Part shown: positions 1 to 64,000 of the stretch, piece by piece
Position numbering within the stretch: position 1 is the first letter of the stretch
Layout of the letters: each line of letters starts with the position of its first letter
Assembly (NCBI GenBank): GCA_016795155.1
Contig: JAEUIE010000054.1
Coordinates: forward strand, 1,755 to 65,754
DNA length: 64,000 nt
Source of the DNA: Planctomycetia bacterium
GTDB lineage: Bacteria > Planctomycetota > Planctomycetia > Gemmatales > HRBIN36
Direction: 5' to 3'
The notes under the pieces: generated by a model
Seen by the model: the letters and a program-made list of their open reading frames with translations, nothing else
The model's database searches: none
Told to the model about the DNA's origin: nothing
Position numbers and translations under genes: made by a program

Positions 1-1
1 G

Positions 2-1957
2 ACCAAGCTGGTGAAAGGCGAACTCGACTGGATCGTCATGAAGGCCCTGGAGAAGGACCGTACCCGGCGGTATGAGACGGCCAACGGGTTTGCCCGGGAT
101 ATTCAGCGATACCTGAGTGATGAAGTGGTGGAAGCCAGGCCAGCGTCGGCGGGGTATCGGCTGCGGAAGCTCATGGCTAGAAACAAAGGGAAGGTGCTGG
201 CGACATCGCTGATACTTCTGGCATTGCTGACCGGCGTCGCGGTCAGCACCTGGCAGGCAGTTCGAGCGACACGTGCCGAACATCTCGCCCTGGCTGCTGC
301 TGAGGAGGAGCGAAAGGCCAAGCAGCGTGAAGCCGAGCGGGCTGAAGGGGAGAAGCAGGCAAAGGAGGACGCGGTAGCCAAAAGGAAGGAGGCAGAGACC
401 AATCTTGCCTTCGCCAAGAAGGCAAACGACATCCTCGGCTCGGTGTTCATTGGGCTGGATCCGAAGGCGAACTACGCCACGGTGGCCGAGTTACGGGACG
501 TCCTGAAGGTAAACCTCCGGAAGGCAGTGAAGGAGTTGGAGGGCTCGGCGATCGGCGACCCGCTGGAAGTGGCCGCCATGCAGAACACCCTCGGCAAATC
601 TCTGCGTGGACTGGGGGAGGCGAAGCTCGCGATCGAGGTGCTCGAGAAAGCACGAGACACGTACAAAGCCAAGCTCGGCCCTGACCACCCTTTCACCCTC
701 ATCAGCATGAACAACCTGGCGAATGGCTACCGAGCCGCCGGGAAGATCGAACTGGCTCTACCACTCTTCGAAGAGACGCTCAAACTCACTAAGGCCAAGC
801 TCGGTGCCGAGCATCCCATTACGCTCGCGGTGATGTTCAACCTCTCCACGGCCTATTATGCAGCTGGGAAGTGGGACTTGGCACTACGGTTTTATGAGGA
901 GACACTCATTCTGCATAAAGCCAAGCTCGGCCCTGAACATCCTGAGACTCTCAAGATCATGAACAGCTTGGCAGTGTGCTATCAGGACGCCGGAAAGTTG
1001 GATCTGGCTCTGCCGCTTCTGGAAGAGACTCTGAAGCTCGGGAAAGCCAAACTTGGGCCAGACCACCCAGATACCCTCGTCAGTATGAATAACCTGGCTA
1101 ATGGCTATTATGCAGCTGGGAAGCGTGACTTGGCTCTGCCGCTTCTCGAAGAGACTCTGAAGCTCAGGAAAGCCAAACTTGGGCCAGACCACCCAGATAC
1201 GCTCTCCAGCATAAACAACCTCGCTGTGGCCTATCAGGATGCTGGGAAGCGTGACTTGGCTATACCGCTTCTCGAAGAGACTCTGAAGCTCATGAAAGCC
1301 AGACTTGGGCCAGACCACCCCGATACCCTCGTCAGTATGAATAACCTGGCTAATGGCTATATGGCACAACGAAAGCTCGATCAAGCCATCCCGCTCTTCA
1401 AGGAAACCCTCCAGTTGATGAAGGCCAAGCTTGGCGCGGAGCATCCCTCTACGTTGAATTGCATGTACAACCTCTCTGCGGCATATCAGGATGCCGGGAA
1501 ACTGGATCTGGCCCTGTTGTTGAGACGTGAGATGGTAACCATCTCTCGTAAGGTGTATCCCAAGAATAGCCCACAGCTAGGCGGGCATCTGGCCTCACTT
1601 GGCCTGATCTTGCTGGAGGCGAAGAGTTTCACTGAAGCTGAACCGCTCCTCCGCGAGTGCCTGACCATTCGGGAGAATTCTCAACCCGATGCCTGGCGAA
1701 CTTTCTACACGCAGTCGATGCTCGGCGGGGCGCTGCTCGGCCAGAAGAAATACACCGAAGCCGAGCAGCTGTTGCTTAAAGGATATGAGGGGATGAAAGC
1801 CCGCGAGAAAACCATGCAACTGCAGGACAATACTCGGCTTCCCGAAGCCCTCGACCGGCTCATCCAGCTCTACACCGAAACCAGCAAGCCCGAGGAAGTA
1901 AAGAAGTGGCAGGCGGAGAAGGAGAAGTTGCCCAAGGCTAAGGAAAAGAAACCCTGA
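2..1957 (+). CDS. Ser/Thr protein kinase, 5'-truncated by the window edge, with a TM segment and a C-terminal TPR array
   Basis: The frame is open from position 2. TKLVKGELDWIVMKALEKDRTRRYETANGFARDIQRYL matches the end of a Hanks-type kinase domain. It is followed by the hydrophobic helix VLATSLILLALLTGVAVSTW, a Lys/Glu-rich stretch, and about 10 TPR units of 42 aa (KAKLGPDHPDTL..MNNLA..Y..AGK.DLALPLLEETLKL). Confidence 0.85.
   Translation, partial: TKLVKGELDWIVMKALEKDRTRRYETANGFARDIQRYLSDEVVEARPASAGYRLRKLMARNKGKVLATSLILLALLTGVAVSTWQAVRATRAEHLALAAAEEERKAKQREAERAEGEKQAKEDAVAKRKEAETNLAFAKKANDILGSVFIGLDPKANYATVAELRDVLKVNLRKAVKELEGSAIGDPLEVAAMQNTLGKSLRGLGEAKLAIEVLEKARDTYKAKLGPDHPFTLISMNNLANGYRAAGKIELALPLFEETLKLTKAKLGAEHPITLAVMFNLSTAYYAAGKWDLALRFYEETLILHKAKLGPEHPETLKIMNSLAVCYQDAGKLDLALPLLEETLKLGKAKLGPDHPDTLVSMNNLANGYYAAGKRDLALPLLEETLKLRKAKLGPDHPDTLSSINNLAVAYQDAGKRDLAIPLLEETLKLMKARLGPDHPDTLVSMNNLANGYMAQRKLDQAIPLFKETLQLMKAKLGAEHPSTLNCMYNLSAAYQDAGKLDLALLLRREMVTISRKVYPKNSPQLGGHLASLGLILLEAKSFTEAEPLLRECLTIRENSQPDAWRTFYTQSMLGGALLGQKKYTEAEQLLLKGYEGMKAREKTMQLQDNTRLPEALDRLIQLYTETSKPEEVKKWQAEKEKLPKAKEKKP
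640..1520 (+). repeat. Tandem 126-bp coding repeats (TPR units) inside the kinase gene
   Basis: Successive 126-bp units are near-identical at the nucleotide level. For example, ctgccgcttctcgaagagactctgaagctc...aaacttgggccagaccacccagatac recurs around 1010, 1136 and 1262. Confidence 0.8.
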
Positions 1958-2247
1958 TACTGATATGCAACGATGATCTGAGACCGCACGAATCAAAAGA
2001 GTACGGCTCTTGTGCCGTGTTCCGTATGATCTTAGCCAATGGACCCAGCGACCTTTTGTTCGATCGTAGTGCATTCTGACATTTGCCTGCAGCGAACGAT
2101 CCAGATGCGTGATGGATCATTGAGTTCGATCTGACTTGAGATGCATGCCTCGGTTAACTTCGAGAAAAAACAGACTGAGTAGATTGGCATAGCTGTCATT
2201 CGCGAGTACCATCGGTGAATCTCGATCTCCCTGTTTGGTATCCTCGA

Positions 2248-2901
2248 ATGGAAGACAACTCGACTGTCATTCAAGGCTGGCTCATACGTCTCAATGAAGG
2301 GGAGCCTCAGGCTCGCGAGGAGTTGCTGGCCAGGACACAGCAACGTCTGGAACGGATGGCTCGCAAGATGCTACATGGTGGCTTCGTGCGACTGAGTAGC
2401 GACGAAGAGACCATGGATGTTGTGCAGGATGTCAATATTCGGCTCTTGAAAAGCTGGGACAAACTGACCAAGAACGAAGACGGGAAAACGCTCGGATCGG
2501 CGGCGGAGTATTTCATGAGGACAGCCCGGCTACTGCGTGAGGTTCTCATTGACCTGTCCCGCAAGCATCATGGTCGTGGCACCAGGAAGCCCGGCACGGT
2601 TCCCTTACAAGGAGGCGATTCCCAAGATAGTATGGGTGGCTATCAGCATGATCCTGGAACCGAAACTCTTGGTCCTTCATCGCTATCCATGTGGACCGAG
2701 TTTCATCATGTTGTCGAACAGTTGCCTGAAGAGATTCGTCAGGTCGTCGATTTGCACTGGTATCAGGATCTGACGTATGAGGAGTCAGCACAGTTACTGG
2801 GGATTGGCGAATCAACCGTTCGGAAACGCTGGGTGGCTGCACGGCTGGAATTACAAAAGCGATTTGAGAAAAGCCCCTTCGATTGGAAACAATTAGTTTA
2901 A
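2248..2901 (+). CDS. ECF-type RNA polymerase sigma factor (planctomycete Sigma70_ECF-like)
   Basis: The ORF is 2215..2901 and the first ATG is at 2248. The C-terminus WYQDLTYEESAQLLGIGESTVRKRWVAARLELQKRF is a sigma region-4 HTH. It sits next to a Ser/Thr kinase gene, as is typical for kinase-associated ECF sigmas. Confidence 0.75.
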   Translation: MEDNSTVIQGWLIRLNEGEPQAREELLARTQQRLERMARKMLHGGFVRLSSDEETMDVVQDVNIRLLKSWDKLTKNEDGKTLGSAAEYFMRTARLLREVLIDLSRKHHGRGTRKPGTVPLQGGDSQDSMGGYQHDPGTETLGPSSLSMWTEFHHVVEQLPEEIRQVVDLHWYQDLTYEESAQLLGIGESTVRKRWVAARLELQKRFEKSPFDWKQLV

Positions 2902-2950
2902 GAAAGCTGATTCATGCCCAACACAGTATCGTCTCGCATCATTTCGCTTC

Positions 2951-3142
2951 TTGCTTATTGAGAAGAATGTAGCGCCGCTGGTGGGTGAAGACGGCATGAG
3001 CAGCGAAACCAACAAGCCCGACAAAGTGAAGAAGTGGCAGGCGGACCGTGTAGCATTGAAGCCGATATCAGCTGAATCAGAACCTCGGAAATCATCAGCA
3101 CAACTCGCCCGGATTTCCTTGCCATTGAGAAGTGTTACGTGA
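2951..3142 (+). pseudogene. Remnant of the 3' end of a second kinase/TPR paralogue
   Basis: 3002..3046 (gcgaaaccaacaagcccgacaaagtgaagaagtggcaggcgga) aligns with about 85% identity to the last codons of the kinase gene at about 1876..1920 (SKPEEVKKWQAE vs NKPDKVKKWQAD). No kinase or TPR body precedes it. Confidence 0.55.
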
Positions 3143-3221
3143 TTTTTTGAACCTGTACACTTGTATCATTTCTGAATGCATGGTATGTTATGTACAGATA
3201 TAGTGTACAAAGGTATCTACC

Positions 3222-3491
3222 ATGCTCCAAACGACGAATTCCCGGCTGTGTGGTCATTGTGGGACAGCCCAAATCGTACGGCCTCGCGGCCTGTGTTCCC
3301 GCTGTTACGATGCTCCTTCGGTGCGCATGCTGTATCCGGCACGTACCACGAATCGCCCGGATGCGAGCACTCGCGATCGGCGACTGCCTCGCGTTCCCAC
3401 CTCGGCCCTCCCCGGCACACCAGCCAAGCTCATGGTCTTTCAGAGACGGCTCAGGCAGCGAGTTCAACTTTTTCATCCTCTTGATGCGTGA
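3222..3491 (+). CDS. Small zinc-ribbon protein (hypothetical)
   Basis: The N-terminus carries CGHCG...RGLCSRCY (CxxC-X11-CxxC). The stop lies 8 nt before the ParB-like gene, whose RBS (gaggtg) follows directly. Several alternative ORFs overlap this GC-rich stretch, so the call is tentative. Confidence 0.4.
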   Translation: MLQTTNSRLCGHCGTAQIVRPRGLCSRCYDAPSVRMLYPARTTNRPDASTRDRRLPRVPTSALPGTPAKLMVFQRRLRQRVQLFHPLDA

Positions 3492-3499
3492 GGTGAATC

Positions 3500-4060
3500 A
3501 TGCAGGTTATTTCCAAACCCATCAGTGAACTGCACCCTGCCCCGTACAACCCGAGGCAACAGCTCGAAAAACTTGATCCCCGCTATCGCAAACTGCGGCG
3601 CAGCATCCAGCGGTTCGGGCTGGTCGAGCCGTTGGTCTGGAATCAGCAGACCGGCCATATCGTAGGCGGGCATCAGCGGTTGCAGATTCTGCAGGAACTG
3701 CATCACCAGCAGACGTTTGTCTCCGTGGTCGATTTTCCTCTCGACCAGGAGAAGGCTCTCAACGTGGTGCTCAACAATCGACAAGCGCAAGGCGACTGGG
3801 ATTTGCCCAGGCTGACCAGTCTGCTCGAGGAACTGAATGAGTTGCCCGAATCGCAACTGGCTGCGACGGGATTTGATCCAGGGCATCTGCGGACGCTGCA
3901 ATCTCAACTCACCCCCAGCGAAGAGCTGATAGAGGAGGAGAACATCACGCGGTTCGAGATTACGCTTTGCATTCCGAAAGAACAATTACAGGCGATCCGG
4001 CCTGAATTGGATGTGCTGATTGAGAAATATCAACTGGAGGTGCATGTGAAGGAGCGGTAA
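3500..4060 (+). CDS. ParB/sulfiredoxin-like nuclease domain protein
   Basis: The N-terminus ISELHPAPYNPR...RSIQRFGLVEPLVWNQQTGHIVGGHQRLQIL matches the ParB N-terminal (ParBc) motif pattern. An RBS lies upstream. Confidence 0.7.
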   Translation: MQVISKPISELHPAPYNPRQQLEKLDPRYRKLRRSIQRFGLVEPLVWNQQTGHIVGGHQRLQILQELHHQQTFVSVVDFPLDQEKALNVVLNNRQAQGDWDLPRLTSLLEELNELPESQLAATGFDPGHLRTLQSQLTPSEELIEEENITRFEITLCIPKEQLQAIRPELDVLIEKYQLEVHVKER

Positions 4061-4071
4061 GCCAACCGACC

Positions 4072-4105
4072 GGCAGGGGGAAATGGAGTACCATTTGCCC
4101 CTGCC
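4072..4105. terminator. Stem-loop between convergent genes (candidate bidirectional terminator)
   Basis: ggcagggggaaatgg-agta-ccatttgcccctgcc forms 14 of 15 paired positions. It lies between the stops at 4060 (+) and 4125 (-). There is no clear U-tract. Confidence 0.45.
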
Positions 4106-4124
4106 ACGCAGCGCACCGAAAGGC

Positions 4125-4607
4125 TTATCGCTTCCGTTCCCAGCGACTTACCAGGCCATCTTCGGGGTCCATGACTTCGCCGATGAACTGGAAGCCGCAT
4201 TTTTCGAGGATGCGTTTTGAAGCTCCATTGCCCGACTTGGTGTGGGCGCAGACGAGTTTCACCTGCTCGTTTTCCAATGCATACTGCGTCATGGCGATGG
4301 CAGCTTCGGTGGCGTAGCCCAGGCGTCGATGAGCTGGATCGATGCCGTAGGCTAGTTCAACCATGCCATTTTCATCGGGTGGGCCTTTGAAACCACCGCT
4401 GCCTACAGGCAAACCGCTGGCGCGATCAATCAGATTAAACCCCAACATCCACGGGTCAGGCTCTGTCAGTGCACGCAACTTTTCCAGCCAGACTGGCGAT
4501 ACTTCCGCCCGGTCTTCCGGAGGCATGGCTTCCATGCGTGCCAGTACTGCTTCCGGCCCTTCCAATACCAGATCCAGCCTCTGGGTACGCATAATGATTT
4601 CGCTCAT
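4125..4607 (-). CDS. GNAT family N-acetyltransferase (RimJ/RimL-like)
   Basis: 160 aa. The acetyl-CoA-binding region RRLGYATEAAIAMTQYAL and the C-terminal ASKRILEKCGFQFIGE are typical of the Acetyltransf_3 type. Confidence 0.75.
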   Translation of the reverse strand: MSEIIMRTQRLDLVLEGPEAVLARMEAMPPEDRAEVSPVWLEKLRALTEPDPWMLGFNLIDRASGLPVGSGGFKGPPDENGMVELAYGIDPAHRRLGYATEAAIAMTQYALENEQVKLVCAHTKSGNGASKRILEKCGFQFIGEVMDPEDGLVSRWERKR

Positions 4608-4896
4608 GATCTACCTCATTATTGGTATCTGCCGCTTGAGACCATTCTGAACAGGAATGGGTTCACGGTGATGAATCCGATCATTGACACCATGCAAGAC
4701 ACTGCCATCGCAAATCTGAGCTGTTCGGCCGGGCACAGCCAACATCAAGTCGAGGGCTGCTGCGAGCACATTCACGTCATAGACATGTGGAATAAATGAC
4801 GACCAGCCGGGGAATATTGAACGAAAGTTGATCATCAAGCCCTTCGATATTGCTGATTTGAACAGCCTTCCTGCAAATTCGTTGCCCACCTATGGG

Positions 4897-5844
4897 ATGA
4901 TGGGTAAAATTAAAGATAACATTGACAGCGTGGCTGTCGGGTATGAGCTATCCTTTGGAATTATTCACGCTGTTCTGCTTAGGCACAGGGGATTGATTCC
5001 CATGGATTGCTCCAGACATCCTGTTGCACCGCCTAAGATCGTTGCCGTCGCTACCGATAAGTATCTGACGCCGACGCACGCCTCGCAAGACAAGTATCTG
5101 CCCGGACCAGCACCGAAGTATGGCCAGGATTTCACCTATTCCGTAGGCCGTCGTGCTCCCAATGGACAGAGTGTGGGAACGACCGAAGCAGAGCTCAAAC
5201 CGCAGATGGAATTCCTGCTGCGGGCCTTTGCCAAGAATGACAAGAGTGGCATGGCCAGGCGGTTGTTCGATGCCTTTCTCGCCAAGCAGAAAACGATTTA
5301 TTACTTCGATGATGCCGATTTGAACAAAGCTGCGGCGAATCATGGAAACATCAACTATTTCATGAATGCTGCTCTAGGTGCCCCTTATCCGTGGGGCACG
5401 CCACCAGCTGCGGGTAAAACCCGCATTCATCAGGCACTGAAAGCTGCAGGCTGGGATATCAACAAGCTGGTAGCACCAACTGATCTGGGCGTTCCTGCCT
5501 TCAACGATGGCAGCAAGGCCTTCAGCACGGGCGACTTCGGCAACGGCCTGGGAGTGATGATCAACGGCGTGCAACATGCCTATGCGGTTGCCACCCATTA
5601 CCGGTATGAGCCGGGCATGCGCATGTACTGCATCCGTCTGAAATTCCTGTTCTACGATGTCTTTGGTCTGGATGACGATGATCTGCGTGAATACGGCGCG
5701 CAGGAAGGCGGCGGAGAACTATCGTTTTCAAGGCAGGCCCAGGGCATCACCGCCTGGTGGCAACTCCAGCACCAGTTTGGCTACCCACCATTGGTAACAC
5801 GCATTGCGATCGATAGGCAATTCACCGTTCCGACTTATGTGTAG
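4897..5844 (+). CDS. Hypothetical protein (possibly DUF3289-like)
   Basis: The ORF is 4828..5844 with a TTG at 4828 and the first ATG at 4897. The C-terminal region FLFYDVFGLDDDDLREYG...GITAWWQLQHQFGYPPL resembles the DUF3289 family as I remember it. This is unverified. Confidence 0.5.
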   Translation: MMGKIKDNIDSVAVGYELSFGIIHAVLLRHRGLIPMDCSRHPVAPPKIVAVATDKYLTPTHASQDKYLPGPAPKYGQDFTYSVGRRAPNGQSVGTTEAELKPQMEFLLRAFAKNDKSGMARRLFDAFLAKQKTIYYFDDADLNKAAANHGNINYFMNAALGAPYPWGTPPAAGKTRIHQALKAAGWDINKLVAPTDLGVPAFNDGSKAFSTGDFGNGLGVMINGVQHAYAVATHYRYEPGMRMYCIRLKFLFYDVFGLDDDDLREYGAQEGGGELSFSRQAQGITAWWQLQHQFGYPPLVTRIAIDRQFTVPTYV

Positions 5845-6071
5845 TTTTGCTTTCAAATCTCATTGCTGATTTCAATAAATATACTTCGGATACCTACCAA
5901 CCGAACCATTCCCTAATTCATTGCTCATTCAGTGGTTTCGAATACGATTCCCGTCTGATTGCAATCTTTTCAGAATTAGTGGCTTATTTTCAGGATTAGT
6001 GTGCTTAGAGCCAATGTCGAGCAAATTGCTTGATGTCTGGAATTACACTTTATCAGCAAAAGAGACCTGAC

Positions 6072-7265
6072 ATGTTTCGGAAGATCCTGAAGAACCTGAA
6101 GCGCGGCAATCCGACAAGCTCAAAGCCAAAGTTATCTCTTGGAGTTGAGTCCCTGGAAAATCGGTGGGTACCTGCCACGATTTCACTGAGTAGTGGAGTC
6201 ATCGCGGTAAACGGCTCGCAACTGAACGATGTCTGCCGGGTGGAAATGGAACTGAACAACCCGAATACGTCACTGGACGACCGCGTTAGAGTATCCATTT
6301 CCAATCCTAATGGTTCCACAACCGTCTGGTACGATCAGTACAAGCTAGGGCAATTGCCTGTTTCCAAGGTAGTTTTCAATGGCTTTGCTGGCGATGACCA
6401 GTTCTACAACATGACCGCGCTAAAAAGTGTTGTACATGGCCATGCCGGTAACGACATTCTTGTAGGTGGTTCCAACAGCGACATACTGTATGGCGATGGT
6501 GGCAATGACCTTCTTTATGGCAACGGAGGAAACGACACGTTATATGGAGATACCAGTCTGCCTCCCTATATTGCAGCTTTGAATATCGCCTTGTACGGAC
6601 CCGATGGTGATGATTACCTGGAAGGTGGTGATGGCACCGACAAGATGTACGGCGAAGCGGGCAATGATTTTCTCTGGGGAGGTAACGGCGGGGATTTTGC
6701 CTATGGCGGTGCAGGCAATGACACCCTATTTGGCAACGAGGACAATGATTATCTCATGGGAGATAACGGCAACGACTATCTATCGGGAGATGCAGGCATG
6801 GATTTCCTCTACGGTGGAACCGGCATGGATCAGTTGAACGGGGGAGAAGCTGCTGATCATTTGTATGGGGGTGCAGATAACGATACGTTGTACGGAGATG
6901 GCGGGAATGATTATCTGTATGGCGAAGCAGGCCGGGACACCCTGCTAGGTGGCGATGGTAACGATGTGCTATACGGCGGGGATGGCGACGATAAACTGCA
7001 TGGCGGACTGGGTGACGATGTTCTCTACGGACAGAAAGGCAATGACACCCTGTATGGCGATGCGGGAGCAGACAAGCTCTCCGGCGGTGAAGACAATGAT
7101 TACCTGAATGGTGGTACCCAGAACCAGAGCGTCAGTGATGGATCGCTGGACATTCTCAAGGGTGGATCCGGAGTTGATTATTTCCGGTTTGAGGAGATTG
7201 GCACCCTGATTCAGCTCGAGCTGGCCATGTCGGATTTCGTGAATGGCGTTGATCACAAACCATAA
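6072..7265 (+). CDS. Secreted RTX-type calcium-binding repeat protein
   Basis: More than 20 hemolysin-type nonapeptide repeats (GGxGNDxLyG) lie between about 6440 and 7150. The N-terminus [12 protein letters not shown]...[15 protein letters not shown] is a leader common in planctomycete secreted proteins. Confidence 0.85.
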
Positions 7266-7389
7266 GAATGCTCATCACCAATTCTTTCTTGCAGTCCTCG
7301 ATCCTTTCGGTCGGGGACTGATTGTTTTTAACCTGTCACGTGGGCTGTTTCCTGCTATGTTCAGAGATAAATCGCAGGCAGAAGGAACC

Positions 7390-7884
7390 ATGATCATGAC
7401 CCGTCGTGAAGCAATGCTGGCGTCTACTGGATTATTATCAGGTAACGAAGCGGCACATGGTGCGAACTGGGTTTCGGAATCCATGATGGAACTGGGCAAG
7501 GCCCATCTGCGAATTGCCCGGCCTACCGATCAACTGGCAGAAGTGGTCAAGTTTTATCGTGATGGCCTGGGGTTCACGATGCTCTACGAATTCACCGATC
7601 ATGACGGATTCGATGGCGTAATGTTGGGACATCGCGGCGCTGCGTATCATCTGGAATTTACTCACAAGAAAGGGCATCGTGCAGGCCGGGCACCCAGCGA
7701 GGACAACCTGCTGGTATTCTATCTGCCTGATGCAGAGCTTTGGAAGAAAGCCGTTGCTCGATTGCAGGCAGGGGGGCATCTACCGGTCAAGGCATTCAAT
7801 CCCTATTGGGACAGGAAGGGAAAGACCTTCGAAGACCCGGATGGCTATCGCATCGTGCTGCAGAATACTTCGTGGTCTGTATAG
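7390..7884 (+). CDS. VOC (glyoxalase/bleomycin-resistance fold) family protein with a Tat-like signal
   Basis: MIMTRREAMLASTGLLSG is an RR-type leader. LRIARPTDQLAEVVKFYRDGLGFTMLYEFTDHDGFDGVMLG is a VOC beta-alpha-beta motif. Confidence 0.65.
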   Translation: MIMTRREAMLASTGLLSGNEAAHGANWVSESMMELGKAHLRIARPTDQLAEVVKFYRDGLGFTMLYEFTDHDGFDGVMLGHRGAAYHLEFTHKKGHRAGRAPSEDNLLVFYLPDAELWKKAVARLQAGGHLPVKAFNPYWDRKGKTFEDPDGYRIVLQNTSWSV

Positions 7885-7887
7885 CTA

Positions 7888-8850
7888 TCATGCCCCCATC
7901 AACTGTTCGAGCCTGGCCCGGGCAGCGGGTGGTTCTTCGAGTACAGCAAGGATGATGAATTCGAGTGTGCGGGCTGGCAGGCGTGCCAGGTGCATCAGCA
8001 GATCAGCATAACGGACACCTTCCGGTGCCACCGCAAACAGCTTTCGCCAGAGTTCACCACCACTTTGCAACATCCAGGGTTCATATTCGAGTCGGTCAGT
8101 CTGCTCCATCACATGCTGATACGTTTCATCATCCAGAGTATTCAGCCCGTGCAGGCAGATGAGTTCCGCAGTGCCTTTGACCAGTTCCTTGGCGAGGTAG
8201 AAGAAATTGACCGCACGAGCCACCACCTGCAGCGATCCATTCTGATGCAGCACGCCGCCGTAACCCACAGCACCGGCACGCAGTACCCAGCGGGTGAAGG
8301 AATTGGTCTTGCTCAGTTTGCCGAAGGCAACCTTCGTGGTCAGGGTGGCATCGAGCCTGTCCTGAGGAATGTCCCAGACCTGTGATGCAACCTGCCTGGC
8401 CAATTGTGTCAGTTCCTGCTGGCATTTTTCTTCGATCATGGTGATGCGGACAAAAATCTGGATGGTTTTGAATCCGAAGAAAATGGGCCATCGTGGAACG
8501 CCTTTTTCTTTACTTCTCGCCAGAGCCCGCTGTCTGCCTTCCTCAGCAAGCATGCCGCCGTGCTTTGAGAGTATGGGATGATCATAAAACGGATGGTTTG
8601 TCTTCGTTGCTGCCCGCTTCCAGAAGCGGGGTGGCCAGCCCAGCAAGAGTGAAGCCTCCGTACACCAGTATTGCAGATGATTGACCAGGGCCAATTGATC
8701 ATAGAGCAGCAACAGTTTGGGACTGAGTGTGTTGAGTTCATCTCTGACCAGGTGATGCATGGTCAGGCCAGCATGCTCGGATGCACCCTGGATAAGCCAG
8801 TTAAGGGTAAGTCTTTTGTTGACTTCCTCGCGCAGCATTTCCTCGATCAC
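7888..8850 (-). CDS. Hypothetical protein (320 aa)
   Basis: A long ORF with no family I recognise. Its GTG start overlaps the TGA stop of the upstream small ORF (GTGA), which suggests translational coupling. Confidence 0.5.
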   Translation of the reverse strand: MIEEMLREEVNKRLTLNWLIQGASEHAGLTMHHLVRDELNTLSPKLLLLYDQLALVNHLQYWCTEASLLLGWPPRFWKRAATKTNHPFYDHPILSKHGGMLAEEGRQRALARSKEKGVPRWPIFFGFKTIQIFVRITMIEEKCQQELTQLARQVASQVWDIPQDRLDATLTTKVAFGKLSKTNSFTRWVLRAGAVGYGGVLHQNGSLQVVARAVNFFYLAKELVKGTAELICLHGLNTLDDETYQHVMEQTDRLEYEPWMLQSGGELWRKLFAVAPEGVRYADLLMHLARLPARTLEFIILAVLEEPPAARARLEQLMGA

Positions 8851-9038
8851 GGGTGAACCTGCGCTTTGGGCTCTGGTGTCGGCCGGGCTTCAGGCCAATC
8901 AGGATTGAAGGGATCGAGATCGGGACGAGGTTTGGGAGGTGCAACCGGTTCCGGCGCAGGTTTCTCGCGAGGCTTCACCGGCGGCGGCAGGGGTTCCGTA
9001 GTTGGCATACCTGTTACCAGGCAGAGGTGCTTGAACAA
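8847..9038 (-). CDS. Small proline-rich protein (hypothetical)
   Basis: 63 aa containing PPPVKPREKPAPEPVAPPKPRPDLDP. The stop overlaps the start of the 320-aa ORF. The composition is low-complexity, so the coding status is uncertain. Confidence 0.3.
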   Translation of the reverse strand: MFKHLCLVTGMPTTEPLPPPVKPREKPAPEPVAPPKPRPDLDPFNPDWPEARPTPEPKAQVHP

Positions 9039-9110
9039 TATCGATTATTGCATGCCGATGCATCGCGGTCAATGTGGCGGTCGATGTGAAATCGAGTGTC
9101 AATTGCTAAG

Positions 9111-9320
9111 ATGATCCGCATGGTCAGGCAAGGCAGAAACCCAACAACGCGACGCTGGTGGCCCATACCCCTGGCGGTGCTTATCATCCTGCTCGTCGTC
9201 GTGATACTGATGCCGGAGATTGTTCGCCCGCTGGGTATTGACCCTGGCATCTTCGAAGATATCCACTGGTTCTTCCGCCACTTGTTGGGACAGCGGGATC
9301 GTCGGCATTTTGATTTGTAA
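9111..9320 (+). CDS. Small single-pass membrane protein (hypothetical)
   Basis: MIRMVRQGRNPTTRRWW followed by PIPLAVLIILLVVVILM gives a positive-inside N-terminus plus one TM helix. It is convergent with dnaB. Confidence 0.35.
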   Translation: MIRMVRQGRNPTTRRWWPIPLAVLIILLVVVILMPEIVRPLGIDPGIFEDIHWFFRHLLGQRDRRHFDL

Positions 9321-9326
9321 ACACTA

Positions 9327-10703
9327 TCAATACGGAGCCATGCCGCCCGCGTAGTTGGCGAAGCGCATGTGCTGCTTGATGTGGGAGAGAGTAATCTTAC
9401 CTACCGGGCCGTTACGCTGCTTGGCAATGATGACTTCCAGCACACCCTCGGCATCGAGGCCCGTTTGAGGATCTTTGGGCCGATGCAGCAGCATGACGGT
9501 ATCAGCATCCTGTTCGATAGAACCTGATTCACGCAGATCGGAAAGACGAGGTTCCGCTTCGGTGCGGTTTTCCACGCCTCGATTCAACTGGGCACAGGCG
9601 ATCACTGGTATCTTGAGTTCCTTGGCAAGAAACTTCATGCGTCGGGAGATAGCAGCCACCTGTTCCTGTCGGCTGTCCTTGCGGTTGTCGGGTTCAACCA
9701 ACTGAAGATAATCGACGACGATGAGTTTGATATCGTGTTTGAGTTTGAGTCGGCGGGCGTTGGCAGCAATGCGGATCATGTTCTGGCCGGGCGAATCGTC
9801 GATGAAGATTCTAGCCTGGCTGAGTCGCGAACCTGCATCCACAATCATTCGATGCTCTTCGGTACTCAGGATATTCTTTCGAAGCTTCTGACTATCGACT
9901 TTGGCTTCACAACAAAGCAAGCGTTCCGCCAGTTCAATACGGGACTGTTCCAGGGAAGCGTAGAAAACGGGCATGCCGTAATCGACTGCCACGTTGCGCA
10001 TCATGTTCAAAGTGATAGCCGTTTTTCCGACGGATGGCCGGGCGGCGATGATGATGAGTTCCGAATCCTGCAGGCCAGCCGTGATGTTATCAAGATCGAC
10101 GTAACCAGAGGGCAAGCCGCTGACATCGCCCATGCCTTCGCGCTTGGCCCGCGCCTCCATGCGGTCGTACGCTTCATGGATGGCTTCACCGAGAGAAATC
10201 GTTTCGCCCGCCACGCCCCACTCAGCAATGCCCATGATTTTCCGCTCAGCTGCTTCAAGCAGTTCGGTAGCCGGGGCAATCTGGTCGGAAGCATCGCGGG
10301 CGATGTCGGTGCCGGTGTAGATCAGGTAGCGGATGATCGCTTTATCGCGGACAATCTGAGCGTAGTAGGTGGCGTTGGCAGCGGTGGGGGTTTCATCGTA
10401 AACCTGAGCAAGGTACTGGTAGCCGCCGACATCCTTGATTTCGCCGGTGGCGTGCAACTCGTTGCTGAGAATAACAAGATCGACGCTGGCAGCAGTCAGG
10501 TGCAGTTTGTTGATGGCCCGGTAGATACGGCGGTGTGCATCGCTGTAAAAGTTTTCATCCGTATGTTCGGGGCGCAGGACGAGTTGCACATCGGGAATGA
10601 TACGGGCATCGCGAAGCATGCTGCCGAGCACGCAGCGCTCCGCTTCGAGCGAATGAGGAGGCACGCGATTGACCATGAGAGCAGCGGGGTTCTGGTCAGC
10701 CAT
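9327..10703 (-). CDS. dnaB: Replicative DNA helicase DnaB
   Basis: SLEAERCVLGSML is the DnaB N-terminal motif. Walker A is ARPSVGKTAITLN and Walker B is LIVVDYLQL. The C-terminus contains RESGSIEQDADTVMLLHR and KQRNGP. A GGAGG RBS precedes the ATG at 10703. Confidence 0.95.
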   Translation of the reverse strand: MADQNPAALMVNRVPPHSLEAERCVLGSMLRDARIIPDVQLVLRPEHTDENFYSDAHRRIYRAINKLHLTAASVDLVILSNELHATGEIKDVGGYQYLAQVYDETPTAANATYYAQIVRDKAIIRYLIYTGTDIARDASDQIAPATELLEAAERKIMGIAEWGVAGETISLGEAIHEAYDRMEARAKREGMGDVSGLPSGYVDLDNITAGLQDSELIIIAARPSVGKTAITLNMMRNVAVDYGMPVFYASLEQSRIELAERLLCCEAKVDSQKLRKNILSTEEHRMIVDAGSRLSQARIFIDDSPGQNMIRIAANARRLKLKHDIKLIVVDYLQLVEPDNRKDSRQEQVAAISRRMKFLAKELKIPVIACAQLNRGVENRTEAEPRLSDLRESGSIEQDADTVMLLHRPKDPQTGLDAEGVLEVIIAKQRNGPVGKITLSHIKQHMRFANYAGGMAPY

Positions 10704-10918
10704 GTGATTTCCTCCTGAAACGGCATGATAACATACCAACTGCCTGGTTCAAGGAATGAACCAGAGCGGGTATGGAGTTGTAGGCGAAGGGGGTCGCAAC
10801 GCCAAGAGCTTTTGGGGGTGAACTGCCAGCATCGTCCAACTTAAAGTCACGCTTTCAAATGGACGAAGGCGAAGTTTTACGTTCTGATAGATGACATCAG
10901 ACTGTGTGAGGCTTCACC

Positions 10919-11860
10919 ATGTATTATGTGCTTATCGTTAGTTTGCTTTGGCTGCTGACAGTTGATACTTTGCATGCCCAGCAGGTTCCTGACACGAACT
11001 TCAAGCCGGCGATCCACTCGCCTGCTTATGAGTTGGGCCAAGGGCCGCGGGTAGGCATCGACGAAGCACATCATAACTTTCATACCGCCACGGGACGTTA
11101 TCAGACCTTTGCCGATCTGCTTCGGCGAGATGGCTACCAGGTTGCAGGGTTCAACAAGCCTTTCAATGCTGAAACACTGAAGTCCATTGATGTTCTCGTG
11201 ATTGCCAACGCACTAAATGAAAAGAACAAGAGCGACTGGTCGTTACCTACACCGTCGGCTTTTACACCAGAAGATGTTGCTGCAGTACAGTCGTGGGTGA
11301 AAGAGGGAGGCAGCCTCTTCCTGATCGCTGACCATATGCCCTTCCCCGGAGCCGCCAGCGACCTGGCCATGGCATTCGGCATTGAGTTCAGCAATGGCTA
11401 CGCCCGGCCTGGACACCGCAAGGCAAATACTGCTGATACGTTTGATGCAGCAACGGGATTGAAAGAGAGCGTCATCACGCGAGGTAGAGATGAAAGGGAA
11501 ACGGTGACGAAGATAGCAACGTTTGGCGGGTCGGCGTTCAAGCTTCCAGCTGAAGCGGTGCCGGTAATTGTTTTTGGCAAGGATTCGATTTCGCAGGAAA
11601 CCACCAAAGCGCCGGGGATAACGCCAGATGCTCCGAAGGTCAATATCGAAGGCTGGAGCCAGGGAGCGGTGTTGTCCTTTGGCCAGGGCCGTGTGGCCGT
11701 GTTCGGTGAAGCAGCCATGTTCAGCGCCCAGCTTGCCGGGCCGCAGAAGAACCCGATGGGAATGAATGCACCGGAAGCGAAGCAGAATCCGCAACTGCTG
11801 CTGAATATCCTGCACTGGCTAACGCGGGTTAAGGGAATGGAGGAAACAGGCAAACCATGA
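10919..11860 (+). CDS. Secreted hypothetical protein (DUF4350-like, GATase-1-like fold)
   Basis: It has a signal peptide. IDVLVIANALN...VQSWVKEGGSLFLIADHMPFPGAA resembles DUF4350/ThuA-type layouts. This is recognised from memory only. Confidence 0.45.
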   Translation: MYYVLIVSLLWLLTVDTLHAQQVPDTNFKPAIHSPAYELGQGPRVGIDEAHHNFHTATGRYQTFADLLRRDGYQVAGFNKPFNAETLKSIDVLVIANALNEKNKSDWSLPTPSAFTPEDVAAVQSWVKEGGSLFLIADHMPFPGAASDLAMAFGIEFSNGYARPGHRKANTADTFDAATGLKESVITRGRDERETVTKIATFGGSAFKLPAEAVPVIVFGKDSISQETTKAPGITPDAPKVNIEGWSQGAVLSFGQGRVAVFGEAAMFSAQLAGPQKNPMGMNAPEAKQNPQLLLNILHWLTRVKGMEETGKP

Positions 11861-12216
11861 CCAAAATTAACCTTGCCGAAAAGTTGGCTCTATTCAGTGA
11901 TCACTGGAACCCTCGCATTGTGGGAGAACTGAATGATCAGCATGTCAAGCTGGTGAAGTTTCAGGGAGAGTTTGTCTGGCATCATCACGATCATGAAGAC
12001 GAGTTGTTCCTGGTCGTGAAAGGGCGGTTTCGGATGGAGTTTCGCGACAAACAGGTTTGGCTCAACGAAGGCGAGTTCCTCATTGTGCCTCGTGGCATGG
12101 AGCATCGACCGGTAGCGGATGAGGAGGTGCACGTGTTGCTCTTTGAGCCAGCCAGTACGCTCAATACGGGTAATGTCAACAATGAACGCACGGTGGAGCG
12201 GTTGGAACGAGTGTAG
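11857..12216 (+). CDS. Cupin domain protein
   Basis: 119 aa. GEFVWHHHDHEDELFLVVKGRF...GEFLIVPRGMEHRP matches the two cupin motifs. The start overlaps the upstream stop by 4 bp. Confidence 0.75.
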   Translation: MTKINLAEKLALFSDHWNPRIVGELNDQHVKLVKFQGEFVWHHHDHEDELFLVVKGRFRMEFRDKQVWLNEGEFLIVPRGMEHRPVADEEVHVLLFEPASTLNTGNVNNERTVERLERV

Positions 12217-12272
12217 ACGTGCTGTGAGGGGCTGATCGCATCTATTTTCAACGGGATAAAGAGGAGCCAGGC

Positions 12273-12683
12273 ATGGCAGGACAAAATCAATTACCCACTC
12301 CTCTCATGGCGTCATTCATCACATGCGATGGCATTCTGGTGCACGAAAAAACTCATTCCAGACAATTGATGAATCCCAAGTGCAAATATGACCGCTTACG
12401 GTTTCCCGACAATGTGCTTTTATCGCTGTATGTTGAAATCACTGGTGGACGTGGTGCTTATCGCCCAGGTTTAACGTTAGCTAACAGTGAAGATCAGACG
12501 ATCTGGGAATGGCATCCAGAAAGATCATTTAATATATCAAATCCATTGATCACTTTCGATATCTCGTTTAACGATCTAAACATCAGGATACCATGTGCAG
12601 GCCGATATCTGCTTGCCCTCCAATTAAATGAAGTCCATGTGGCACAGCGCAGTTTATGGTTTGACTTGGAGAAGGCACATTGA
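12273..12683 (+). CDS. Hypothetical protein (136 aa)
   Basis: A GAGGAG RBS lies upstream of the ATG. I recognise no family, and the region is visibly more AT-rich than its neighbours. Confidence 0.45.
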   Translation: MAGQNQLPTPLMASFITCDGILVHEKTHSRQLMNPKCKYDRLRFPDNVLLSLYVEITGGRGAYRPGLTLANSEDQTIWEWHPERSFNISNPLITFDISFNDLNIRIPCAGRYLLALQLNEVHVAQRSLWFDLEKAH

Positions 12684-13042
12684 AGTGACGGAGGCATGTG
12701 TAGTGCAAATCTGGGCATGAAACAAACCTGTGGGATGCAGGCGACGTTCGGTTCAATTCAAAAGGCACCAAATGGACGATGTTCCGCTGCTCAATGCGTG
12801 GGGTGACGTTGCATAACCTCTATTGCCGCGGAGATTGAGAGTGCACTTCGATGGCAGCCCGTCGCGCTAGCCGTGGAGGATCGCGCGGGCACTTAAAGTT
12901 TATCGCAATATTCGCACAGCAGTTGCACGTTTCCCCTTGCTGGTGCAGCGGACTGGTAGTTGCATCGCAGTCAATCATGTTGCAAATCTGAAATTCAGTC
13001 AATCCAAATAGAATGAAGGTGGTGCGAATCGCGAGTACTTCC

Positions 13043-13933
13043 ATGCAAAAGATCTGGTGGTTCACTGTTTTGCTGTTGCTCATCGGCTGCGAACGTATCA
13101 CCCCGGTCTCAACCGTACTGGCTCCGCCTGATGCGTTCGATGGAAAGAAACCTGGCGAAGAAAGACAGGTTGCAGGCATCAAACTCTGCTGGTGCCCGGC
13201 TGGCACTTTCACCATGGGAAGTCCGCGTGATGAACCAGAACGCCGACCTGGTGAGGACCAGGTGATGGTGACGCTGACTAGGGGTTTCTGGATGGCCAAG
13301 TTCGAAGCAACGCAGGGAGACTGGAAACGAGTGATGGGTGCATTGCCTGGACCTTTGACTGCCGAGTTGCCTGAAGATGATGTGTTGCCGGTGGGAAACG
13401 TCAACTATGCCGAGGCGGAAGCGTTTTGTCTGAAGCTGACAGAACTTGCCCATGCAGCGGGAGAGATACCGAACATTTGGGAATTTCGTTTGCCGACGGA
13501 AGCTCAGTGGGAATATGCCTGCCGGGCTGGAACCACGACCATGTTTTCCTTTGGCAATCAGTTGACGAGCCGCCAGGCGAATTTCAAAGGAGCTTCGTTG
13601 GGCACCACCGAGCGCGGGCCATCGACTGGCAAGGCAACACCTGTCGGCAGTTACCCAGCCAATGCCTGGGGCCTGCATGATATGCATGGCAATATCTATG
13701 AATGGTGCCGGGACTGGTATCACGCCAGGCTGCCAGGAGGCGTTGACCCAGATTTGCGTGATGCAAAAGACACTGCAACGCCAAGCGAGAATGGGGACAT
13801 ATCACGCTCCCGGCGTGGTGGCTGCTGGGCAGATGAGGGAAAGTTTCTACGTACTGCGTTCCGTCTGCGTTTTGAGCCACATCGGCGATATGATCACATT
13901 GGATTTCGCGTGGCGCTGGTGCGACGGAAGTAG
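13043..13933 (+). CDS. Formylglycine-generating-enzyme (SUMF1/FGE-sulfatase) domain lipoprotein
   Basis: MQKIWWFTVLLLLIGC is a lipobox (an alternative start is at 13013). Family hallmarks are WEYACRAGTTT, GLHDMHGNIYEWCRDWY and RGGCW...FRVAL. Confidence 0.8.
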   Translation: MQKIWWFTVLLLLIGCERITPVSTVLAPPDAFDGKKPGEERQVAGIKLCWCPAGTFTMGSPRDEPERRPGEDQVMVTLTRGFWMAKFEATQGDWKRVMGALPGPLTAELPEDDVLPVGNVNYAEAEAFCLKLTELAHAAGEIPNIWEFRLPTEAQWEYACRAGTTTMFSFGNQLTSRQANFKGASLGTTERGPSTGKATPVGSYPANAWGLHDMHGNIYEWCRDWYHARLPGGVDPDLRDAKDTATPSENGDISRSRRGGCWADEGKFLRTAFRLRFEPHRRYDHIGFRVALVRRK

Positions 13934-14068
13934 CCATATCACCAGTTATCATTAAATACTGCCGCCGACTCTTCCCAGGCTGGCTGATTCTTCTACTAAT
14001 AAGTATACATTGAAGAGCCGCTGGAATTACAGACCTTTCTGCATCCCTCCTCGCTCAGGCAACACGTT

Positions 14069-14596
14069 TTGACACCTCGACGACAGAGATTACTGGAACG
14101 CGAGCAACGACGGCAATTCGTCTGGAGTATCGTTGCGAGATTATTCTGGCTATTCCTGTTTCTGGTTCACCTCTACCCGGTCTGGGTGGTCAGTGCCCGG
14201 TTTTTTCAGAACCCATCTTTTAGCAACATGGTTTCCCTGGGTGTCTTGTATGGCATCCTGACACTCTCAGCACTCAAGACACTTGATGTCGCCTGGCTGC
14301 GGATACCACTCAATCGCCGAAGCTGGCTGGGATTGCTGCTGGTGGCGATGTGGATCCATGGCGACTTTGTTGTGAAGCAGTTGCCTGATGCGTTGACGGT
14401 GGAATCTTCCATTGTGGTGGTAACGGGAGTGCTGGCTGCAGGTGGTCGATTCATCCGCCACGTATTGCAACGCACCGCTTCTCGCATCAGCCGCATTATT
14501 CAGACATTCAACTCTTACCTGGCTGAGGTACTGTTACCCAGGCCAGTGCATGTCATCCTGCCTGTCGTTGCGCCACGTGCTCCTCCGGTTCGCTAG
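14069..14596 (+). CDS. Hypothetical membrane protein
   Basis: 175 aa with 4-5 hydrophobic helices. It has a TTG start and no recognisable family. Confidence 0.4.
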   Translation: MTPRRQRLLEREQRRQFVWSIVARLFWLFLFLVHLYPVWVVSARFFQNPSFSNMVSLGVLYGILTLSALKTLDVAWLRIPLNRRSWLGLLLVAMWIHGDFVVKQLPDALTVESSIVVVTGVLAAGGRFIRHVLQRTASRISRIIQTFNSYLAEVLLPRPVHVILPVVAPRAPPVR

Positions 14597-14871
14597 TTCG
14601 TTGTTGTAACAACCCGTGACTGTCACATTGGTCGAACGGGTTCGTTCATGCCCCTTTCAGTAAGTTCGCACGAGTAACTATGCGGTGAATGGGCACGGTT
14701 AGCGTGAGTACACGCAAACCGTAGCACCCTGTCTGCATGACTTTAAGGCGAGAGTACTCAATCCTGTTGCGTGCTGACTGCTGCGCAGTGGCACACACAA
14801 GATCCTCTAGACCATGCAGGAATTCCTGCCAGGTCAATTCATTTCAGAGTCAATAACCGGAGATAACTTCC

Positions 14872-15768
14872 ATGAAACAACGGCATGCGTTTACCCTGAT
14901 CGAACTGCTGGTGGTGATTGCTATCATCGCCTTGCTGATGGCATTGCTGCTGCCAGCTGTGCAGAAAGTACGCGAAGCCGCCAACAAGATGATCTGTGCC
15001 AGCAATCTGAAGCAGATTGGCGTAGCACTGCATCATTATCACAATGATTACGGCGAATTCCCCAATAACCTGAAGAACTATCCGCAGTACAGCCCGTTCA
15101 CTGATCTGCTGCCTTACATTGAACAGGATGGCTTGTTTCAGAGATACGACAAGAGCAAAGATCCTTTCGATCCAGTGAACATGCCGGTCTCCTCCAAGGT
15201 GCTGAAGATTTACCTGTGCCCGACGATGGCGTTGTCTGAAACTCCATCACCCGGTTACGCCAGTTATGTCTGCAACCTGGGCTCCACTTACAACTGGTCG
15301 ATGTTCCCGTTTCTGGAGTTCATCTATGGCAAGCCTGATGGCGTCTTCGTTAACAGTCATCGCGTGTCATTTCGTGATATTCACGACGGCACCTCGTACA
15401 CCTTTTTCGTGGGTGAATCGAGCTACTCGCTCAAGGACTACCCTGCCCCTGGCTCCATTGGCGGGTTTACTTCGTGGTCGTTTGCCTACCCGATCACCAC
15501 TTTTGCTTCATCGTTCAACCGGATGAACCACAAGCAGCATTTCACTTCGCCGATTGCCAGCAGTGGCATGGGTTCGTTCCGCAGCGATCACCCCACTGGC
15601 TGCAATTTCCTGTTTGGCGATGGCTCGGTGCGGTTCATTACCGATTCGATCAACAGCGATGCAGTTCCCTTGCCGCTGCCGCTGGGTGGAATGAACCCGT
15701 ATGCGGGTGGCGCAGCGTATCGTGCTCTGTCAACGCGGAACAAAGGCGAACCAGTCAACCTCGATTAA
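14872..15768 (+). CDS. DUF1559 protein with a prepilin-type N-terminal cleavage/methylation domain
   Basis: The N-terminus MKQRHAFTLIELLVVIAIIALLMALLLPAVQKVREAANKMICASNLKQIG is the canonical planctomycete DUF1559 N-terminus. The C-terminus FRSDHPTGCNFLFGDGSVRFI also fits. Confidence 0.9.
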   Translation: MKQRHAFTLIELLVVIAIIALLMALLLPAVQKVREAANKMICASNLKQIGVALHHYHNDYGEFPNNLKNYPQYSPFTDLLPYIEQDGLFQRYDKSKDPFDPVNMPVSSKVLKIYLCPTMALSETPSPGYASYVCNLGSTYNWSMFPFLEFIYGKPDGVFVNSHRVSFRDIHDGTSYTFFVGESSYSLKDYPAPGSIGGFTSWSFAYPITTFASSFNRMNHKQHFTSPIASSGMGSFRSDHPTGCNFLFGDGSVRFITDSINSDAVPLPLPLGGMNPYAGGAAYRALSTRNKGEPVNLD

Positions 15769-15780
15769 CAGGAGTGCATC

Positions 15781-15930
15781 ATGAAGCATCTGATAGCCTT
15801 GTTGCTGCTGTGCACACTGCTGACAGGCTGTGGTGAAACGGAACGCCCGATGCAATCAACCGAGCAGTTCCGCCAGAGTCTGAAGGATATTGAAAAGCTG
15901 CAGCCGCATGCAGGCAAACAAAAAGTGTAA
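15781..15930 (+). CDS. Small lipoprotein (49 aa, below the ORF-track cutoff)
   Basis: MKHLIALLLLCTLLTGCGETERP has the lipobox LLTGC. The ATG lies 10 nt after the DUF1559 stop and is preceded by caggag. A strong terminator follows. Confidence 0.6.
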   Translation: MKHLIALLLLCTLLTGCGETERPMQSTEQFRQSLKDIEKLQPHAGKQKV

Positions 15931-15973
15931 GTGTGAGCTATTGCTCACCTGCAATTGAACGTTCAGCAAACTA

Positions 15974-16021
15974 CCTTGAATATTCGAAGCTCACCTTCGA
16001 ATATTCAAGGTCTTTGTTTTT
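15974..16021 (+). terminator. Rho-independent terminator
   Basis: A perfect 16-bp stem, ccttgaatattcgaag-ctcac-cttcgaatattcaagg, is followed by tctttgttttt. Confidence 0.85.
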
Positions 16022-16178
16022 CCCGTAACTTGAAAGGAACCGCTCGTCAAAATCTATTGATTTGATGTTTTTTACGAACATTTCTGGCACGAATGGCGTT
16101 ATGCTAGTAAGCAGCTCGCTCTACAGCACTCGTAGATTCTCTCCTCCCACCAACACCGTTAAACACAAAGGCGGCTTT

Positions 16179-16850
16179 ATGCAGAAGCTGATCAAAGGCA
16201 TTCACCATTTTCAGAACAAGAACTTTCGCCCGCTGAAAGATCTGTTCGAGCAGCTCTCGCATGGACAGAATCCGGAAACACTGTTTATCACCTGTTCTGA
16301 TTCGCGCATCGATCCGAATCTGCTGACGCGCTCCAAGCCGGGCGAGTTGTTCATTCTCCGTAACGCGGGGAATATCGTTCCGCCGCATGGGGCCGCCAAC
16401 GGAGGGGAGGCAGCAACCATTGAGTTTGCTGTCGCCGGGCTGGGCGTGAAGGACATTATCATCTGCGGGCATACACATTGCGGAGCAATGAAAGGATTGC
16501 TCAAACCCGAAATTGTAGAAGGCTTGCCCGCGATGGCTGCTTGGCTGAGTCATGCTGCCACCACGCAACGGATTGTGAAAGATAATTACGCCCATCTGGA
16601 AGGTGATCCGCTCGTGACAGCGACAGTAGAAGAGAATGTGCTCGTGCAACTGGAGAATCTGCGCACGCTGCCCAGTGTTGCCTCCCGCCTGGTCAAGGGC
16701 GATCTGCACCTGCATGGCTGGGTCTATAAAATTGAAACTGGCGATGTGTTTGGTTACGACCGTGAGGAAGGCCAGTTCATTCCCATTTCGCAGTATCATT
16801 ATCCGGAAAGTGAATCGAATGTGCGACGGCGCACGATTGGCACGATTTAA
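16179..16850 (+). CDS. Beta-class carbonic anhydrase
   Basis: [14 protein letters not shown] and GHTHCGAM are the Zn ligands (CxDxR and HxxC). The start [12 protein letters not shown] is typical of the family. Confidence 0.9.
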
Positions 16851-16921
16851 TCTTTCTTCAGTCTGATGATGCGGTTGTTGCTGCTGTCAGCGATGTAGAG
16901 ATCGCCTGTCGCTGGGTGTGC
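16847..16921 (-). pseudogene. Possible C-terminal remnant of an NHL-repeat protein
   Basis: The tail of minus-strand ORF 16847..17050 reads GDLYIADSSNNRIIRL, an NHL-repeat signature. No repeat body lies upstream. Confidence 0.25.
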
Positions 16922-17094
16922 CAACTTGGGCAATTTGCGACAACTTGCGAATTCATTGCTTATGCATCTGCTTGAGTGAAATGTGAAGATTGGTACAAAT
17001 GAAACCAAAAATTGACGAACCTGTTCTGGTTCTACCGATGAAACATGCATGTCTTGAAAGATAATCGGAAAAAGTAAGAAAAAGAGTAAAGAAA

Positions 17095-18576
17095 ATGAAT
17101 CTCCGATTCGCAGGGCTGTTGGGGTTAATCCTGCTTTGCCCGATTAATTTACAGGCTCAGGATGGATTCATTCCACCGGAGCAATTGCGCGAACAGGTTA
17201 CAAGAAACTATGATGAGAAAGCAATCATCCCAGCCGGGTATGTGGATAGCAGCCGACTCTTTGATCCAATCGATCGCCCCTCATTGATGGATAAGCTGGT
17301 TGAACGTTGGAACGAAGGGTGCGACCCGGAAATACCCATTGCCTACTGGCAGGCCGGGCCTGCTGCCAAGGGTGAGAAAGCTGCAGAGCCGAAAAAGAAA
17401 GCATGGTATGAGAAGCTGAGCCTGCGAGGCTATACGCAGTTACGTTATAACTTTACCATAGATCGAGATCAGGAATATGCACCGACTCAACTGGTAGCTG
17501 ATCGCTCGGTAGGTAAGAACCAGAGCTTTATTCTTCGCCGGGTCCGTCTCATTCTGTTTGGCGATGTTTCAGACCATGTTGGGGTCTATTTGCAGCCTGA
17601 CTTTGCTGCAACCCCGGATGGAGCTACGACCAACATTCAGTTTACGCAGATTCGCGACTGGTATGCTGACTGGTACTGGGACAAGGAGAAAGTGTTCCGT
17701 TTGCGTATGGGTCAATCGAAAGTCCCTTACGGCTGGGAAAACATGCAGTCGAGTTCAAACCGACTGGCATTGGATCGAAACGATGGGTGGAACAGTGCTG
17801 TGAAAAACGAACGTGATCTGGGTCTGTTTTTCTATTGGACACCAGAGTACGCTCAGAAATTCTTCAAGGATGTGATGGATCAAGGCCTCAAAGGTTCAGG
17901 CAACTACGGTGTGTTTGGCGTGGGTGTGTATAACGGCCAGGGCGGTTCACTGGCGGAACAAAACGACAATCTGCACTCGGTCATTCGCCTGACTCTGCCG
18001 ATTACCTTCGATAATGGCCAGTACATGGAAGTGGCCGTGCAGGCTTACAGTGGCTATTATGTGGTGCTTTCCTCGCAAATCCGGGCCAATGGCACCGGGC
18101 CTCTGATTCGTCCGGCAGGTACACTCGAAACAGGTGATCGGCAAGGCTGGCTGGATCAGCGCATCGGCGGATCGTTCATCTGGTATCCGCAACCCATCGG
18201 GTTCCAGGCGGAATGGAACGTTGGTCAGGGCCCTGCTCTCAATGCTGCTCAGAATGCCATCGAAGATGCACCACTCACCGGTGGCTATCTGCAACTGATG
18301 TACAAGTACGATACCCCCTGTCATGGCACCTTGTTCCCATTTACCCGCTGGAGTTATTTCAACGGCGGATACAAGAGCGAACGCAATGCGCCATATTCGA
18401 TGATCAGCGAATGGGAAGCTGGCGTGGAATGGCAGATCAACCCACAGGTGGAACTGACCACCATGTACACACTGACCGATCGCACCAACACGACTGCATT
18501 CACTGATCCCGGCGCCATTTCCTATGAGCAGTTCAAAGGACAACTGATGCGAGTGCAGTTACAGTTCAATTACTAA
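17095..18576 (+). CDS. Outer-membrane porin (OprO/OprP-like family)
   Basis: It has a signal peptide ending LQAQD, alternating beta-strand patterning, WYEKLSLRGYTQLRYNF, and the C-terminus VQLQFNY with a terminal aromatic residue. Confidence 0.6.
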   Translation: MNLRFAGLLGLILLCPINLQAQDGFIPPEQLREQVTRNYDEKAIIPAGYVDSSRLFDPIDRPSLMDKLVERWNEGCDPEIPIAYWQAGPAAKGEKAAEPKKKAWYEKLSLRGYTQLRYNFTIDRDQEYAPTQLVADRSVGKNQSFILRRVRLILFGDVSDHVGVYLQPDFAATPDGATTNIQFTQIRDWYADWYWDKEKVFRLRMGQSKVPYGWENMQSSSNRLALDRNDGWNSAVKNERDLGLFFYWTPEYAQKFFKDVMDQGLKGSGNYGVFGVGVYNGQGGSLAEQNDNLHSVIRLTLPITFDNGQYMEVAVQAYSGYYVVLSSQIRANGTGPLIRPAGTLETGDRQGWLDQRIGGSFIWYPQPIGFQAEWNVGQGPALNAAQNAIEDAPLTGGYLQLMYKYDTPCHGTLFPFTRWSYFNGGYKSERNAPYSMISEWEAGVEWQINPQVELTTMYTLTDRTNTTAFTDPGAISYEQFKGQLMRVQLQFNY

Positions 18577-18646
18577 CATTTCGCTTGTTGCTCTTGCCCG
18601 TTCTTCTGCAGATGGTTATCACCCCTTCGCTCTGAAGGGGATACCG

Positions 18647-19390
18647 ATGTGGCGACAGATTCTGATCAGTGTTGCCTGGTGGCTCTGCCTGTATCCGGCA
18701 GCGCAGGCTGATAACAAGCCAACACAACCTGGCGTGATATTCCTGGTGGGTGGCGCCGGCGGTATTGAAAACCTGCATGGCTTCGCCCGCTGGGCAATTC
18801 GCCAGGCGGGTATTCCCCACGAATTACGTTCCTTCATGTGGACGCATGGCAAAGGGCGTGTCATTCGCGATATTCAGGACACGCGACACCTGTTGGCCAA
18901 GACAGAAGAACTCCGCCGGGAAGTGCTCAGCTACATGAGTTCCAACCCGGGCAAGCCGGTATATCTCATGGGTAAGAGCACAGGATGCCTGCTGGTACTG
19001 CAGGCTGCAGAAAAACTACCCATTAGTTCGGTGGAAAAGATCATTCTGCTTTCGCCTGCTGTCTCACCGATGTACGACCTTGCCGAGGCGCTGCGAAGTG
19101 TGCGTTCCGAGATGCTCTGTTTCTATTCGAAGCTGGACATTGTTGTTCTCGATTGGGGTACGAGTATCGTGGGTACAGCAGACCGGTACTACACCAGCAG
19201 TGCCGGACTCAAGAGTTTTCAGATGCCTGATGTGAGCAAACCCGAGTTTGCAGATTATCAGAAGCTGCGACAGATTGAATGGTCGCCGGGCAAAGTCTGG
19301 TACGGTCACTTCGGCGGACACCTGGGCAATGGCATGCCGCTGTTTCTGCTGTTTGAAGTGATGTCGAGACTGAAACCGGAGAGCCGGTAA
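18647..19390 (+). CDS. Secreted alpha/beta-hydrolase-like protein
   Basis: It has a signal peptide (CLYPAAQA) and a nucleophile-elbow-like GKSTG within YLMGKSTGCLLVLQAA. Confidence 0.4.
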   Translation: MWRQILISVAWWLCLYPAAQADNKPTQPGVIFLVGGAGGIENLHGFARWAIRQAGIPHELRSFMWTHGKGRVIRDIQDTRHLLAKTEELRREVLSYMSSNPGKPVYLMGKSTGCLLVLQAAEKLPISSVEKIILLSPAVSPMYDLAEALRSVRSEMLCFYSKLDIVVLDWGTSIVGTADRYYTSSAGLKSFQMPDVSKPEFADYQKLRQIEWSPGKVWYGHFGGHLGNGMPLFLLFEVMSRLKPESR

Positions 19391-19393
19391 CTA

Positions 19394-20851
19394 TCATTCC
19401 GACAACTGGTAGAGTTTATAGTTCGCCAGCGTATCGCATGGTGGGTCGTTTTTGAACTCGTGGATCAGTTTCCAACGCTTGCCGAGGAACTCGGGCAGTG
19501 GATCGTACCAGGCGAGCCAGTAAACATTGTTCTTGAGCTTCAGATCAGAACGCCAGGTTGGCAGAGGCGTTTCGTACATTTCCCAGCCACGAGTCAAGCC
19601 GTGGAAATAGTAGGCGAAGCCACCCATGACGACGGAACCTGCGGGAATGTGTTCATCGAGCAGTTGACCTACACGTTGTGGATCAGTCTGTTGCCAGCGC
19701 ATTACTGTTTTAACAGTACGGCCCATCACACCGTAACCCAGATTGAGAATGACCATGCTGGCAACGCATATCGCCAACAGCCGTGGTTTACTCTGCACGG
19801 TCCAGAAGACTGCCAGGTAACAGAGAGGAACCAGGTAGATGAGGCGGAAGATATAGAACGGCGGCAAAACGATGAGAACGACACTCGCCACAAGCAAGCC
19901 GAGTATCCAGACCAGGTGTGCTTTGGTTTTCATCCAGGGCAAGGTGAGGATGAACAGCAACACTCCGGTAGCAGGCGTGGTGAAAAGGGATAATGCCAGG
20001 CTCCAGCGACGTTCGGTCTGTGCTTCACGATACTTATTGAGTTCATGCAGAAACTGCAGGAACTGATCCCAGGAAAAATCAACGAGCACTAATGCAAGAG
20101 TAACAATGAGGGAGAATATTGCTCCCACGATGGCGCCAGCCAGCATTCTCAACAGGTGCGACATGCTGTTTGGTCGCAAGAGAAGCAACACCACGACAAG
20201 CAGACCCAGGGTGATGATGAGTGCAGTGGTCCAGACCATGACACCAATGGGCAACAGGAACCCGGCAAGCACTGCCCAAGGCAGACAGTTCGAGGGTATT
20301 TGCCAGGCGCGCATCCAGCAGGCCAGGGCAAGCAGAACCGGGGCAACCGCTAACATGTCTACCCGTCCGCCTCGGTACGATTGAATAAAGAGCGGATCGG
20401 AAATAAAGAGCAATGCCAGCCAGGCTGCAGGCCAGGTCGACCAGTTCCAGGTACGCAGAACTGCGAAGCAGGCAAAGGTGCAGAGCAACGCTCCCAGCAG
20501 GCTGATTGTGCGAACGGACTCAACAGTTACTCCGAGTGGGCCGAGGATGAGTTTCTGGATGAGTTGCAGCCAAGGAAGAATGACGACTCGAGGCGTCTGA
20601 TCGGGATTGATCTGCAAGGCCCAGGGGGTGTTGATGTCGTGCAGCACGCGGAACTGATCAGTAATCTGGGCTTCATCCTGCCAGAGTACGGGGCTGCGAG
20701 TGAAGGTAGCCACATGACAGAAAACAACCAGCAAGGCTGTCAGGCACCAGAGAAGCGCCTGGTAGCGGGTGAGGAAGGCGAGCCAGGGGGCTGGTGGGAA
20801 TGAATGTGTATCGTGGCTCACGCCTGATCCTTGGTCTGGGTGGGATGACAA
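19394..20851 (-). CDS. Polytopic membrane protein, putative GT-C (ArnT/PMT-like) glycosyltransferase
   Basis: It has about 11 TM helices, a first-loop acidic motif LWQDEAQITD, and a C-terminal soluble domain. Confidence 0.4.
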   Translation of the reverse strand: MSSHPDQGSGVSHDTHSFPPAPWLAFLTRYQALLWCLTALLVVFCHVATFTRSPVLWQDEAQITDQFRVLHDINTPWALQINPDQTPRVVILPWLQLIQKLILGPLGVTVESVRTISLLGALLCTFACFAVLRTWNWSTWPAAWLALLFISDPLFIQSYRGGRVDMLAVAPVLLALACWMRAWQIPSNCLPWAVLAGFLLPIGVMVWTTALIITLGLLVVVLLLLRPNSMSHLLRMLAGAIVGAIFSLIVTLALVLVDFSWDQFLQFLHELNKYREAQTERRWSLALSLFTTPATGVLLFILTLPWMKTKAHLVWILGLLVASVVLIVLPPFYIFRLIYLVPLCYLAVFWTVQSKPRLLAICVASMVILNLGYGVMGRTVKTVMRWQQTDPQRVGQLLDEHIPAGSVVMGGFAYYFHGLTRGWEMYETPLPTWRSDLKLKNNVYWLAWYDPLPEFLGKRWKLIHEFKNDPPCDTLANYKLYQLSE

Positions 20852-20951
20852 TGGTTATCGTATTGGGTGGAGAGACCTTCGGTCGGGTGAGTGGCACGAC
20901 ACAACGGAACCATGAGGTCTAAGACAAACGATGCCAACCGTATAGCATGAC

Positions 20952-22322
20952 CTAATACCGGAAAATCAGATCCACCATCAGGCGGTAATCTTCAATCATG
21001 TCTCTGCCCGAGACAGGGAATTCATAGGCAAAGCCAGCTTGGAATCCCTCGGTGAATTTGTAGCGCATACCTAACCCGACAGTCACGAGGCTGCGTCCTT
21101 CCACCTGGGTCGCCCCGATGTTCATCAGGTCGCCACCTTCGAAATTGACAGGCTGCAGACTGCCATTCTTGGTGTAATAGAACCAATTGACTTCCGCAAA
21201 CGGATAGAACCGCTTGAAGAAACCATAATCGATGTGGGCACTGAGGAAGTAGAAGTCGGATGCACCGCCGGTGTAGCCGAAGCGGTAACCCGTCGACGCC
21301 AGGAAGTGCCAGTTTTGCAGGAAGCCTTGCCCGTAGCTCAAGTAGGGCACCACGCTGGCGCCATTACCCGCCAGTACACTGTTGCTGCCCACGGGAATTT
21401 CAAAGCTGACACCTGCAGCCAGCAGGGTTTCACTTCGGGTATCACGCAGGAAGGTGTACTTGGTACCAATCTGCAGATCGGTGATGCCAGTGCCACCGGA
21501 GTAGCCGTTGAGTGCGCCGTCGCCGGGGTTGACACTGGCTACACCCAGACGATGCAGAACCAGTGACCAGCGATCATTGATGCTGACACGGCCCTGCAGG
21601 ATGAAGTCGTAGATGTTGCCACCCAGCATCAGTGGATTATCGCTAGGCGATCTCACATAGCTGAAGATGGTACGGAATTCAGTCAGAGACCGGGGATCTT
21701 CGAAGAAGGTCGGATTGGTCATGGGTGAGATGAAATCCTTGAATCCCTGATCGCTGCGTGCATCCCAGGTGCTGAAGGGGTGCGCGCCGCCCGGCTGCCC
21801 GGTGCCACAGATCTTGTTCCAGCAATCTTTGATCGGTTGATACCAGGGAGTGTTGGCGCCAGCAGGAGCCGGCGCACCGGGCGGTGGAGCACCGTAAGGT
21901 GGTGGAGCGCCATAAGGCGGAGGTTGAGAATAGGGAGGTGGAACACCTGCTGGTGCACCGCCTGCTGGTGCCTGTCCCGGAATTTGTCCACAGTTATATG
22001 CTTCTTCCGCAGCACTGGGACCTTGATAGCGGGTCAACATACTTGCAGGCCGATTATCAGGTGGAATGGCACCGGGAATATTCAACGTGGGGTCAGGCAG
22101 ACTTTTCAGATCCTGATACTGTACCGTCTGATATTTCACTGCTTCGCGAGGCAAAGGTTGGGTGGCAAAAACCTGATAGTTTTCAACTGTTGTACTACGG
22201 GGTTTGCCGAGACGAATTCCCGTCGATTCGGAGGCAGGTACCTGCGAAACCGGCCGCCAGTCCTGGGCGGACAGGGTTCCTGCAAACAGCACGAGACAAA
22301 GGCATCCCTGCCAGCGATACAT
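20952..22322 (-). CDS. Outer-membrane beta-barrel protein with a proline-rich linker
   Basis: The signal peptide MYRWQGCLCLVLFAGTLSAQ makes the ATG at 22322 the preferred start. It carries a PPPYSQPPPYGAPPPYGAPPPG low-complexity stretch, alternating strands, and the C-terminus VDLIFRY. Confidence 0.55.
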   Translation of the reverse strand: MYRWQGCLCLVLFAGTLSAQDWRPVSQVPASESTGIRLGKPRSTTVENYQVFATQPLPREAVKYQTVQYQDLKSLPDPTLNIPGAIPPDNRPASMLTRYQGPSAAEEAYNCGQIPGQAPAGGAPAGVPPPYSQPPPYGAPPPYGAPPPGAPAPAGANTPWYQPIKDCWNKICGTGQPGGAHPFSTWDARSDQGFKDFISPMTNPTFFEDPRSLTEFRTIFSYVRSPSDNPLMLGGNIYDFILQGRVSINDRWSLVLHRLGVASVNPGDGALNGYSGGTGITDLQIGTKYTFLRDTRSETLLAAGVSFEIPVGSNSVLAGNGASVVPYLSYGQGFLQNWHFLASTGYRFGYTGGASDFYFLSAHIDYGFFKRFYPFAEVNWFYYTKNGSLQPVNFEGGDLMNIGATQVEGRSLVTVGLGMRYKFTEGFQAGFAYEFPVSGRDMIEDYRLMVDLIFRY

Positions 22323-22454
22323 GATGATTTCCGAGGAGACGGTCTCTGTTCGTTCATCGACCAAGTCGCCTCCACTTTCACTGCAATATCTACAAACCAG
22401 AATTGATTCATCACTACAGTAGAACCATAAACGTTACAGTTTAACCAGATTGAC

Positions 22455-22485
22455 AAAAAGACCCACGGACTGCAGTCCGTGGGCT
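22455..22485 (-). terminator. Rho-independent terminator for the DUF4139 gene
   Basis: The minus strand reads cccacggac-tgca-gtccgtggg followed by tcttttt, 20 nt after the stop at 22505. Confidence 0.8.
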
Positions 22486-22504
22486 TGTTTGATTTTTGAT
22501 TCCA

Positions 22505-24145
22505 TTAGAAATTGATCAGCACACTGTACTGGTACTTGATCGTCCGTTCCTCGGCTGGTTTCAGTGTCAAAGTCCAGGTGAGTTCATTACGTTTGTTGAC
22601 CGTCCAGACGCCTTCTTCCCGAAGATCGATTTTCGGATCAGCATCGCCTGAGAGGTAATCGCCTGAAAACTGCCGTTTGATAATCATCTTTGCGTCTGCG
22701 GGGCGATGATTGCAGAGTCGCAGTTCGCCATTGACGGTGACCTTGCGGAAACGTCGTCCGCCGATGTAGATCACATCACGATCTGACACTCCCCCCTTTT
22801 CTGTCTGGTGCTCGTATTCCACATGACGAGCCCGGATGCTGAGTGCCTTGTTGACCCGCAGCGTGGCTTCTTCACCCTTGTTGGTCCAGAGCACGGAACG
22901 CTGGCCGCTGAAGTTGCCTGCAGTCATCACCATGGCTGGAGCGCTGGTCATGGGGAAAGGCAATGGGTTCTTGAACTTCAACGCATCCCACACATCATCC
23001 TGCAAAGCTTCTCCTGTAGCAGGATCAACTCGACGGCCCTGGTTGGTGGGGTTCCCCCATTCGTCGCGATTGTCGGGAATGGTCCAGTCAACAATGCGAA
23101 CGTAGTCGGCATCAGCTTTGCCGGTAGCCATGGAGATTGCACTACCTTTCTTGAGTGAGCGTTTGCCGATGGAGTGGTAGTTGAGATCGATGGTGTCGCC
23201 GAGATTGGGAGCCACGGTGGGTGAAGCAGCGCCAGATTGACGTGGTGCATAACTGGCATTCTGGGTCAACATGGAATTATCAAACGATTGGCCACGAGCG
23301 TTGCCTCCCAGTTGCTGGAAGAACCGTGCCCAGGTTTGCTGGGCGGCCAGCGGCGAAATGACATTACTGAACTGCACGCTCGGATAGCCACTGATGAGGG
23401 ACACCTCGGTATCGGAAAGCTCTGCCAGTTCATTACGGATGACGCAATGTTGCTCAATGGTCAACTTCTTGGGATCGGTCAAATCAACCTTATAACTCGG
23501 TGCCCACGATAATCCACTGGTGAGATAGCTGATCTGGGCAGTGTTTGCCTTCGCATCAGGCCCAGCTGTCAGAAGCAATACCGGCTTCTTCACCAGACGA
23601 GGTTGAGGCTGGCCGTCGATATCGAGAGCTGCGATGTCGTTGAAGTCAAAGTAGCTGTAACCCTTTTCGGTTTTGAGAATAAGGAAACGGCTGCCCTGAG
23701 TTGGTGGGCGATAACCTTCGTAGAGTGCGCTATCACCATCAGCATCTTCGTCTTCTTTGGGAATGCGTACCACTTTGCCATGAATGGGGTTCTTGTTGTT
23801 TCTGCCATGCACGGTAACGGTGAGATCAGCTAGCTCTTCCTGCAGGTTGATGCCGAAACCCTGCGAAGGCTTGGCAGGAGTATCGCGGGTTTCCACACGT
23901 GCTTCCAGTGGTGTATTGCTTTCGACCCAGAAGGTGCCGTGAATGGGTTCGGGAACATCCATCAGACGAAAAGTGCCGGTGCCATCGAGGGCAACCTGCC
24001 TTTTGACGACAGCCAGTCCATTCTTGAAGAGAGCTACGGAAGTGATTTTGCTGTTCACCGGTTTTTCTTCGAGCAACGGCTCACTGCCCAGGGCCAGCCC
24101 GAGCACACTGGAGCCGAGAAAGAGAGGAAGCACACATCGCAACAT
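22505..24145 (-). CDS. DUF4139 domain protein (MuiA-like), secreted
   Basis: It has a signal peptide. SYLTSGLSWAPSYKVDL and the overall 546-aa beta-rich architecture resemble DUF4139. This is recognised from memory. Confidence 0.5.
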   Translation of the reverse strand: MLRCVLPLFLGSSVLGLALGSEPLLEEKPVNSKITSVALFKNGLAVVKRQVALDGTGTFRLMDVPEPIHGTFWVESNTPLEARVETRDTPAKPSQGFGINLQEELADLTVTVHGRNNKNPIHGKVVRIPKEDEDADGDSALYEGYRPPTQGSRFLILKTEKGYSYFDFNDIAALDIDGQPQPRLVKKPVLLLTAGPDAKANTAQISYLTSGLSWAPSYKVDLTDPKKLTIEQHCVIRNELAELSDTEVSLISGYPSVQFSNVISPLAAQQTWARFFQQLGGNARGQSFDNSMLTQNASYAPRQSGAASPTVAPNLGDTIDLNYHSIGKRSLKKGSAISMATGKADADYVRIVDWTIPDNRDEWGNPTNQGRRVDPATGEALQDDVWDALKFKNPLPFPMTSAPAMVMTAGNFSGQRSVLWTNKGEEATLRVNKALSIRARHVEYEHQTEKGGVSDRDVIYIGGRRFRKVTVNGELRLCNHRPADAKMIIKRQFSGDYLSGDADPKIDLREEGVWTVNKRNELTWTLTLKPAEERTIKYQYSVLINF

Positions 24146-24285
24146 GGAACGCTCCTGCGGTTAGATGGTATCTACTGTAATGACGAGGGAGGGTGAGTGG
24201 TAGGTTGAAGGAACATCGGTATTAATTCATTCATTTGCAGTATGGAAGCCAGCAGACTAAAATGTGATTCGCCTCAACGAAATTC

Positions 24286-24732
24286 ATGCTGCTCCAGACA
24301 CCTTTGGCATACTTTATGATCGATGATTATCCAACCTGCAATCAAACTTATGTTACCCTTTGCATCTACCCTGTTAATTACGAGCCGGAGGTTGTGACCC
24401 AAAGACTCGGTATTCAACCCACTGAAACTCAGGTGAAGGGCACCGTTTTGAAACCGGCAGCAAAAATTTCACCTACTGCTGCTCTTCATGGCTGGTTTTT
24501 ATGCAGTAAGGGGCTTGTCGATTCAAGAGATATCAGAAATCACTTGCATTGGCTCCTGCAACAACTCTCGGACAAATCAGTTGAACTAAATCGACTCAGG
24601 CAAGAAAACTGCAGAATGTGGATCTCGTGTTACTGGCTATCCAAGGATGGACAGGGAGGCCCGATATTATGTCCTGAACTGATGGGGCAGATGTCGCAAC
24701 TTGGCTTGGAGATTGGCTTCGATTGTTATTAA
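24286..24732 (+). CDS. DUF4279 family protein
   Basis: TYVTLCIYPVNYEPEVVTQRLGIQPTETQVKG...WFLCSKG...HLHWLLQQL...MWISCYW fits the DUF4279 pattern. Confidence 0.5.
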   Translation: MLLQTPLAYFMIDDYPTCNQTYVTLCIYPVNYEPEVVTQRLGIQPTETQVKGTVLKPAAKISPTAALHGWFLCSKGLVDSRDIRNHLHWLLQQLSDKSVELNRLRQENCRMWISCYWLSKDGQGGPILCPELMGQMSQLGLEIGFDCY

Positions 24733-25050
24733 TCATCCCAGTTTCTCAAACTGTTTGATCCTGACCGGGCTTGAGTGCGGAAATCTGGCGACGATTTCGA
24801 GCTGTCCACCCATCGCCTCAATGTACGACCGCAGCGTACTGACATACATATCTGTACGGCGTTCCAGTTTGGAAACTGCAGCCTGTTTCACTCGAAGCTT
24901 TCGTGCCAGAGCAGTCTGTGATCGCTGATGAGCTTCGCGCAGTTCGCGCAACGAGCGTTCACTTGCAATTAACTCATCAGATCGCGCACGTATTTTTGCC
25001 TGCGTGGATTTAGGTAATTGATTTATCAGGTCTGAAAGTCGTTTCGCCAT
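24733..25050 (-). CDS. XRE-family HTH antitoxin (HigA-like)
   Basis: MAKRLSDLINQLP...QTALARKLRVKQAAVSKLERRTDMYVSTLRSYIEAMGGQLEI is an HTH_XRE domain. The start lies 1 nt after the toxin stop, and the toxin-first gene order is HigBA-like. Confidence 0.75.
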   Translation of the reverse strand: MAKRLSDLINQLPKSTQAKIRARSDELIASERSLRELREAHQRSQTALARKLRVKQAAVSKLERRTDMYVSTLRSYIEAMGGQLEIVARFPHSSPVRIKQFEKLG

Positions 25051-25051
25051 G

Positions 25052-25411
25052 TTATTTTCCTTTCTCACGATGCATGGATCGTAAATGTTCATCCATTCGC
25101 TTGTCAGCCAGCGGGATATTTGCCTTGTACCATCTTTTGTTGCCACGTTTATTTCCGCCTAACAGCAGGATGGCACGTCTGGCAGGATCAAATGCAAACA
25201 ACACTCGAAATGGATCACCACCCTGCTGTATTCGAAGTTCTTTCATGTTGGAATGTCTAGACCCTTTGACAGTATCCACATAAGGCCGCCCCAGCGTTGG
25301 TCCAAATTCGGCAAGCAATTCCGCATGCGCCAGGACATTCACCTGAACAGCTTCCGGCTGCACCAGCAGCCAGTTATCGAATGCTTCATGAGTAATGATA
25401 CTCCATGCCAT
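25052..25411 (-). CDS. RelE/ParE-superfamily toxin (Gp49/HigB-like)
   Basis: MAWSIITHEAFDNWL...MKELRIQQGGDPFRVLFAFDPARRAILLLGGNKRGNKRWY matches the Gp49-like killer pattern. The ORF-track N-terminal extension to 25546 runs through a repeat array and is unlikely to be coding. Confidence 0.75.
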   Translation of the reverse strand: MAWSIITHEAFDNWLLVQPEAVQVNVLAHAELLAEFGPTLGRPYVDTVKGSRHSNMKELRIQQGGDPFRVLFAFDPARRAILLLGGNKRGNKRWYKANIPLADKRMDEHLRSMHREKGK

Positions 25412-25488
25412 GTATCCATCATAATTCCATCGAAGGAATATGTAAAGGCCATCTAAAGATCTGGTGTTTTTCCTCCAATTCCTTGTTC

Positions 25489-25556
25489 GTCTCATGTTGA
25501 GACGCCCTGAGACAATCTGAGACACCATGAGACACTTTAACTGCACAGATTGAGAC
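25489..25556. promoter_or_regulatory. Phased TGAGAC repeat array (candidate operator or iteron)
   Basis: TGAGAC occurs at 25498, 25508, 25518 and 25528, spaced exactly 10 bp apart. A further copy is at 25551 and an inverted GTCTCA is at 25489, which forms the palindrome cgtctcatgttgagacg. Confidence 0.55.
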
Positions 25557-25658
25557 TAACTGTCTTTATGAACACATTGTAACTATACGTATGCTCTTTA
25601 CCACACGGCATTTCTTACGGTACTAAGTGGTTTACTTCACTTTACCGAGGAGCAGGTC

Positions 25659-27074
25659 ATGTCGTGGTGGGAACCTCTTGCAGCTTACTGGAGTCGTAAA
25701 CGCCTGGAACGCTTGTGTACCGAGCAGGCAATTCGCCTGATTGAATCTCAGCCGGCTGCAGCCATCGTAGATGATGATGCTGACCGCTGGCAGCTTCTCT
25801 CCACCACCAAAGCAACCGTCGATCAAACCTCGACACGCGACAAAGCCCGGCTGCTGACCGAACGTAATCCCTTTGCCCGCAACGCACTCATGCTGTATCG
25901 CCATTATGTCGTTGGCACTGGCATGCAGCATGAAGTAGTAACCTGCCCCACCGGAAGCTGTTCACCCGATGCCGCCATCCCTCATGATTCCACAGTCATT
26001 GCTCTGGCTGGTCAGCTCTGGCGTGAGTTTCTGACTGCCAACCAGTGGGATACCGGCAACCGTCGCGACTGGGAATTCTGCCAGCGTACCTGGCGCGATG
26101 GGGAATGTTTTCTCCGGCTGTTCCGCCAGTCTACCTGGCCGCCTCAAGTGCATTTTGTTGATCCGGAACGCATTGCTGCTGATCCCGTGACGGGTTTGCC
26201 TGATGAGGGCATTGTCACGCAGGAGCACAATGTGGAAGTGCCCCTGGCATATCGCGTGCAACTGGATGAATCGCGTTTTGAAATGGTGCCTGCTGATCGG
26301 ATGCTGCATTGCAAGATTGGCGTCGATGCCAACGTGAAGCGCGGTCTGTCGATCCTCACTCCAGCGATCGATGCCCTACAGAAGTATCAGAGCTGGCTCG
26401 ATGTGGAGTTGATCCATCGCAAGGTAGCCAGTTCGATTGTGCTGATACGCAAGCATACAGGCAATCATCATGCAGGTGGCGTTCCTGGGTTTGCGGACTG
26501 GGCGGCAGCAGGCAGCCCGACTCCCGGCCCGCTGACACCACAGCAACGGCGAGCCTTGCTCCAGCCCGGCACGATGATTGATACGCAAGGCTACGATCTG
26601 CAGTATCTGTCCCCCGATTCACATTTCGATGATGCCAGCATTCTTGGCAGACGGTTGCTGCTGGCTGTTGCAGCGGGCACTGGTCTGCCTGAATTCATGC
26701 TGACTGCTGATGCCGCCAACGCCAACTACAGCAGCACGCTGGTGGCGGAAGGCCCAGCGGTCAGGCTGTTTGCCAGTTGGCAGGCGTTCTTTATCGGCCA
26801 ATGGCAAGCACTCTTCCGCCTCGTGATGCAGGAAGCGGTGCGACTGATGCAACTCCCTGCCAATGCTCTGCCTCATCTCCATGTCACTATCACGCCTCCC
26901 GCGGTGGCGGTCCGCAATCGCAAGGAGGAAGCCGAGGCGGATGCGATCTATTTCGACCGCGGCGCACTCTCGCGACGGGAACTGGCACGTCGTGATCGCG
27001 TGGACCCCTCCACCATGGAGCGGGAGAAGCAGGAAGAATCAAATTTCCCCTCACCCCTGACCCCTCTTCCCTGA
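25659..27074 (+). CDS. Phage portal protein (lambda-family-like)
   Basis: RTWRDGECFLRLF...VHFVDPERI and GTGLPEFMLTADAANANYSSTLVAEG (NYSS signature) match lambda-type portals. A GAGGAG RBS precedes the start. Confidence 0.75.
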   Translation: MSWWEPLAAYWSRKRLERLCTEQAIRLIESQPAAAIVDDDADRWQLLSTTKATVDQTSTRDKARLLTERNPFARNALMLYRHYVVGTGMQHEVVTCPTGSCSPDAAIPHDSTVIALAGQLWREFLTANQWDTGNRRDWEFCQRTWRDGECFLRLFRQSTWPPQVHFVDPERIAADPVTGLPDEGIVTQEHNVEVPLAYRVQLDESRFEMVPADRMLHCKIGVDANVKRGLSILTPAIDALQKYQSWLDVELIHRKVASSIVLIRKHTGNHHAGGVPGFADWAAAGSPTPGPLTPQQRRALLQPGTMIDTQGYDLQYLSPDSHFDDASILGRRLLLAVAAGTGLPEFMLTADAANANYSSTLVAEGPAVRLFASWQAFFIGQWQALFRLVMQEAVRLMQLPANALPHLHVTITPPAVAVRNRKEEAEADAIYFDRGALSRRELARRDRVDPSTMEREKQEESNFPSPLTPLP

Positions 27075-27313
27075 CACCTCGAAAGGACAACTGCGATGAA
27101 TTCCCGTCCAGCTAAACTCTGTCGGGCCAGACCCTGCTTGCCTGCAGGCTCGACTGTCTTGCGTCAAGACAAACGACCAAAACACATCATGAAACGACGC
27201 CATGAAGCAGGCGATGGCGTCAGATACATCCGTTGCGGTGGAGGCTACCGGGTGCTCCGCCGTTATCAACTTCCCGGCGATGATCGAAACAAATAACCCA
27301 GGAGGATCTATCC

Positions 27314-28051
27314 ATGCAGGTGAAAGAGAAACCAGCCAGGCTGGAAACGCTGCGACATGCTTCTTACCAGATCATGTCCGAAGCTGTTGCTGAGCGTAAC
27401 GAACGGCTGGTACGCAATGTCGTACTGCTCGGCACACAAAGCAGAAATGGGTATCGCTACAGCCAGGCTGCGATGCAGTCAGCGATACCGCTCTATGAAA
27501 ACCGCCCGGTCTTTCTTGATCATGCTGAGGAGCATCATGCTCCGATGCGACGCCGATTGCGAGATTATGCCGGCCAGGTGCTGTCGCCCCGTTTTGAAGA
27601 AGGCAAACTGCGAGGCGACCTGCGACTGCTCGGGCCGCATACGTCCTGGCTGTTCGATCTGATGGAAGCTGCACCGCACGATATCGGCATGAGCCACGTG
27701 GTGCTGGGACGACGCAGTGCCCAGAGCCAGGAAGTGGAACACATCGAGCGGGTGGTGTCGGTAGATATCGTGGCATTCCCAGCCACCACACAATCATTTC
27801 AGGAAGGGGACAACGGTGAAGGCAGTATTCAACAACTACTGCAACAGTCATCGCTGCCAGCCTTGTTACGCACGGCTTTTATTCGTGAAGCGTTGGCGAT
27901 GCATCCGGAACCTGCCCAGTTGCTGAAGCTGCTGGAAGAATGGGCAGCGCTGCTGGATCGCGATGTGTCGCCATCTTCGTTGAAACGCACTGTTCCTGAA
28001 GGGATTAACGCCGGTGCGAAACAAGCACTGATGCGTGCAATTCGCGGGTAA
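27314..28051 (+). CDS. Prohead protease (HK97/S78-like), possibly with a C-terminal scaffold segment
   Basis: SRNGYRYSQAAMQSAIPLYENRPVFLDH...FEEGKLRGDLRLL...HDIGMSHVV fits the S78 layout with His and Ser candidates. An AGGAGG RBS lies upstream. Confidence 0.55.
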   Translation: MQVKEKPARLETLRHASYQIMSEAVAERNERLVRNVVLLGTQSRNGYRYSQAAMQSAIPLYENRPVFLDHAEEHHAPMRRRLRDYAGQVLSPRFEEGKLRGDLRLLGPHTSWLFDLMEAAPHDIGMSHVVLGRRSAQSQEVEHIERVVSVDIVAFPATTQSFQEGDNGEGSIQQLLQQSSLPALLRTAFIREALAMHPEPAQLLKLLEEWAALLDRDVSPSSLKRTVPEGINAGAKQALMRAIRG

Positions 28052-28116
28052 TGTTCCTCCACGGACTGCTGCCCGTGGTTTTTAGTTTTCGACATTTTTT
28101 ATCACAAGGAGTCATC

Positions 28117-29325
28117 ATGATTCGACAGGATTTACGAGCGCTCAGGCATTCGATGGGGCCTCGCGGGTTCTATGAATGTGTCCAGAACCTGCTCGATACG
28201 CGGGAATTGTCCCCCGACGATTTCAGCCTTCGGCAACTCTGGGAAGCCTGTGTCGGGCCAACTGCCCAGACGCTACCCACGCTGGCAGCCCGGCAACGAG
28301 TCTACGTTGCTGAGATCGATCAACTGAATGAGCCACTCAGCGAAGCTGATCTGGGAATTAACCTGTTTCAGACGGTCACGGGAGCCGTCATCGCCCGTCG
28401 GGTGATGGATGCCTACGACCAGGCAGCAGGCATTGGCGATCAACTGGTTACACTTGAACGGTCTTCCGTACGGTCGGAACGTATCCCAGGTTTCACAGCA
28501 CTACAAGGGCCACGTGAAGTAAAAGAGGGCATGCCTTACGAGGAAGCGAGCTTTGGCGACAAGTTTGTCAGCACCGTGGAGAGCAAGAAAGGCCGGCTGC
28601 TTTCCATCACGGAAGAAGCCGTGCATTTTGATCAGACGAATGAACTGCTGAGGCGTGCCGCCCGGTTGGGTGAAGCGACGCGTGCTGAGCGAGAGAAGAC
28701 GATTGTGCGGGGAGTGGTGGATGCTGATTACAACGCCACGCTGAGCACTGGTGTTTATCGCCCTTCGGGCACACTGCAGGAACTCTATCCCGATAATGCT
28801 TCCCTGCTGAATGTGATCGGGCCGGAGAACACCGCGGAAGGTTTTGACGCTGCGGTGCCACTGACTGATTGGACCTCGCTGGCTTTACCTTTGCAGTACC
28901 ACGCGGTCTATGTCAAGGATGATCGGCATGGGCCGGAAAGTGGTGAGCCGATAGCCTGGCAACCTCGCATTCTGCTGGTGCCCAAGTCGCTGGAAATCAG
29001 GGCGCTGCAGATCGTCAATGCCACACTGGTTCCCGCGACATCGGGTGGCACTGCATTTGGGGGTAATCCTCTTCGCGGCGCGTTCACCGTACTGGCTTCC
29101 GCTTATCTCGATCAAATCAGCACCAGCGATTGGTATCTGGGTGATTTCTCCCGGCAGTTCATCTGGAAGGAAATCTGGCCGGTGCAGGTGTTCCGGCAAA
29201 GTGCTCAGGATGGTGATGGTTTTGACCGCGACGTCGTGGCCCGTTTCAAAGTGCGATACTTCGGTGGCATCAATGCTCTCGATCATCGCTTTGTGCTCAA
29301 GATGATCGGGGAAGAGGAAGAGTAA
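28117..29325 (+). CDS. Major capsid protein (HK97-fold type)
   Basis: 403 aa from the ATG at 28117, with an AAGGAG RBS. Its position after the portal and protease genes, its size, and a strong stem-loop pair directly downstream are all typical of capsid genes. Confidence 0.6.
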   Translation: MIRQDLRALRHSMGPRGFYECVQNLLDTRELSPDDFSLRQLWEACVGPTAQTLPTLAARQRVYVAEIDQLNEPLSEADLGINLFQTVTGAVIARRVMDAYDQAAGIGDQLVTLERSSVRSERIPGFTALQGPREVKEGMPYEEASFGDKFVSTVESKKGRLLSITEEAVHFDQTNELLRRAARLGEATRAEREKTIVRGVVDADYNATLSTGVYRPSGTLQELYPDNASLLNVIGPENTAEGFDAAVPLTDWTSLALPLQYHAVYVKDDRHGPESGEPIAWQPRILLVPKSLEIRALQIVNATLVPATSGGTAFGGNPLRGAFTVLASAYLDQISTSDWYLGDFSRQFIWKEIWPVQVFRQSAQDGDGFDRDVVARFKVRYFGGINALDHRFVLKMIGEEEE

Positions 29326-29350
29326 TTTATTTGGTTACTGGTAACCGTGC

Positions 29351-29426
29351 CACACTCCGACGGTACTCCGTCGGGGTGTGCACATCACCCGCAACCACAC
29401 CTCGGCTGAGTACAGCCGAAGTGTGG
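29351..29426 (+). promoter_or_regulatory. Two tandem stem-loops downstream of the capsid gene
   Basis: The first is cacactccgacgg-tact-ccgtcggggtgtg (13 bp). The second is ccacacctcggctg-agta-cagccgaagtgtgg (13 of 14). No U-tract follows, so they may act in attenuation or mRNA stability. Confidence 0.5.
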
Positions 29427-29455
29427 CACAGTTTTTTGTTCACATTGGAGTACAC

Positions 29456-29728
29456 ATGCCCACCGCACTGGATGAATTAAACAGTTCGCCACGCACTGCT
29501 GCTCAACTGCACGGACTGATCGAGAAGATTGATCTTCTGGTTTTGCAAATACTGGAAGATGAACACCCCGATGCTGGTGCCAGCTTTCGCATAGGTGATC
29601 GCTCGGTGAATCGAACAGAATATCTCGCCTGGCTGCTGAAGGCCCGCTCGGAATACGTGAAGGAACTGTCACGTCTTCCAGCTTGGGAGACGACCACGCT
29701 GGTGCCTGCATCGCGAGGTGTTTTATGA
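29456..29728 (+). CDS. Phage-module small protein (possible head completion or connector)
   Basis: 90 aa from the ATG at 29456, which has a GGAG RBS. The ORF-track start at 29378 lies inside the stem-loops. The stop overlaps the next start (ATGA). Confidence 0.5.
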   Translation: MPTALDELNSSPRTAAQLHGLIEKIDLLVLQILEDEHPDAGASFRIGDRSVNRTEYLAWLLKARSEYVKELSRLPAWETTTLVPASRGVL

Positions 29729-30210
29729 GCAGCCCATGGTCGATTCTGAAAACGCCTGTTTCAGCGGAACAACTAGCGGTGCATGGAGGCAGCCCGGCCA
29801 GCACGATGACCCTGGAAGGGACCGTTCGCCGGGCCGAAGTGATTGAGACCTTCGGCATCGGTGGAATCTTGCCTGCAGCAGGTGCCCGGTTTGGTGATCC
29901 TCTCATTCTCGATGGGGTTACCATCTGGATTGAAGGGTATTTCCCGACGGATGAGATGGGCGAGCCGGTGGTGATGGAACGGGGTCAGATCATCACCACC
30001 TGGCAGGCGCTCTACGAGAAGCTGCTGAGTGAAGACTTTGAATTCTTTCTGCACTATGTCCCCGGCGATGAACCGCTGTTTCGCAAGTACCTGGAAGTGA
30101 ACACGGTGCTGCTGCGAACCGGCTGGGCTGATGCCCTGGGGATTCCCTATCAACTGGCTGCCATCACCAGCAACCACTCGGTTTCACCCAGTGAGCCGGG
30201 TGAGTTGTAA
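29725..30210 (+). CDS. Phage-module hypothetical protein (161 aa)
   Basis: It is translationally coupled to the previous ORF by an ATGA overlap. I recognise no family. Confidence 0.5.
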   Translation: MSSPWSILKTPVSAEQLAVHGGSPASTMTLEGTVRRAEVIETFGIGGILPAAGARFGDPLILDGVTIWIEGYFPTDEMGEPVVMERGQIITTWQALYEKLLSEDFEFFLHYVPGDEPLFRKYLEVNTVLLRTGWADALGIPYQLAAITSNHSVSPSEPGEL

Positions 30211-30233
30211 CACTTTTCACAAGGAGAAATTTC

Positions 30234-30710
30234 ATGAGTATGCGACACCGTTATGGCCAGCAGATGATTGTCCGCGTGGCGGTTGATTCTGCAACCGCGA
30301 TCAGCATGGGCGATCTGCTGATTCTGGATACCGATGATGCCAAACCTGCCAGCAGTGAAACCTGGAATACCGATCTGGGTACAACATTGTCCAATTTCAA
30401 TAACCGCTTTCTGGGTATTGCCCAGGCGGATCATGCCGCCAATAGCGGAGCTGTGCTCGATTTCCCGGTCGATATTTCGCCGATGTCGGTTTATGAAATG
30501 GACTGCGATGCTGAGACGCACGAAGTGGGCGATATGCTGACACTGATCAAAGCCAGCGGCAACGCGCTGGTGCCTAACCAGATGAAGAAGACCAGCACGG
30601 CAGGGCATGCCTGCGCCCGCTGCGTTCGGCGTAATCCGACAGCCCAATCGCGCGTGATGGTGCGGTTCCAGACTTCGTATTGGGGAGTGAATGCGGCAGG
30701 GAGCCAGTAA
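30234..30710 (+). CDS. Putative head decoration/cement protein (DUF2190-like)
   Basis: ISMGDLLILD...FLGIAQADHAANSGAVLDFPVD...VGDMLTLI...SRVMVRF resembles the DUF2190 beta-rich pattern. An AAGGAG RBS lies upstream. Confidence 0.45.
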   Translation: MSMRHRYGQQMIVRVAVDSATAISMGDLLILDTDDAKPASSETWNTDLGTTLSNFNNRFLGIAQADHAANSGAVLDFPVDISPMSVYEMDCDAETHEVGDMLTLIKASGNALVPNQMKKTSTAGHACARCVRRNPTAQSRVMVRFQTSYWGVNAAGSQ

Positions 30711-30730
30711 GTTTTATTTTCATTCCAAGA

Positions 30731-30761
30731 CCCGCCAGTTGATCTGGCGGGTTGTTTTTTT
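30731..30761 (+). terminator. Rho-independent terminator closing the head module
   Basis: cccgccag-ttgat-ctggcggg is followed by ttgttttttt. Confidence 0.85.
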
Positions 30762-30779
30762 AGCAGCAAATGACAATAA

Positions 30780-30798
30780 CAATAGATGTTATCTATTG
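30780..30798. promoter_or_regulatory. Palindrome upstream of parD (candidate operator)
   Basis: caatagat-gtt-atctattg has perfect 8-bp arms and lies 46 nt upstream of the ParD start. Confidence 0.4.
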
Positions 30799-30843
30799 AT
30801 ATGTCGGTACTCAATACACGATATTGCGTCTGGAGGCTATCTC

Positions 30844-31104
30844 ATGGATACTCTGAATATTTCCTTGCCCAAAGTGTTGAAGCGGTACGTCCAACAAAGA
30901 GTCAGGCATGGGGGCTACGGCAACACCAGTGAATATGTGCGTGAACTGATCCGCACTGAGCAGAAACAGCGTGCCCATGCAGAGTTAGAGGCTATGCTGC
31001 TGGAAGGAATTCAAAGCGGGCCGGCCACCGAAATGACCAAAGCTAACTGGAATAAACTGCGAGAGCGGCTGAAATCCAAAGCAAAGCAGCAAAAAAGGAA
31101 ATAG
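30844..31104 (+). CDS. parD: ParD-type (RHH/CopG) antitoxin
   Basis: MDTLNISLPKVLKRYVQQRVRHGGYGNTSEYVRELIRTEQKQ is the ParD (COG3609) N-terminal ribbon-helix-helix signature. Confidence 0.8.
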   Translation: MDTLNISLPKVLKRYVQQRVRHGGYGNTSEYVRELIRTEQKQRAHAELEAMLLEGIQSGPATEMTKANWNKLRERLKSKAKQQKRK

Positions 31105-31121
31105 TAATCGGTTGATCTGTC

Positions 31122-31437
31122 ATGGCCTATCGATACATCAAGAAGTCGCCGCAGGCTTTTATCGACTTGGAAGACATATCAATTTATCTCCTGTTACATG
31201 CCAGCCTGAGAACCGCTGAGCGATTTCTTGAATCAGCAGAACAGACATTCACGAAACTCGCTACGATGCCCGGCATGGGTTCTCATTTTGAATCTCCACT
31301 GTTAAACTGGTATCCGCACCATGACCATTAAGGGGTTTAAGCGATACATGATCATGTATCGTGAAATCCCAAAAGGAATTGAAGTGTTACGTGTGATTCA
31401 TGGTTCAAGAAACTGGCAGGAGGAAGTAGAGAGATAG
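31122..31437 (+). pseudogene. parE: ParE-type toxin gene interrupted by a frameshift
   Basis: The first frame (31122..31331) encodes the ParE N-terminal part and stops prematurely. The conserved C-terminal part IRTMTIKGFKRYMIMYREIPKGIEVLRVIHGSRNWQEEVER continues in another frame to the TAG at 31435..31437. Confidence 0.7.
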
Positions 31438-31550
31438 GTGAGCATTCTTCATTTCATCCAACAAAAACAACAGCCATAATTCAATCTTCCTGCCCAATCA
31501 GCGAACAAATGAATAGCTTAGCACTGACATTCCTTCCGACTGGATGAACC

Positions 31551-33476
31551 ATGTCCAAGTTCATGATTCCTGTTGCGCTGTTTCTAACCTGCACGCTGCT
31601 GGCCATCGGGCAGGATGCTGCACCTGTTGTGCCTAAGGCAGGTAACGTGAAAGACCCGGCTGATCTGGAAGCCTTCTTCGATGGTGCAATCCGGGTGCAG
31701 ATGGAAAAGAAACATATTGCCGGGGCGGTGGTCGCGGTAGTGGCTGATAACAAGGTGGTCTTCACCAAGGGGTATGGCTATGCCGACATCGCGGCACGTA
31801 AGCCAGTTGATCCGGAGAAGACGATGTTCCGTATTGCTTCCATCTCGAAGCTCTTCACCTGGACTGCGGTGATGCAACAGGTGGAAGCGGGGAAACTCGA
31901 TCTGAATACGGATATCAATCGTTATCTGAAAGAAGTCACGATCCCAGCGACGTTTGATCAGCCGATTACATTGAAGAACCTGCTGACGCATACCCCTGGT
32001 TTTGAAGATTATGTCATTGGCCTGTTTGCCAAGGAGCCGGACAAGCGGCCATTGGGAGAGATTCTGAAAACGCAGATACCGGCGCGCGTCAGGCCGCCGG
32101 GCACGCTGGCATCGTATTCGAATCACGGCACGGCTCTGGCTGGTTATGTCGTGGAATGTGTTTCCGGCCAGCCTTGGGAAGAGTACATCGAGCAGAAGAT
32201 TGTCAAGCCGCTGGGGATGACGCACACGCTGATCCGTCAGCCTGTCAAGGAGCAGTTGCCTGCTGATCTTTCCAAGGGGTATGAGTGGAAAGGTGGACAA
32301 TACGTAGAGAAGGGTTTTGAGTATGTGCCTGCCGGACCAGCCGGGTGCATCAGTGCCTGTGCAGCTGATATGTCAAAGTTCATGCTGGCTCATCTGAACA
32401 ATGGTAAGCTGGGAGAAGCATCGATACTCAAGCCGGAAACCGCCAAGCAGATGCGGGAGCCTTTGTTTCGCCATGTGGAGAAAGTCAGTCCGATGGGGTA
32501 TGGGTTCATTGAAGAGAAGCACAACGGCCTGACGCTGGTAGGGCATGGGGGCGATACGATTTATTTCCATTCATCGCTGCAGATGATTCCTGAAAAGGGA
32601 GTGGGTGTTTTTCTTTCTTACAACACCACCACCAGTGCGGGTGAACGGGAAGCGGTGATCGCAGCGTTTATGGATCGCTATTTTCCTGTGGCGTTGCCTG
32701 CACGAAGCAAGAGTGTTGCCGGGTTTGCTGAGCGTGCCCGGCAAATCGCGGGAGAGTATGGCAACACTCGCCATTCGCATACGACCATTACCAAGATTGC
32801 AGCTCTGATGATCGGAACCAACGTCTCGGTGAATAGCGATGAGACGATTACCATTGGTGGCGGCGACAGTGCCCGGCGTTATGTAGAAGTGGAGCCTTAT
32901 CACTTCAGAGAACTCGATGGTTCTCGTGAAGTGGTCTTTCAGACGGACAGTCAGGGCAACGTTGTTCATCTGTTTACGGGTAACGGTCCTTTTTCATCCG
33001 CCATCAAGCGGAAGTGGTATGAGGAGAGCCTGGTGCAGGGTGGAGCACTGGGAGTCTGTGCAGCACTGTTTCTGACGGCGATCCTGGTCTGGCCAGCGGT
33101 AGGATGGAACCTGCGACATGTTAATACAGCCCCAGTGTTGCGGTCAGGCTTCTCAGCTTTTCTGAGCTGGATGGGCTGGATTATGTCACTACTGATCCTG
33201 GTGTTTGCCGGTGCGCTGGGAATGAGCCTGGCTGATCCCGATGGCATTGTGTTTGGACTAACTCCCACGGTGAAATGGCTGATGCTGGTACCGCAGGTGA
33301 TTGCGGCGCTGGCAGGCATCACACTACTGGGAGCGCTTATTGCCTGGGGCATGCGATACTGGCGTTTCCTGGGGCGACTGCATTATACATTAGTAGCCCT
33401 GGCCGGCGCGGGTTTTGTGTGGTTCCTGTATCACTGGAACCTGCTGAGTTGGGGAATGGGTGATTTGAAGCTGTAA
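31551..33476 (+). CDS. Serine hydrolase (beta-lactamase/PBP4-like family) with a C-terminal multi-TM domain
   Basis: It has a signal peptide and the SxxK motif in FRIASISKLFTWTAVMQ. YSNHG is a YxN-like motif and HGGD is a KTG-position analogue. Four or five TM helices follow after about residue 500. Confidence 0.8.
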   Translation: MSKFMIPVALFLTCTLLAIGQDAAPVVPKAGNVKDPADLEAFFDGAIRVQMEKKHIAGAVVAVVADNKVVFTKGYGYADIAARKPVDPEKTMFRIASISKLFTWTAVMQQVEAGKLDLNTDINRYLKEVTIPATFDQPITLKNLLTHTPGFEDYVIGLFAKEPDKRPLGEILKTQIPARVRPPGTLASYSNHGTALAGYVVECVSGQPWEEYIEQKIVKPLGMTHTLIRQPVKEQLPADLSKGYEWKGGQYVEKGFEYVPAGPAGCISACAADMSKFMLAHLNNGKLGEASILKPETAKQMREPLFRHVEKVSPMGYGFIEEKHNGLTLVGHGGDTIYFHSSLQMIPEKGVGVFLSYNTTTSAGEREAVIAAFMDRYFPVALPARSKSVAGFAERARQIAGEYGNTRHSHTTITKIAALMIGTNVSVNSDETITIGGGDSARRYVEVEPYHFRELDGSREVVFQTDSQGNVVHLFTGNGPFSSAIKRKWYEESLVQGGALGVCAALFLTAILVWPAVGWNLRHVNTAPVLRSGFSAFLSWMGWIMSLLILVFAGALGMSLADPDGIVFGLTPTVKWLMLVPQVIAALAGITLLGALIAWGMRYWRFLGRLHYTLVALAGAGFVWFLYHWNLLSWGMGDLKL

Positions 33477-33481
33477 CAGGC

Positions 33482-33520
33482 ACCATGAAAATCCACCAGT
33501 GACTGGTGGATTTTCATGGT
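33482..33520. repeat. 39-bp perfect palindrome, copy 1
   Basis: accatgaaaatccaccagt-g-actggtggattttcatggt has 19-bp arms and lies 6 nt beyond the stop of the ATPase gene. Confidence 0.9.
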
Positions 33521-33526
33521 AAGTAT

Positions 33527-34693
33527 TTATGGCGTATTCCGCAGCCAATGCGGTGCAGCACCGGGTTTAGCGAGTTCCGCCAGGGGCACCGCTTCCACCT
33601 GCGAGCCGAGGGAATAGCGTTTGTCTCCCGGATAGACGATCAGCAGCTTGTCCAGTTTCAGATCTTCCAGGGCGATGTGCATGGAAGAAGTCAGGGTTGG
33701 TGCATCACGCCGTTTGCATTCCACGCCGATGCGTTTGCCTTTCTTGAACAGGAGCAGATCGAGTTCGGCGCCCTGGTGCGTGGCCCAGTAATAGGCTTGT
33801 TCGGGCTGCACCGCCTTGATGATCTCTTCCACCGCAAAGCCTTCCCACGATGCGCCGATCTTGGGATGCAGTTCCAGTTGATTCCGGCTTTCTATGCCCA
33901 GCAGCGCATGCAGCAGACCGCTGTCGCGAATGTAGACTTTCGGGGCTTTCACCTGTCGCTTGCTGAGGTTTTCATACCAGGCTGGCAGTTGCCTGATCAT
34001 GAATACGCCAGAGAGCAGATCGAGGTAACGGCGTACGGTGGATTCCCCAACGGCCAGGGCACGAGCCAGTTCTGCTCCGTTCCAGATCTGGGCATGGTAA
34101 TGAGCAATCATGTTCCAGAAGCGATGCAGGGTGATTGCAGGAATCGTAATGCCCAACTGGGGCAGATCGCGTTCGAGAAAAGTCTGAAGAAACTGTTTGC
34201 GCCAAATCACGGAATCGGTTTCTCTACGGGCAGCGTAAGAAAGAGGAAAACCGCCACGCAGCCAAAGGCGATCCATAGCGGATGATCCCAGATCAGCAAG
34301 ACGTAGTCCTTCGAGGTAGACCGTTTCCAGACGACCGGCTAGCGATTCAGACGATTGCTTCAGCAATTCAGGTGATGCGGACCCCAGAATCAGGAACCGG
34401 GCCGGCAGGGGCTTGCGGTCAGCCAGCACTCGCAACAGGCGAAACAGCTCCGGGCGATGCTGGATTTCATCCAGCACCACCAGGCCCTTCAGTGGACGCA
34501 GTGCCGTATCGGGTTCGGAAAGACGAGCCAGGCTGACAGGGTCTTCCAGGTCAAAATAATTGGCGGAACGGGGGGAAACCAGTTGCCTTGCGAGGGTAGT
34601 CTTGCCACACTGGCGCGGGCCGAGAATGGCCACCACCCGGCTGCGACGCAGGGCAGCTTTGAGCAGTGCCATATCTGTGGGACGATTAATCAT
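33527..34693 (-). CDS. AAA+ ATPase with a DUF4143 domain (COG1373 type)
   Basis: Walker A is ILGPRQCGKTTLARQL and Walker B is LVVLDEIQ. The C-terminal region with WEGFAVEE is typical of DUF4143 proteins. The ATG at 34693 is preferred over the GTG at 34720, which lies inside the palindrome. Confidence 0.8.
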   Translation of the reverse strand: MINRPTDMALLKAALRRSRVVAILGPRQCGKTTLARQLVSPRSANYFDLEDPVSLARLSEPDTALRPLKGLVVLDEIQHRPELFRLLRVLADRKPLPARFLILGSASPELLKQSSESLAGRLETVYLEGLRLADLGSSAMDRLWLRGGFPLSYAARRETDSVIWRKQFLQTFLERDLPQLGITIPAITLHRFWNMIAHYHAQIWNGAELARALAVGESTVRRYLDLLSGVFMIRQLPAWYENLSKRQVKAPKVYIRDSGLLHALLGIESRNQLELHPKIGASWEGFAVEEIIKAVQPEQAYYWATHQGAELDLLLFKKGKRIGVECKRRDAPTLTSSMHIALEDLKLDKLLIVYPGDKRYSLGSQVEAVPLAELAKPGAAPHWLRNTP

Positions 34694-34705
34694 GACAAAT
34701 GATAT

Positions 34706-34744
34706 ACCATGAAATTCCACCAGTCAATGGTGGATTTTCATGGT
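34706..34744. repeat. 39-bp palindrome, copy 2
   Basis: accatgaaattccacca-gtcaa-tggtggattttcatggt has one arm mismatch. It lies between the mfd stop (34754) and the ATPase start. Confidence 0.9.
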
Positions 34745-34753
34745 ACTGTAAAA

Positions 34754-37700
34754 TCAACTAAACAGCCCTTTCAAACATCCGTACATCCCTTCCGGGGTTT
34801 TCTCTTCATCCAGGTAGAGTCGATAGTAGGCCGTTTCGTCATCCACTACCCGCAGCCGATTACCTGGAATTCGACTTTGATTGGGCAACTCCGGTACCGG
34901 GCCGCTGAGAGCAGCCAGCTTGTCGATCCTGTTGCGTTGACGATATTCCAGCACCAGGTCTTTGCCTTCCAGGCGGATGTGGGCAACGCTCCATTTCGCT
35001 GCCAGGATTCGCAGTTCATGCATCTTGATAAGATTGGTAACGGGTTCAGGCAACGGGCCGTAACGGTCTGCCAGTTCGTCCTGAAAGTCAGCCAGCCGAT
35101 CCAGTGATTTGACTCGCCCCAGACGGCGATAGACTTCGATCTTGGCTTTTTGGCCTTCCACATAACTGGCAGGTAGAAACGCAGGCCAGGGCAGTTCCAC
35201 CGTCACTTCGATCATCTGCCTGACTGGTTGCTTTTTCGCCCGTCGCACTGCTTCTTCCAGTAACTGGCAATAGAGTTCGTAGCCGACCGAGGCAATGTGT
35301 CCGCTTTGCTCAGCACCTAGAATGTTACCAGCTCCGCGTATTTCCAGATCGCGCAGAGCGATCTTGAACCCCGCACCCAGTTCCCGGAATTCCTCAATGG
35401 CCTTTAATCGCTTGGCGGCAATGTCGGTCAATTTCCTGTTTGGATCAAGAAGCAGGTAACAGTAAGCACGGTGCTTGTACCGCCCTACTCTGCCTCGCAA
35501 CTGATGCAGATCCGCCAGGCCATATCTATCAGCATCATCAATGAAGATGGTATTGGTGTTGGGGATATCCAAACCGCTTTCGATGATGGTGGTAGCCAGC
35601 AGGATATCAGCCTGGTGTTTGACAAACTGGATCATGACCTGTTCCAGTTCGCGTTCGTTCATCTGGCCATGGCCTATGAGGATGCGGGCTTCGGGAACAA
35701 TCTGCTGCAGGCGATGGGCCACAGCTTCGATGTCGAATACGCGGTTATGGACAAAGTAAATCTGTCCTTCGCGTGCCAGTTCCCGGCGAATGGCATGCCG
35801 CACCAATTCGGGATCGAATCGACAGATGCGCGTTTCAATGGGCATACGACCCTGAGGCGGCGTCTCCAGATTGGAAATATCGCGAATGCCCAGCAGCGAC
35901 ATGTGCAGTGTTCGCGGGATCGGCGTCGCGGTCATGGTGAGCACATGCACTTGCGAACGCAGTTTCTTCAACTTCTCCTTGTGTTCCACGCCAAATCGCT
36001 GTTCCTCATCAATGATCACCAGGCCCAGGTCTTTGAAGGTGACATCCTTACTGAGCAGGCGATGGGTGCCGACGGCGATATCGAGTTGGCCAGCGTTGAG
36101 TTGCTTGACCATTTCCTTCTGTTCGCCAGGCCGCCTGAACCGCGACAAGCAAGCAACCTTAAAAGGAAACGCAGCCAGTCTGGTGGAGAAAGTACGGTAA
36201 TGCTGCTCGGCGAGCACGGTGGTGGGGACCAGCACAGCCACCTGCTTGCCTGCGTCCACAGCCTTGAAGGCGGCACGCAGAGCGACTTCGGTTTTACCAT
36301 ATCCGACATCGCCACAGAGCAGGCGATCCATCGGGTGGGGATGCTCCAGATCTTTTTTGACATCACCGATGGCAGTATGCTGATCGGGCGTTTCTTCGTA
36401 AGGAAATGCCGATTCAAACTCATTCATCCAGACACTGTCAGCCGGGTAAGAAAAACCTGGCAACGTAGACCGCTGTGCCTGCAGGTCAACCATTTCCGCT
36501 GCAAGATCGAGAACCGCTTCGCGGACTTTCTCTTTACGCTTGGCCCAGGTGGTACCGCCCAGCTTTGAAAGTTCCGGTGCGGTGTTGCCTCCACCTACAT
36601 ACTTCTGCACGAGGTCGATCTTGTCGGTAGGCACATACATCTTCGTGCCGGCGGCAAACTCCAGCAGCATATGCTCGCTGAGCTGACCTTTGGTATCGAG
36701 AACCTGCAAGCCCTTGTAGCGGGCAATGCCATGATTGACATGCACCACCAGATCATCTTCTGCGAGATCGAGAAAACTTTCGATAGCCCGCGTTTCATAT
36801 TTACGGACTGAAATCCGATGCGAGGTGGCAGCTGCATCCCGACGAAAGAGTTCCTGTGCGCCGAGCACGGTCAATTGGCTGTTCACCAGTCGAAAGCCGG
36901 AACGGATGTGGCCGGGGAGCAATAAAGTGCTGAGTCCTGAAGAATCAGTCCTGAGTGCTGAGTCCTGCGTGCTGAGTGAAGTTGATGGGGCGTTCTTTTT
37001 TTTACTCTTCGAACTCTCCTCCTTGGTGGGGGCAGTGGAAGCAGCATTCAAAAGTTCGCTGAGCCGCTGTTGTTCTCCCTTGCTGGGGCAGGCAATGACT
37101 ATTTCACCACTCAGCGTGGCCAGTTCTTCCTTAACCTTCGCTGCATCGCCACTGAAACGTTCGACCGATTCAATCTGCAGGTGGCACGTTGCTTCAGCTG
37201 AAATCGTGGGCAACGCGGTTATGTGAACACTCGGATGCGCAATCAGATGCTTGAATGTTGCATCAATGCTGAACAGGCCTTTGATGTCATCTACCCGTTC
37301 GAGAAAGACTTTGGCTTGTTCCCGCAGGTCAGCAGGCTCCACCAGAATAACAATCGCACCGGCAGGCAGATACCTGGTAAAAGGGACCGTGTCGCTTAAA
37401 CCCTGTTGGGTGAATACCGTGACGTTGACATGATCTATTGCTTCCTGCGAACGTTGCGTTTCCGGAGCAAAACGGCGGATGCTGTCGATGATGTCGCCAA
37501 AGAATTCCAGGCGCACAGGCCGATCTGCATCTGCAGGGTAAATGTCAAGAATGCCACCCCGTTTGCTGAACTCGCCCGGCAATTCCACGACTTCAGTACG
37601 CGTATATCCCCCTTCGACGAGCCAGGTGATCAGAGATTCCAGGCGGACTTCATCATCCTTGACCAGTTCTCGCGATTGGGCAGCGAGTGCAGCAGGGCTT

Positions 37701-38161
37701 GGCACCGGCTGCATCATCGATGTGATGGATGTCAGGAAGAGGGGTGAGGGGACAGAAGTCAGGGGTGAGGAGGCAGTATTCTCCCCTCTCCCCTCTGGGG
37801 AGAGGGGTTGGGGGTGAGGGGATTCTATCTGAGCGGATGTTTGAAGCCCCAGGAGCGACTTCAAGACCTTGAGCCTGCCTCCAGGTTCATCGCGATCAGG
37901 CACTTCGACAGGGCGACAGCCCAGAAAGGTTTCCAGATCGTCGCTCCAGACATCAATATCGGTGGCATGTGCCAGGACGATGAGCGTGGGACCCGCATTC
38001 ATTTCCGCCAGGGAAGCAGCAGACAGAGCAGCGGAAGAACCCCAGGCGCCATCGATGGTGCCTGCCCGGTTTTTTCTGAGCGCAGCCAACACATCAGCGA
38101 AGCCAGGGTGTTCCCTGAGCAGCGCTGGCAATTGTGTTAGCGACGTAATGCGTGATGCCAT
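34754..38161 (-). CDS. mfd: Transcription-repair coupling factor Mfd
   Basis: 1135 aa. The CarD/RNAP-interacting region is GIARYKGL. Helicase motif I is GDVGYGKTEVALRAAF, motif II is VIIDEEQRFGV, and the C-terminal side carries QLRGRVGR and a TRG-like region. Confidence 0.95.
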   Translation of the reverse strand: MASRITSLTQLPALLREHPGFADVLAALRKNRAGTIDGAWGSSAALSAASLAEMNAGPTLIVLAHATDIDVWSDDLETFLGCRPVEVPDRDEPGGRLKVLKSLLGLQTSAQIESPHPQPLSPEGRGENTASSPLTSVPSPLFLTSITSMMQPVPSPAALAAQSRELVKDDEVRLESLITWLVEGGYTRTEVVELPGEFSKRGGILDIYPADADRPVRLEFFGDIIDSIRRFAPETQRSQEAIDHVNVTVFTQQGLSDTVPFTRYLPAGAIVILVEPADLREQAKVFLERVDDIKGLFSIDATFKHLIAHPSVHITALPTISAEATCHLQIESVERFSGDAAKVKEELATLSGEIVIACPSKGEQQRLSELLNAASTAPTKEESSKSKKKNAPSTSLSTQDSALRTDSSGLSTLLLPGHIRSGFRLVNSQLTVLGAQELFRRDAAATSHRISVRKYETRAIESFLDLAEDDLVVHVNHGIARYKGLQVLDTKGQLSEHMLLEFAAGTKMYVPTDKIDLVQKYVGGGNTAPELSKLGGTTWAKRKEKVREAVLDLAAEMVDLQAQRSTLPGFSYPADSVWMNEFESAFPYEETPDQHTAIGDVKKDLEHPHPMDRLLCGDVGYGKTEVALRAAFKAVDAGKQVAVLVPTTVLAEQHYRTFSTRLAAFPFKVACLSRFRRPGEQKEMVKQLNAGQLDIAVGTHRLLSKDVTFKDLGLVIIDEEQRFGVEHKEKLKKLRSQVHVLTMTATPIPRTLHMSLLGIRDISNLETPPQGRMPIETRICRFDPELVRHAIRRELAREGQIYFVHNRVFDIEAVAHRLQQIVPEARILIGHGQMNERELEQVMIQFVKHQADILLATTIIESGLDIPNTNTIFIDDADRYGLADLHQLRGRVGRYKHRAYCYLLLDPNRKLTDIAAKRLKAIEEFRELGAGFKIALRDLEIRGAGNILGAEQSGHIASVGYELYCQLLEEAVRRAKKQPVRQMIEVTVELPWPAFLPASYVEGQKAKIEVYRRLGRVKSLDRLADFQDELADRYGPLPEPVTNLIKMHELRILAAKWSVAHIRLEGKDLVLEYRQRNRIDKLAALSGPVPELPNQSRIPGNRLRVVDDETAYYRLYLDEEKTPEGMYGCLKGLFS
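36926..36980 (-). repeat. Short tandem gtgctgagtcctg-type repeats inside mfd (low-complexity linker)
   Basis: agtgctgagtcctgaagaatcagtcctgagtgctgagtcctgcgtgctgagtgaag encodes STSLSTQDSALRTDSSGLST within a Lys/Ser-rich insert. Confidence 0.7.
37741..37821 (-). repeat. GGGGAGAGGGG/GGGGTGAGGGG dispersed repeat copy, in frame within mfd
   Basis: ctcccctctcccctctggggagaggggttgggggtgagggg, with flanking ggggtgagg half-copies, is translated as ESPHPQPLSPEGRGENTASSPLTSVPSPL. Confidence 0.85.
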
Positions 38162-38215
38162 GCACTTTCCGGTGTAAACGGGTTGTGCTGTTATATGGGC
38201 AGGTTTCGTGAGAAC

Positions 38216-38848
38216 CTACTGTCTGCGCCGTCCCAGTGCCAGACTCAACTTGCCGAAGAAGGGAGTGCTATTCACTTCCGGTGCGCGAACGCCTGCCGCC
38301 AGGGTGGCTGCCACCGCACAGGTACCTGCCATCTTGCCTGGCGCAGGCAAAGGCGATTTCTTCAGCACGGTATCATCGTAATGTAATAACAGGAGTTGAT
38401 GCTGATCAGCAAACTCATCCAGCGCTGACTGTTGCTTGCGTCGGGCGGAGGCGGCCAGAGCCATGATACTCTGCAGGCTATATCCTGCACGTCGGCAAAA
38501 CAGCCGTGCTGCTTCCTGCAAATCTTCCAGCAACAGTTCACGCCGACTGGCTATTCCCAAGGTTAAAGTGGGAGGCCGGAGGATGACCAGCCGATCCACC
38601 TCAGGCCGAGGTCCGATCAGTTGATCACTGATGATGACCAGTGGCGTGGCAGGATCGGGCTCACGAGGCACTTCATCTGTCATGCTGATGAAAGGAGGCA
38701 ACTCCATCAGTTTTTGCCCGGCCTGCTGCACGATGGTAACGGTCTGCTCACGTTCAATCAGTTTTGAAATAATCTCCAGCGCCAGCGGATCGTCCGGCTT
38801 CCAGCTTCGTTGCGTGGCGTGGTGATGGAGGGAAAATGGGTTAGCCAT
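38216..38848 (-). CDS. CobE/CbiG C-terminal-domain-like protein
   Basis: LTLGIASRRELLLEDLQEAARLFCRRAGYSLQSIMALAASARRKQQSALDEFADQHQLLLLHY resembles the CbiG_C/CobE pattern (GIGCRRG...). Similarity is weak to moderate. Confidence 0.35.
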   Translation of the reverse strand: MANPFSLHHHATQRSWKPDDPLALEIISKLIEREQTVTIVQQAGQKLMELPPFISMTDEVPREPDPATPLVIISDQLIGPRPEVDRLVILRPPTLTLGIASRRELLLEDLQEAARLFCRRAGYSLQSIMALAASARRKQQSALDEFADQHQLLLLHYDDTVLKKSPLPAPGKMAGTCAVAATLAAGVRAPEVNSTPFFGKLSLALGRRRQ

Positions 38849-38925
38849 TTTATCATTATACAGTTGAACTGCCGGTATCTCTGCGGATAGGGTGATGGCA
38901 GGCAGATTGCTTTCGGAGCTATACC

Positions 38926-39225
38926 ATGATCTTCTACCGCGTCACCATCATTCTGCAGCCTGGCATAGAAAGCGAATGGGTAAACTGGATGCAGCAAGTG
39001 CACATCCCGGATGTACTCAAGACAGGCTATTTTGAACAGTGTCGAATGTTCCGTGAACTGGAAGCCAGTGAACCAACGTTTGTGATGGAGTACCAGTGCC
39101 GCTCGCTGGAAGATTATCAGCGCTATCGCGAGCAACATGCACCTGCCTTGCAGAAAGAACATACGGAGCGCTATGCCGGGCGATTTCGAGGCACCCGGCA
39201 ACTGCTGGAATGTTTGTCAAGTTAA
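38926..39225 (+). CDS. DUF4286 family protein
   Basis: MIFYRVTIILQPGIESEWVNWMQQVHIPDVLKTGYF...YQCRSLEDYQRY fits the DUF4286 consensus as I remember it. Confidence 0.55.
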   Translation: MIFYRVTIILQPGIESEWVNWMQQVHIPDVLKTGYFEQCRMFRELEASEPTFVMEYQCRSLEDYQRYREQHAPALQKEHTERYAGRFRGTRQLLECLSS

Positions 39226-39326
39226 TCTTCAGAACTGCTTCATCATTCCATCACATTTTGCTTGCATCGGCTTGGGCGATTTGTCTATAGTGTCGGCAGA
39301 CAACTTGTGTTCAGGGAGGCGAGCCA

Positions 39327-39623
39327 GTGTCGACTACACCCAAAATTGCCGGTACGAAGTTCAAGAGCGGGCAGCGGTGGAATGTGGAACCAAAGTTGAT
39401 GGAACATGGCACACCATTTCAGGAACGGGATCACCAGTATCAATTTCGCGTGATGGATAAGCAGACCGGCCAAACGGTCGCTGTGTTCCATCGTGAAGAA
39501 ATTCGCACCACCTGCGGCCTGGTGTATACCGGCGTCAAGTCTGTGGAAATTTCCGATGACGATTCAGCCGTGCTGACTGAATTTGTCGATGGCCGCAAGG
39601 AGATGCATCCGCTGCCGGTGTAG
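39327..39623 (+). CDS. Hypothetical protein (98 aa)
   Basis: It has a GTG start with a GGGAGG RBS and is followed by a terminator. I recognise no family. Confidence 0.45.
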   Translation: MSTTPKIAGTKFKSGQRWNVEPKLMEHGTPFQERDHQYQFRVMDKQTGQTVAVFHREEIRTTCGLVYTGVKSVEISDDDSAVLTEFVDGRKEMHPLPV

Positions 39624-39648
39624 ATGATTACTGTGCAATTGACTCTTG

Positions 39649-39676
39649 AATCCTGCCGATGGAGGCAGGATTTTTG
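39649..39676 (+). terminator. Rho-independent terminator
   Basis: aatcctgcc-gatgga-ggcaggatt is followed by tttg. Confidence 0.7.
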
Positions 39677-39788
39677 CTTCTCAGGATTGACCATTTTGAT
39701 CACAGTTAGTTACTTTTGACTAAAAGCAATTCCAGGCTCATGGCATTGCAACTGCCCAGACAGTGAGATATGAGGCTCCATCGTAACC

Positions 39789-40217
39789 TTAAGACAACCA
39801 GTTTTCTACTCGAAGTCCTTGTACTTGGGCAAAGTCCCGCAAGTTGGCCGAAAGCAATAGTGCGTTCTGAGTCAGGGCAATGGAAGCGATCTTCAAGTCC
39901 ATCGTGCCGATGCGAAGCTTATTTGCTTTGAGTTGTTCGAAAGCCTCAACTGCTGCGTCATCAAACAAGGCAATATGGTAATCCGAGTAAAACTCAAACA
40001 GCGTGGCTAATTCACGGTACGGAGCAATGTGGCGACGGACATGCCGTTCCCTTGCGATGGAAGCCAGCCAGCCACGGAGTTGCTCTTCGATAGTGATAAT
40101 GGTGACGCCCAATTCGGTATCCGAAGGCAACGCCAAAAGCTTCGTCTTCAAGAATCGAGCACGCTCGTTATCAGTAAATTTCAAAATCGATGCGTGATCG
40201 GTATCAAGCAGAATCAT
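39789..40217 (-). CDS. vapC: PIN-domain toxin VapC
   Basis: The start MILLDTDHASIL carries the first acidic residue of the PIN fold. It is 142 aa and overlaps the upstream small ORF by 4 bp. Confidence 0.8.
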   Translation of the reverse strand: MILLDTDHASILKFTDNERARFLKTKLLALPSDTELGVTIITIEEQLRGWLASIARERHVRRHIAPYRELATLFEFYSDYHIALFDDAAVEAFEQLKANKLRIGTMDLKIASIALTQNALLLSANLRDFAQVQGLRVENWLS

Positions 40218-40423
40218 GCATCCTGTTCCCCACGGTGTGCAGCTTCCCTGTCGGCTTCACGAATCTTGCGGCCTTCTTCGTCAATCTGTTTCATCAACTC
40301 ACTGTCGCCAGCAATACCGAGCGATCGACGCCAGTCCTTCTTCCGCTCTTGTTTACTGAAGATAGCTGCTTCCAATGCTGCAACGCGATGGGCAAGCGAT
40401 TCTAATGAAATGGGTTCATTCAT
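40214..40423 (-). CDS. Putative antitoxin of the VapC pair
   Basis: 69 aa, charged and helical. Its stop overlaps the vapC start. The family is not recognised, so the call rests on context. Confidence 0.55.
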   Translation of the reverse strand: MNEPISLESLAHRVAALEAAIFSKQERKKDWRRSLGIAGDSELMKQIDEEGRKIREADREAAHRGEQDA

Positions 40424-40646
40424 CGGTTAACTCCAACATCAACCTTAATCATACCCATATTTGCAAGACAAGCCAAGCAGCGCGGTGATTCGCTGCCTCG
40501 ATTATCCATGAATTGCAGCGGAGCTGATGCGATTGACTTTCAACTTACCTTGATGCAATGAGTTTGGACAAGCAAACATTAGCATTCTCCCCTGCCTCAT
40601 GCTATCATGCTCCCATCTCTCAACTTACTGAAGAAGGAGACTCTCC

Positions 40647-42125
40647 ATGTCTGCTGTTGCTGATGCTCCCAAAACCAAACGGCCCACTGTTCACCTGCCC
40701 CAGCGCAAGTTGCTGATCGATGGCAAACACCACGATGCCATGTCGGGGAAGACTTTTCCCACCGTGAACCCGGCTACCGAAGAAAAGATTGCCGATGTGC
40801 CCTATGCTGGCAAGGAAGATGTCGATCTGGCTGTGAAAGCTGCAACGCACGCTTTCAACGAAGGTGCCTGGCCCAAGATGGATGCCCGCGACCGGGGTCG
40901 GCTGCTTTACAAGCTCGCTGACCTTATTGAAAAGAACATCGACGACCTGGCTGCTCTCGAATCGCTCGACAATGGCAAGCCCATTCGTGAATCGCGGCAT
41001 GGCGACTTGCCTCTGGTCATCGACTGTCTGCGCTATTACGCTGGCTGGGCTGACAAGATTCAGGGCGAAGTGGTGCCTGTCCGTGGAGGCAACTTCTGTT
41101 ACACCAAGCGCGAGCCGGTGGGCGTTGTCGGGCAGATCATCCCATGGAACTTCCCCATGCTGATGACTGCCTGGAAATGGGGTCCTGCCCTGGCTGCTGG
41201 TTGCACCATCGTCATGAAGCCGGCTGAACAGACTCCACTGAGTTGTCTGCGCATGGGCGAACTGGCCATGGAAGCAGGCTTTCCACCTGGTGTCATCAAC
41301 ATCCTGACTGGCTTTGGCGACACTGGCTCGGCCCTGGTGCAACACCCAGGCGTCGACAAGATCGCCTTCACCGGCCACACCGATACCGCCAAGATCATCA
41401 TGAAGGAATCAGCTGCCACGCTCAAGCGGCTGACTTTCGAACTGGGCGGCAAGAGCCCGAACATTGTCTTTGCTGATGCTGACCTGAACGAAGCAGCAGC
41501 GGGCGCGTTCCTGGGCATCTACCTCAACCAGGGGCAGTGCTGCTGTGCAGGCTCTCGCCTGTTCGTGGAAGAGAAGGCTCACGATCAGGTGGTGGATATT
41601 CTGCAGAAGAAGGCCAAAGCTCATCGCGTGGGCGATCCGTTCGATATCGCCACCGAGCAAGGCCCGCAGATTGATAAGGATCAGTTCGACAAGATCATGC
41701 ACTACATCGACGCTGGCAGGAAGCAGGGCGCCAAGTGCCTGGCGGGCGGCGAACGGCAAGGGGACAAAGGCTTCTTCATCAAGCCGACCATCTTTGCTGA
41801 TGCGAAGGATGATATGGACATCATGAAGGAAGAAATCTTCGGCCCGGTGCTGAGCATCACACGGTTCAAGGATGTGAGCGAAGTGATCAAGCGTGCCAAC
41901 GCCACCAACTACGGTTTAGCCGCAGCAGTGTGGACGAAGGACATCAACAAGGCTCACCGCATTGCTGATGCAGTGCGAGCGGGCACTGTCTGGATCAACT
42001 GTTACGACGCCTTCGACGCCGCCGCCCCATTCGGTGGTTTCAAACAAAGCGGCCAAGGCCGCGAGCTGGGCGCCAAGGGCCTGGATGCGTATACCGAGAC
42101 GAAGACGGTGGTGATTAAGTTGTAA
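40647..42125 (+). CDS. NAD(P)-dependent aldehyde dehydrogenase
   Basis: The motifs are [17 protein letters not shown], the catalytic FELGGKSP and [11 protein letters not shown] (Glu and Cys), and EEIFGPV. Confidence 0.95.
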
Positions 42126-42135
42126 CACTCTTACT

Positions 42136-42174
42136 CCCCTCTCCCTCCCGGGGAGAGGGGCCGGGGGTGAGGGG
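42136..42174. repeat. GGGGAGAGGGG/GGGGTGAGGGG dispersed repeat copy
   Basis: cccctctccctcccggggagaggggccgggggtgagggg lies immediately after the aldehyde dehydrogenase stop. Confidence 0.9.
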
Positions 42175-42219
42175 TATCCTTTTTCGTATTAAACCCGATG
42201 AGAACCTACGCCTGCATTG

Positions 42220-42320
42220 CAGCCCCGAAAGGGGCGACCAGCCAGTAGCCAGGGGTGACCGAAGGGAACCCCTGGTAAGAGTTCCAAAAAGAATTCTCCA
42301 GGCACCCTGAAGGGGTGTGC
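42220..42320 (-). repeat. Hairpin-rich about 100-bp repeat, inverted copy (left flank of the RM gene)
   Basis: Its reverse complement aligns with 46151..46249. Identical blocks are caccccttcagggtgcc, ccaggggttcccttcggtcacccctggcta and gtcgcccctttcggggctg. Confidence 0.9.
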
Positions 42321-42384
42321 ATCTCCGGACTCTAGTCTGCTCCATATAGCTTTGCACTCCTGTTTCAGTTACAATTCGCCGCCT

Positions 42385-45300
42385 ATGAAACAATCTACTG
42401 TTCCAACAATCAACGAAGTCGACTTCTGCGGAAAGATGGCGACTGCAGCGACTACATTCTTTGCTAACAACCCAGGTCGATGCCCATTTATAGAAGCTCG
42501 GATTGAAGGTTTAGGCAGCAGTAGAAGCAAAAACGCACGAAAAGATCTGCGTTTCTATGGCCCAAATCAAAAAATCCTACTCACTGGTGAAGTAAAGTTA
42601 CCAGGTAACACCAGCGCGTTCGATTCAAAGGTGGTAAAGGATGCTCACGACAAAGCAGAAGAGGCGATAGTCCAGTATTTCTTTACTTGGGATGTTAACA
42701 CCTTTGTGCTATGGGATCGTTCCCAATGGAAAAAGCCGCTTCTGGAACGACGAATGAAGGTCTGGCAATTACGGCTTAACCTAGCAAGCCCGCAAGAAGT
42801 CGCCCGAACCGAATCACTTGACCACATTGAAAAACGATTTCTTCCGGATCTTCTACTTGATCTATCCGACATAGTATCTGGCCTCAAGCGTGACTGGGCC
42901 TTGCCTCAGGACGAAGTCTTCCTGCGTTCATTGGAAAGTCATCTTGAATGGCCAGTGGCACTTCTGCGATTACACCTTCACCAGAAAACAGAGACTGATA
43001 AAGGATTCGATTTACGACTCCAAGAGTGGATGGTTACCAACGATCTTCAGGTAAGACGAACCCAGCCGGATGAATGGAGAAAAGCGCTCGATACTGCTGC
43101 GCGATCGCTAGCCTATATCTGGACGAATCGACTTATTTTCTACAAAGCGCTGCGCGCACGTTTTCCGGAATTGCCCAAACTCGAACTTGGGTCCAACATC
43201 AAGAACAAGCAGCAAGCATTGAGAAGACTTGATGATCTGTTTACGAAAGCTGCAAAACGCAGTGGCGATTATGAATCGTTGCTGTTTCCCGAAACACATG
43301 ACTGGGCCAATGAATTGGTTTTTGTGCCCGAGGGTTCAGTTGATGCCTGGCGTGGTTTTCTTCGAGGTATTGAGAGTGTCGACTTCCATGAAGTCTCATC
43401 AGATGTTATCGGGCTCATCTTTCAAAAGCTGGTCAGCCCTGAAACCCGTCATCGCTATGGACAGCATTTTACCGGTCCTGATCCAGTCGATTTGATCAAC
43501 TCGTTTTGCATCCGTAAAGCCGATGCAAAAGTTCTTGATCCCGCCTGTGGTTCTGGTTCATTCCTCGTGCGCGCTTATTACCGTAAGCGTGCTATGAACT
43601 CCAGACGCTCTCACGTGGACATGCTGGGTGATCTCTTCGGATGTGACGTTTCTTTGTATCCGGCTCATCTGGCAACGCTCAATCTGGCAGCCCGTGAAAT
43701 CAACGACGAAGCGAATTATCCGAGGATTGAACGGCGTGACTTTTTCGACATCAAGGCAGGGAAGCCTTTCTGTCACATCCCTGAACAACCAAGTGGTGAA
43801 CAGGTTGCTATTAAACTGCCTGAACTCGATGCTGTCGTCGGCAATCCCCCTTATGTTCGACAAGAGAAGATTGCCAAGAAAGATAAGCCAAAGTATGCCA
43901 AGGTTGTTGATGACGCATTCAAGGGCACTGAACTATCCGGGCGGGCTGACTTACATTGTTATTTCTGGCCCCATGCAGCCAGGTTTTTGAAAGAAGGGGC
44001 AGCATTCGGATTCCTGACCAGCGGGCAATGGCTGGATGTTGATTATGGATTTGATTTACAACGATGGATTCTCAAGCATTTCAAGATTATTGCCATTATG
44101 GAGAGTTCCACCGAACGATGGTTTCCCGATGCACGGGTGAAGACTTGTATTACGATTCTTGAACGATGTAGTGATGAGGCAGATCGTCGGAAGAACACTG
44201 TACGCTTCGTCCGTTTCGAGAAACCCCTGGCCGATATCATTGGCAAACCTGCAACGGGTGGTGTTGGTGAAGAAGCGGAAGACCAGGAGCGAATCCGACA
44301 ACAGGCCGTTGATCGAGTTCGTGATGCTATCGAACGGTCAACCCGCAATTGTCACGATGACCGGTGGCGAATACTGGTTAAACGACAAGGAGACTTATGG
44401 GATGATGGGGTTAGAGTCGGGGCTATCCTCAAGGATGTTCCAGTCGACGAATCAGATGAAGAGGATGATACAGAACAGAACAGCGAGAGTTTATCCAAGT
44501 ATGCCATCGCAGCCGAAGGCGATTATGCTGCAGGAAAGTGGGGCCGTTACCTGCGTGCTCCTGATTTGTATTTCGAAATCATGGAGAGAATTAAGGGCCG
44601 CCTTGTACCGTTGGGACAAATAGTGGACATTCGATTTGGTGTGAAGACCGGCTGCGACGCGTTCTTTATGCCCAAGGATGTTACCGATTACTTACTTGAA
44701 CAGTACCCCAAAGAGAACGTGTTCCTGGATGCTGTTGGAATATCTCGAAAGAAAGTATCCAATGGCTCATTAAAGATCATTGAAGATGGCGACGGAACCT
44801 ATCATCCAATCGAACCCCAATTTATTAGGCCTGAAGTTCACAGCTTGATGAAGGTAGATAGACCAGTTGTTAGAGAGAACGATCTTGATCGCGTTGTGCT
44901 ATTGGTCAAATCTCCCTTATCGGCGATCAAAGGCACGTTTGCCTATCGATATGTGAAATATGGAGAGCAAGCGACCTACGCCAGTACGAAGAGCAAGGCT
45001 GTGCCTGTACCTGAACGTTCGACCTGTGCTGCTCGTGATCCTTGGTACGACCTAACCAAACTTGTCAATCCTGGGTTTGCATTCTGGCCTAAATCTCAAC
45101 AATATCGGCACATAATTCCTGCAAATCCGAAAGAGTTAGTGTGCAACTGTAATCTTTATGATTTAGGGGCGAGAGAGTTGAACAAGCAAGATCAACAAGT
45201 GCTTGTGGCCATAATTAATAGCACGCTGATTGGTTTGTTCAAAACTTTCTATGGTCGGTATGCAGGCACAGAAGGCAATCTCAAAACCGAAGTAATCGAC

Positions 45301-46134
45301 GTGAATTTGATCGAAGTTCCTGATCCGCGCGGCGTTGATAACCGTATCGGGGAGAGACTGAAAGCAGCTCTGAGGTCAATATCAAGTCGAGTCGTTGAAG
45401 GCTTGGTAGAGGAAGAACTAAAAGAATGCCATACATATCAACGCGCAATTGAATTATCCAAACGACCGATCACACTTCCTGAAGAACTTAAACAATCTGA
45501 CCGTCGTGAACTAGATGATGCTGTTTTTGAACTGCTTGGTGTAGCTGACCAAAAAGAACGATCCGCCCTTGTTGATCGCCTGTATGAAGAAACGACTTTG
45601 CATTTCCGCGATGTACGAGTCACTGAAATCCAGAAGATGGAGGACCGGCGTAAAGGCGGTAGCACCAGATTTGGCATCACCGATCAAGCTGCCGACGTCT
45701 GGGATGCATTAGACCTTTCCGATATGACTCCATTGACTGAGTGGGTTACCGATCAGGCAGCCGATGAATGGGAAGTTATCAATATTCCAAGTGAGCGCCC
45801 GGTCTATTTATCAGAAGATACACTTTTCGATGCCGAGACAGTCTATTTCGGCAGGGGAAAACGGCAGCACATGGTCTGTCAATCACGAGGCGAAGCCGAG
45901 CTTGTCGCTCGAATGGCTGATCTTGGGGTAAGTGATGATGTAACTGTTCCTAAGCGTCATGAAGATGCCCAGAAACTATTGAAGCGATTGAATGACAGGC
46001 ATTTAGTAGCAGTGAAGCGACTCAGTGAACTCGCAGCTAGTCGTAGCGGTGACAGTGCAATGCAGGATGATGTTTTTAAGCTGCTTGAGCGTTGGTATGT
46101 GCTCGGGAAACCTACGAAAGATAAAAACAGATAA
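42385..46134 (+). CDS. Type IIG restriction-modification enzyme (PD-(D/E)xK nuclease + gamma-class N6-adenine MTase + specificity region), MmeI/Eco57I-like
   Basis: The N-terminus DLRFYGPNQKILLTGEVK is a D-X14-E-X-K motif (compare MmeI DLFWPG..LIEMK). MTase motif I is VLDPACGSGSFLV and motif IV is VVGNPPYV. FGVKTGCDAFF is TaqI_C-like. It is 1249 aa from the ATG at 42385. Confidence 0.75.
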   Translation: MKQSTVPTINEVDFCGKMATAATTFFANNPGRCPFIEARIEGLGSSRSKNARKDLRFYGPNQKILLTGEVKLPGNTSAFDSKVVKDAHDKAEEAIVQYFFTWDVNTFVLWDRSQWKKPLLERRMKVWQLRLNLASPQEVARTESLDHIEKRFLPDLLLDLSDIVSGLKRDWALPQDEVFLRSLESHLEWPVALLRLHLHQKTETDKGFDLRLQEWMVTNDLQVRRTQPDEWRKALDTAARSLAYIWTNRLIFYKALRARFPELPKLELGSNIKNKQQALRRLDDLFTKAAKRSGDYESLLFPETHDWANELVFVPEGSVDAWRGFLRGIESVDFHEVSSDVIGLIFQKLVSPETRHRYGQHFTGPDPVDLINSFCIRKADAKVLDPACGSGSFLVRAYYRKRAMNSRRSHVDMLGDLFGCDVSLYPAHLATLNLAAREINDEANYPRIERRDFFDIKAGKPFCHIPEQPSGEQVAIKLPELDAVVGNPPYVRQEKIAKKDKPKYAKVVDDAFKGTELSGRADLHCYFWPHAARFLKEGAAFGFLTSGQWLDVDYGFDLQRWILKHFKIIAIMESSTERWFPDARVKTCITILERCSDEADRRKNTVRFVRFEKPLADIIGKPATGGVGEEAEDQERIRQQAVDRVRDAIERSTRNCHDDRWRILVKRQGDLWDDGVRVGAILKDVPVDESDEEDDTEQNSESLSKYAIAAEGDYAAGKWGRYLRAPDLYFEIMERIKGRLVPLGQIVDIRFGVKTGCDAFFMPKDVTDYLLEQYPKENVFLDAVGISRKKVSNGSLKIIEDGDGTYHPIEPQFIRPEVHSLMKVDRPVVRENDLDRVVLLVKSPLSAIKGTFAYRYVKYGEQATYASTKSKAVPVPERSTCAARDPWYDLTKLVNPGFAFWPKSQQYRHIIPANPKELVCNCNLYDLGARELNKQDQQVLVAIINSTLIGLFKTFYGRYAGTEGNLKTEVIDVNLIEVPDPRGVDNRIGERLKAALRSISSRVVEGLVEEELKECHTYQRAIELSKRPITLPEELKQSDRRELDDAVFELLGVADQKERSALVDRLYEETTLHFRDVRVTEIQKMEDRRKGGSTRFGITDQAADVWDALDLSDMTPLTEWVTDQAADEWEVINIPSERPVYLSEDTLFDAETVYFGRGKRQHMVCQSRGEAELVARMADLGVSDDVTVPKRHEDAQKLLKRLNDRHLVAVKRLSELAASRSGDSAMQDDVFKLLERWYVLGKPTKDKNR

Positions 46135-46150
46135 TACAAGTTTCAGTTTC

Positions 46151-46249
46151 AGCACCCCTTCAGGGTGCCGGGAGGATTTTTTCTGTTCCTTTTCCAGGGG
46201 TTCCCTTCGGTCACCCCTGGCTAACATCGGGTCGCCCCTTTCGGGGCTG
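46151..46249 (+). repeat. Hairpin-rich about 100-bp repeat, direct copy (right flank of the RM gene)
   Basis: It contains three local hairpins: cacccc-ttca-gggtg, ccagggg...cccctgg and gcccc-tttc-ggggc. It begins 17 nt after the RM stop. Confidence 0.9.
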
Positions 46250-46260
46250 ATGCTTGCCCT

Positions 46261-46289
46261 GGGTGCCACCGTTTGCGTACTCGCTAACG
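46261..46289 (+). repeat. 29-nt box, copy 1
   Basis: gggtgccaccgtttgcgtactcgctaacg is identical to 47030..47058. Confidence 0.9.
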
Positions 46290-46360
46290 ATGCGGCATGC
46301 CCGCTTGATCCTCTCCTTATTTCAGGGTACGATAACTTGAGAAATCAAGAGACAACACTT

Positions 46361-46570
46361 ATGGCCGCTAGAAGCAAAAAGACTGATCCCAGGCTCGCCA
46401 AAATCTATGCCGATGTGCGTCGCAATTTCACTGCTGCGGATTTGCAGAAATATACCGAAGTCACACCGACAGTGCCTCTTCTGAGCATCATTGAGGAGTT
46501 GGAAGACATCCAGTCCAAGCACGATGCCAAAAAAAGTCGAACCGGCAAACGGCGCAGGAAAACAGCGTAG
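46361..46570 (+). CDS. Putative antitoxin (69 aa, basic C-terminus)
   Basis: MAARSKKTDPRLAKIYADVRRNF... lies 15 nt upstream of a RelE/ParE-like small ORF. The call rests on context only. Confidence 0.4.
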   Translation: MAARSKKTDPRLAKIYADVRRNFTAADLQKYTEVTPTVPLLSIIEELEDIQSKHDAKKSRTGKRRRKTA

Positions 46571-46585
46571 CTTTGGAGCACCTTC

Positions 46586-46873
46586 ATGTTTTATGTGGAT
46601 GCTTCGGCAGAATTGCGTAAACGTATCAAGCACTTGCATCAGATTGCCAACGAACAAGATCGTGGCGAATTGTTTATCAGTGCTTTCAAGGAAATATACT
46701 CTCGTCTGCATGACAATGCGTTTGAATTCGGCGAACCACTTTATTCTCTTCCAATTCTCAGACTTCAAATCCGTACCGGTTCAGTTCTTCCGATTGTCTT
46801 AACCTATAGTGTTTCAAGTGATCATCCAATCGTTGTAATTAAAAGTGTTGAACTCCTTGATCATAAACGATAA
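46586..46873 (+). CDS. Putative RelE/ParE-superfamily toxin
   Basis: 95 aa. FEFGEPLYSLPILRLQIRTGSVLPIVLTYSVSSDHPIVVIKSVELL resembles the ParE/RelE C-terminal beta-sheet pattern. Confidence 0.45.
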   Translation: MFYVDASAELRKRIKHLHQIANEQDRGELFISAFKEIYSRLHDNAFEFGEPLYSLPILRLQIRTGSVLPIVLTYSVSSDHPIVVIKSVELLDHKR

Positions 46874-46885
46874 TTCGATGCTCAG

Positions 46886-47025
46886 CCTCCCCATGCCAAT
46901 ACGCCCTCTTCACCCTGATGAACTGGAAGCCTGGCTCACCATGCGTGAACGGCTGTGGCCTGATTCGCCGCGAGGGGATTTGGCGGAAGAACAGCGGGAG
47001 ATCATCGCCCAGCCGGAGCGGAATG
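46886..47025 (+). pseudogene. Duplicated 5' fragment (44 codons) of the AAC(6')-like gene
   Basis: The 140 bp are about 94% identical to 47858..47997, including the RBS region and MPIRPLHPDELEAWLTMRERLWPDSPRGDLAEEQREIIAQPERN. Similarity ends abruptly at the 29-nt box. Confidence 0.85.
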
Positions 47026-47029
47026 CACC

Positions 47030-47058
47030 GGGTGCCACCGTTTGCGTACTCGCTAACG
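47030..47058 (+). repeat. 29-nt box, copy 2
   Basis: gggtgccaccgtttgcgtactcgctaacg is identical to 46261..46289. Confidence 0.9.
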
Positions 47059-47154
47059 GCGCTACGAGTTCAACACGTTTACCCACCTCAAGTTGCCTTT
47101 TACCCCTTAATCTGTTATCGTCAAAGCGTAGCTTCAGAGCGAAGGAGGTTAGGT

Positions 47155-47394
47155 ATGACCATCAAAGTCGTCTATGAAAATGGCGTGTTTCGTCCGCTGA
47201 AGCCTATTCGTGATGTCAAGGAAGGAACGGAAGCAGAAGTAACCGTTATGAAGCCTCCTCGTCCTCAGCCCACACCGGAGGAAGTCATTGAACGTTTGCT
47301 TCGCATCGCTGACATGCCGTTGGAAGGTGGCGGCAAGCCATTTAGCGGACAGGATCATGATAAAATCCTTTACGGTGATCCTCATCAATCATGA
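47155..47394 (+). CDS. DUF104 (AF2212-like) antitoxin
   Basis: MTIKVVYENGVFRPLKPIRDVKEGTEAEVTV is the canonical DUF104 N-terminus. A GAAGGAGG RBS lies upstream, and the stop overlaps the PIN toxin start. Confidence 0.8.
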   Translation: MTIKVVYENGVFRPLKPIRDVKEGTEAEVTVMKPPRPQPTPEEVIERLLRIADMPLEGGGKPFSGQDHDKILYGDPHQS

Positions 47395-47786
47395 TTTTCG
47401 TTGACACGGGCGCATGGTACGCTTTACTCGTTAATGATGATCCTGATCATCAAAAAGCTCGAGCCTGGGTTGCCGCAAATAGAGAGCGACTGGTTTTGAC
47501 TGACTACATTCTTGACGAAACTTTGACACTGCTGCGAGCACGTGGTCAAAAGAAACAGGCTATTACGTTTGGTTATGACATTCTTGATTTAGAGGTTGCT
47601 GACTTCTATCTTGTGTCCCTCGAAGACATCGAATCAGCCTGGGATATCTTCCAAAAGTATTCTGATAAAGAATGGAGCTTCACCGATTGCACCAGCAAAG
47701 TTGCCATGGAACGATTGGGGATTACTACAGCCTTTGCTTTCGATCAACATTTCCGTCAATTTGGGAATGTCGTGGTTGTACCGTAA
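47391..47786 (+). CDS. vapC: PIN-domain toxin VapC
   Basis: MIFVDTGAWYALLVNDDPDHQKA...LTDYILDETLTLL...SFTDCTS carries the PIN acidic residues. It overlaps the antitoxin by ATGA. Confidence 0.85.
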   Translation: MIFVDTGAWYALLVNDDPDHQKARAWVAANRERLVLTDYILDETLTLLRARGQKKQAITFGYDILDLEVADFYLVSLEDIESAWDIFQKYSDKEWSFTDCTSKVAMERLGITTAFAFDQHFRQFGNVVVVP

Positions 47787-47864
47787 AATTTGCAGACAAA
47801 CCATCGTTCCTTCTGGTATACAGCACAAGATAGAACACTTCCGTCACTAACACTGACCCTCCCC

Positions 47865-48323
47865 ATGCCAATACGCCCACTTCACCCGGATGAACTGGAA
47901 GCCTGGCTCGTCATGCGGGAACGGCTTTGGCCTGATTCGCCGCGAGGGGACTTGGCAGAAGAACAGCGGGAGATCATCGCCCAGCCGGAGCGGAATGGTG
48001 TGCTAGTGGCAGAGTTACAGGGTACGTTGATTGGGTTCGTGGAAGTGTCGCTCCGCGACTGGGCGGAAGGTTGCGAGACACGGCCGGTAGGTTACCTGGA
48101 AGCGTGGTTTGTTGAGCCTGAGCATCGTCGCAGTGGCGTGGGCCGACATTTGGTGGAGGCAGCGGAGAACTGGGCACGTGAGCGGGGCTGCACCGAGATG
48201 GGGTCGGATGCTGAAGTGTGGAATGAAACCAGCCACGCTGCCCATCGGGCCTTGGGGTTTGGAGAAGTCTGCCGGGTGGTGGCGTATAGCAAGAAGATTG
48301 CAGGGGAAATACCTTCCTCCTGA
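47865..48323 (+). CDS. AAC(6')-I-like aminoglycoside N-acetyltransferase (GNAT)
   Basis: LRERLWPDSP..., IGFVEVSLRDWAEGCETRPVGYLEAWFVEPEHRRSGVGRHLVEAAENWARERGCTEMGSDAEVWNETSHAAHRALGFGE is collinear with AAC(6')-Iy/Iz-type enzymes as I remember them. Confidence 0.7.
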   Translation: MPIRPLHPDELEAWLVMRERLWPDSPRGDLAEEQREIIAQPERNGVLVAELQGTLIGFVEVSLRDWAEGCETRPVGYLEAWFVEPEHRRSGVGRHLVEAAENWARERGCTEMGSDAEVWNETSHAAHRALGFGEVCRVVAYSKKIAGEIPSS

Positions 48324-48354
48324 CGAACGTGTATGACGATGCCTATCCTTACTG

Positions 48355-48396
48355 TTCCGTCACCCCTAGCTACCATCTGGCCGCCCCTCCGGGGCT
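48355..48396 (+). repeat. Partial third copy of the hairpin-rich repeat
   Basis: ttccgtcacccctagctaccatctggccgcccctccggggct corresponds to ttcggtcacccctggctaacatcgggtcgcccctttcggggct at 46205..46247. Confidence 0.75.
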
Positions 48397-48417
48397 TTCA
48401 CCAGATAGAATAACCCC

Positions 48418-49125
48418 ATGAAAACCCTCGGCATCATTGGTGGCATTGGGCCGGAATCGACGATTGATTACTACCGGTCGATCATCGCTCAATACAAGCA
48501 GCGGGTACATACTGAGCATCAGCCTCACATTCTTATCCAGAGCATTGATCTGAAGCGGATGCAGAACTGGCTGGCCGAGAATAACCTTGCTGCCATAACT
48601 GACTATCTCGTGGAGAACCTGTGGCATGTGTCTGCGGGCGGAGCTGACTTTGCAGTGCTGGCAGCGAACACAGCACATATTGTTTTCGATGAGGTATCTA
48701 AACAGTCGCCTTTGCCTTTGATCAGCGTGGTAGAGGTTGCTTGCCAGAAAGCCTGCGAGTTAAAGCTGCGGAAACTTGGGCTGTTCGGCACAAAGTATAC
48801 GATGACAGCGCCGTTCTATCCGCAGGCATGTCAGCGCTATGGATTGCAACTGGTCATACCCCATGCCGATGAGATTGCGGACATCCATCACATTTACTTT
48901 CAGCAATTGCTGTTAAACCAGTTCAAGGATGAATCACGGCAGACAATGGTACAGATTATTGAACGCATGCATCAGGAAGAACAGATTGAAGGACTGATAC
49001 TAGGCGGCACCGAGTTGCCTTTGTTGCTGCGGGATACTGTTGTGCCTGGGGTAGTGTTTCTCGATACGACGCTGATTCATGTGGAGCGTATTGTGGATGG
49101 CATTTTGAGTTCAACATCTGCTTGA
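48418..49125 (+). CDS. Aspartate/glutamate racemase family protein
   Basis: MKTLGIIGGIGPESTIDYY, LAANTAHIVFDEV and LILGGTELPLL are the Asp/Glu racemase signatures. The canonical Cys positions were not checked. Confidence 0.8.
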   Translation: MKTLGIIGGIGPESTIDYYRSIIAQYKQRVHTEHQPHILIQSIDLKRMQNWLAENNLAAITDYLVENLWHVSAGGADFAVLAANTAHIVFDEVSKQSPLPLISVVEVACQKACELKLRKLGLFGTKYTMTAPFYPQACQRYGLQLVIPHADEIADIHHIYFQQLLLNQFKDESRQTMVQIIERMHQEEQIEGLILGGTELPLLLRDTVVPGVVFLDTTLIHVERIVDGILSSTSA

Positions 49126-49131
49126 ACATCT

Positions 49132-49275
49132 CCCCTCTCCCCCTTGGGGAGAGGGGCCGGGGGTGAGGGGTTTCATGCATGGCGAAGCCCTTCGTTCTAC
49201 GCGATTATTAGATGAAGGGCTGCGCCACTTATTGATAACCCCTCACCCTAACCCTCTCCCCGGGAGGGAGAGGGG
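49132..49275. repeat. Inverted pair of GGGGAGAGGGG/GGGGTGAGGGG repeats (MITE-like unit)
   Basis: 49132..49170 (cccctctcccccttggggagaggggccgggggtgagggg) and 49239..49275 (its reverse complement, diverged) flank a 68-bp spacer containing gaagccc...gaagggctgc complementarity. Confidence 0.8.
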
Positions 49276-49342
49276 ACATTAGAAAAAAAGTTTGGAACAT
49301 GCAGCGCAGGAATTGTGCTTTGGTGGCTACTATATCTCAGAC

Positions 49343-50752
49343 ATGAGTGAACGCCTGATTGCCAGCCTGATGAAGCAGACCAGTCTGCTCACGCACGAGG
49401 GTGCATCCTGTTCGGATGCCCGCCTGCTGGAGCAGTTCGTTGCCTGCCGGGATGAATCGGCGTTCAGCACGCTGGTACGTCGGCATGCTCCCATGGTCTG
49501 GGCGGTTTGCCGGAATGCACTGTATCGGGAAGCTGATGCAGAGGATGCATTCCAGGCAACTTTCCTGGCTCTGGTCAAGCAGGCACATCGTATCCGCCAA
49601 AGTGCAGCGATAGGCGCCTGGCTGCATACTACGGCGGTACGTATTTGCCTAACGCAACGGCGAAGCCAGAGTCGGCGGATTGGTCGGGAGACCCGAGTTG
49701 CCCGCAGTGAAGCTGCGGCACCGCAAGAATCTACCTGGTCAGATGAGCTGGCTCATGCTCATGATGCAATCCGGCAGTTGCCTCGGCGGGAGCATGAAGT
49801 GTTTGTGCTCTGCATGCTGGAAGGCCAGCCACAGAAAGCGGTTGCCCGCAGGCTGGGGTTGCAGGTCAATTCGGTGTCGGGCCTGTTGGCCCGGGCCACC
49901 AAGCGACTGCGATCCAAACTGCAGTCCAGTGGAACCATCTCGCTGGGCGCTCTGGCTGTTGCAGCCAGTTGCCCGGCAGCAGTTCCTGCAACGCTGGTGT
50001 TGCAGACCTGCCGTCTGGTCTGTCCAACGACTGCTCTTTCCAAAACCATACTTTTTCTTTCCACTTCGGTGGTGGAGTCTACGATGCGAAAAGCGTTGCT
50101 GTTAACACTGGTTACTTTCACACTGGGTGTGGGGATTACCACAGGCCGCTGGTTTGTGGGTTCATCCGACGCACAGGATCCTTTCCAGCAACATGCAGGT
50201 CAACCGCCTGCCTCAGTATATCACCCTCCAGCTCAAAGCTACTATTCTGTTAATCTGCCACTCTCTACCTGGGAATACAAGGTCCTCATGGGTGATGGCA
50301 ATGTTTCGGTAGAAAGCAAGCTCAATACGCTGGCTGGTGCCGGCTGGGAACTGTGCACAGCTTCCTCAACGCCATCTGACCAGATGATGTTTGTGTTCAA
50401 GCGTCTGCGCAAGCCCACTAATCTGACAGAAGAACGCCGCTTCCAACCGGTTGAGAAGTCAAACAAGGATGCTTTTACTGACTACTATCGCTTTTCCCAG
50501 GGCAAAGTAGCCTATGAAGATACTGTACCCAGTAAGACGACTTCCACTATCAATATTCCGCTGCAACACACCGATGTCAATTCGATGTCCTTGCTGGTGA
50601 AAGATATCTTCACTGGGTGCAAGATCAATGCTGATGCACGCACCAACAGCCTGGTGATTCAAGGCCCCAGCGAGACGCTGACCCAGGCGAAGAAACTGGT
50701 CGAACGACTTGATCGGCTCGAAGCCAACCGCAGCGACAGCAAGAAGCCGTGA
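49343..50752 (+). CDS. ECF sigma factor fused to a TM helix and a C-terminal extracytoplasmic extension
   Basis: Region 2 is FSTLVRRHAPMVWAVCRNALYREADAEDAFQATFLALV and region 4 is LPRREHEVFVLCMLEGQPQKAVARRLGL. The TM helix is ALLLTLVTFTLGVGITTGRWFVG. It is followed by WEYKVLMG...LAGAGWELC...FVFKR (DUF4177-like) and NIPLQHTDVNSMSLLVKDIF...DARTNSLVIQGPSETLTQAKKLVERLD (secretin-N-like). Confidence 0.75.
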   Translation: MSERLIASLMKQTSLLTHEGASCSDARLLEQFVACRDESAFSTLVRRHAPMVWAVCRNALYREADAEDAFQATFLALVKQAHRIRQSAAIGAWLHTTAVRICLTQRRSQSRRIGRETRVARSEAAAPQESTWSDELAHAHDAIRQLPRREHEVFVLCMLEGQPQKAVARRLGLQVNSVSGLLARATKRLRSKLQSSGTISLGALAVAASCPAAVPATLVLQTCRLVCPTTALSKTILFLSTSVVESTMRKALLLTLVTFTLGVGITTGRWFVGSSDAQDPFQQHAGQPPASVYHPPAQSYYSVNLPLSTWEYKVLMGDGNVSVESKLNTLAGAGWELCTASSTPSDQMMFVFKRLRKPTNLTEERRFQPVEKSNKDAFTDYYRFSQGKVAYEDTVPSKTTSTINIPLQHTDVNSMSLLVKDIFTGCKINADARTNSLVIQGPSETLTQAKKLVERLDRLEANRSDSKKP

Positions 50753-50771
50753 TGAAGTTGAGCCATCGCCA

Positions 50772-50802
50772 AACCTGCAGGAAAACAACTGCAGGTTTTT
50801 TT
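50772..50802 (+). terminator. Rho-independent terminator
   Basis: acctgcag-gaaaacaa-ctgcaggt is followed by ttttttg. Confidence 0.8.
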
Positions 50803-50856
50803 GTTGGACGAATGAATTGGCTCGACGGTGGCGTTCTGGTGACGTAGTATCGCGGC

Positions 50857-51645
50857 ATGCCGCACGTCTTCCATCTCAAGAAATGGTATCTCGATCTCAT
50901 CACGGAAGATGGACGGGTTTTTATCGGCTACGTGGCTCATATACGCTGGTGGCTGCTTTCTATTCATTATCATGGTTATCTGTTTCTTGATGCACAAGGG
51001 CAGGTGCATCATGTCAACCGTTTTCGTCGTGCGAAATCGCCTGAACAGACTGCCGGGCAAATCTGCTGGCGGGCACCGGGCATCCGTGGAGAATGGAACG
51101 CAACCTGTTCCAGCTATCGCGAAACATTACTGCAAAATGCACATGGCAGCATCGACTGGCATTGCCTGATGCCTGCAGCGGAAGCGAAGGTGGTAATAGA
51201 AAGCCAGGAGGCATTTATCGGCAGAGGGTATGTTGAACACATCGAGATGTCTCTACCTCCCTGGAAGTTCCCCATCCATAGACTCTACTGGGGGCGCTAT
51301 CTCAGTCAGCAGGATCATGTCGTCTGGATTCGCTGGGTAAGCGAACAGCATCCCAAAGTATTGTTGTTTCACAACGGCAACAGGCATGAGCAGGCGACTA
51401 TTGAAAGTGAATCGCTGCAATTCAATGATTACCGACTGGCGATGCAGGACTCTTGCACACTGCGAAGTGGTTCGCTCGGAAGCACAGTGCTATCTCATGC
51501 AGGCTGGCTGAAAAAACTGATTCCACGTTCGATGCTGACTCTGTCTGAAACAAAATGGCGTTCGCAGGGTAATCTATTCAGACAGAATAGTCTTATTTCG
51601 CAAGGTTGGGCGATCCACGAAACGGTAGACTGGAGCACTGGCTGA
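50857..51645 (+). CDS. Hypothetical protein, possibly CrtC/AttH-like (carotenoid 1,2-hydratase superfamily)
   Basis: KKWYLDLITEDGRVFIGYVAHI and FIGRGYVEHIEMSLPPWKFPIHRLYWGRY resemble the WWYxDxxxxDG and GxGYxDxNxG...WxWGR motifs of CrtC-like proteins. The assignment is tentative. Confidence 0.4.
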   Translation: MPHVFHLKKWYLDLITEDGRVFIGYVAHIRWWLLSIHYHGYLFLDAQGQVHHVNRFRRAKSPEQTAGQICWRAPGIRGEWNATCSSYRETLLQNAHGSIDWHCLMPAAEAKVVIESQEAFIGRGYVEHIEMSLPPWKFPIHRLYWGRYLSQQDHVVWIRWVSEQHPKVLLFHNGNRHEQATIESESLQFNDYRLAMQDSCTLRSGSLGSTVLSHAGWLKKLIPRSMLTLSETKWRSQGNLFRQNSLISQGWAIHETVDWSTG

Positions 51646-51647
51646 AC

Positions 51648-53576
51648 GTGGGCAAATGGTTATACGGCAGCTTGTTCTGTCTGATTTTGCCTGCGTGGAT
51701 GATCGTCTGGGCCTGGCTGACGCATGATGCCATTCCGGTAACTTTGCAAGGCAGCGAACTGCAAATGGCAGGTGCATTCCTGGCTTTGGCTGGGCTGTTG
51801 CTGCAAGGCCTTGCGATACAGCAGCTTTGGCGAGTGGGGCATGGACTGCCCATGAATGCCTACCCGCCGAGGAATTATGTAACGACAGGCATTTATTATT
51901 TTCTGCGACATCCCATTTATGTAGGGTTTGCCATCGCCTGTGCCGGGGTGTCGTTATGGTCTTTATCATCCTCTGGACTTTTCCTTGTTACTCCAGTGAT
52001 GGCCTTACTCTCTGTCGCTCTTGTTGTGGGATATGAACATCCCGACTTGGTGAACCGATTTGGCAGAGAAACGGTTCGCCAGCATGCTCCGCTGCTGGGG
52101 CCACCTCGCGATGTGCCTGAACCTGCTGATCTGTGCACCCGGCTGGCTGTATGCCTGATTGTCTATGTGCCCTGGGTGCTCCTTTACTACTGGTTGATTT
52201 TCCTGGGTGATTCGCCTCATTTCGTTGCTCTGGCTTTGCCTGGCGAGATGCAGTGGCCGGTACTGGAGTGGACGGAGTTCTTTTATTTTCTCACTTACCC
52301 GTTTGCTCTTCTGGTGCCATTGATTCTCAATCGTAAAGATCAACTCAGGCAATTCGTTTACACAGCCTGGTGGGCGATTGGCATTGGCATTTTTCTGCAG
52401 TACACGTTACCTGTGCATGCACCACCCAGGCCGTTTGAACCCAAGAGCATCTGGGGGAATCTTCTTTTGTGGGAACGGAGCATGGATGGACCGGTGTGTG
52501 CCTTCCCTTCATTTCATGTGATGTGGGCGCTGGTAGCAGCATCATTCTGGTCGTTGGCCTTCCCGCGCTGGAAATGGTGCTGGTGGCTGCTCGCAGTTCT
52601 CATGTCGCTCAGTTGCAGCACGACAGGCAATCATACCGTAGCAGATGTGGTAGCAGGGGTTGCGGTATCTGGGCTGATCCACGAGCGAGAACGCCTTTGG
52701 ACTCTTTTACAGAAAGTCTGCGAACGGCTGGCAAACTCGTGGCACGCCTGGCAGTATGGATCACTACGGATTATCAATCACAGCCCGTTTGCTGGCTTGG
52801 CCTGTGCTGTGGGTATCTTGGTAGTTGGCCAGTTCATTTCCGAGTTGAGTGTCCTTTGGATTATCACCTTGTTGATTCTTGTGAGTGCGTGCATCTGGGG
52901 ACAAGTGGTTACTTGCTCATCAAAACTGCAACGCCCCTTCGGATACTATGGAGCGATTCTTGGCGCAATAGCAGCTGCATGCCTGATCAGTGCGATCTGG
53001 AAATACCCGATTGTCACACTATGTGCCATCGCAGCCTTGGCGGCACCCTGGGTACAGGCCATTGGTCGGCTGCGCTGCCTGGTGCAGGGCTGCTGTCATG
53101 GCAAACCTACGCGGAGTGTGCCTGGCATCGTTTGTACCAACCCACATTCACGGGTCTGTTCCATTTCGAACCTGTCGGGTGTGATGATTCACAACACACA
53201 GCTTTATTCCATTCTTGGTAACATTTTCACAGGCATGCTGCTCTGGCGATTGTGGTATGGAGGTATCAATCCCGCCATGCTTGCTGGTTTGTATGGCATC
53301 CTGAATGGAGCTTTTCGATTCATGGAGGAAGCCTACCGAGGCGAAGTGCAGACTCCGGTACTTGGCAAACTGAAACTGTACCAGTGGCTGAGCCTGGCCA
53401 GCATTGTTGCAGGGATGGTGTTCACCTGTTTGCCTGGATCGAGTTCACTTGAAGTACACTGGCGATTGGACTGGCTTTTGCTGCTGAATAGTCTTGGCTG
53501 TGGATTACTGGCAGCTTTTCTGATGGGGATGGATTTCCCGCAATCGAATAGGCGATTTGCGAGGCTATCGGGATAA
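51648..53576 (+). CDS. Triple-fusion polytopic membrane enzyme: ICMT/PEMT-like methyltransferase + PAP2(_C)-like + Lgt-like diacylglyceryl transferase domains
   Basis: The N-terminal part carries TTGIYYFLRHPIYVGF...YEHPDLVNRFG (ICMT family). The middle part carries HAPPRPF, FPSFHVMWAL and TTGNHTVADVVAG (PAP2 C1-C3-like). The C-terminal part carries GRLRCLVQGCCHGKPT, HNTQLYS and NGAFRFMEEAYRGE (Lgt motifs). The GTG at 51648 lies 3 nt after the upstream stop, and the ORF is open from 51606. Confidence 0.65.
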   Translation: MGKWLYGSLFCLILPAWMIVWAWLTHDAIPVTLQGSELQMAGAFLALAGLLLQGLAIQQLWRVGHGLPMNAYPPRNYVTTGIYYFLRHPIYVGFAIACAGVSLWSLSSSGLFLVTPVMALLSVALVVGYEHPDLVNRFGRETVRQHAPLLGPPRDVPEPADLCTRLAVCLIVYVPWVLLYYWLIFLGDSPHFVALALPGEMQWPVLEWTEFFYFLTYPFALLVPLILNRKDQLRQFVYTAWWAIGIGIFLQYTLPVHAPPRPFEPKSIWGNLLLWERSMDGPVCAFPSFHVMWALVAASFWSLAFPRWKWCWWLLAVLMSLSCSTTGNHTVADVVAGVAVSGLIHERERLWTLLQKVCERLANSWHAWQYGSLRIINHSPFAGLACAVGILVVGQFISELSVLWIITLLILVSACIWGQVVTCSSKLQRPFGYYGAILGAIAAACLISAIWKYPIVTLCAIAALAAPWVQAIGRLRCLVQGCCHGKPTRSVPGIVCTNPHSRVCSISNLSGVMIHNTQLYSILGNIFTGMLLWRLWYGGINPAMLAGLYGILNGAFRFMEEAYRGEVQTPVLGKLKLYQWLSLASIVAGMVFTCLPGSSSLEVHWRLDWLLLLNSLGCGLLAAFLMGMDFPQSNRRFARLSG

Positions 53577-53584
53577 CGAAAAAA

Positions 53585-53607
53585 GCCCGCGAGTATTTCT
53601 CGCGGGC
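53585..53607. terminator. Bidirectional terminator between convergent genes
   Basis: gcccgcgag-tattt-ctcgcgggc has an A-run on the left and tt on the right. It lies between the stops at 53576 (+) and 53633 (-). Confidence 0.75.
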
Positions 53608-53632
53608 TTAACTGGGTTAACCAAGCTCTTCT

Positions 53633-55732
53633 TTACTTCTTCAGCAACTCATTCACCAGATCGGTGGTGCCGTACACGCTCTTGAGCGATTCCATGATGC
53701 CTCGGCAATCAACGGAGACGGCACGAGCGATCACATCGCTGTAGGCATAATCGAGCACGAGCGACTGGATGTTGCCATCGAAGATGATGCCTACGAATTC
53801 ACCCTTGCGATCCACCACGGGAGAACCGGAGTTGCCACCGATGATGTCGGCGGTGCTGACAAAGTTGAAAGGTGTATCAAGCTTCATCTTGTCCTTGGCT
53901 TTATGCCAGCTGTCAGGCAGCTTGAAGGGGTCTTGCCCGCCTTGAGCCTTGCTGCGTTCAAACGCGCCGCCAAGGGTGGTATAAGGAGCAATCTGCTGAC
54001 CATTTTCTTCAAAGCCCTTGATGGGGCCGAAGGAGAGTCGCAGGGTGAAAGTAGCATCTGGGTAAACGCCGGTACCCTGGACAGCAAAGCGTGCCTTGGC
54101 GATCTTGGCATAAGCCTGTCGCTGAGGTTCTTCCACATTCTCTTCAAACTGCTTACGTATTCTACGTGCTTCCTCATCCACGATTTTTGCAACACCGATC
54201 ATCGGATCGCTGCTGGCAGCCACTGCGTCCTTGCCACCTTCGTACAGCTTCTTGCGTTCGCTGACCTGATTCAGCTTGGAGCCACGAACCAGTTCTGCAG
54301 CACGATCGCGAGGGGACTTGCCGGCGAGAATTTTCTTCACCAGCGGATGATCCACTCCAGCCAGTTCGACCATCATGCCGAGTGAATCCGCCAGTTCAAC
54401 GATTTCGAGGTTCTCATGGATCGGAGCCTCGGAGAACAGATCCATTTCGAGGGATTTCAGCCCGGACTGACGGAATTCGCGAAGACGTTCACCATCGGGC
54501 TTGGCACGTTCATCAGCAGCACGCAAGAGGGTGCGGGCTTTGCCGAAGAGATGGCTGTTGAAGGCCTGGCCTCGTTCCCAGAGGTTGTAGTCGATGAAGT
54601 ATTCACGGGCATACTTGAGCGTCGTTTCTACCTCGGCCCATGCCGTCTGGTAATCTTTCAGCTTGGGGTCCTTGGCGACTGATTCACGCAGATCAGCTTC
54701 TTCCTTGGCTTTGCGACCCATCAAGGCTGGGTCCTGCAAACCGGCCAGTCCACCCAGACGTGCCTTGCGGCTGTTCTGAATGCCAAACAGGTCGTCCTGA
54801 GCTTCCTGGGCATTACTCTTGCTGCGGTCGCTATAGGTCTTAAGCATGACTTCCAAACGACGCAGCCAGTTGAGCTGATAGGGAGCCAGCTTGTCGCGGA
54901 TGTATTCCAGGTGTGCCATAGTCAGCCCGCGGCTGGTGCGGCCGGGGTGGCCGGAGACGAAAGTCAGGTCGCCTTCCTTAGTTCCGGTTTCGCTCCATTT
55001 CAGATAGTGTTCAGGCTGAGCTGGTTTGCCATCTTCGTAAGCACGGAAGAAGCATACATCGAGATCGTATCGGGGATATTCGAAGTTGTCTGGATCGCCG
55101 CCGAAGAACGCAATGTCCTTTTCAGGAGCAAACACCAGACGGACATCAGTATATTTCTTGAACTGGTAGAGATGATAAGCGCCGCCGTTGTACAGTGTCA
55201 CAACATCGGCACGGAATTTCTTGTCATCCTTTCCTTCGAGCGCCTTGGCTTCAATTTCGGTCATGGCTTTGCGACGGGCCAGACCGGCATCAGCAGCCGA
55301 CATGCCTTCTTTCACAGCAGCGTTGACCTTGTCTGTCACATCAGTGATGGAAAGGAGCACATTGAGTTCGAGGTCCTTGGCGGGGATTTCTTCCGCAGCA
55401 GTTTTGGCGTAGTAGCCGATGTTGAGGTAATCCTTTTCCTTGGTACTGATCTTCTGGAGTGTGTCGGCACCGACATGGTGATTGGTGAGCACCAGGCCGT
55501 TCGCGGAAACAAAGCTTCCTGATCCACCACTATTGAAGCGCACCGAGGACATGCGCAAGTGGTCGAGCCATTCTTTGGTTGGTTCAAAGTTGTAGCGTTC
55601 TTTCAGAACCTTGAGCGGTGGGTTGTTGTAAAGCCACATGCCTTCATCGGAATGCAGCAGGGTGGTACTGGTCATGGCAAGCAGTCCCGTCAGGGCGAGT
55701 CGGCTCGCCCATCGTTTCAAAAATGTTGGCAC
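53633..55732 (-). CDS. S46 family peptidase (dipeptidyl-peptidase 7/11-like)
   Basis: A signal peptide is followed by SDEGMWLYNNPP, GGSGSFVSANGLVLTNHHV (catalytic His region) and GGNSGSPVVD (catalytic Ser). Confidence 0.9.
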   Translation of the reverse strand: MPTFLKRWASRLALTGLLAMTSTTLLHSDEGMWLYNNPPLKVLKERYNFEPTKEWLDHLRMSSVRFNSGGSGSFVSANGLVLTNHHVGADTLQKISTKEKDYLNIGYYAKTAAEEIPAKDLELNVLLSITDVTDKVNAAVKEGMSAADAGLARRKAMTEIEAKALEGKDDKKFRADVVTLYNGGAYHLYQFKKYTDVRLVFAPEKDIAFFGGDPDNFEYPRYDLDVCFFRAYEDGKPAQPEHYLKWSETGTKEGDLTFVSGHPGRTSRGLTMAHLEYIRDKLAPYQLNWLRRLEVMLKTYSDRSKSNAQEAQDDLFGIQNSRKARLGGLAGLQDPALMGRKAKEEADLRESVAKDPKLKDYQTAWAEVETTLKYAREYFIDYNLWERGQAFNSHLFGKARTLLRAADERAKPDGERLREFRQSGLKSLEMDLFSEAPIHENLEIVELADSLGMMVELAGVDHPLVKKILAGKSPRDRAAELVRGSKLNQVSERKKLYEGGKDAVAASSDPMIGVAKIVDEEARRIRKQFEENVEEPQRQAYAKIAKARFAVQGTGVYPDATFTLRLSFGPIKGFEENGQQIAPYTTLGGAFERSKAQGGQDPFKLPDSWHKAKDKMKLDTPFNFVSTADIIGGNSGSPVVDRKGEFVGIIFDGNIQSLVLDYAYSDVIARAVSVDCRGIMESLKSVYGTTDLVNELLKK

Positions 55733-55992
55733 TGATGTTCTCCAGGAGAGGTTAAGACAGGGATGATTGTTATAGCGAAAACAGGGTCAAGTTGCCTGTT
55801 TTTAAGGCTGTTTGAAACTTGCAGTAATAACGAGGTCTGGCATTCCGTGTTTACCACAATTTCGATAATCCCTCCCCCAGTATTCGTACTGGCACAGGGA
55901 AAAGAGTTGAACTTGGAACGTCAGCCAGTCAGAATGAAATACGAAGTGGAACAACTACAACACATTAATTCCTGGGGAACGGAAGAATACTT

Positions 55993-58900
55993 GTGGGCCC
56001 CCTGGTTCTGCTGCATACCGTACTGATCGGCTTTTTTGCGTTTGCTGCCTTCTATCACCTGATGTTGTGGTGGCAGGCAAAACGTGACAGACTGCTTGCA
56101 GCCTTCAGCATCAATTGTTTTCTTCATGCCATCTTCTGTTATGTGCTGGTCGGCATCATGCAGACTGCCTCGATTGATGTAGCCAACTCTCTGCAGCAGT
56201 CACGCTTGTTCATTGCCATCCTGCTGCTACTTACGTGGCTGTGGTGCATGGTCTATCTCACCGGCGTTCGGCCACGATGGTTTGTTGACCCAGTATCGAT
56301 TTTTTTGCTGATACTAGGACTGATACATACGTTGCTGGTTCCCATCAATCCAGCAGTCAAGTCGGTTGAATCGTTTACGCTGCCCTGGAACGAAGTGATT
56401 CATACACCTCAACTGGGCTCGCCCGGGTGGTGGATTATTCTGCACTACGTGATTATCGTGGTGATGGATGGCTTCGTATTGTATTGCAGTTATCTGTACA
56501 GCAGGAAGGATCGACTGGCAGGCAACCTGCTGATCTTAAGCACATCAGGTATCATCCTGCTTCATCTTCTGGACCTGGTTCGCAGTACAGGTCTGATCAC
56601 GTTCCCCTATATCGGTGTTTTTGTCCATCTCTTGTTTGTCCTGGTGATTGCGTATGTTATCGCCCGGCGGAATCAGCAGGTGCGAGTACAGTTGATTGCC
56701 AATGAAGAACGACTGCGAACCCTGAGTGAACAGGCTATGGATGGCATTTTCATAGCAGATACCCGTGGAAATTATGTAGACGTGAATATGGCCGGTGCAG
56801 AAATGCTGGGGTATACCCGTGAAGAAATCCTTTCCAAGAACATTACCGACCTGGTAACAGCGGAAGAAATGGAACGGGTTGCACCGGAATTGCAGCAATT
56901 AATGGCAGGGTTGCCGACTCGTCAAGAATGGCACTTCCGCTGCAAGGATGGTTCAACGCTCATCGGTGAAGTCAACGCCCGGATGCTGCCTGACGGCCGG
57001 GTGCTGGGCGTTTTGCGAGATACCACGGAACGTTCCCGTTCCGAAGCAGCCTTGCGGGAAAGCGAGGAATGGTTGAGGCTGACCAACGAATCGGCCAGCA
57101 TTGGAACGTACGATATTGATCTCATCACGGGCAAGGCACGCTATTCCCCCGTCATGTGCGGGATCCTCGGCATTCCGGGTGGCACGGTCTATCATCGCTC
57201 CGAAGCAATGAAGTTTTTCCATCCGGAAGATATGGACAAAATGGTGAAGCTGATCCAGAGTTCGGAAGAGCCGGGCAGTGATGGTGCAATACACAGTGAA
57301 CACCGCATCATCAGGCCTAATGGTGAAGTGCGCTGGCTGGCCTGGAGTGGCCGCACGCTGTTTGACGAAGGCAAGCCGGTTCGCGCCATCGGCGCCAGCA
57401 TGGATATTACTGATCGCAAACAGGCTGAGGAAACGATTCGCCAGATTGTGGAAGGAATAGCCCCCACTACGGGTCGAAATTTCTTTGTCACGTTAGCCAA
57501 TCACCTGTGCCGGGCCTGCCGGGTGGATTATGCATTGATCGGTGCGATTGATCCAGGCAGTCCCCGGCAGGTGCGAACCCTGGCCAGTTCGCATCGTGGC
57601 GAAATCATTGACAACATCACTTACCAGCTCGCTCATACTCCATGCGAAAGTATCACGCGTGGTGACCTGTGCCATTTCCCCAATGGAGTCGCCCGAGTTT
57701 ACCCGCAGGATAAGATGCTGGCGGATTTGAAAATCGACAGTTACATGGGCATCCCCCTCAAATCGAACAGCGGGCAGGTTCTGGGGTTGATTGCTCTTCT
57801 CCATCATGCTCCACTCCATCAGCCTCAGCAGGCGGAAACCATTCTGCGCGTGGTGGCAGCACGGGCCACTGCGGAACTGGAGCGTGAGCTTTCTGAAACT
57901 GCCCGTAATGAGGCGGAACGGGCCATGCATGAACAGGAAGCATTTCTTCGCATGGCCCAGGAAGCAGCACATATCGGCAGCTGGGAATGGGATGTACGTA
58001 CCAATCTGTTCAAATGGTCGTCGGAACTGGCTCGCATGCATGGCATCAAACTGAGTGAGTTCGATGGCACGCTGTCCATGGTGAAGTCTTTTGTGCACCC
58101 GGATGATATCGCTGTTCTGGAAAAAACCCTTTCCGTAGTACCGACAGGCGGACAGGTCAACCCCTTCGATTTTCGGATCAGGCAGCGCACTGGCAACATA
58201 CGTGATCTGTGGGTGCTGAGCAAAATCTATCGTGATGAGCAGGGAAATCCTTCGCGCGTCATTGGAGTTGCCATCGATATTACGGAACGCAAGCTGGCGG
58301 AAGCCAAGCAAAGGCAACTTGAGGCACAACTGGCACAGGCACAGAAGATGGAAACCATCGGTCGCCTGGCGGGTGGCGTCGCCCATGATTTCAACAATCT
58401 GCTCACCGTCATCAATGGCTACAACGAACTGCTTCGCACCATGACGCCCAGCGACGACAGTCGATCCACCATGCTGGAAGTGATTCATGATGCCGGCGAA
58501 CGGGCCGCTGCACTGACCAGGCAACTGCTTACCTTCAGCCGACAGCAGGTAGTGGAACCTCGCGTGCTGGATTTGAACACCGTGGTCTCAGACACCGACA
58601 AGCTGTTGCGACGGTTGATTGGTGAAGATGTCCGCCTGGTGACCCGGCTGGCTCAGCAACTCTCACCGGTTCATGCAGATCCGGGACAGATCGGGCAGGT
58701 CATTGTCAACCTGGCTGTCAACTCGCGGGATGCCATGCCCCAGGGCGGACAACTGACCTTGGAGACTTCCAATGTCACGGTTGATACGGCACTGGCGGAT
58801 CAGCACCGTGGGGTGAAGCCCGGTTCCTTTGTCATGTTGTCCGTCACGGACACTGGCAGTGGCATGAGCGCCGAGATTCAGTCAAAAATCTTCGAGCCAT

Positions 58901-59535
58901 TCTTCACCACCAAAGGGCCGGGGCGTGGGACCGGCCTGGGATTGGCCACGGTGCGTACCATCGCGGAGGAAGGCGGTGGATTTATCACCGTTTCCAGCGC
59001 CCCTGGAAAAGGCAGTACCTTTCGGTTGTATCTACCAGTCGTGGATGTTCGCGAAGCTCCACCCGCCCGGCAGCGAAAAGATGCAGCACTGCCCCGTGGA
59101 CGCGAAACCATTCTGCTGGTGGAAGATGAGGAAGCTGTCCGCACGGTTACCCGAAAGATTCTGCAGCAGGCAGGGTACCAGGTGGTAGAAGCGGTAGGCG
59201 GACTGGAAGCGCTCAAACTCAGCGAAGATTATCAGGGACGTATTGATATGCTCGTCACCGATGTGGTGATGCCGGGCCTGGGTGGCCGAGAACTGGTGGC
59301 AAAACTCAGCGAGCAGCGACGTAGCCTGAAAGTGCTCTTTTTAAGTGGATACACGGCTGACGCCCTGTTTCGCGATGATGTCCAGCAGGCTGACATAGCC
59401 TTTCTGCAGAAGCCTTTCACTCTCAGTTCTCTCACGCGCAAGGTACGCGAAGTGCTGGACGATCATGTGAAACAGCCAGCAGCCAGTGGTGCAGGATCAG
59501 CGCAACCAGACGGGCTTCAGACACAGTTGTCCTGA
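55993..59535 (+). CDS. Hybrid sensor histidine kinase/response regulator (7TMR-DISM, PAS x3, GAF, HisKA, HATPase, REC)
   Basis: It has seven N-terminal TM helices and several PAS blocks (the DITERK/DITDRK boundaries). The H-box is GGVAHDFNNLL. The N/G boxes are NLAVNSRDAM, DTGSGM and GTGLGLA. The receiver domain carries ILLVEDEE...DMLVTDVVMPG. Confidence 0.9.
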   Translation: MGPLVLLHTVLIGFFAFAAFYHLMLWWQAKRDRLLAAFSINCFLHAIFCYVLVGIMQTASIDVANSLQQSRLFIAILLLLTWLWCMVYLTGVRPRWFVDPVSIFLLILGLIHTLLVPINPAVKSVESFTLPWNEVIHTPQLGSPGWWIILHYVIIVVMDGFVLYCSYLYSRKDRLAGNLLILSTSGIILLHLLDLVRSTGLITFPYIGVFVHLLFVLVIAYVIARRNQQVRVQLIANEERLRTLSEQAMDGIFIADTRGNYVDVNMAGAEMLGYTREEILSKNITDLVTAEEMERVAPELQQLMAGLPTRQEWHFRCKDGSTLIGEVNARMLPDGRVLGVLRDTTERSRSEAALRESEEWLRLTNESASIGTYDIDLITGKARYSPVMCGILGIPGGTVYHRSEAMKFFHPEDMDKMVKLIQSSEEPGSDGAIHSEHRIIRPNGEVRWLAWSGRTLFDEGKPVRAIGASMDITDRKQAEETIRQIVEGIAPTTGRNFFVTLANHLCRACRVDYALIGAIDPGSPRQVRTLASSHRGEIIDNITYQLAHTPCESITRGDLCHFPNGVARVYPQDKMLADLKIDSYMGIPLKSNSGQVLGLIALLHHAPLHQPQQAETILRVVAARATAELERELSETARNEAERAMHEQEAFLRMAQEAAHIGSWEWDVRTNLFKWSSELARMHGIKLSEFDGTLSMVKSFVHPDDIAVLEKTLSVVPTGGQVNPFDFRIRQRTGNIRDLWVLSKIYRDEQGNPSRVIGVAIDITERKLAEAKQRQLEAQLAQAQKMETIGRLAGGVAHDFNNLLTVINGYNELLRTMTPSDDSRSTMLEVIHDAGERAAALTRQLLTFSRQQVVEPRVLDLNTVVSDTDKLLRRLIGEDVRLVTRLAQQLSPVHADPGQIGQVIVNLAVNSRDAMPQGGQLTLETSNVTVDTALADQHRGVKPGSFVMLSVTDTGSGMSAEIQSKIFEPFFTTKGPGRGTGLGLATVRTIAEEGGGFITVSSAPGKGSTFRLYLPVVDVREAPPARQRKDAALPRGRETILLVEDEEAVRTVTRKILQQAGYQVVEAVGGLEALKLSEDYQGRIDMLVTDVVMPGLGGRELVAKLSEQRRSLKVLFLSGYTADALFRDDVQQADIAFLQKPFTLSSLTRKVREVLDDHVKQPAASGAGSAQPDGLQTQLS

Positions 59536-59633
59536 ATCCCATACCCGGCTGCAAGCCTTTTGAATAACCGGGTTGCATCATATGATAACCCTGTGGCAGG
59601 GTCGTGAATCACCCCCTGCTTCAAGGGAGTCAC

Positions 59634-60785
59634 ATGTCTCGGTTGAAGTCGATCATCGCATTGCTGATCTTTCTGGGGCTTGGAGGCGGTGCGTGGGCCG
59701 TCTGGTATTACTGGAATGGCAAGAAAGACGATATTCGCCTGGCTGGTGTAGTGGAATCACAGGAAGTGCGACTGGGTTCCAAAATTGGCGGACGTGTCGA
59801 AGAACTACTCGTGGCAGAGGGAGACATCACCAAGCCGGGACAGGTTCTGGTCAAACTGGCGGTACCCGAACTGCAGGCTCAAGTGCTGCAAGCGAAGGCC
59901 CGTGTGGCAGTAGCCCAGGCAGCACGCGATAAGGCAATCAACGGCTATCTGCCTGAAGAGCGTACTGCCGCCCAGGGAGCCTACGATGCAGCCAGGGCCC
60001 GGCACGAACGCCTGGTGGCAGGCTGGCGCGATCAGGAAAAGAAACTGGTGCGTGCAGAGCTGGAAGTAGCTGAAGCTGATCTGCTGCAGGCCAATGCTGA
60101 ATTTGATCGTGTCAAAACGCTGCTCTACAAAAACCCAGGCGCCACTTCGCAGAAAGAAGTGGATGATGCTAGGAAGATGCGTGACCGCGCCCAGGCACAG
60201 GTGAATGCAGCACTGGCCAAGGTGGACATGATGACGCGCGAAGGTTCCCGCAAGGAAGATATCGCAGAAGCCGCTGGTGATATGCTGCGAGCCAAATCAC
60301 AACTCGATCTGATCGTCCGAGGCATCCGGGAAGAAGACAAGGCTGCAGCGGAGGCGGAACTCGCTGCCCAGAAAGCACGCCTGGTTGAACTGGAAGCCAA
60401 TCTCGCTGAAGCGGATATACGATCGCCCGGCATTGCCCGCATTGAAGTGATTGCGGTACGCCCCGGGGATCTCGTACTCCCCAACCAGGCCGTGGTACGA
60501 ATTTTGAAGACGGAAGACTGCTGGGTGAAAGTGTTTGTCCCCGAAACCAAGCTAGGTCGTGTTGTAAAAGGACATGCTGCCCTGGTGTCGATTGACAGCC
60601 ATTCGGGCAGAAAGTTCAAAGGGAAAGTCACACACATCGCATCGATTAGCGAATTTTTGCCACGAAATGTTCAAAGCCTGGATGAACGTCGTAATCAGAT
60701 GTTTGCGGTCAAGATCACCATGACTGAACCGGAAGCTGTTGAAATATTCAAACCAGGCATGGCTGCAGAAGTCGTTTTGGAGTGA
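59634..60785 (+). CDS. HlyD-family periplasmic adaptor (YbhG-like)
   Basis: It has an N-terminal TM anchor, the lipoyl-like hairpin VRLGSKIGGRVEELLVAEGDITKPGQVLVKL, a long coiled coil, and a C-terminal beta-barrel ending MAAEVVLE. Confidence 0.8.
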   Translation: MSRLKSIIALLIFLGLGGGAWAVWYYWNGKKDDIRLAGVVESQEVRLGSKIGGRVEELLVAEGDITKPGQVLVKLAVPELQAQVLQAKARVAVAQAARDKAINGYLPEERTAAQGAYDAARARHERLVAGWRDQEKKLVRAELEVAEADLLQANAEFDRVKTLLYKNPGATSQKEVDDARKMRDRAQAQVNAALAKVDMMTREGSRKEDIAEAAGDMLRAKSQLDLIVRGIREEDKAAAEAELAAQKARLVELEANLAEADIRSPGIARIEVIAVRPGDLVLPNQAVVRILKTEDCWVKVFVPETKLGRVVKGHAALVSIDSHSGRKFKGKVTHIASISEFLPRNVQSLDERRNQMFAVKITMTEPEAVEIFKPGMAAEVVLE

Positions 60786-60939
60786 CCTCTCCTGTTAGGT
60801 ACTTCATGTGTATTCGAATCCAACTTAATGATATCTTTATTCATGAATTAGAAGATGATGAGGTGTTTTGATTCCACTATTTTCAGATGATATGGTGATG
60901 ACTATCTATTCCAGTATCTTCGTGTAATGGAATCCTCCC

Positions 60940-61494
60940 GTGAACTGGCGAATTATCGTCTTATCCCTTGGTGTGTTGCTTGGCATATCGATGCTGACCG
61001 CAGGCATCATCGAGTACAAGAATCGCAGACCGGATTATTACGACAAGCTTGAAAAAATGTTGACGTGGGAAGCAGAGAATCTGCTGAAAGATCCGCGGTA
61101 TGCGCAGCAGTTTATCCGCACCGGTCCGCCGGAAGAGTCTTACAATTGCCACGGCTGGACCTTTGCGCGTGGCCGACGTGCACTGGATATTTCTGAAGTG
61201 AAAATGCAACTGTCCAATGGGCCGTATCGAAAAGTGCAGGTTCCAGAATCGGGCGACATTGTCATCTATTACGATGACCAGGGGGAAATCTGTCATAGTG
61301 GAGTTGTGAAAGCTACGGGCCGTAATGGTTTTGTTCTTGTGGAAAGCAAGTGGGGTTCAGCTGGTCGTTTTCTCCACATGCTGAGACTACCGAAGGTACA
61401 AGCGCAGCACGAATTTTACCGCCGAAGCATCCGTGGGCCACGGACGACCATCCCCCGGGCAGAAAAAATCAACATCAGTCCAATCATCGATTAA
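60940..61494 (+). CDS. Membrane-anchored hypothetical protein, possible papain-like (NlpC/P60/CHAP-type) Cys-His fold
   Basis: An N-terminal TM helix is followed by YNCHGWTF...GDIVIYYDDQGEICHSGVV, giving a Cys...His spacing typical of small thiol hydrolases. It has a GTG start. Confidence 0.35.
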   Translation: MNWRIIVLSLGVLLGISMLTAGIIEYKNRRPDYYDKLEKMLTWEAENLLKDPRYAQQFIRTGPPEESYNCHGWTFARGRRALDISEVKMQLSNGPYRKVQVPESGDIVIYYDDQGEICHSGVVKATGRNGFVLVESKWGSAGRFLHMLRLPKVQAQHEFYRRSIRGPRTTIPRAEKINISPIID

Positions 61495-61561
61495 ACCCGG
61501 TTTTGTGTTGCAAAATCCAGTCACCTGAGGCAGCATGTGAGCAACTCACAAGGATTCTGCC

Positions 61562-62059
61562 ATGCCTGCCATTCGTTACGAAGAGCCTGGGGATGTGGCT
61601 GCGATTCATAATGTAGCCAGGTCAGCCTTTCCGACGGAAGAAGAAGCGATCCTGATCCGCAATCTCCGCGAATCAGGCCATCTGTGTGTGAGCCTGGTAG
61701 CGGAAGAACAGGGATATGTGATCGGTCACATTGCCTTCAGTCCGGTAACGATTAATGGACAGAATGGCGGACTGGGCCTGGCACCGGTGAGTGTCAAGCC
61801 GGAGTTTCAGAATAAGGGCATTGGTGGTGAACTGGTGTCGCAGGGGCTCCTCGCTGCCCGCCGATATGGAGCAGGGTATGTTGTCGTGTTAGGACATTCG
61901 CATTACTATCCGCGGTTTGGCTTTCAAAATGCCCGAGCGCTGGGCTTTCAAAACGAATTTGGGGCCGATGAATCGTTCATGATCATAGAACTGGAACCTG
62001 GCGCACTTCCATCAGGTGGCTTGGTGAAGTATGGGGAAGAATTCCAGGCGTGGAGCTAG
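61562..62059 (+). CDS. GNAT family N-acetyltransferase (YhbS-like)
   Basis: GHIAFSPV...LAPVSVKPEFQNKGIGGELV...VVVLGHSHYYPRFGF fits the COG3153 pattern. Confidence 0.8.
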   Translation: MPAIRYEEPGDVAAIHNVARSAFPTEEEAILIRNLRESGHLCVSLVAEEQGYVIGHIAFSPVTINGQNGGLGLAPVSVKPEFQNKGIGGELVSQGLLAARRYGAGYVVVLGHSHYYPRFGFQNARALGFQNEFGADESFMIIELEPGALPSGGLVKYGEEFQAWS

Positions 62060-62061
62060 CA

Positions 62062-62550
62062 TTACCCCAACCATTCAGGGGAAACGAGCAGCACCAACTC
62101 CCCTTCGGCCTTGCGAGGCGAGCTTTTGCAGTCTACACAGGCCAAGGCGCCTTTAGACATTTTGATCCGGGCATCCTTGTCGCCGATGAGATAGGCAATG
62201 TGGTCGCCTACCTCAGGGTTATGGCCCACGAGCAGTACGTTTTCAATTTCCAGCGTTCGCAGGTACTTCATCAGCTTTTTGGTAGAACCACCGGGTGCCA
62301 GCAGATCAAGATCATTGACCTCGGCAGTCGTGCGGCCCAGTTGTTCCATTAACAACTCTGCACTTTCCCGACAACGCTTGAGAGGACTGGTCAACACCAG
62401 GTCAAGGCGGATATCGCGCTGACTTAGCGTTTTGGCAAGCAGCTTCACCTGTTCACGACCTTTTTCCGAGAGAGGCCTTTCCTCATCGCAGGTAATGGTT
62501 TCGCCATCCATGTCCAGTGCGTCGGCATGTCGCAGGATGTACAGTTGCAT
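62062..62550 (-). CDS. sixA: Phosphohistidine phosphatase SixA
   Basis: MQLYILRHADA is the RHG-type catalytic motif. PLSEKGREQ and LLVGHNPEVG also fit. The size of about 160 aa is right for the family. Confidence 0.8.
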   Translation of the reverse strand: MQLYILRHADALDMDGETITCDEERPLSEKGREQVKLLAKTLSQRDIRLDLVLTSPLKRCRESAELLMEQLGRTTAEVNDLDLLAPGGSTKKLMKYLRTLEIENVLLVGHNPEVGDHIAYLIGDKDARIKMSKGALACVDCKSSPRKAEGELVLLVSPEWLG

Positions 62551-62673
62551 GGTGCTCTTCCCCAAGGTGTAGAGAAATGATAACGTTCTCTTTCCCGCTG
62601 CCAAGCTTGGAATTGATCACTTTGATCGAACTTCACAAAAACGTACTGTTACCATTGTCCCCAGGTAAACGTT

Positions 62674-63066
62674 ATGACCCGAGCACAATTACTGCAGGCA
62701 GCCCGAAAAGCCAGGACACAAGCCATCTGCACCTATTCAGGTTTCGCGGTGGGAGCTGCCCTGCTCTCCCGTGATGGACAGGTCATCACTGGCTGCAATA
62801 TTGAGAATGCCAGCTATGGATTAACGGTGTGTGCCGAACGAGTGGCTCTGTGGAAAGCGCTCTCGGAAGGCATTACCCGGTTCAAACGCATTGTTATCGT
62901 GACCGAAAGCCCGGTGCCCACGCCACCGTGTGGAGCCTGCCGACAACTGCTCTGGGAATTTGCAGGCGACATCGAAGTGCTTCTGGGTGATCTGCAACAG
63001 GTCAGAGAGAGCCACCAGCTCCGTGCACTGTTCCCGACTCCGTTTGGTGCCAGAAACCTGAGATGA
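62674..63066 (+). CDS. cdd: Cytidine deaminase
   Basis: The motifs are FAVGAALL, the zinc ligands CAERVAL and PCGACRQLLWEF, and a size of 130 aa. Confidence 0.9.
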   Translation: MTRAQLLQAARKARTQAICTYSGFAVGAALLSRDGQVITGCNIENASYGLTVCAERVALWKALSEGITRFKRIVIVTESPVPTPPCGACRQLLWEFAGDIEVLLGDLQQVRESHQLRALFPTPFGARNLR

Positions 63067-63534
63067 TCATTTACCCAGCAAGAACACTTTCTGCCTGATA
63101 GCGCCCAGGTGATACGCCAGGTGCGCGATGCTGCCTATCGAACCTCCAAAAGAAAGCGCGCTCTCTGAGCTGTGGAAGGCGAGCGATTGACGCAGATTAT
63201 CGTAAGCCGACTTGAGAGCATCTCTGACTTTATCCCAGCCCCGATCATCAACACTGATGATAGACCAGCTTTCTTTCCATTCACGAGGTGTATGGTCGCC
63301 TCGAATCCAGTCTGCCGCGGCATTCATGCCAAAAGCGAGGTGATGCACATGGGCAACGATGGAAACACCTGCCAGCGGGCGGGAAACATCGCTGCTGGAG
63401 AGTGGTTTCAAGGTGCCCAGGAGGCCGGCGTCTTCACGGGCATCGGTAAAATAGCTCCAGGGGTTTTTGGGGCCTTCAAAACCTTCCTGCAAGACAGCCA
63501 GCAGTTGCCCCATGATGGATTCATTGTTGATCAT
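63067..63534 (-). CDS. DinB-family (DinB_2) protein
   Basis: 155 aa with a four-helix-bundle pattern and conserved His positions (VAHVHHLAF...HLAYHLG). Confidence 0.65.
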   Translation of the reverse strand: MINNESIMGQLLAVLQEGFEGPKNPWSYFTDAREDAGLLGTLKPLSSSDVSRPLAGVSIVAHVHHLAFGMNAAADWIRGDHTPREWKESWSIISVDDRGWDKVRDALKSAYDNLRQSLAFHSSESALSFGGSIGSIAHLAYHLGAIRQKVFLLGK

Positions 63535-63758
63535 GACGACTACTCCCGTGGATCAATTCAGCATTCAGTATGACACTTCGGAGCACAGTTGTCACGCAAG
63601 AAGCACATCAGCAGGTGATAGCATCGTTACTATCGTCAGGCTCGTTACGGTCTTCGGTTTCGATGTGCCAGTCGCGGGAAATCCCTACCGCTTAGGCTGG
63701 TGAATCGGGTAAACTGGTAAAGAGTAGACGTCTTGATAAACCGCCAAAGGTTTGCCTC

Positions 63759-64000
63759 ATGAGCGACAATGCCTCTGCCGTTAAGGCACCTCCCCTTCGT
63801 ACGCTGACACCGGAAGCCAGCAATGTGCTCGGGTTCTGGTGGCTGGCCATTGTGACTGCTGTCGTGCTGATGGTCACCATGTGGCCCAGCATTTTCACCG
63901 ACTCGTCTTCGACTTTTCCTAATTATGTGCTCGTCATCTTCAGTCTGGTACTGATTGGTCTGGGCCTCTGGTGTACGATTGGATTTCTCCGGGCACAACC
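63759..64000 (+). CDS. Hypothetical membrane protein, 3'-truncated by the window edge
   Basis: From the ATG at 63759 the sequence reads MSDNASAVKAPPLRTL...GFWWLAIVTAVVLMVTMW...YVLVIFSLVLIGLGLWCTIGF, with two clear TM helices. The frame is open to the window end. It is preferred over the antisense 63645..63998 ORF. Confidence 0.5.
   Translation, partial: MSDNASAVKAPPLRTLTPEASNVLGFWWLAIVTAVVLMVTMWPSIFTDSSSTFPNYVLVIFSLVLIGLGLWCTIGFLRAQ

Follow-up and report, generated by a model that had tools for sequence, protein, structure and literature searches.

In the 64,000-nt stretch of DNA analysed here (the window), a solitary Type IIG restriction-modification (RM) gene lies between two inverted repeats that are very probably copies, tail to tail, of a hairpin repeat that we call E. 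In PVC bacteria, E flanks small IS200-like Y1 (HUH) tyrosine-transposase genes of the TIRtron/REPtron type, and the RM gene would be the cargo of an E-flanked element of this kind that has become non-autonomous. Our leading reading, to which we assign a probability of about 0.4, is that the E-RM-E unit has moved, or can be moved, as a cassette mobilised in trans; insertion of the gene into a pre-existing E pair is nearly as likely.

The restriction-modification gene and its inverted repeats

The features of the locus are listed by position, strand and description.

42133..42178, no strand: GC-rich palindromic repeat of a non-E family, CCCCTCTCCC...GGGGAGAGGGG...GGGGGTGAGGGG
42212..42320, plus: left arm, copy E1 (covariance model 95.4 bits, E=2.7e-21; RNA fold z=-4.8)
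42385..46134, plus: solitary Type IIG RM gene, 1249 aa (PADLOC, Pfam, homologue alignment, predicted structure)
42544..42597, plus: nuclease catalytic motif D54-x14-E69-V-K71, invariant in 27 homologues
43537..43557, plus: methyltransferase motif I DPACGSG, residues 385-391, invariant in 27 homologues
43843..43854, plus: methyltransferase motif IV NPPY, residues 487-490, invariant in 27 homologues
46151..46256, minus: right arm, copy E2 (covariance model 99.8 bits; z=-5.6 on the minus strand)
about 48352-48397, minus: E3, truncated E relic (17.5 bits, E=0.003, filters off; sequence read)

The inverted repeats around the RM gene are real. Positions 42220-42317 match the reverse complement of 46153-46249 in 84 of 98 columns (86%, slightly above the 80-85% estimated in the earlier note), and when the 300 nt upstream were aligned locally with the reverse complement of the 300 nt downstream, the score was 123, whereas 200 shuffles averaged 17.4 and never exceeded 27. 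An inverted-repeat search returned the arm pairs 42220-42278/46191-46249 (59 nt, 90% complementary) and 42265-42317/46153-46205 (53 nt, 75% complementary). The identical blocks common to both arms measure 20, 30 and 17 nt, where the earlier note gave 17, 30 and 19 nt. GCAT forms a weak extension of the arms, out to approximately 42212 and 46256. Between the left arm and the ATG at 42385 there are 65-68 nt, and 17-19 nt separate the stop at 46134 from the right arm, just as the earlier spacing of about 65 and 17 nt had it; the inner flanks sum to 82 nt. When the three identical blocks were searched for in the 64 kb with up to 3 mismatches, the only matches were at the two arms; the repeat is not locally abundant.

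E1 contains hairpin 1 (GCCCCGAAAGGGGC) and the core (TAGCCAGGGGTGACCGAAGGGAACCCCTGG), followed by an A-rich linker and hairpin 3 (GCACCCTGAAGGGGTGC), which forms its tail and points toward the RM gene. E2 is an inverted copy, its tail likewise pointing toward the gene; judged by eye, its outer end falls to within a few nt at the point where weak similarity to relative L024 picks up again. On its reverse strand E1 reads as a terminator-like hairpin with a T-run, and on the plus strand E2 places a hairpin and T-rich run 17 nt past the RM stop codon. The linkers of the two arms have diverged, and the arms as a whole are just 86% identical. Apart from the arms, no further full copy of E is present in the 64 kb; the truncated relic E3, detected in a covariance-model search with filters off that was restricted to positions 30000-60000 of the window, consists of hairpin 1 and the left half of the core and lies in the GNAT-racemase spacer. 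The palindromic repeat at 42133..42178 lies between the ALDH stop codon and E1, within the segment that relative L024 lacks, and members of its family also lie outside both E arms at another locus, L018.

The RM gene is one intact ORF of 1249 aa, counted from the ATG, and its product matches a Planctomycetia MAG record at NCBI with 100% identity. A PD-ExK nuclease at the N-terminus is followed by a helical spacer, then by a gamma-class N6-adenine methyltransferase, and last by the C-terminal half. The fusion of nuclease and methyltransferase in one gene, recognised earlier from motifs, is borne out by profile searches: the PADLOC REase_MTase_IIG model matches residues 62-622 (E=8e-45), Pfam MmeI_Mtase matches the methylase domain (39 bits), and the catalytic triad and motifs I and IV are invariant among the homologues. 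In the structure prediction the N-terminal domain shows the alpha/beta topology expected of a nuclease, with the catalytic motif on strands 54-58 and 64-70 (pLDDT ~90). The protein thus resembles MmeI and other Type IIG/IIL enzymes as a single chain, and the label "MmeI-like" applies to the methylase domain. It does not extend elsewhere: among the Pfam-A scan hits there is no other MmeI-specific domain, and MmeI itself (919 aa) matches only at E=2e-5, in the helical and methylase part alone. The C-terminal excess over MmeI is indeed uncharacterised: Foldseek found no match in the PDB, and the C-terminal 600 aa have no solved relative; it is not peculiar to this protein, as the extra length is conserved in a large, widespread family of ~1250-aa members. 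A weak likeness to BREX PglX/BrxX was seen at the level of the methylase, but no BREX partner genes are found at the RM gene. Whatever its origin, the gene encodes an ordinary solitary Type IIG enzyme, with predicted m6A self-modification and cleavage of unmodified DNA.

The impression that the gene is AT-rich proved correct. Its GC content of 0.474 (GC3 0.434) is the lowest among 241 sliding 3.75-kb windows (mean 0.528, sd 0.017), while the ALDH neighbour has a GC content of 0.575 and a GC3 of 0.69. The RM gene is compositionally foreign.

Sequence, structure and distribution of E

E spans ~110 nt and comprises three hairpins. Four lineages (Gemmatales, Phycisphaerae, Brevifollis and Akkermansiaceae) share an identical 30-nt core, and the 23-nt core turned up at 18 loci in 6 PVC genomes and at 17 loci in metagenomes; these copies were retrieved by exact-core search and form a biased set. 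In the alignment the core is invariant and hairpins 1 and 3 vary. Among 32 distinct copies, 90.7% of cells are paired and 9 pairs have changed on both sides, giving a covariation score that was reached by none of 500 shuffles, with slid-register controls far lower. Where copies can be counted, there are 3-7 with an exact core per genome. Many E copies are single and intergenic, beside unrelated housekeeping genes. One Phycisphaerales lineage differs in that E spreads there within a 163-nt MITE with 9-bp target duplications.

Some of these properties would also suit a functional structured RNA, such as a small RNA or a 3'- or 5'-UTR module, that various mobile elements carry. Of the two strands, the one running from hairpin 1 to hairpin 3 is the better folder (z of -4.8 and -5.6 for the two arms, versus -1.8 and -3.1 for the complement) and tolerates G-U pairs, the core holds a tandem G-A internal loop and remains identical even though the associated transposases are only 30-47% identical, and E occurs inside the MITE as well. 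However, strand-specific hairpins and G-T wobbles are equally expected of single-stranded DNA recognised by an HUH enzyme, and the constancy of the core is to be read with the bias of the exact-core search in mind. Moreover, no Rfam family matches E, its position and orientation relative to genes are inconsistent, and no promoter consensus was found. A role as 3'-UTR was considered and rejected: the ORF at 46322-46768 that would have lain upstream is spurious. We consider it quite unlikely that E is primarily an RNA, an interpretation that is in any case compatible with the others discussed here.

E pairs, Y1 transposases and the origin of the E-RM-E unit

Tail-to-tail E pairs surround IS200-like Y1 transposase genes in three lineages. 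At L008 and L010 the Y1_Tnp genes lie 5-32 nt from E on each side (Pfam E 1e-23 to 1e-26; NCBIfam IS200 model 68 bits, cut-off 55); the genes at L035 and L033 were identified via tblastn only. The 3' end of the L035 gene overlaps E, and L033 is the only transposase locus with E on both sides in direct orientation. The closest solved relatives of these transposases are the TnpA proteins of ISDra2 and IS608. Of nine two-copy loci, seven are tail to tail, two direct and none head-to-head, for which a binomial estimate against random orientation gives p ~0.001. Dimers with short spacers also occur, of 57 nt at L002 and 80 nt at L009; the latter spacer is a transposase-deletion derivative, as it is ~74% identical to the L008 transposase leader plus ATGCC. 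A second case of cargo is L018, where an E pair surrounds a GGDEF gene of 343 aa and leaves 90 and 78 nt on its two sides.

Since E pairs bracket transposase genes and their derivatives, the RM gene sits in that cargo slot, and since it lies where an E element's own gene normally lies, it may be movable. A Y1 transposase supplied from elsewhere, reading the hairpins in single-stranded DNA, would then move or copy E-RM-E, and the inward tails, which read outward as a hairpin and then a T-rich run, may insulate the cargo as terminators. With 65 and 17 nt to the tails, the ORF is enclosed closely, like the transposase gene in autonomous units. Also in favour of this reading are the low GC content of the RM gene, the terminator-like hairpin and T-run on the reverse strand of E1, and the close relatives L024 (ALDH 97% identical in aa, 90.6% in nt) and L046 (97.7% nt), which have neither E nor the RM gene at the ALDH site. 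The family to which the arms belong thus favours the mobilisable cassette proposed in the earlier note as a possible explanation. E is absent from all eight places examined at which RM homologues lie (L019/L020, L021, L022, L023, L047/L048, L049/L050, L051), indicating that the RM family usually travels without E.

Several further observations count against a cassette. No transposase gene was found within the 64 kb, and no second E-RM-E copy is known. The DNA at the ALDH site differs from one relative to the next, and a clean empty site is not seen; in the comparison with L024 the left breakpoint falls at the ALDH stop codon, which lies 94 nt outside E1. E-RM-E shows no target-site duplication; Y1 enzymes are not expected to produce one. 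Canonical IS200/IS605 single-strand excision requires both ends on one strand, and in a tail-to-tail pair the structured strands of the two arms are on opposite DNA strands, which is a misfit with such excision. Identity between the arms is no higher than 86% and their linkers have diverged, and the MITE spread of E with 9-bp target duplications represents a different route of mobilisation. Finally, in the published view REPtrons are not transposed as a unit (PMC6006769).

Nearly as likely as the cassette is that a tail-to-tail E dimer, or just an E-marked recombination hot spot, was present downstream of ALDH first, and that the horizontally acquired RM gene then integrated into its spacer by a process unrelated to the Y1 transposase; the bracketing would be incidental and the unit not itself mobile. 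The dimers at L002 and L009 have spacers comparable to the 82-nt summed inner flanks in the window, and variable genes occur at an E tail without a second E, as with the 2.1-kb insert (AAA and Mrr_cat nuclease) of L017 that is absent in L001. The RM gene sits in a fast-changing defence/toxin-antitoxin islet: the site downstream of ALDH carries different genes in every relative, with a Type III RM system in L028, and the neighbouring toxin-antitoxin module entered with a 145-bp target duplication, so other insertion routes are active in the islet. RM homologues elsewhere move without E, and the closest one lies among the repeats of an unrelated REP/RAYT system, which suggests that clusters of hairpin repeats are permissive landing sites. 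Against such an order of events, no relative examined has an E dimer at the ALDH site, the 17 nt from stop to tail would be unexpected from illegitimate insertion, the geometry is the same as in transposase-bearing units, and neither a duplication nor an integrase was found as an insertion signature at the inner junctions.

Two single E copies that inserted independently beside a resident RM gene, perhaps kept there as terminators and inverted by chance, are an unlikely source of the arrangement. E is scarce in the genomes where it can be counted, the only two full copies in the 64 kb flank one gene, most two-copy loci are tail to tail and none head to head, and the RM gene and both arms are jointly absent in relatives. 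In favour of independent insertions are the many single intergenic copies near unrelated housekeeping genes, the resemblance of reverse-read E to an intrinsic terminator, and the third, decayed copy 2 kb beyond.

The proposal that the segment is invertible, switching the RM gene on and off as phase-variable defence, found no support. A scan of ORFs at 28-60 kb revealed neither a recombinase nor an invertase, the RM gene is free of homopolymer and simple-repeat tracts, and an inverted variant of the segment was not retrieved. The whole gene lies inside the arms with its 65-nt leader, where inversion would alter expression only with a promoter outside, and E pairs elsewhere hold transposase genes or empty spacers, which is not switch behaviour. 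Rare homologous inversion between the arms, with their 30-nt identical block, is possible in principle, and a switch is highly improbable.

Comparison with known systems

In TIRtrons (TIRYT) and REPtrons (RAYT), Y1 HUH transposase genes lie between inverted repeats that are also scattered as singles and dimers (PMC3733652; Quentin et al. 2018, PMC6006769), and GGGGWSAS is a motif common to TIRtrons (Di Nocera et al. 2013, PMC3733652). E resembles them in its pairs around Y1 transposase genes, its singles and its short-spacer dimers, in a core (GGGGTGAC) that fits GGGGWSAS, in a TAG "foot" ahead of the core hairpin as in GTAG-type REPs, and in hairpins that covary, as single-stranded DNA recognition predicts. 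In contrast, E is long, its core is identical across two phyla, its transposases score as IS200-type rather than RAYT in NCBIfam, and the pair in the window holds a 3.75-kb RM gene and no transposase. To our knowledge, non-transposase cargo has not been described so far for repeat pairs of this type.

[quoted passage not shown] The compact RM gene between imperfect inverted repeats is similar, and the neighbouring toxin-antitoxin module recalls the long target duplication. In the best of those cases the target duplications are 8 bp long, the empty sites are clean and the repeats are specific to the unit (PMC2853133), whereas E-RM-E has neither a duplication nor a clean empty site, and its repeats belong to a family that is dispersed and linked to a Y1 transposase.

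A REPIN is a pair of inverted REPs that enclose a short spacer and are mobilised by a RAYT (Bertels and Rainey; PMC3337134). Here as well, a hairpin repeat in inverted doublets forms the repeated unit, and L002 and L009 resemble REPINs, but the spacer in the window is 3.8 kb long and bears a gene, so that the pair cannot fold into one hairpin. With respect to IS200/IS605 elements such as IS608 and ISDra2, most E pairs differ in being inverted and the window lacks a transposase. Canonical IS200/IS605 elements have no terminal inverted repeats. The likeness lies in the transposases, which are closest to ISDra2 and IS608 TnpA, and in the direct E copies of L033, which correspond to the canonical arrangement.

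The RM gene and its flanking repeats

Features of the RM locus in the window
42212-42320, plus strand: E1, the left arm, a copy of the ~110-nt three-hairpin repeat E
42385-46134, plus strand: RM gene, 1249 aa
46151-46256, minus strand: E2, the right arm, an inverted copy of E
46364-46570 and 46586-46873, plus strand: small gene pair encoding 69 aa and 95 aa, conserved in the related loci L024 and L046
~48352-48397, minus strand: E3, a truncated E relic

The inverted repeat that the earlier note had placed around the RM gene is real. When the 300-nt upstream flank of the gene was aligned with the reverse complement of the 300-nt downstream flank, 84 of 98 columns matched with a score of 123; 200 shuffles scored 17 on average and 27 at most. 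A repeat search returned two arm pairs, 42220-42278/46191-46249 (59 nt, 90% complementary) and 42265-42317/46153-46205. The arms share blocks of identity of 20, 30 and 17 nt and, with up to 3 mismatches allowed, all three blocks were found in the 64 kb solely at both arms; the truncated relic was recovered by a filter-free covariance-model search of positions 30000-60000. The left arm stops 65-68 nt upstream of the RM ATG (42385) and the right arm starts 17-19 nt downstream of the stop (46134). The locus is an RM unit with imperfect flanking inverted repeats of the kind defined by Furuta 2010. No target-site duplication was found at the outer ends of the pair, and the outer flanks are dissimilar (CTACGCCT versus TTGCCCTG). 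The arms lie 3.8 kb apart and thus do not constitute a REPIN, which has a short spacer and forms one long hairpin. The impression of an AT-rich gene, formed by eye, proved correct: the GC content of the RM gene is 0.474 (GC3 0.434), the lowest among 241 sliding 3.75-kb windows (mean 0.528, sd 0.017), and that of the adjoining aldehyde dehydrogenase (ALDH) gene is 0.575 (GC3 0.69).

The protein encoded by the RM gene has an exact counterpart at NCBI (100% identity), which comes from a 94-kb contig of a 'Planctomycetia bacterium' MAG. It is predicted to be a Type IIG enzyme from its Pfam and PADLOC matches, its invariant motifs and its predicted fold. Residues 62-622 fit the PADLOC model REase_MTase_IIG (PDLC03606; E=8e-45), and the Pfam families N6_Mtase, Eco57I and MmeI_Mtase all exceed their cut-offs. 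Across 27 aligned full-length homologues, with identities of 56-76%, residues D54, E69, V70 and K71 are invariant, as are DPACGSG (385-391) and NPPY (487-490). As expected for Type IIG, a single chain holds both a nuclease with a PD-(D/E)xK motif and a methyltransferase with gamma-class N6-adenine motifs (motif I, then NPPY). For residues 1-640, AlphaFold predicts an N-terminal domain (residues 11-128, pLDDT ~90) with the order alpha-beta-beta-beta-alpha-beta-beta that holds D54, E69 and K71. Foldseek gave no significant structural match of this predicted nuclease domain to a solved nuclease, its matches being confined to the methylase part (PacII M, CamA, BseCI and BrxX). The description of the protein as MmeI-like holds for the methylase domain and does not extend to the rest of MmeI: MmeI_Mtase (39 bits) is the sole MmeI-specific family among the four Pfam-A matches, the N-terminal, helical, TRD and C-terminal domains of the strict MmeI family are absent from these matches, and a profile of the 27 homologues aligns with MmeI (5hr4) at E=2e-5 within residues 321-540 only. 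The C-terminal half, whose predicted model (pLDDT 71) had no PDB match in Foldseek, is conserved among the 27 homologues, and its length is therefore a family trait and not a local peculiarity.

The RM gene is, as had been noted, alone in the window, and its homologues are likewise solitary in all eight homologue places, where they are surrounded by unrelated housekeeping genes. The inverted arms had also raised the possibility of an invertible, phase-variable segment. This reading is highly improbable: both arms lie outside the whole gene, no recombinase domain was detected among the ORFs scanned at 28-60 kb, the gene contains no homopolymers of at least 7 nt and no simple repeats, and no variants were seen.

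Repeat E and its association with Y1 transposases

Each arm folds as three hairpins (hairpin 1, a core and, after a linker, hairpin 3, which forms the tail). The whole 64 kb gave no Rfam match at the gathering score, and a permissive Rfam scan of 42100-42400 gave chance-level matches only (E >= 0.39); a known RNA was rejected on this lack of matches. A literature search with the core sequence string returned no paper. In a scan of one genome per species, the 23-nt core AGGGGTGACCGAAGGGAACCCCT was found at 18 loci in six PVC genomes, namely two Gemmatales MAGs, Brevifollis gellanilyticus, two Phycisphaerae MAGs and one Akkermansiaceae MAG, and a metagenome scan added 17 further loci. Viral contigs and plasmids contained neither E nor a close RM homologue. 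Among the aligned copies a 30-nt core, TAGCCAGGGGTGACCGAAGGGAACCCCTGG, is identical, and hairpins 1 and 3 vary in sequence with their pairing kept (hairpin 1 variants include GCCCCGAAAGGGGC, AACCACGGAGTGGTT and GCGCCGAAGGTGC). A covariance model built from aligned core-found copies gave 36 matches in 27 sources, 32 of them distinct, comprising singles, short dimers and pairs. In the 32 distinct copies 90.7% of cells are paired and nine pairs have changed on both sides; the covariation score was reached in none of 500 shuffles, and slid registers scored far lower.

Several of the E pairs enclose a transposase gene. Tail-inward inverted pairs bracket an ORF of ~146-162 aa in Brevifollis (L008), in an Akkermansiaceae genome (L010) and on a metagenome contig (L035). 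The L008 and L010 ORFs, which lie 5-32 nt from the repeats, match Pfam Y1_Tnp (E 1e-23 to 1e-26) and pass the NCBIfam IS200/IS605 transposase model with 68 bits against a cut-off of 55; among solved structures, the L008 protein is closest to the TnpA proteins of ISDra2 and IS608. The L035 ORF, known from tblastn only, overlaps E by ~15 nt at its 3' end, and in Phycisphaerales (L033 and L012, likewise tblastn only) two E copies flank a Y1 transposase-type gene in direct orientation. Brevifollis also has inverted E pairs with spacers of 57 and 80 nt. The 80-nt spacer (L009) is ~74% identical to the leader and first codons (ATGCC...) of the L008 transposase, which identifies the pair as a MITE-like deletion derivative. 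Two-copy loci comprise seven tail-to-tail, two direct and zero head-to-head pairs, an orientation bias with a binomial estimate of p ~0.001 against random orientation.

Y1 genes flanked by repeats have a published organisation as REPtrons with their RAYTs and, for longer non-REP repeats, as TIRtrons with their TIRYTs (PMC3733652, PMC6006769), and the PVC superphylum and Planctomycetes are among the stated hosts of such systems (PMC3733652, PMC6006769). Some TIRtron repeats have GGGGWSAS in common (PMC3733652), a motif that the E core GGGGTGAC fits. Like the repeats of these systems, E occurs as dispersed singles and dimers with a shared motif, and a Y1 HUH gene lies between E copies in L008, L010, L035 and, in direct orientation, L033. 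A tblastn search with two E-associated transposases found no Y1 transposase gene in the window. Thus, the window unit has TIRtron-type repeats without a transposase and is not itself a TIRtron. We have high confidence that the window arms belong to a repeat family associated with Y1 transposases. HUH enzymes such as IS608 and TnpA-REP recognise hairpins in single-stranded DNA, which would account for the covarying stems of E.

Alternatively, E might act as a functional RNA. The strand running from hairpin 1 to hairpin 3 folds better, G-U pairs are tolerated and conservation of the core exceeds that of the transposases, all of which favor such a role, but the position of E relative to genes is inconsistent. 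On the sequences compared, Planctomycetota and Verrucomicrobiota have the same 30-nt core, while the outer hairpins covary and the transposases diverge to 30-47% identity. On each arm, hairpin 3 is followed by a T-rich run when read outward from the cargo, and a scan flagged a terminator-like signal for E1. A sigma-70 promoter scan, which is uninformative for planctomycetes, found no sites and fewer than in shuffles. A 3'-end element, with both arms downstream of a co-oriented gene, was also considered; it was rejected because the 148-aa minus-strand ORF on which it depended (46322-46768), which overlaps the 69-aa and 95-aa genes, is spurious, the genuine genes at this place being plus-strand.

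Two variations on E were seen in other genomes. In Brevifollis (L008, L009 and L002) the pairs join two E subtypes, one with the standard core and one with an extended apical stem (for example GGGGTGCAGCGAGCGTAAGCGAGCGGAACCCC), which recalls the Y and Z REP types that occur in E. coli BIMEs. In Phycisphaerales, E lies inside a MITE of 161-163 nt whose terminal repeats read GGCTCTGTTGAAA...TTTCAACARAGCC (L003, L006, L007, L015, L029 and L041, from genomes and metagenomes). This MITE has 9-bp target-site duplications that are perfect in 4 of 6 copies, and it is a mobilisation route other than the Y1 transposase.

An RM gene within an E pair

The order in the window, E, RM gene, inverted E, has the same geometry as the transposase-bearing E units. 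We favor the reading that the RM unit is a cargo-bearing, non-autonomous E cassette, with a probability of about 0.4; a Y1 transposase supplied in trans would move E, RM gene and E together. In addition to the common geometry, this reading is favored by the existence of deletion derivatives of E units, by the tight fit of the RM ORF between the tails and by the foreign composition of the gene. A second non-transposase cargo points the same way: L018, a Gemmatales MAG, has a GGDEF gene of 343 aa between its paired E copies, separated from them by 90 and 78 nt.

The ALDH site was compared in relatives, from which the RM gene and both arms are jointly absent, as the cassette reading would have it. 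In L024, where ALDH is 97% identical to that of the window in amino acids and 90.6% in nucleotides, a 242-aa membrane-protein gene lies between ALDH and the 69-aa/95-aa pair, without E or the RM gene. By BLAST, homology between L024 and the window ends with the ALDH stop codon (42124) and is picked up again at 46299 or, judged by eye, from ~46247, the outer end of E2. On the left, the breakpoint falls 94 nt beyond E1, and the segment missing from L024 includes a GC-rich palindrome of a different repeat family. L046 (97.7% nucleotide identity), reached by a search with the 95-aa neighbour protein, has the window sequence in common from 46295 rightwards and different sequence leftwards. Neither L024 nor L046 is a clean empty site in the sense of Furuta 2010, as both lack the unit but hold other DNA. 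Other genes occupy the site in L025-L027 (ALDH 91%), and in a Gemmatales MAG (L028, ALDH 89%) a Type III-like RM pair, a ResIII helicase and an N6_N4 methylase, directly follows ALDH at 11561-15834. E was found downstream of the ALDH orthologues in none of five relatives. These differing contents indicate that the ALDH site is a slot of rapid gene turnover and that the E-RM-E unit is lineage-specific, and defence genes appear to have landed repeatedly in the 3' flank of ALDH. That the arms came from two independent E insertions flanking the RM gene is improbable.

It is nearly as probable that the RM gene was inserted into a pre-existing E pair or hot spot. Elsewhere the RM family moves without E, which was found around RM homologues in none of the eight places examined, and variable defence-like genes adjoin single E tails in two Gemmatales MAGs (L017 versus L001). 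The neighbouring TA module arrived by a long target duplication, and REPtrons, according to published work, are not mobile as whole units (PMC6006769); each of these points supports insertion. A significant flank repeat at one homologue (L051) was discarded as an E-like flank, being a shared protein domain of neighbouring genes.

The closest RM homologue (L019/L020, 76% identity) adjoins a 225-aa RAYT that is bona fide by its NCBIfam score (82 bits, with the cut-off at 80). Two inverted copies of a 21-nt REP, AAACGGTGTCAGGAACCGTTT, flank this RM gene, and all five copies in the 15.8-kb locus lie within the RAYT-RM block, indicating that the L019 RM gene sits inside a REPtron.

REP sites of the RAYT-RM block in L019 (also in L020)
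5119-5174: REP site
5884-5896: REP site
9802-9849: REP site

This locus is a second, independent tie of the RM family to hairpin repeats of Y1 enzymes, and it fits the cassette and insertion readings alike.

More broadly, E could be an undescribed structured module conserved across phyla whose tail-to-tail pairs form a general PVC gene-cassette vehicle, a view that we consider unlikely. E would then be read as single-stranded DNA or RNA, and one E pair could carry a Y1 transposase, nothing, a signalling gene or a complete Type IIG defence gene, the transposase acting in trans. If so, REP/TIR systems would be a route for defence-gene exchange, and the presence of the closest RM homologue in an unrelated REP/RAYT cluster (L019) would speak for a recurrent partnership. 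To our knowledge, REP/TIR systems are usually viewed as domesticated and cargo-free.

For the most part, the movement of solitary RM genes from one genome to another lacks an explanation. RM genes with long imperfect flanking inverted repeats, possibly moved in trans, were described in 2010 (PMC2853133), and TIRtron and REPtron repeats are known already. What appears to be new is the identification of RM-flanking repeats as members of a Y1-transposase repeat family, the holding of non-transposase cargo by Y1-type repeat pairs and the identity of the E core across two phyla; the findings suggest that REP/TIR repeat pairs can hold cargo. We know of no transposase identified for the inverted-repeat-flanked RM units catalogued in 2010. 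For the mobilisable cassette proposed in the earlier note, the repeat-family assignment makes the idea testable, the transposase being an IS200-like Y1 HUH enzyme. Were mobility to be shown, the E-RM-E finding would be notable; if the RM gene did no more than land between two paired repeats, the locus would be an ordinary defence islet of modest interest.

Neighbouring gene modules and other repeats

The 69-aa and 95-aa genes have no Pfam or PADLOC match and are arranged like a toxin-antitoxin pair. To their right lies a 145-nt direct repeat, 93% identical (46881-47025 and 47853-47997), which is the duplicated 5' part of a GNAT gene; the GNAT gene proper begins at 47866 and its truncated copy at 46894. 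A TA module is situated between the two repeat copies.

TA module, 47155-47786
47155-47394: AF2212-like antitoxin
47391-47786: PIN toxin

In L046, an intact GNAT gene directly follows the 95-aa gene, indicating that the TA module was inserted with a target duplication of ~145 bp. We also observed a 35-nt direct repeat, TGCCCTGGGTGCCACCGTTTGCGTACTCGCTAACG, at 46255-46289 and 47024-47058 (94% identical), one copy of which abuts the outer end of E2 while the other makes up the left boundary of the TA insertion; a shared cassette end and an operator are possible identities for this repeat.

Near-perfect palindromes of 40 nt, ACCATGAAAATCCACCAGTGACTGGTGGATTTTCATGGTA, lie at 33482-33521 and 34706-34745 (93-95% mutually identical). 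They directly border, on either side, one AAA_14/DUF4143 ATPase gene (33527-34720, minus strand), a further case of a lone gene between repeats. A GC-rich palindromic family, CCCCTCTCCC...GGGGAGAGGGG...GGGGGTGAGGGG, occupies intergenic spacers of the window at 37780-37825, 42133-42178, 49129-49174 and 49239-49276. It is also present in L001, L017, L018 and L028, and in L018 it lies outside both E arms. The two Gemmatales MAGs L001 and L017 have an orthologous E copy, and L017 (3282-5371, versus 2929-3469 in L001) has an extra 2.1 kb directly after the E tail. This insert, missing from L001 and bracketed by an inverted pair of the GC-rich palindromes (3260-3297 and 5372-5409), encodes a protein with AAA (RuvB_N) and Mrr_cat nuclease domains and a 249-aa protein; the difference is a defence-like indel adjoining E. 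A large conserved ORF beside E in L001 and L017 is portal-like by eye only, and the window has a phage-capsid-like gene (Phage_capsid_4, 28051-29325). A prophage or gene-transfer agent may have left these genes as remnants near E copies. Finally, the window contains a 45-nt direct repeat, 89% identical, at 1873-1917 and 3001-3045, with a spacing of 1128 nt.

What the first reader, a model, noticed from the sequence alone, without database searches (positions are those of the whole stretch)
46261..47997. Two unrelated TA cassettes share identical left (29-nt box) and right (140-bp aac 5' segment) boundaries
The order is box (46261..46289), then the putative antitoxin and RelE/ParE-like toxin, then the aac 5' fragment (46886..47025). 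This is followed immediately by the box again (47030..47058), then the DUF104-PIN pair, then the full aac(6')-like gene, whose first 140 bp (47858..47997) are about 94% identical to the fragment. The two cassettes encode different TA families, so this is not a simple tandem duplication. The junction aac-fragment|box at 47025/47030 looks like a recombination joint. The pattern resembles a cassette-exchange or insertion hot spot, conceptually like integron arrays or TA shufflons, but without an integrase in view. It also leaves a truncated, RBS-equipped 44-codon acetyltransferase N-terminus upstream of TA2.
Basis: seen in the sequence. Interest (0 to 1): 0.6.

Follow-up and report, generated by a model that had tools for sequence, protein, structure and literature searches.

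The report
Rearranged toxin-antitoxin islet with repeats
Two unrelated toxin-antitoxin gene pairs sit in tandem in a planctomycete chromosome because an old recombination accident fused a truncated copy of the neighbouring aminoglycoside-acetyltransferase gene to a common hairpin repeat. The structure is real, but it is an ordinary product of general recombination in a variable gene islet, not a new cassette system.

Summary
A 29-nt box occurs twice (46261, 47030), and the aac(6') leader plus its first 133 nt occurs twice (46881-47025 and 47853-47997, 93% identical). These repeats bracket a RelE/ParE-fold pair (TA1) and an AF2212-like/PIN pair (TA2).

The two "boundaries" have different natures. 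The box is one arm of a dispersed REP-type hairpin family. There is a third copy at 14.7 kb, 32 metagenome stretches carry it, mostly as inverted REPIN-like doublets, and the stem shows compensatory changes. The aac repeat is a genuine local partial duplication. Its truncated copy is joined to the 5' edge of the REP at an illegitimate joint (GGAATG|CA|CCGGGTGCC). The same joint is present in a relative that is 7% diverged, so it arose once and is old.

Relatives show the ALDH-to-racemase interval to be a variable islet with five main layouts: TA2 only, TA1-TA2 without aac, TA1-aac without TA2, aac alone behind the TA2 promoter, and the tandem form. TA1 alleles are mosaics produced by homologous recombination.

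No integrase, transposase or attC-like site was found in the 64 kb. The best model is additive, one-sided illegitimate recombination between two alleles at a REP hairpin, followed by loss and shuffling of modules by homologous recombination. Interest is modest.

The parts
40647..42125 (+). Aldehyde dehydrogenase, the conserved left flank of the variable islet
   Evidence: 82-91% nt identity to the ALDH that flanks the same islet in L008, L010 and L023. Pfam Aldedh is recorded for the relatives' genes.
42220..42317 (-). Left copy of a 98-nt inverted repeat bracketing the RM gene
   Evidence: 86% identical over 98 nt to 46153-46249 in inverted orientation.
42352..46134 (+). Type IIG restriction-modification enzyme (1260 aa), a variable insert
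   Evidence: PADLOC REase_MTase_IIG 8.3e-45. Pfam N6_Mtase, Eco57I and MmeI_Mtase. Absent from relatives, which carry other genes here: orf242 in L010, orf151 in L023, orf140 in L012.
46153..46249 (+). Right copy of the 98-nt inverted repeat
   Evidence: Homology to relative L010 starts immediately after it, at 46249-46254 (one search compared).
46257..46292 (+). REP-type hairpin 'box 1' (exact repeat 46261-46289); one arm only
   Evidence: nhmmer with a profile built from metagenome copies gives E 2.2e-9. Predicted hairpin: stem CCGTT/AACG plus inner stem GCG/CGC. A degenerate homologue lies at the same place in L010 (p about 0.0005).
46305..46349 (+). TA1 leader: promoter-like TTGATC-N17-TACGAT and palindrome CTTGA-GAAA-TCAAG (inferred)
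   Evidence: Read from the sequence. Identical or nearly identical in L005 and L010. Not called by the consensus scan.
46361..46570 (+). TA1 upstream gene (69 aa), putative antitoxin
   Evidence: Always precedes the toxin, with a 15-nt gap, in every TA1 locus where the upstream gene could be seen (a partial gene in L003 and L015). No Pfam, NCBIfam or PADLOC hit.
46586..46873 (+). TA1 toxin (95 aa), RelE/ParE-superfamily fold
   Evidence: AlphaFold2 pLDDT 97. Foldseek best match RelE1 (E 8e-4, TM 0.67-0.74), followed almost only by RelE/ParE-superfamily toxins. 452 family representatives at E <= 1e-3. 3 of 60 members hit ParE_toxin weakly.
46881..47025 (+). Truncated copy of aac(6'): 12-nt leader plus codons 1-44. 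The ORF reads on to 47177.
   Evidence: It is 97% identical to the 5' end of the full-length aac that follows TA1 in L005.
47023..47029 (+). Illegitimate joint: aac nt 133 (..GGAATG) | CA | CC-GGGTGCC (5' edge of the REP)
   Evidence: The joint is conserved over all 24 nt compared (GGAGCGGAATGCACCGGGTGCCAC) in L006 and L007, which are 93% identical overall. Metagenome REP copies often begin CC-GGGTGCC.
47026..47085 (+). REP-type hairpin 'box 2' (exact repeat 47030-47058) plus part of the REPIN-like central spacer
   Evidence: nhmmer E 6.9e-11 for the arm. A profile of full doublets extends the match to 47078-47085. Hairpin prediction.
47087..47154 (+). TA2 promoter region: TTGCCT-N17-TATCGT at 47093-47121 (inferred)
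   Evidence: The hexamers and the 17-nt spacing are conserved in L004, L006, L008 and L013. BLAST homology to L008, L012 and L013 starts at 47069-47087. In L004 the same region lies directly upstream of aac.
47155..47394 (+). TA2 antitoxin, AF2212-like (DUF104)
   Evidence: Pfam PF01954 4e-9.
47391..47786 (+). TA2 toxin, PIN/VapC-like
   Evidence: Pfam PIN 5.3e-13. Acidic residues D5, E43, D99 and D118 are present (sequence). Orthologues of 73-98% identity lie at the same locus.
47853..47997 (+). Second copy of the repeated aac leader plus first 133 nt, continuing into the intact gene
47865..48323 (+). Intact aac(6') (152 aa)
   Evidence: NCBIfam AAC_6p_group_E 151.8 bits against a cut-off of 140.
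48355..48388 (+). Partial third copy of the 98-nt repeat, between aac and the racemase
   Evidence: D7, I6. Present in L001 and largely missing in L014.
48418..49125 (+). Asp/Glu racemase, the conserved right flank of the islet
   Evidence: Pfam 7.2e-39. Follows the islet in L001, L005, L008, L013, L014 and L023.
14694..14732 (-). Third, diverged copy of the box REP, in an unrelated intergenic region
   Evidence: nhmmer E 0.0017. The outer stem is compensated (ACGGTT/AACCGT) and the inner stem is lengthened to GCGTG-TACT-CACGC.

Best explanation
Setting. The interval between the aldehyde dehydrogenase and the Asp/Glu racemase genes of this Planctomycetia genome is a variable islet. In this genome it holds a type IIG RM enzyme, TA1, TA2 and aac(6').

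The left repeat. The 'box' is one arm of a REP/REPIN-type hairpin element that is dispersed in this clade. One copy lies upstream of the TA1 promoter. A longer remnant (arm plus spacer) lies upstream of the TA2 promoter.

The right repeat. This is a true partial duplication. A TA1-linked aac allele was broken at nucleotide 133 and joined, by illegitimate recombination, to the 5' edge of the REP that precedes promoter-TA2-aac.

Most likely origin. One additive, one-sided event joined two alleles of the locus, [REP-TA1-aac] and [REP-promoter-TA2-aac]. It was either homology-facilitated illegitimate recombination or an unequal illegitimate crossover. One side resolved through homology and the other at the hairpin. 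The resident TA pair was kept rather than replaced. Keeping it is what post-segregational killing by a TA pair would favour.

Afterwards. Ordinary homologous recombination has acted on the structure. The 145-bp direct repeats allow loss of the 972-bp [REP-promoter-TA2-aac5'] unit, which yields TA1-aac. Alleles are also shuffled between lineages.

Shown: the repeat anatomy, the REP nature of the box, the conserved joint, the layouts in relatives, and the allele mosaicism. Inferred: the order of events, the one-sided recombination mechanism, the role of the hairpin as a breakpoint, and selection through TA addiction.
For: (1) The box is a REP-type element.
- A degenerate box pattern hits 32 metagenome stretches and no viral contig. 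Many of the stretches carry inverted pairs about 80 nt apart, forming 105-107-nt palindromes (z = -10 on folding).
- Each arm is its own hairpin. 93% of cells are paired, and 3 of 11 pairs show compensatory double changes (GC/CG, CG/UA, CG/GC). No shuffle out of 500 reached the observed score.
- Singlet copies in lower-GC (53-54%) contigs and at 14.7 kb of this window lie in unrelated intergenic places.

(2) The joint arose once and is old. GGAATGCACCGGGTGCCAC is identical in L006 and L007, which are 93% identical overall.

(3) Layouts in relatives.
- ALDH-orf-promoter-TA2-racemase: L008, L023.
- TA1-51 nt-promoter-TA2-racemase, with no aac and no detectable box: L012, L013.
- TA1 followed by full aac and then racemase: L001, L005, L014.
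- Degenerate box plus TA2 promoter region directly upstream of aac, with no TA: L004 (71% over 91 nt, E 2e-7, p about 0.0005).
- The tandem form: this window, and L010 together with L006 from the same samples.

(3a) The two aac 5' copies look like different alleles.
- They differ at 8 of 132 nt: 6 changed codons are synonymous and 1 is not. They therefore diverged as working genes.
- The fragment is closer to the TA1-linked full gene of L005 (3.0%) than to its own neighbour (6.1%).
- The fragment in L006 shares allele-specific states with the full gene of L014.

(4) Homologous recombination is active here. TA1 of L014 is a three-block mosaic: runs of 19, 36 and about 20 informative sites follow the L010-like, window-like and L010-like alleles in turn.

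(5) No dedicated recombination machinery was found.
- No integrase, transposase or Y1 transposase among about 45 ORFs.
- No Rfam family at the box.
- No plasmid match.

(6) Precedent. Module arrays separated by fragments of a conserved anchor gene have been attributed to homology-facilitated illegitimate recombination in Vibrio T6SS effector-immunity and Rhs loci (PMC5361080).
Against:
- Paralogue divergence within the window (6.1%) is lower than the divergence between the window and L006 fragments (10.3%). This requires gene conversion or later allele import if the event predates their split.
- Box 1 and box 2 are identical over 29 nt in the window. In the relative, however, box 1 (L010) is only about 70% like box 2 (L006). 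A later conversion or re-copying of box 1 must be assumed.
- The TA1-TA2 adjacency without aac in L012/L013 fits an ancestral tandem TA arrangement at least as well as it fits two alternative alleles.
- A free-standing [REP-promoter-TA2-aac] allele without the upstream fragment was not observed directly.
- Classical homology-facilitated illegitimate recombination usually deletes recipient DNA rather than duplicating the anchor (own knowledge).
- Contiguity of L010 and L006 is inferred only from shared contig ends.
Confidence: 0.6

Rival explanations
1. In-situ tandem duplication followed by reciprocal loss. An ancestor box-TA1-promoter-TA2-aac duplicated the segment from the box to aac nt 133, producing the aac|box joint. 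The first copy then lost promoter-TA2 and the second lost TA1.
For: - Tandem duplications with microhomology or REP elements at the join point are the commonest spontaneous bacterial rearrangement (own knowledge).
- TA1 immediately upstream of TA2, in the same order, is seen without aac in L012/L013.
- In L010 the box upstream of TA1 is followed by about 17 nt that resemble the start of the spacer after box 2.
Against: - It needs three events, two of them precise deletions.
- The differences between the two aac 5' copies are almost all synonymous, and each copy groups with alleles from other genomes rather than with its neighbour. This is not what in-place decay of a duplicate predicts.
- No intermediate with duplicated TA pairs was found among the 13 related contigs recovered from protein look-ups.
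Confidence: 0.2
2. REP insertion first. A mobile REP/REPIN copy inserted into aac at nt 133 in a TA1-aac allele. Ordinary double crossover with a REP-promoter-TA2-aac allele (REP on the left, aac/racemase on the right) then replaced the aac 3' part.
For: - The joint lies within 2-4 nt of the REP's 5' edge.
- The family exists as REPIN-like doublets, the form considered mobile (PMC3116915 and PMC3337134).
- Presence/absence polymorphism of other small repeats occurs at this locus.
Against: - No aac 3' remnant follows the REP.
- No RAYT or other Y1 transposase is present in the window.
- REPs are extragenic almost by definition.
- Only singlets, not doublets, occur in this genome's window.
Confidence: 0.1
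3. A dedicated cassette system. The box is a recombination site (attC-like, dif-like or RAYT-cleaved hairpin) that captures and exchanges gene cassettes.
For: - Both TA units are preceded by the same hairpin.
- The hairpin has conserved unpaired bases and a conserved loop, as single-strand recombination sites do.
- The islet is highly variable.
Against: - No integrase or transposase in 64 kb.
- Box halves GTTTGCG and CGCTAAC do not fit the attC cores GTTRRRY / RYYYAAC (sequence).
- Other copies of the box lie next to unrelated genes: an ECF sigma factor gene, a DUF1559 gene and others.
- Relatives gain or lose TA1, TA2 and aac at points that are not box edges.
- One 'cassette' ends in a truncated gene.
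Confidence: 0.05
4. Assembly artefact: a chimera of two strains, TA1-aac and TA2-aac, joined by the assembler.
For: - The source is a metagenome-assembled genome (P0121).
- Both single-module layouts exist in nature.
Against: - Assemblers switch paths inside shared sequence. The aac133|CA|REP joint is a novel junction, not shared sequence.
- The same joint was assembled independently in two other samples from a 7%-diverged strain.
Confidence: 0.02

Closest known systems
REP / REPIN elements (repetitive extragenic palindromes and their inverted doublets; Bertels & Rainey, PMC3116915, PMC3337134)
   Same: - A roughly 35-nt imperfect palindrome that forms a hairpin, lies outside genes and is dispersed.
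- Occurs as inverted doublets of about 106 nt with a spacer in metagenome relatives.
- Singlet remnants also occur.
- Coincides with rearrangement points.
   Different: - No RAYT gene seen (only 64 kb examined).
- Only three singlet copies in the window.
- The sequence family itself is undescribed: no Rfam hit and no full-text hit for the sequence.
- It spans hosts of 53% and 62% GC, which appear to belong to the Planctomycetes/PVC group.
Orphan-module arrays made by homology-facilitated illegitimate recombination (Vibrio cholerae T6SS effector-immunity arrays, Rhs/CDI C-terminal displacement; PMC5361080)
   Same: - Unrelated two-gene modules in tandem, separated by a repeated fragment of a conserved neighbouring gene.
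- Relatives carry single modules.
- No integrase.
- The resident protective gene is retained.
   Different: - Here the repeated anchor is the 5' end of a downstream resistance gene, not the conserved part of the toxin gene.
- The array has only two units.
- Both modules are complete TA pairs.
- The joint abuts a REP hairpin.
Integron gene-cassette arrays (including TA cassettes of chromosomal integrons)
   Same: TA pairs and an aac(6') gene in one orientation in a variable array, with a structured repeat between the units.
   Different: - No IntI integrase.
- No attC architecture or core sites.
- Each unit has its own conserved promoter-like region.
- Unit borders in relatives do not coincide with the repeat.
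Tandem chromosomal duplications with REP sequences at the join point (Salmonella his region, Shyamala et al. 1990; own knowledge, not checked here)
   Same: A REP element lies exactly at the novel joint of a duplicated segment.
   Different: In those cases the join is REP-by-REP. Here only one partner is a REP, and the other is inside a coding sequence.
Integration hot spots / defence islands between conserved core genes (own knowledge)
   Same: An RM enzyme, two TA pairs, a resistance gene and a nuclease-like ORF replace one another between two conserved housekeeping genes across relatives.
   Different: - Small scale (0.7-6 kb).
- No mobile-element hallmark genes.

Membership tests
Integron cassette array | IntI tyrosine recombinase next to the array | tested here: not met
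   Pfam scans of about 45 ORFs across the 64 kb found no integrase.
Integron cassette array | attC sites (R''-L''...L'-R', cores RYYYAAC / GTTRRRY) at the 3' end of each cassette | tested here: not met
   The box reads ..GTTTGCG TACT CGCTAAC.., and neither half fits the core consensus (sequence). The box belongs to a different hairpin family.
Integron cassette array | Cassettes gained or lost precisely at the recombination sites | tested here: not met
   Homology to relatives starts or stops at 47069-47087, at 46295, and at aac -12. None of these is a box edge.
REP / REPIN | Short imperfect palindrome folding into a hairpin, with the structure conserved across copies | tested here: met
   Hairpin predicted in every copy. 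93% of cells paired, 3 pairs with compensatory changes, and no shuffle out of 500 reached the score.
REP / REPIN | Many dispersed extragenic copies in a genome | tested here: inconclusive
   3 copies in 64 kb, all intergenic. Copies lie in unrelated contexts in contigs of relatives (L025, L038, L046). The whole source genome could not be scanned, and the exact 22-mer is absent from the GTDB representative genomes.
REP / REPIN | Inverted doublets separated by a spacer (REPIN) | tested here: met
   9 complete doublets of 105-107 nt, plus further pairs, in metagenome contigs. None in the window itself.
REP / REPIN | Cognate RAYT (Y1 transposase) flanked by REPs | not tested
   None in the window. 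It is normally single-copy per genome, so 64 kb is uninformative.
Type II TA, RelE/ParE superfamily (TA1) | Toxin with the RelE/ParE fold | tested here: met
   pLDDT 97. The top 40 Foldseek hits are nearly all RelE/ParE-superfamily toxins (RelE, ParE, YoeB, HigB), with TM up to 0.74. Sequence-level support is weak: ParE_toxin hit in 3 of 60 relatives, best E 0.0013.
Type II TA, RelE/ParE superfamily (TA1) | Cognate antitoxin that neutralises the toxin and autoregulates the operon | not testable with these tools
   A conserved 69-aa upstream gene and a palindrome in the leader are the only evidence.
VapBC-like TA (TA2) | PIN domain with four conserved acidic residues, preceded by a small antitoxin gene with overlapping stop and start | tested here: met
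   Pfam PIN 5.3e-13 and AF2212-like 4e-9. D5, E43, D99 and D118 are present, and the genes share a 4-nt ATGA overlap (sequence).
AAC(6') aminoglycoside acetyltransferase | Score above the curated equivalog cut-off | tested here: met
   NF043067 AAC_6p_group_E, 151.8 bits against a cut-off of 140. Activity not tested.
HFIR-type displacement array | Repeated fragment of a conserved anchor gene between unrelated modules, with single-module relatives | tested here: met
HFIR-type displacement array | Illegitimate joint at short microhomology with one homologous end | tested here: inconclusive
   The joint is defined to the base, and a possible ATG(C) overlap with the box flank is seen in L010. The parental sequences are unknown.

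The most novel reading that the evidence does not exclude
The REP-type hairpin is an active single-strand recombination site, cut by a RAYT/IS200-like or other hairpin-recognising enzyme encoded elsewhere in the genome. In planctomycetes it would nucleate capture of gene modules next to itself. The aac|REP joint and the REP copies at module borders would then be products of a hairpin-directed, integron-like but integrase-independent cassette process.
Probability: 0.05. Interest if true: 0.75.

Novelty: new member of a known kind. Interest (0 to 1): 0.3.

Why it matters
- It is a worked example of how chromosomal toxin-antitoxin pairs can pile up in tandem through additive recombination, leaving truncated anchor-gene fragments. 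Such events would be favoured because replacing a resident TA pair is lethal.
- It shows that shared 'cassette borders' can be a coincidence of a dispersed hairpin repeat and a single old duplication. This is a caution for sequence-only scans for new integron-like systems.
- Two by-products have some value. One is a previously undescribed REP/REPIN family shared by Planctomycetes-like genomes of very different GC content. The other is a RelE/ParE-fold toxin family that Pfam does not recognise.

Tried and rejected
Searches that found nothing useful
- Exact look-ups of the window's own aac and PIN proteins found no contig. The source genome, probably the NCBI Planctomycetia MAG behind P0121, could not be retrieved.
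- The exact 22-nt box core has no hit in the GTDB representative genomes. Taken alone this wrongly suggested a unique sequence. The degenerate pattern, built from the variants seen in L006 and L010, revealed the family.
- The racemase as a synteny anchor in genome contigs returned only 22-44% homologues from other phyla.
- Rfam at E <= 1, the plasmid collection, viral contigs and a full-text search for the repeat sequence all returned nothing relevant.
- The listing of cluster members gave no taxon names for the REPIN-bearing contigs. PVC affinity was inferred instead from DUF1501 and PSCyt/PSD genes.

Ideas considered and dropped
- Box-like sequence in L012/L013, L008 and L023: permutation tests were not significant (p 0.15-0.49). 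I dropped the idea that TA1 is flanked by box copies in all lineages.
- The TA2 -35 region as the degenerate right arm of a REPIN: not supported by a profile of full doublets.
- dif/Xer-like reading of the box (11+6+11): the arms are not inverted repeats of each other in that register (by eye).
- The box hairpin as an intrinsic terminator: no T-run, and the scan found no terminators in 46100-48450.

Superseded result
- The first TA1 toxin model, built from 4 sequences, had pLDDT 68 and only weak Foldseek E-values. It was superseded by the 60-sequence model.

Full report
**1. The observation**

- The 29-nt box GGGTGCCACCGTTTGCGTACTCGCTAACG occurs at 46261 and 47030. With up to three mismatches allowed it occurs nowhere else in the window, and none of 100 shuffles gave a match.
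- The second repeat is 145 nt at 93% identity (46881-47025 and 47853-47997, period 972). It covers 12 nt of leader and the first 133 nt of an acetyltransferase gene.
- The downstream full copy (47865-48323) passes the NCBIfam equivalog cut-off for AAC(6') group E.
- Between box 1 and the fragment lie a 69-aa and a 95-aa gene (TA1). Between box 2 and the full gene lie an AF2212-like gene and a PIN gene (TA2).
- TA1 has no Pfam, NCBIfam or PADLOC hit. A profile search, however, finds 452 family representatives. With 60 of them as the alignment, the toxin folds at pLDDT 97. Its 40 best PDB matches are nearly all RelE/ParE-superfamily toxins (RelE, ParE, YoeB, HigB).

Two small corrections are needed. 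The truncated ORF runs 94 codons, to 47177. Neither copy of the leader has a Shine-Dalgarno-like sequence.

**2. What the box is**

The exact box core is absent from 185,579 representative genomes. Relatives showed which positions vary. A degenerate pattern built on that information hit 32 metagenome stretches and no viral contig.

- Many of the stretches carry two copies in inverted orientation about 80 nt apart. These form 105-107-nt palindromes that fold far better than shuffles (z = -10).
- Each arm is also a hairpin of its own: outer stem CCACGGCT/AGCCGTGG, a T.T internal loop, inner stem GCG/CGC, and loop TACT.
- Across 19 copies, 93% of cells pair and three pairs show compensatory double changes. 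The window's CCGTT/AACGG stem is one of those compensated variants.
- A profile built only from the metagenome copies finds both boxes (E 7e-11 and 2e-9). It also finds a third, diverged copy at 14694-14732 on the other strand, in which the inner stem is lengthened by a compensated 2-bp insertion.
- Singlet copies in contigs of similar GC (L025, L038, L046) lie beside unrelated genes. L038 carries the window's exact variant. L046 also carries another repeat family of this window.
- The doublet-bearing contigs have 58-65% GC (one at 72%). One of them encodes a DUF1501 plus PSCyt/PSD gene pair, typical of the Planctomycetes group.

The box is therefore a REP/REPIN-type element (PMC3116915, PMC3337134). 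Box 2 is the longer remnant, an arm plus part of the spacer reaching about 47085. Box 1 is an arm only.

**3. What the aac repeat is**

Contigs recovered through the closest homologues of aac, PIN and the TA1 toxin show the same interval between an aldehyde dehydrogenase and an Asp/Glu racemase in five layouts.

| Layout | Contigs |
|---|---|
| ALDH-orf-promoter-TA2-racemase | L008, L023 |
| orf-TA1-51 nt-promoter-TA2-racemase, no aac, no detectable box | L012, L013 |
| TA1-full aac-racemase | L001-3, L005, L014/15 |
| Degenerate box plus TA2 promoter region directly upstream of aac, no TA | L004 |
| Tandem form | this window; L010 and L006 from the same two samples |

- L006 and L007 are 93% identical to the window and contain the same joint, GGAGCGGAATG|CA|CCGGGTGCCAC. 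The joint therefore arose once, is old, and is not an assembly artefact.
- The joint falls 2-4 nt from the 5' edge of the REP, because metagenome copies often begin CC-GGGTGCC.
- The two aac 5' copies in the window differ at 8 of 132 nt: six changed codons are synonymous and one is not.
- The fragment is closer to the full, TA1-linked aac of L005 (3.0%) than to its own neighbour (6.1%).
- The fragment in L006 shares allele-specific states with the full aac of L014.

The copies thus look like two alleles that diverged as working genes. They do not look like a duplicate decaying in place.

**4. Recombination at the locus**

- TA1 of L014 is a clean three-block mosaic of window-like and L010-like alleles.
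- The left part of the islet is replaced wholesale between relatives. In the window it holds a type IIG RM enzyme bracketed by 98-nt inverted repeats. Elsewhere it holds unrelated ORFs.
- Homology between the window and L010 resumes just left of box 1.
- A partial third copy of the 98-nt repeat between aac and the racemase is present in L001 and largely missing in L014. In L005 a 94-aa gene lies in that position.
- The repeat junctions examined in the islet therefore each sit next to a small repeat. No integrase, transposase or Y1 transposase was found in about 45 ORFs of the window.

**5. Most likely mechanism**

- A TA1-linked aac allele was broken at nt 133 and joined illegitimately to the REP edge that precedes promoter-TA2-aac. 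The other side resolved by homology.
- This amounts to homology-facilitated illegitimate recombination, or an unequal illegitimate crossover between two alleles. A hairpin is a plausible break or template-switch point.
- The outcome is additive. The resident TA pair is kept, as expected if losing it is lethal.
- The nearest described parallel is the arrays of orphan immunity genes and Rhs tips, which are separated by fragments of a conserved gene (PMC5361080).
- Afterwards, the 145-bp direct repeats allow loss of the 972-bp unit. This reproduces the TA1-aac layout seen in close relatives of both allele groups, while homologous recombination moves alleles between lineages.

The order of events is not resolved. 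Weaknesses of this account:

- No free [REP-promoter-TA2-aac] allele was found.
- TA1-TA2 adjacency without aac exists in L012/L013.
- The paralogues are less diverged from each other than the orthologous fragments are.
- Box 1 and box 2 are identical in the window but only about 70% alike in the relative. This calls for later conversion.

The rivals are an in-situ duplication followed by two deletions, a REP insertion into aac followed by a double crossover, and a dedicated hairpin-directed cassette system. I rate them at about 0.2, 0.1 and 0.05.

**6. Comparison with known systems**

- It works like an HFIR-type displacement array built next to a REP.
- It is not an integron. No IntI was found, there is no attC architecture, each unit has its own conserved promoter-like region (TTGATC-N17-TACGAT and TTGCCT-N17-TATCGT, inferred from conservation), and the borders in relatives do not fall at the box.
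- The REP family and the TA1 toxin family are new members of known kinds.

**7. Verdict**

The feature is real and more intricate than it first looks. It is explained by a dispersed hairpin repeat, one old illegitimate joint, and ordinary homologous recombination in a variable islet. Interest is 0.3.

Noticed in passing
window 24733-29325: An HTH regulator gene (24733-25146, minus strand), a lambda-family phage portal gene (25659-27074, PF05136 2.6e-30) and a phage capsid gene (28051-29325). This is a prophage remnant or a gene-transfer-agent-like cluster, with no integrase anywhere in the window.
   Followed up: no
window 42220-42317, 46153-46249, 48355-48388: The 1260-aa type IIG RM gene is bracketed by 98-nt inverted repeats (86% identical), each made of several small hairpins. 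A partial third copy lies between aac and the racemase and is polymorphic among relatives: present in L001, mostly absent in L014. The RM gene may have arrived as a repeat-bounded unit.
   Followed up: partly
window 37780-37821, 42134-42178, 49129-49174, 49239-49276: Another repeat family, CCCCTCTCCC..GGGGAGAGGGGCCGGGGGTGAGGGG, lies after several genes, including both flanks of the islet. It is also found in metagenome contig L046 together with a box-type REP.
   Followed up: partly
L026-L056 (metagenome contigs), e.g. L027 3221-3335: An undescribed REPIN-like family: a roughly 106-nt palindrome with arms GGGTGCCACGGCTTG[C/G]GTACTC[G/C]CTAGCCGTGGTAGG. The two arms differ at two positions that remain paired within each arm's own hairpin but mismatch in the long hairpin. 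It occurs in contigs of about 62% GC that carry PVC-type genes. In L041 and L050 another small palindromic element is nested in its centre.
   Followed up: partly
window 46586-46873 and relatives P0244-P0393: The TA1 toxin belongs to a family of about 450 representative sequences (typically 100-105 aa) that Pfam, NCBIfam and PADLOC do not recognise, yet it has a confident RelE/ParE fold. Word-index search found only three close clusters, all at this same locus.
   Followed up: yes
L012 43-465; L005 1136-1420; L010 2154-2882; L023 9207-9662: Other occupants of the islet in relatives: a 140-aa ORF with a weak Hjc/PD-(D/E)xK-like hit (E 0.016), a 94-aa ORF between aac and the racemase (weak DUF6364 hit), a 242-aa membrane-like ORF, and a 151-aa ORF. 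None has a confident family assignment.
   Followed up: partly
L005 721-1075: The aac gene of L005 carries an internal deletion of about 79 nt relative to the window, L001 and L014. It is probably a pseudogene in that strain.
   Followed up: no
L001 61-351 / L002 / L003: The diverged TA1 toxin homologue upstream of aac in these contigs has an in-frame stop after about 27 codons, so TA1 appears to be decaying in that lineage. Its junction with aac keeps a longer native aac leader, shared with L004, than the window does.
   Followed up: no
window 4125-4607 (-): A second, unrelated GNAT acetyltransferase (Acetyltransf_3, 1.1e-20) is encoded elsewhere in the window.
   Followed up: no

Follow-up and report, generated by a model that had tools for sequence, protein, structure and literature searches.

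Two adjacent genes of a planctomycete genome, ORF1 and ORF2, are translationally coupled and make up a self-contained module whose pairing is conserved in several bacterial phyla. ORF1 encodes a cytoplasmic double β-barrel protein whose predicted structure has a CrtC/AttH-like fold, and ORF2 encodes a genuine three-part membrane protein with 18 hydrophobic segments. By analogy to characterized enzymes, we estimate an even chance that the module operates as a membrane-lipid tailoring assembly line with no role in lipoproteins, part of which would work in an inverted membrane topology. All positions (Table 1) refer to the window, which is the entire 64,000-nt stretch of DNA that was analyzed.

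Table 1. Features of the ORF1–ORF2 locus in window coordinates
Feature	Position	Strand	Details
Terminator-like hairpin and T-run	50771-50798	+	Closes the upstream ECF-sigma-like gene; 5′ edge of the unit
ORF1	50857-51645	+	262 aa; stop TGA at 51643-51645
ORF2	51648-53576	+	GTG start; 642 aa; 18 hydrophobic segments; three domains
Predicted ICMT/PEMT-type methyltransferase core, four TM	51648-52097	+	ORF2 residues 1-150; PEMT 36.5 bits
Predicted Aur1/sphingomyelin-synthase-type PAP2 phosphotransferase, six TM	52110-52685	+	ORF2 residues ~155-346; PAP2_3 65.2 bits
P287-S-F-H290 motif	52506-52517	+	PAP2 domain, ORF2
S322-C-x5-H329-x3-D333 motif	52611-52646	+	PAP2 domain, ORF2
Amphipathic linker helix, polar, positively charged	52686-52733	+	ORF2 residues 347-362, PAP2 to Lgt fold; model helix 609-624
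Lgt fold, eighth TM helix and tail	52734-53573	+	ORF2 residues 363-642; LGT 81 bits
G473-R-L-R-C-L-V-Q-G-C-C-H-G485	53064-53102	+	Rewired counterpart of Lgt signature G142RLGNFINGELWG154
GC-rich 11-bp hairpin	53583-53609	-	Intergenic, with ORF2 and the S46 peptidase gene converging on it; minus-strand T-run

The coordinates of both reading frames, and the start of ORF2 3 nt past the ORF1 stop, had been proposed by a sequence-only reading of the window, and both match the sequence: the GTG of ORF2 begins at the third base past the stop of ORF1, with 2 nt between them. A TTG at 51606 provides an alternative start, yielding 656 aa. The GTG is the supported start because homologue alignments begin there and because the NCBI record for ORF2 (MBL8824685.1, named prolipoprotein diacylglyceryl transferase) is exactly the 642-aa protein; ORF1 is recorded as MBL8824684.1, a hypothetical protein. 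The same reading described a unit insulated by terminators, and there are indeed hairpins on both sides, but the orientation of the T-run at the 3′ hairpin indicates that it primarily terminates the S46 peptidase gene, which converges on ORF2.

The pairing of the two genes is tighter than the earlier reading of a single locus could tell. ORF1 lies directly upstream of ORF2 on the same strand in 77 of 80 loci, the remaining three being truncated contigs, and all 77 informative loci, from several phyla, pair the two; the conserved N-terminus of ORF2 usually lies 8–30 nt past the ORF1 stop. Natural fusions complete the picture. Bdelloid rotifers carry a single protein of ~903 aa that comprises ORF1 and ORF2 (34% identity, E = 1e-53), in one case on an 18-Mb Adineta vaga contig and in another on a gene-poor contig of 32% GC, and a high-GC, bacterial-type sequence encodes an 854-aa fusion of both proteins (P0261). 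The module is widespread rather than rare, and it has passed horizontally to bdelloid rotifers, soil and freshwater animals that have retained it. No other conserved neighbor was found around the loci of the pair. Literature searches returned no publication on the module, in agreement with the earlier statement that no system of this architecture has been described.

Self-containment, the absence of conserved partners, and transfer to and retention in soil and freshwater animals are also what one would see if the module conferred resistance or detoxification, modifying or neutralizing a lipophilic xenobiotic or small thiol and no bulk membrane lipid. Such a role would explain its usefulness after transfer to rotifers, and small thiols are S-methylated by ICMT-family enzymes such as MddA. 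We nevertheless consider it improbable: four conserved catalytic modules exceed the needs of most resistance enzymes, and neither efflux or regulator genes nor plasmids were found in association with the pair.

The three-family composition proposed for ORF2 holds. All motifs that had been quoted for the two proteins are present, and the PEMT, PAP2_3 and LGT models each score above their Pfam gathering cut-offs (25, 27 and 24.9 bits, respectively), with structure matches for two of the three domains (EcLgt 5AZB and Aur1 9VJ4). The question of whether a frameshift had joined the domains artificially is answered by comparison. ORF2 has more than 2,500 homologues, and the full-length ones among the matches listed cover 100% of the query in the same domain order; hundreds of full-length, collinear homologues share 40–70% identity, and 80 genome loci are collinear with the ORF1–ORF2 locus. 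The catalytic motifs of all three domains are invariant in 75 homologues of ~40–50% identity, with the exception of the Arg in the RHP motif of the methyltransferase, and the single-chain model is confident (pLDDT 93.8, pTM 0.80). In two assemblies (L082 and L083), the ORF2 counterpart of one relative is broken into reading frames of 423 and 228 aa, which could suggest a mis-assembly or frameshift that joins separate genes, or a pseudogene in decay. However, the break lies within the Lgt fold and not where two domains meet, and hence resembles a frameshift in the relative more than an ancestral state. With collinear homologues in many independent assemblies and phyla, invariant motifs and a confident model, we reject an artefactual ORF2, to which we assign next to no probability.

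We now consider each domain. The N-terminal part of ORF2 is, from its motifs, an ICMT/PEMT-type SAM-methyltransferase core. It carries GxGLPMNAYPP, then V78-T-x-G-x-Y-x3-(R)HPIY-x-G93 (51879-51926), and then G128-Y-E130...L..RFG, which in part resembles the ICMT/Ste14 and PEMT arrangement of V-T-x-G-x-Y-x3-(R)HP-x-Y-x-G, a transmembrane hairpin and an acidic E...L..(R)FG. Both ORF2 methyltransferase motifs are predicted to lie on the cytoplasmic side, as they do in ICMT and PEMT. In the R-H-P-x-Y-x-G cofactor motif, HPIY and G93 are essentially invariant across the 75 homologues, while the residue before HP varies between R, S, K, P and A; G128-x-E130, with its single Glu, is invariant. The relationship is a distant one: the ICMT Pfam model scores 20.6 bits, below its cut-off of 24, and the same motif gives weak profile matches to the ICMT structures 5VG9, 5V7P and 4A2N (E = 0.02–0.24). 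Compared with these enzymes (4A2N, 5V7P/5VG9; PF04140/PF04191), ORF2 retains only a minimal four-TM core of ~140 aa, has one Glu in place of the EE(E) cluster, lacks the C-terminal Y..Y and has a variable RHP Arg. To our knowledge, the invariant GxGLPMNAYPP motif is no part of the ICMT/PEMT consensus. Some ORF2 homologues match DUF1295 (PF06966), and the ICMT-type superfamily includes NADPH-dependent reductases as well.

The central domain is, judged by its motifs, an Aur1/sphingomyelin-synthase-type lipid phosphotransferase in which the His-His-Asp triad is intact. H290, H329, D333 and C323 are present in all 75 homologues; the profile of yeast Aur1 (9VJ3) matches ORF2 with E = 4.5e-3 and aligns across both catalytic motifs; and Foldseek superposes the domain on Aur1 9VJ4 with a TMt of 0.48. 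In common with this branch (9VJ3/9VJ4; PF14378), ORF2 has FPS(F/L)H followed by S-x-x5-H-x3-D at the canonical spacing, a C3 motif without Arg, and a six-TM core with its active site predicted on the non-cytoplasmic face. It differs in having an invariant Cys (C323) at the C3 position, in lacking a Kei1-like partner and in being embedded between two other catalytic domains. PAP2 phosphatases of the PgpB/BcrC type are set apart: they carry K-x6-R-P at C1 and S-R-x5-H-x3-D at C3, whereas no conserved C1 Lys/Arg pair was seen in ORF2 and its homologues, and invariant C323 takes the place of the C3 Arg.

These features raise the possibility that the Aur1-like domain is the core of the protein, a bacterial synthase of phospho-sphingolipids or of lipids with another phospho-head group, and that the remaining domains adjust this head group, perhaps through methylation. 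The PAP2_3 score of 65 bits, the intact and invariant triad, and yeast IPC synthase as the closest solved relative are all in its favor. Many carriers of the module belong to the Bacteroidota, in which sphingolipid synthesis is known. Against it, the fusion P0261 (one cluster representative) has lost PSFH and H..D and retained the ICMT and Lgt-fold motifs, making the catalytic motifs of the PAP2 domain dispensable in one lineage. The other three modules of the system are equally conserved, three of the four appear to lie on the opposite side of the membrane, and no sphingolipid genes are conserved near the pair. We regard this explanation, too, as having only a small chance of being right. 'Aur1/Ipt1 domain-containing', a UniProt-style name, is in line with it.

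The C-terminal domain has a complete Lgt fold in the predicted model, with the β-hairpin arm (residues 367–376), all seven TM helices and, between TM4 and TM5, the head. The profile of E. coli Lgt (EcLgt, 5AZB) matches with E = 4e-6, and Foldseek aligns 268 of 284 columns with a TMt of 0.60. Compared with EcLgt (5AZB/5AZC; PF01790), the H196-x-x-Q-L-Y and GQ(I/W)LS motifs are retained, a further TM helix, the eighth, is added together with a conserved tail (DFP...RxxRL), and the domain is fused to two other enzymes. The signature has been rewired. In EcLgt, H103 of the HGGL motif binds the lipobox peptide, N146 and E151 bind the phosphatidylglycerol head group, and R143 and R239 bind the phosphate together with E243 and R246; the H103A/N/Q/R/Y and E151A/Q mutants are inactive (PMC4728403). 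In place of the EcLgt signature GRLGNFINGELWG, ORF2 and its homologues (75/75) have GRLRCLVQGCCHG, where R143 is kept and N146 is changed to C477, N149 to Q480, E151 to C482, L152 to C483 and W153 to H484; RCxxQGCCHG is invariant in all 75. HGGL, at the start of TM3, aligns to Y-Y-G-A, with Y433 replacing H103. R474, R557, E561 and R564, the equivalents of R143, R239, E243 and R246, are found in every one of the 75 homologues. The earlier assignment of an Lgt-like third domain is therefore right about the fold, but a domain in which H103, N146 and E151 are all replaced is probably no true Lgt. The resulting Cys3-His cluster could be a thiol-handling site; alternatively, it could bind a metal in a purely structural role or form a Cys-His dyad that catalyzes acyl transfer or hydrolysis.

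The connection between the second and third domains bears on orientation. The linker has no transmembrane potential (hydropathy of -1.0 to +0.3, and residues 340–380 are non-hydrophobic). The Lgt-fold domain follows a predicted cytoplasmic linker with no TM helix in between, and it is probably upside down relative to EcLgt. The charges of its loops point the same way. Lgt has its N-terminus outside, its C-terminus inside and its active site on the periplasmic face. The head of EcLgt is periplasmic and negative, and its cytoplasmic face is positive (PMC4728403). In contrast, over the 75 homologues the head-equivalent loop of ORF2 has a net charge of +3.1 and the linker (346–378) one of +3.8, an 'inside' count that is inflated by conserved catalytic Arg and Lys residues, while the loops equivalent to the EcLgt cytoplasmic loops average about -0.2; the Arg/Lys-rich ARRTKRS and IRKPRP loops of EcLgt align to uncharged loops in ORF2. 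If the fold is inverted, then its cavity would open to the cytoplasm, the side of the methyltransferase site and of ORF1, and the Aur1-like site would be the only one on the periplasmic side.

The database name of ORF2 has to be weighed against its residues and its orientation. An Lgt paralogue that attaches lipid to lipobox cysteines and carries accessory domains would account for the LGT score of 81 bits, the full fold, the NCBI naming and the retention of R143 and R239. However, ORF2 has H103→Y, E151→C and N146→C, the H103 and E151 mutants of EcLgt are inactive (PMC4728403), and ORF2 scores far under both NCBIfam Lgt equivalog cut-offs (NF000778, 54.6 versus 334; TIGR00544, 33.9 versus 118.9). 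Its active face is probably cytoplasmic, where exported lipobox cysteines do not occur; its obligate partner ORF1 has no signal peptide; and the module is kept in rotifers, although lipobox lipoproteins are not expected in animals. The name is probably wrong, and we hold the lipoprotein function to be very improbable.

ORF1 has been described as CrtC/AttH-like, a description that its fold bears out and its sequence profiles do not. The predicted model is a double β-barrel (pLDDT 95, pTM 0.92), and Foldseek matches it to AttH 2ICH, 7A0T/7A0Q, 9G4C and 7E5T with probability 1.0 and E-values between 8e-9 and 3e-6, at TM scores normalized to the query of 0.47–0.62 and an identity of only 8–12%. 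None of the 43 family members has a Pfam match, with CrtC_N (PF07143) and Lipocalin_9 (PF17186) searched at E ≤ 1, and a PDB sequence search with ORF1 gave nothing at E ≤ 10. The barrel resembles those of kievitone hydratase (7A0T) and 25-phosphosteroid lyase (9G4C), in a superfamily that also includes the fungal decalin Diels-Alderases Fsa2, Phm7 and CghA. As in that superfamily, the invariant set (K9, W10, Y11, D13, Y125, E127, W145, W157, W234, W251, H254 and E255) is rich in aromatic and acid/base residues, and about ten Trp are conserved in the ORF1 family. Unlike its relatives, ORF1 is 60–110 residues shorter, and its family is used exclusively together with the tri-domain membrane protein, either as its obligate partner or in one chain with it.

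All characterized structural neighbors of ORF1 act on isoprenoid or polyene tails, and its conserved Trp together with invariant Asp, Glu, Tyr and His are what one might expect for carbocation chemistry. These observations raise a rather unlikely alternative, that the module acts on a polyprenyl phosphate or diphosphate, or on a different isoprenoid such as a carotenoid or hopanoid-type tail. ORF1 would then hydrate or eliminate at the terminal isoprene, like CrtC, kievitone hydratase and 25-phosphosteroid lyase; the Lgt-fold domain would transfer the polyprenyl group to a thiol with phosphate leaving; the ICMT-like domain would act on the S-prenyl-cysteine-like product as ICMT canonically does; and the PAP2 domain would handle polyprenyl phosphate on the outer face. 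Prenylcysteine is the canonical ICMT substrate, and PAP2 enzymes include polyprenyl-diphosphate phosphatases. Moreover, with the loss of E151, the residue that acts as the phosphatidylglycerol head-group filter in EcLgt (PMC4728403), the donor need not be phosphatidylglycerol. On the other hand, the PAP2 domain is of the Aur1, phosphodiester-transferase type, without the C1 Lys/Arg and C3 Arg of monoester and pyrophosphate phosphatases (it has C323 instead), the equivalents of the glycerophospholipid-binding R143, R239, E243 and R246 are retained, and no isoprenoid or carotenoid genes are conserved near the pair.

As a membrane-lipid tailoring assembly line, the module would begin with the Lgt-fold domain binding a phosphate-ester lipid, which by analogy to Lgt would supply the diacylglyceryl group of a glycerophospholipid, or alternatively with a polyprenyl phosphate. 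The domain would move the alkyl group of this lipid onto a cytoplasmic nucleophile, most plausibly a thiol that the Cys3-His site handles. The ICMT-like domain would then methylate what has been linked to the lipid, just as ICMT methylates S-prenylcysteine, so that S-lipidation of a thiol followed by methylation is possibly the chemistry of the module. The ORF1 barrel may perform a hydration- or elimination-type step on the hydrophobic tail, or may present the tail. The Aur1-like domain would add or exchange a phospho-head group in the outer leaflet, and this step appears to be accessory, as its catalytic motifs have been lost in one lineage (P0261). Active sites on both faces of the membrane fit awkwardly with a single linear pathway. 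The product might belong to an undescribed lipid class, for example one that is thioether-linked, methyl-esterified and phosphate-free, made at the cytoplasmic face by an inverted Lgt fold with its Cys3-His site; this more specific suggestion is a tentative one, with clearly less than an even chance. If it is true, then ORF2 would be the first Lgt-fold enzyme with a non-protein acceptor, and bdelloid rotifers would have acquired the same self-sufficient pathway in the form of one four-domain gene.

We found that ORF2, the longer gene of the pair, almost certainly encodes a single membrane protein that joins ICMT/PEMT, PAP2 and Lgt-fold domains. Each domain of ORF2, and of the CrtC/AttH-like barrel protein encoded upstream by ORF1, belongs to a known superfamily; the architecture is apparently undescribed. 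The sequence-only reading had proposed three lipid-enzyme families in ORF2, and the Pfam match to each exceeds its curated cut-off, while every motif quoted from the two genes was found. Homologue alignments start at the GTG, the third base after the ORF1 stop, in agreement with the near-abutting layout proposed earlier. The resulting 642-aa protein is identical to NCBI MBL8824685.1 from a Planctomycetia metagenome-assembled genome, and ORF1 carries the adjacent accession MBL8824684.1. Automatic database names for ORF2 conflict, calling it Lgt, Ste14 or Aur1/Ipt1 domain-containing. Against solved structures, the ORF2 family profile matched E. coli Lgt (5AZB, E 4e-6; EcLgt below) and yeast Aur1 IPC synthase (9VJ3, E 4.5e-3). 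A profile built from the first 150 residues gave weak matches to the ICMT structures 5VG9, 5V7P and 4A2N on VTxGxYxxxRHPxYxG; a single-sequence search of the PDB with the N-terminal domain found nothing.

Features of the ORF1-ORF2 pair, its surroundings and its rotifer homologues (Pfam residues refer to the 656-aa ORF read from TTG; numbering from the GTG start, used in the text, is 14 lower; L, homologous locus; P, homologous protein)
Feature	Position	Strand	Details
N6_Mtase + Eco57I + MmeI_Mtase protein	42352-46134	+	1,260 aa
ECF-type sigma factor gene	49292-50752	+	Sigma70 regions 2 and 4; upstream of ORF1
Hairpin + T-run	50771-50798		ends gene upstream of ORF1
ORF1	50857-51645		262 aa; TGA at 51643-51645
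ORF2	51648 (GTG) or 51606 (TTG) to 53576		642 or 656 aa
ORF2, PEMT	residues 55-154		36.5 bits, cut-off 25
ORF2, PAP2_3	residues 226-359		65.2 bits, cut-off 27
ORF2, LGT	residues 446-607		81 bits, cut-off 24.9
GC-rich hairpin	53583-53609		between ORF2 and S46 peptidase gene; T-run on minus strand
Peptidase_S46 gene	53633-55732	-	dipeptidyl-peptidase type; convergent with ORF2
PAS/GAF hybrid histidine kinase	55993-59535	+	large; flanks the pair
Rotifer fusions (Adineta, Rotaria)	L081:8001-10712		P0063, P0066, P0070, P0074, P0084, P0094

An assembly artefact, whether by mis-assembly or frameshift, and a pseudogene are both excluded by full-length homologues and invariant motifs. More than 2,500 ORF2 homologues came up in a homology search, and the best 120 of these are almost all 640-645 aa long, align over 100% of the query and share its three Pfam domains; the domains are therefore not artificially fused. 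Across 75 homologues of ~40-50% identity, the catalytic motifs of all ORF2 domains are invariant or nearly so. Scanning one genome per species yielded at least 586 confirmed pattern matches which, because up to two patterns can match per gene, put the number of genomes at a few hundred or more. Among the carriers are Gemmatales, many Bacteroidota, Gemmatimonadota and Acidobacteriota, together with Zixibacteria, Desulfobulbales, Thermodesulfovibrionales and the isolate Hymenobacter sp. CCM 8763. One relative with 65% identity (loci L082:4219-6937 and L083:218-2936) has the long gene divided between two overlapping ORFs, of 423 aa and 228 aa. Two assemblies made from different sequencing runs show exactly this split, which falls within the Lgt fold (~TM2-TM3) and therefore probably reflects a true frameshift in the strain.

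ORF1 and ORF2 form one functional unit. In 77 of the 80 homologous loci compared, the gene directly upstream of ORF2, in the same orientation, is an ORF1 homologue; the other three are contigs that end before the ORF1 position. The conserved GKxxYG start of ORF2 usually falls 8-30 nt past the ORF1 stop, and consequently ORF2 start codons overlap or abut it. All-against-all clustering of ORFs within 8 kb in these 80 loci yielded no conserved neighbour besides the pair; the remaining clusters were spurious ORFs overlapping the pair, along with scattered histidine kinases and ABC ATPases. No plasmid match for the module was found.

The two genes also occur as one. In proteins of ~903 aa found in metagenomes and in the bdelloid rotifers Adineta and Rotaria, an ORF1 homologue (34% identity, E 1e-53) and the tri-domain protein are joined in frame; in several rotifer species the gene is called as one unbroken ORF. 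One such fusion sits on a chromosome-scale, 18-Mb Adineta vaga contig and another on a gene-poor contig of 32% GC, which exclude contamination and make this a genuine transfer into animals. A complete bacterial two-gene pathway has reached an animal by horizontal transfer, with gene fusion. An exhaustive profile search gave 1,358 ORF1-family representatives, nearly all 250-300 aa long, and among the 150 of them listed there were two further fusions. One of these, P0261, is a four-part protein of 854 aa, high-GC, rich in Ala, Arg and Gly and bacterial in character. Its ICMT and Lgt-fold motifs are intact; in its PAP2 domain the hydrophobic segments remain, whereas PSFH, H..D and the periplasmic loops are gone. 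A rival reading, which makes the Aur1-like domain the core of a phospho-sphingolipid synthase, is weakened by this protein.

We modeled ORF1 and ORF2 as one chain with AlphaFold, mimicking the natural fusions (pLDDT 93.8, pTM 0.80). The model aligned with EcLgt over 268 of 284 residues (TMt 0.60) and with Aur1 9VJ4 at TMt 0.48. The Lgt fold is thus complete, with its arm β-hairpin (367-376), seven TM helices and head, to which ORF2 adds an eighth helix and a conserved DFP..R..RL tail. Model helices and hydropathy give 4 + 6 + 8 = 18 membrane segments. Because ORF1 and SAM are cytoplasmic, the ORF2 N-terminus and ICMT motifs are expected inside, and the six-TM PAP2 domain would then place its motifs outside, as all PAP2 enzymes do to our knowledge, and end inside. 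The 33-residue linker (346-378) is polar (hydropathy -1.0 to +0.3), so the Lgt arm would start on the cytoplasmic side. In 75 homologues, net charges are +3.8 for the linker, +3.1 for the head-equivalent loop 481-516, +1.7 for loop 563-576 and +1.25 for the tail, whereas the counterparts of the cytoplasmic EcLgt loops ARRTKRS and IRKPRP are uncharged (about -0.2). EcLgt itself has a negative, periplasmic head and a positive cytoplasmic face (PMC4728403). Judged from connectivity and loop charges, the Lgt-fold domain of ORF2 is probably inverted relative to EcLgt. In the PAP2 domain, C323 (52614-52616), on the predicted periplasmic face, is an invariant Cys at the Arg position of the C3 motif (S-R-x5-H-x3-D), where Aur1 has Thr.

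The Lgt-fold residues are partly retained and partly replaced. ORF2 R474, R557, E561 and R564 are invariant and correspond to EcLgt R143, R239, E243 and R246. In contrast, EcLgt H103 becomes Y433, and the EcLgt signature GRLGNFINGELWG becomes GRLRCLVQGCCHG, in which C replaces N146, E151 and L152, Q replaces N149 and H replaces W153. Substituting EcLgt H103 with A, N, Q, R or Y, or E151 with A or Q, always inactivates the enzyme; H103 has a proposed role in binding the lipobox peptide, and E151 binds phosphatidylglycerol by its glycerol head group (PMC4728403). The ORF2 scores also fall far short of the two NCBIfam Lgt equivalog cut-offs. The database view that ORF2 is a true Lgt is contradicted by these replacements and scores, by the likely orientation and by its retention in animals, and we reject it as a canonical Lgt. 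A search of the window for a second canonical Lgt signature found only the ORF2 motif. Lipid tailoring is a considerably better account of the module than lipoprotein maturation, and we hold it with good confidence.

ORF1 had been called CrtC/AttH-like, a description that holds for its fold but not by sequence. The protein had no meaningful match in Pfam or NCBIfam, 43 aligned relatives matched no Pfam family, and its profile found nothing in the PDB at E <= 10; a weak Apyrase match (E 0.033, 14 bits) was dismissed as noise. Its AlphaFold model (pLDDT 95, pTM 0.92) is almost all β, and Foldseek matched it to PDB entries with probability 1.0 and E from 8e-9 to 3e-6: AttH (2ICH), kievitone hydratase (7A0T), 25-phosphosteroid lyase (9G4C) and the fungal decalin Diels-Alderases Fsa2, Phm7 and CghA. 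The conserved K9-W-Y-x-D13 begins at residue 9, too near the N-terminus for a signal peptide to precede it, which makes ORF1 cytoplasmic. About ten Trp are invariant, as are K9, Y11, D13, Y125, E127, R147, E231, K233, H254 and E255, a set that by its composition looks more like an enzyme pocket than a passive carrier.

The module has four conserved catalytic modules that are obligately linked and self-sufficient, and we propose that it works as a lipid-tailoring assembly line. The core would consist of ORF1, the methyltransferase and the Lgt fold, all on the cytoplasmic side; the Aur1-like phosphotransferase would act on the outer leaflet and be dispensable. The Lgt fold would bind a phosphate-ester lipid through its retained Arg/Glu network and move an alkyl group from that lipid (diacylglyceryl or, in an alternative version, polyprenyl) onto a nucleophile in the cytoplasm. 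Farnesyltransferase carries out zinc-thiolate alkyl transfer and ICMT methylates S-prenylcysteine. By analogy with the former, the nucleophile would most plausibly be a thiol that the Cys3-His cluster handles, and the ICMT-like domain would then methylate the lipid-linked product; this particular thiol-alkylation and methylation chemistry is speculative and we consider it unlikely to be right in detail. ORF1 may perform a hydration- or elimination-type step on the hydrophobic tail, or present the tail, while the Aur1-like domain would add or swap a phospho-head group. The same assembly line may alternatively act on an isoprenoid, a version that ORF1's structural neighbours favour. A rival assigns the module a detoxification or resistance function. 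MddA has a link to ICMT, on which a literature search found nothing. That the assembly line makes a new lipid class is a tentative proposal.

The literature search found no paper on the architecture or the barrel-protein pairing, nor on the Cys-rich Lgt variant or the rotifer fusions; a Lipocone-superfamily preprint treats Lgt as background only. The module is nevertheless widespread, with over 2,500 protein clusters at 90% identity and with carriers among the genomes of several hundred species from Bacteroidota, Acidobacteriota, Gemmatimonadota, Planctomycetota, other groups and bdelloid rotifers, and is apparently unstudied. The Lgt label on ORF2 probably skews inventories of the lipoprotein pathway. 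If the proposal is true, the Lgt fold has been both repurposed and inverted, and four lipid enzymes operate as one machine with active sites on both membrane faces. Abundant soil and freshwater bacteria may then hold a new membrane-lipid class, and the rotifer fusions offer a clean example of an animal domesticating an entire bacterial pathway. As two genes without other dedicated partners, the module is directly testable.

The neighbours of the pair in the window, an ECF-type sigma factor, an S46 peptidase and a hybrid histidine kinase, are unrelated to it, and neither of the latter two is conserved beside the module in the 80 loci. Terminators had been proposed on both sides: the upstream hairpin and T-run bear this out, and the downstream hairpin is present, but its T-run is on the minus strand. 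The sigma protein is an unusual fusion, with a hydrophobic stretch mid-protein and a C-terminal Secretin_N-like domain. Farther upstream, the region resembles a defence and toxin-antitoxin islet, in which the 1,260-aa protein is a type IIG or BREX PglX-like DNA methyltransferase. A 145-nt direct repeat (46881-47025 and 47853-47997, 93% identity) copies the 5′ end of a GNAT acetyltransferase gene (47790-48323) and lies on either side of a toxin-antitoxin pair, which comprises an AF2212-like antitoxin within 46918-47394 and a PIN toxin (47391-47786); together they look like a cassette insertion with target duplication.
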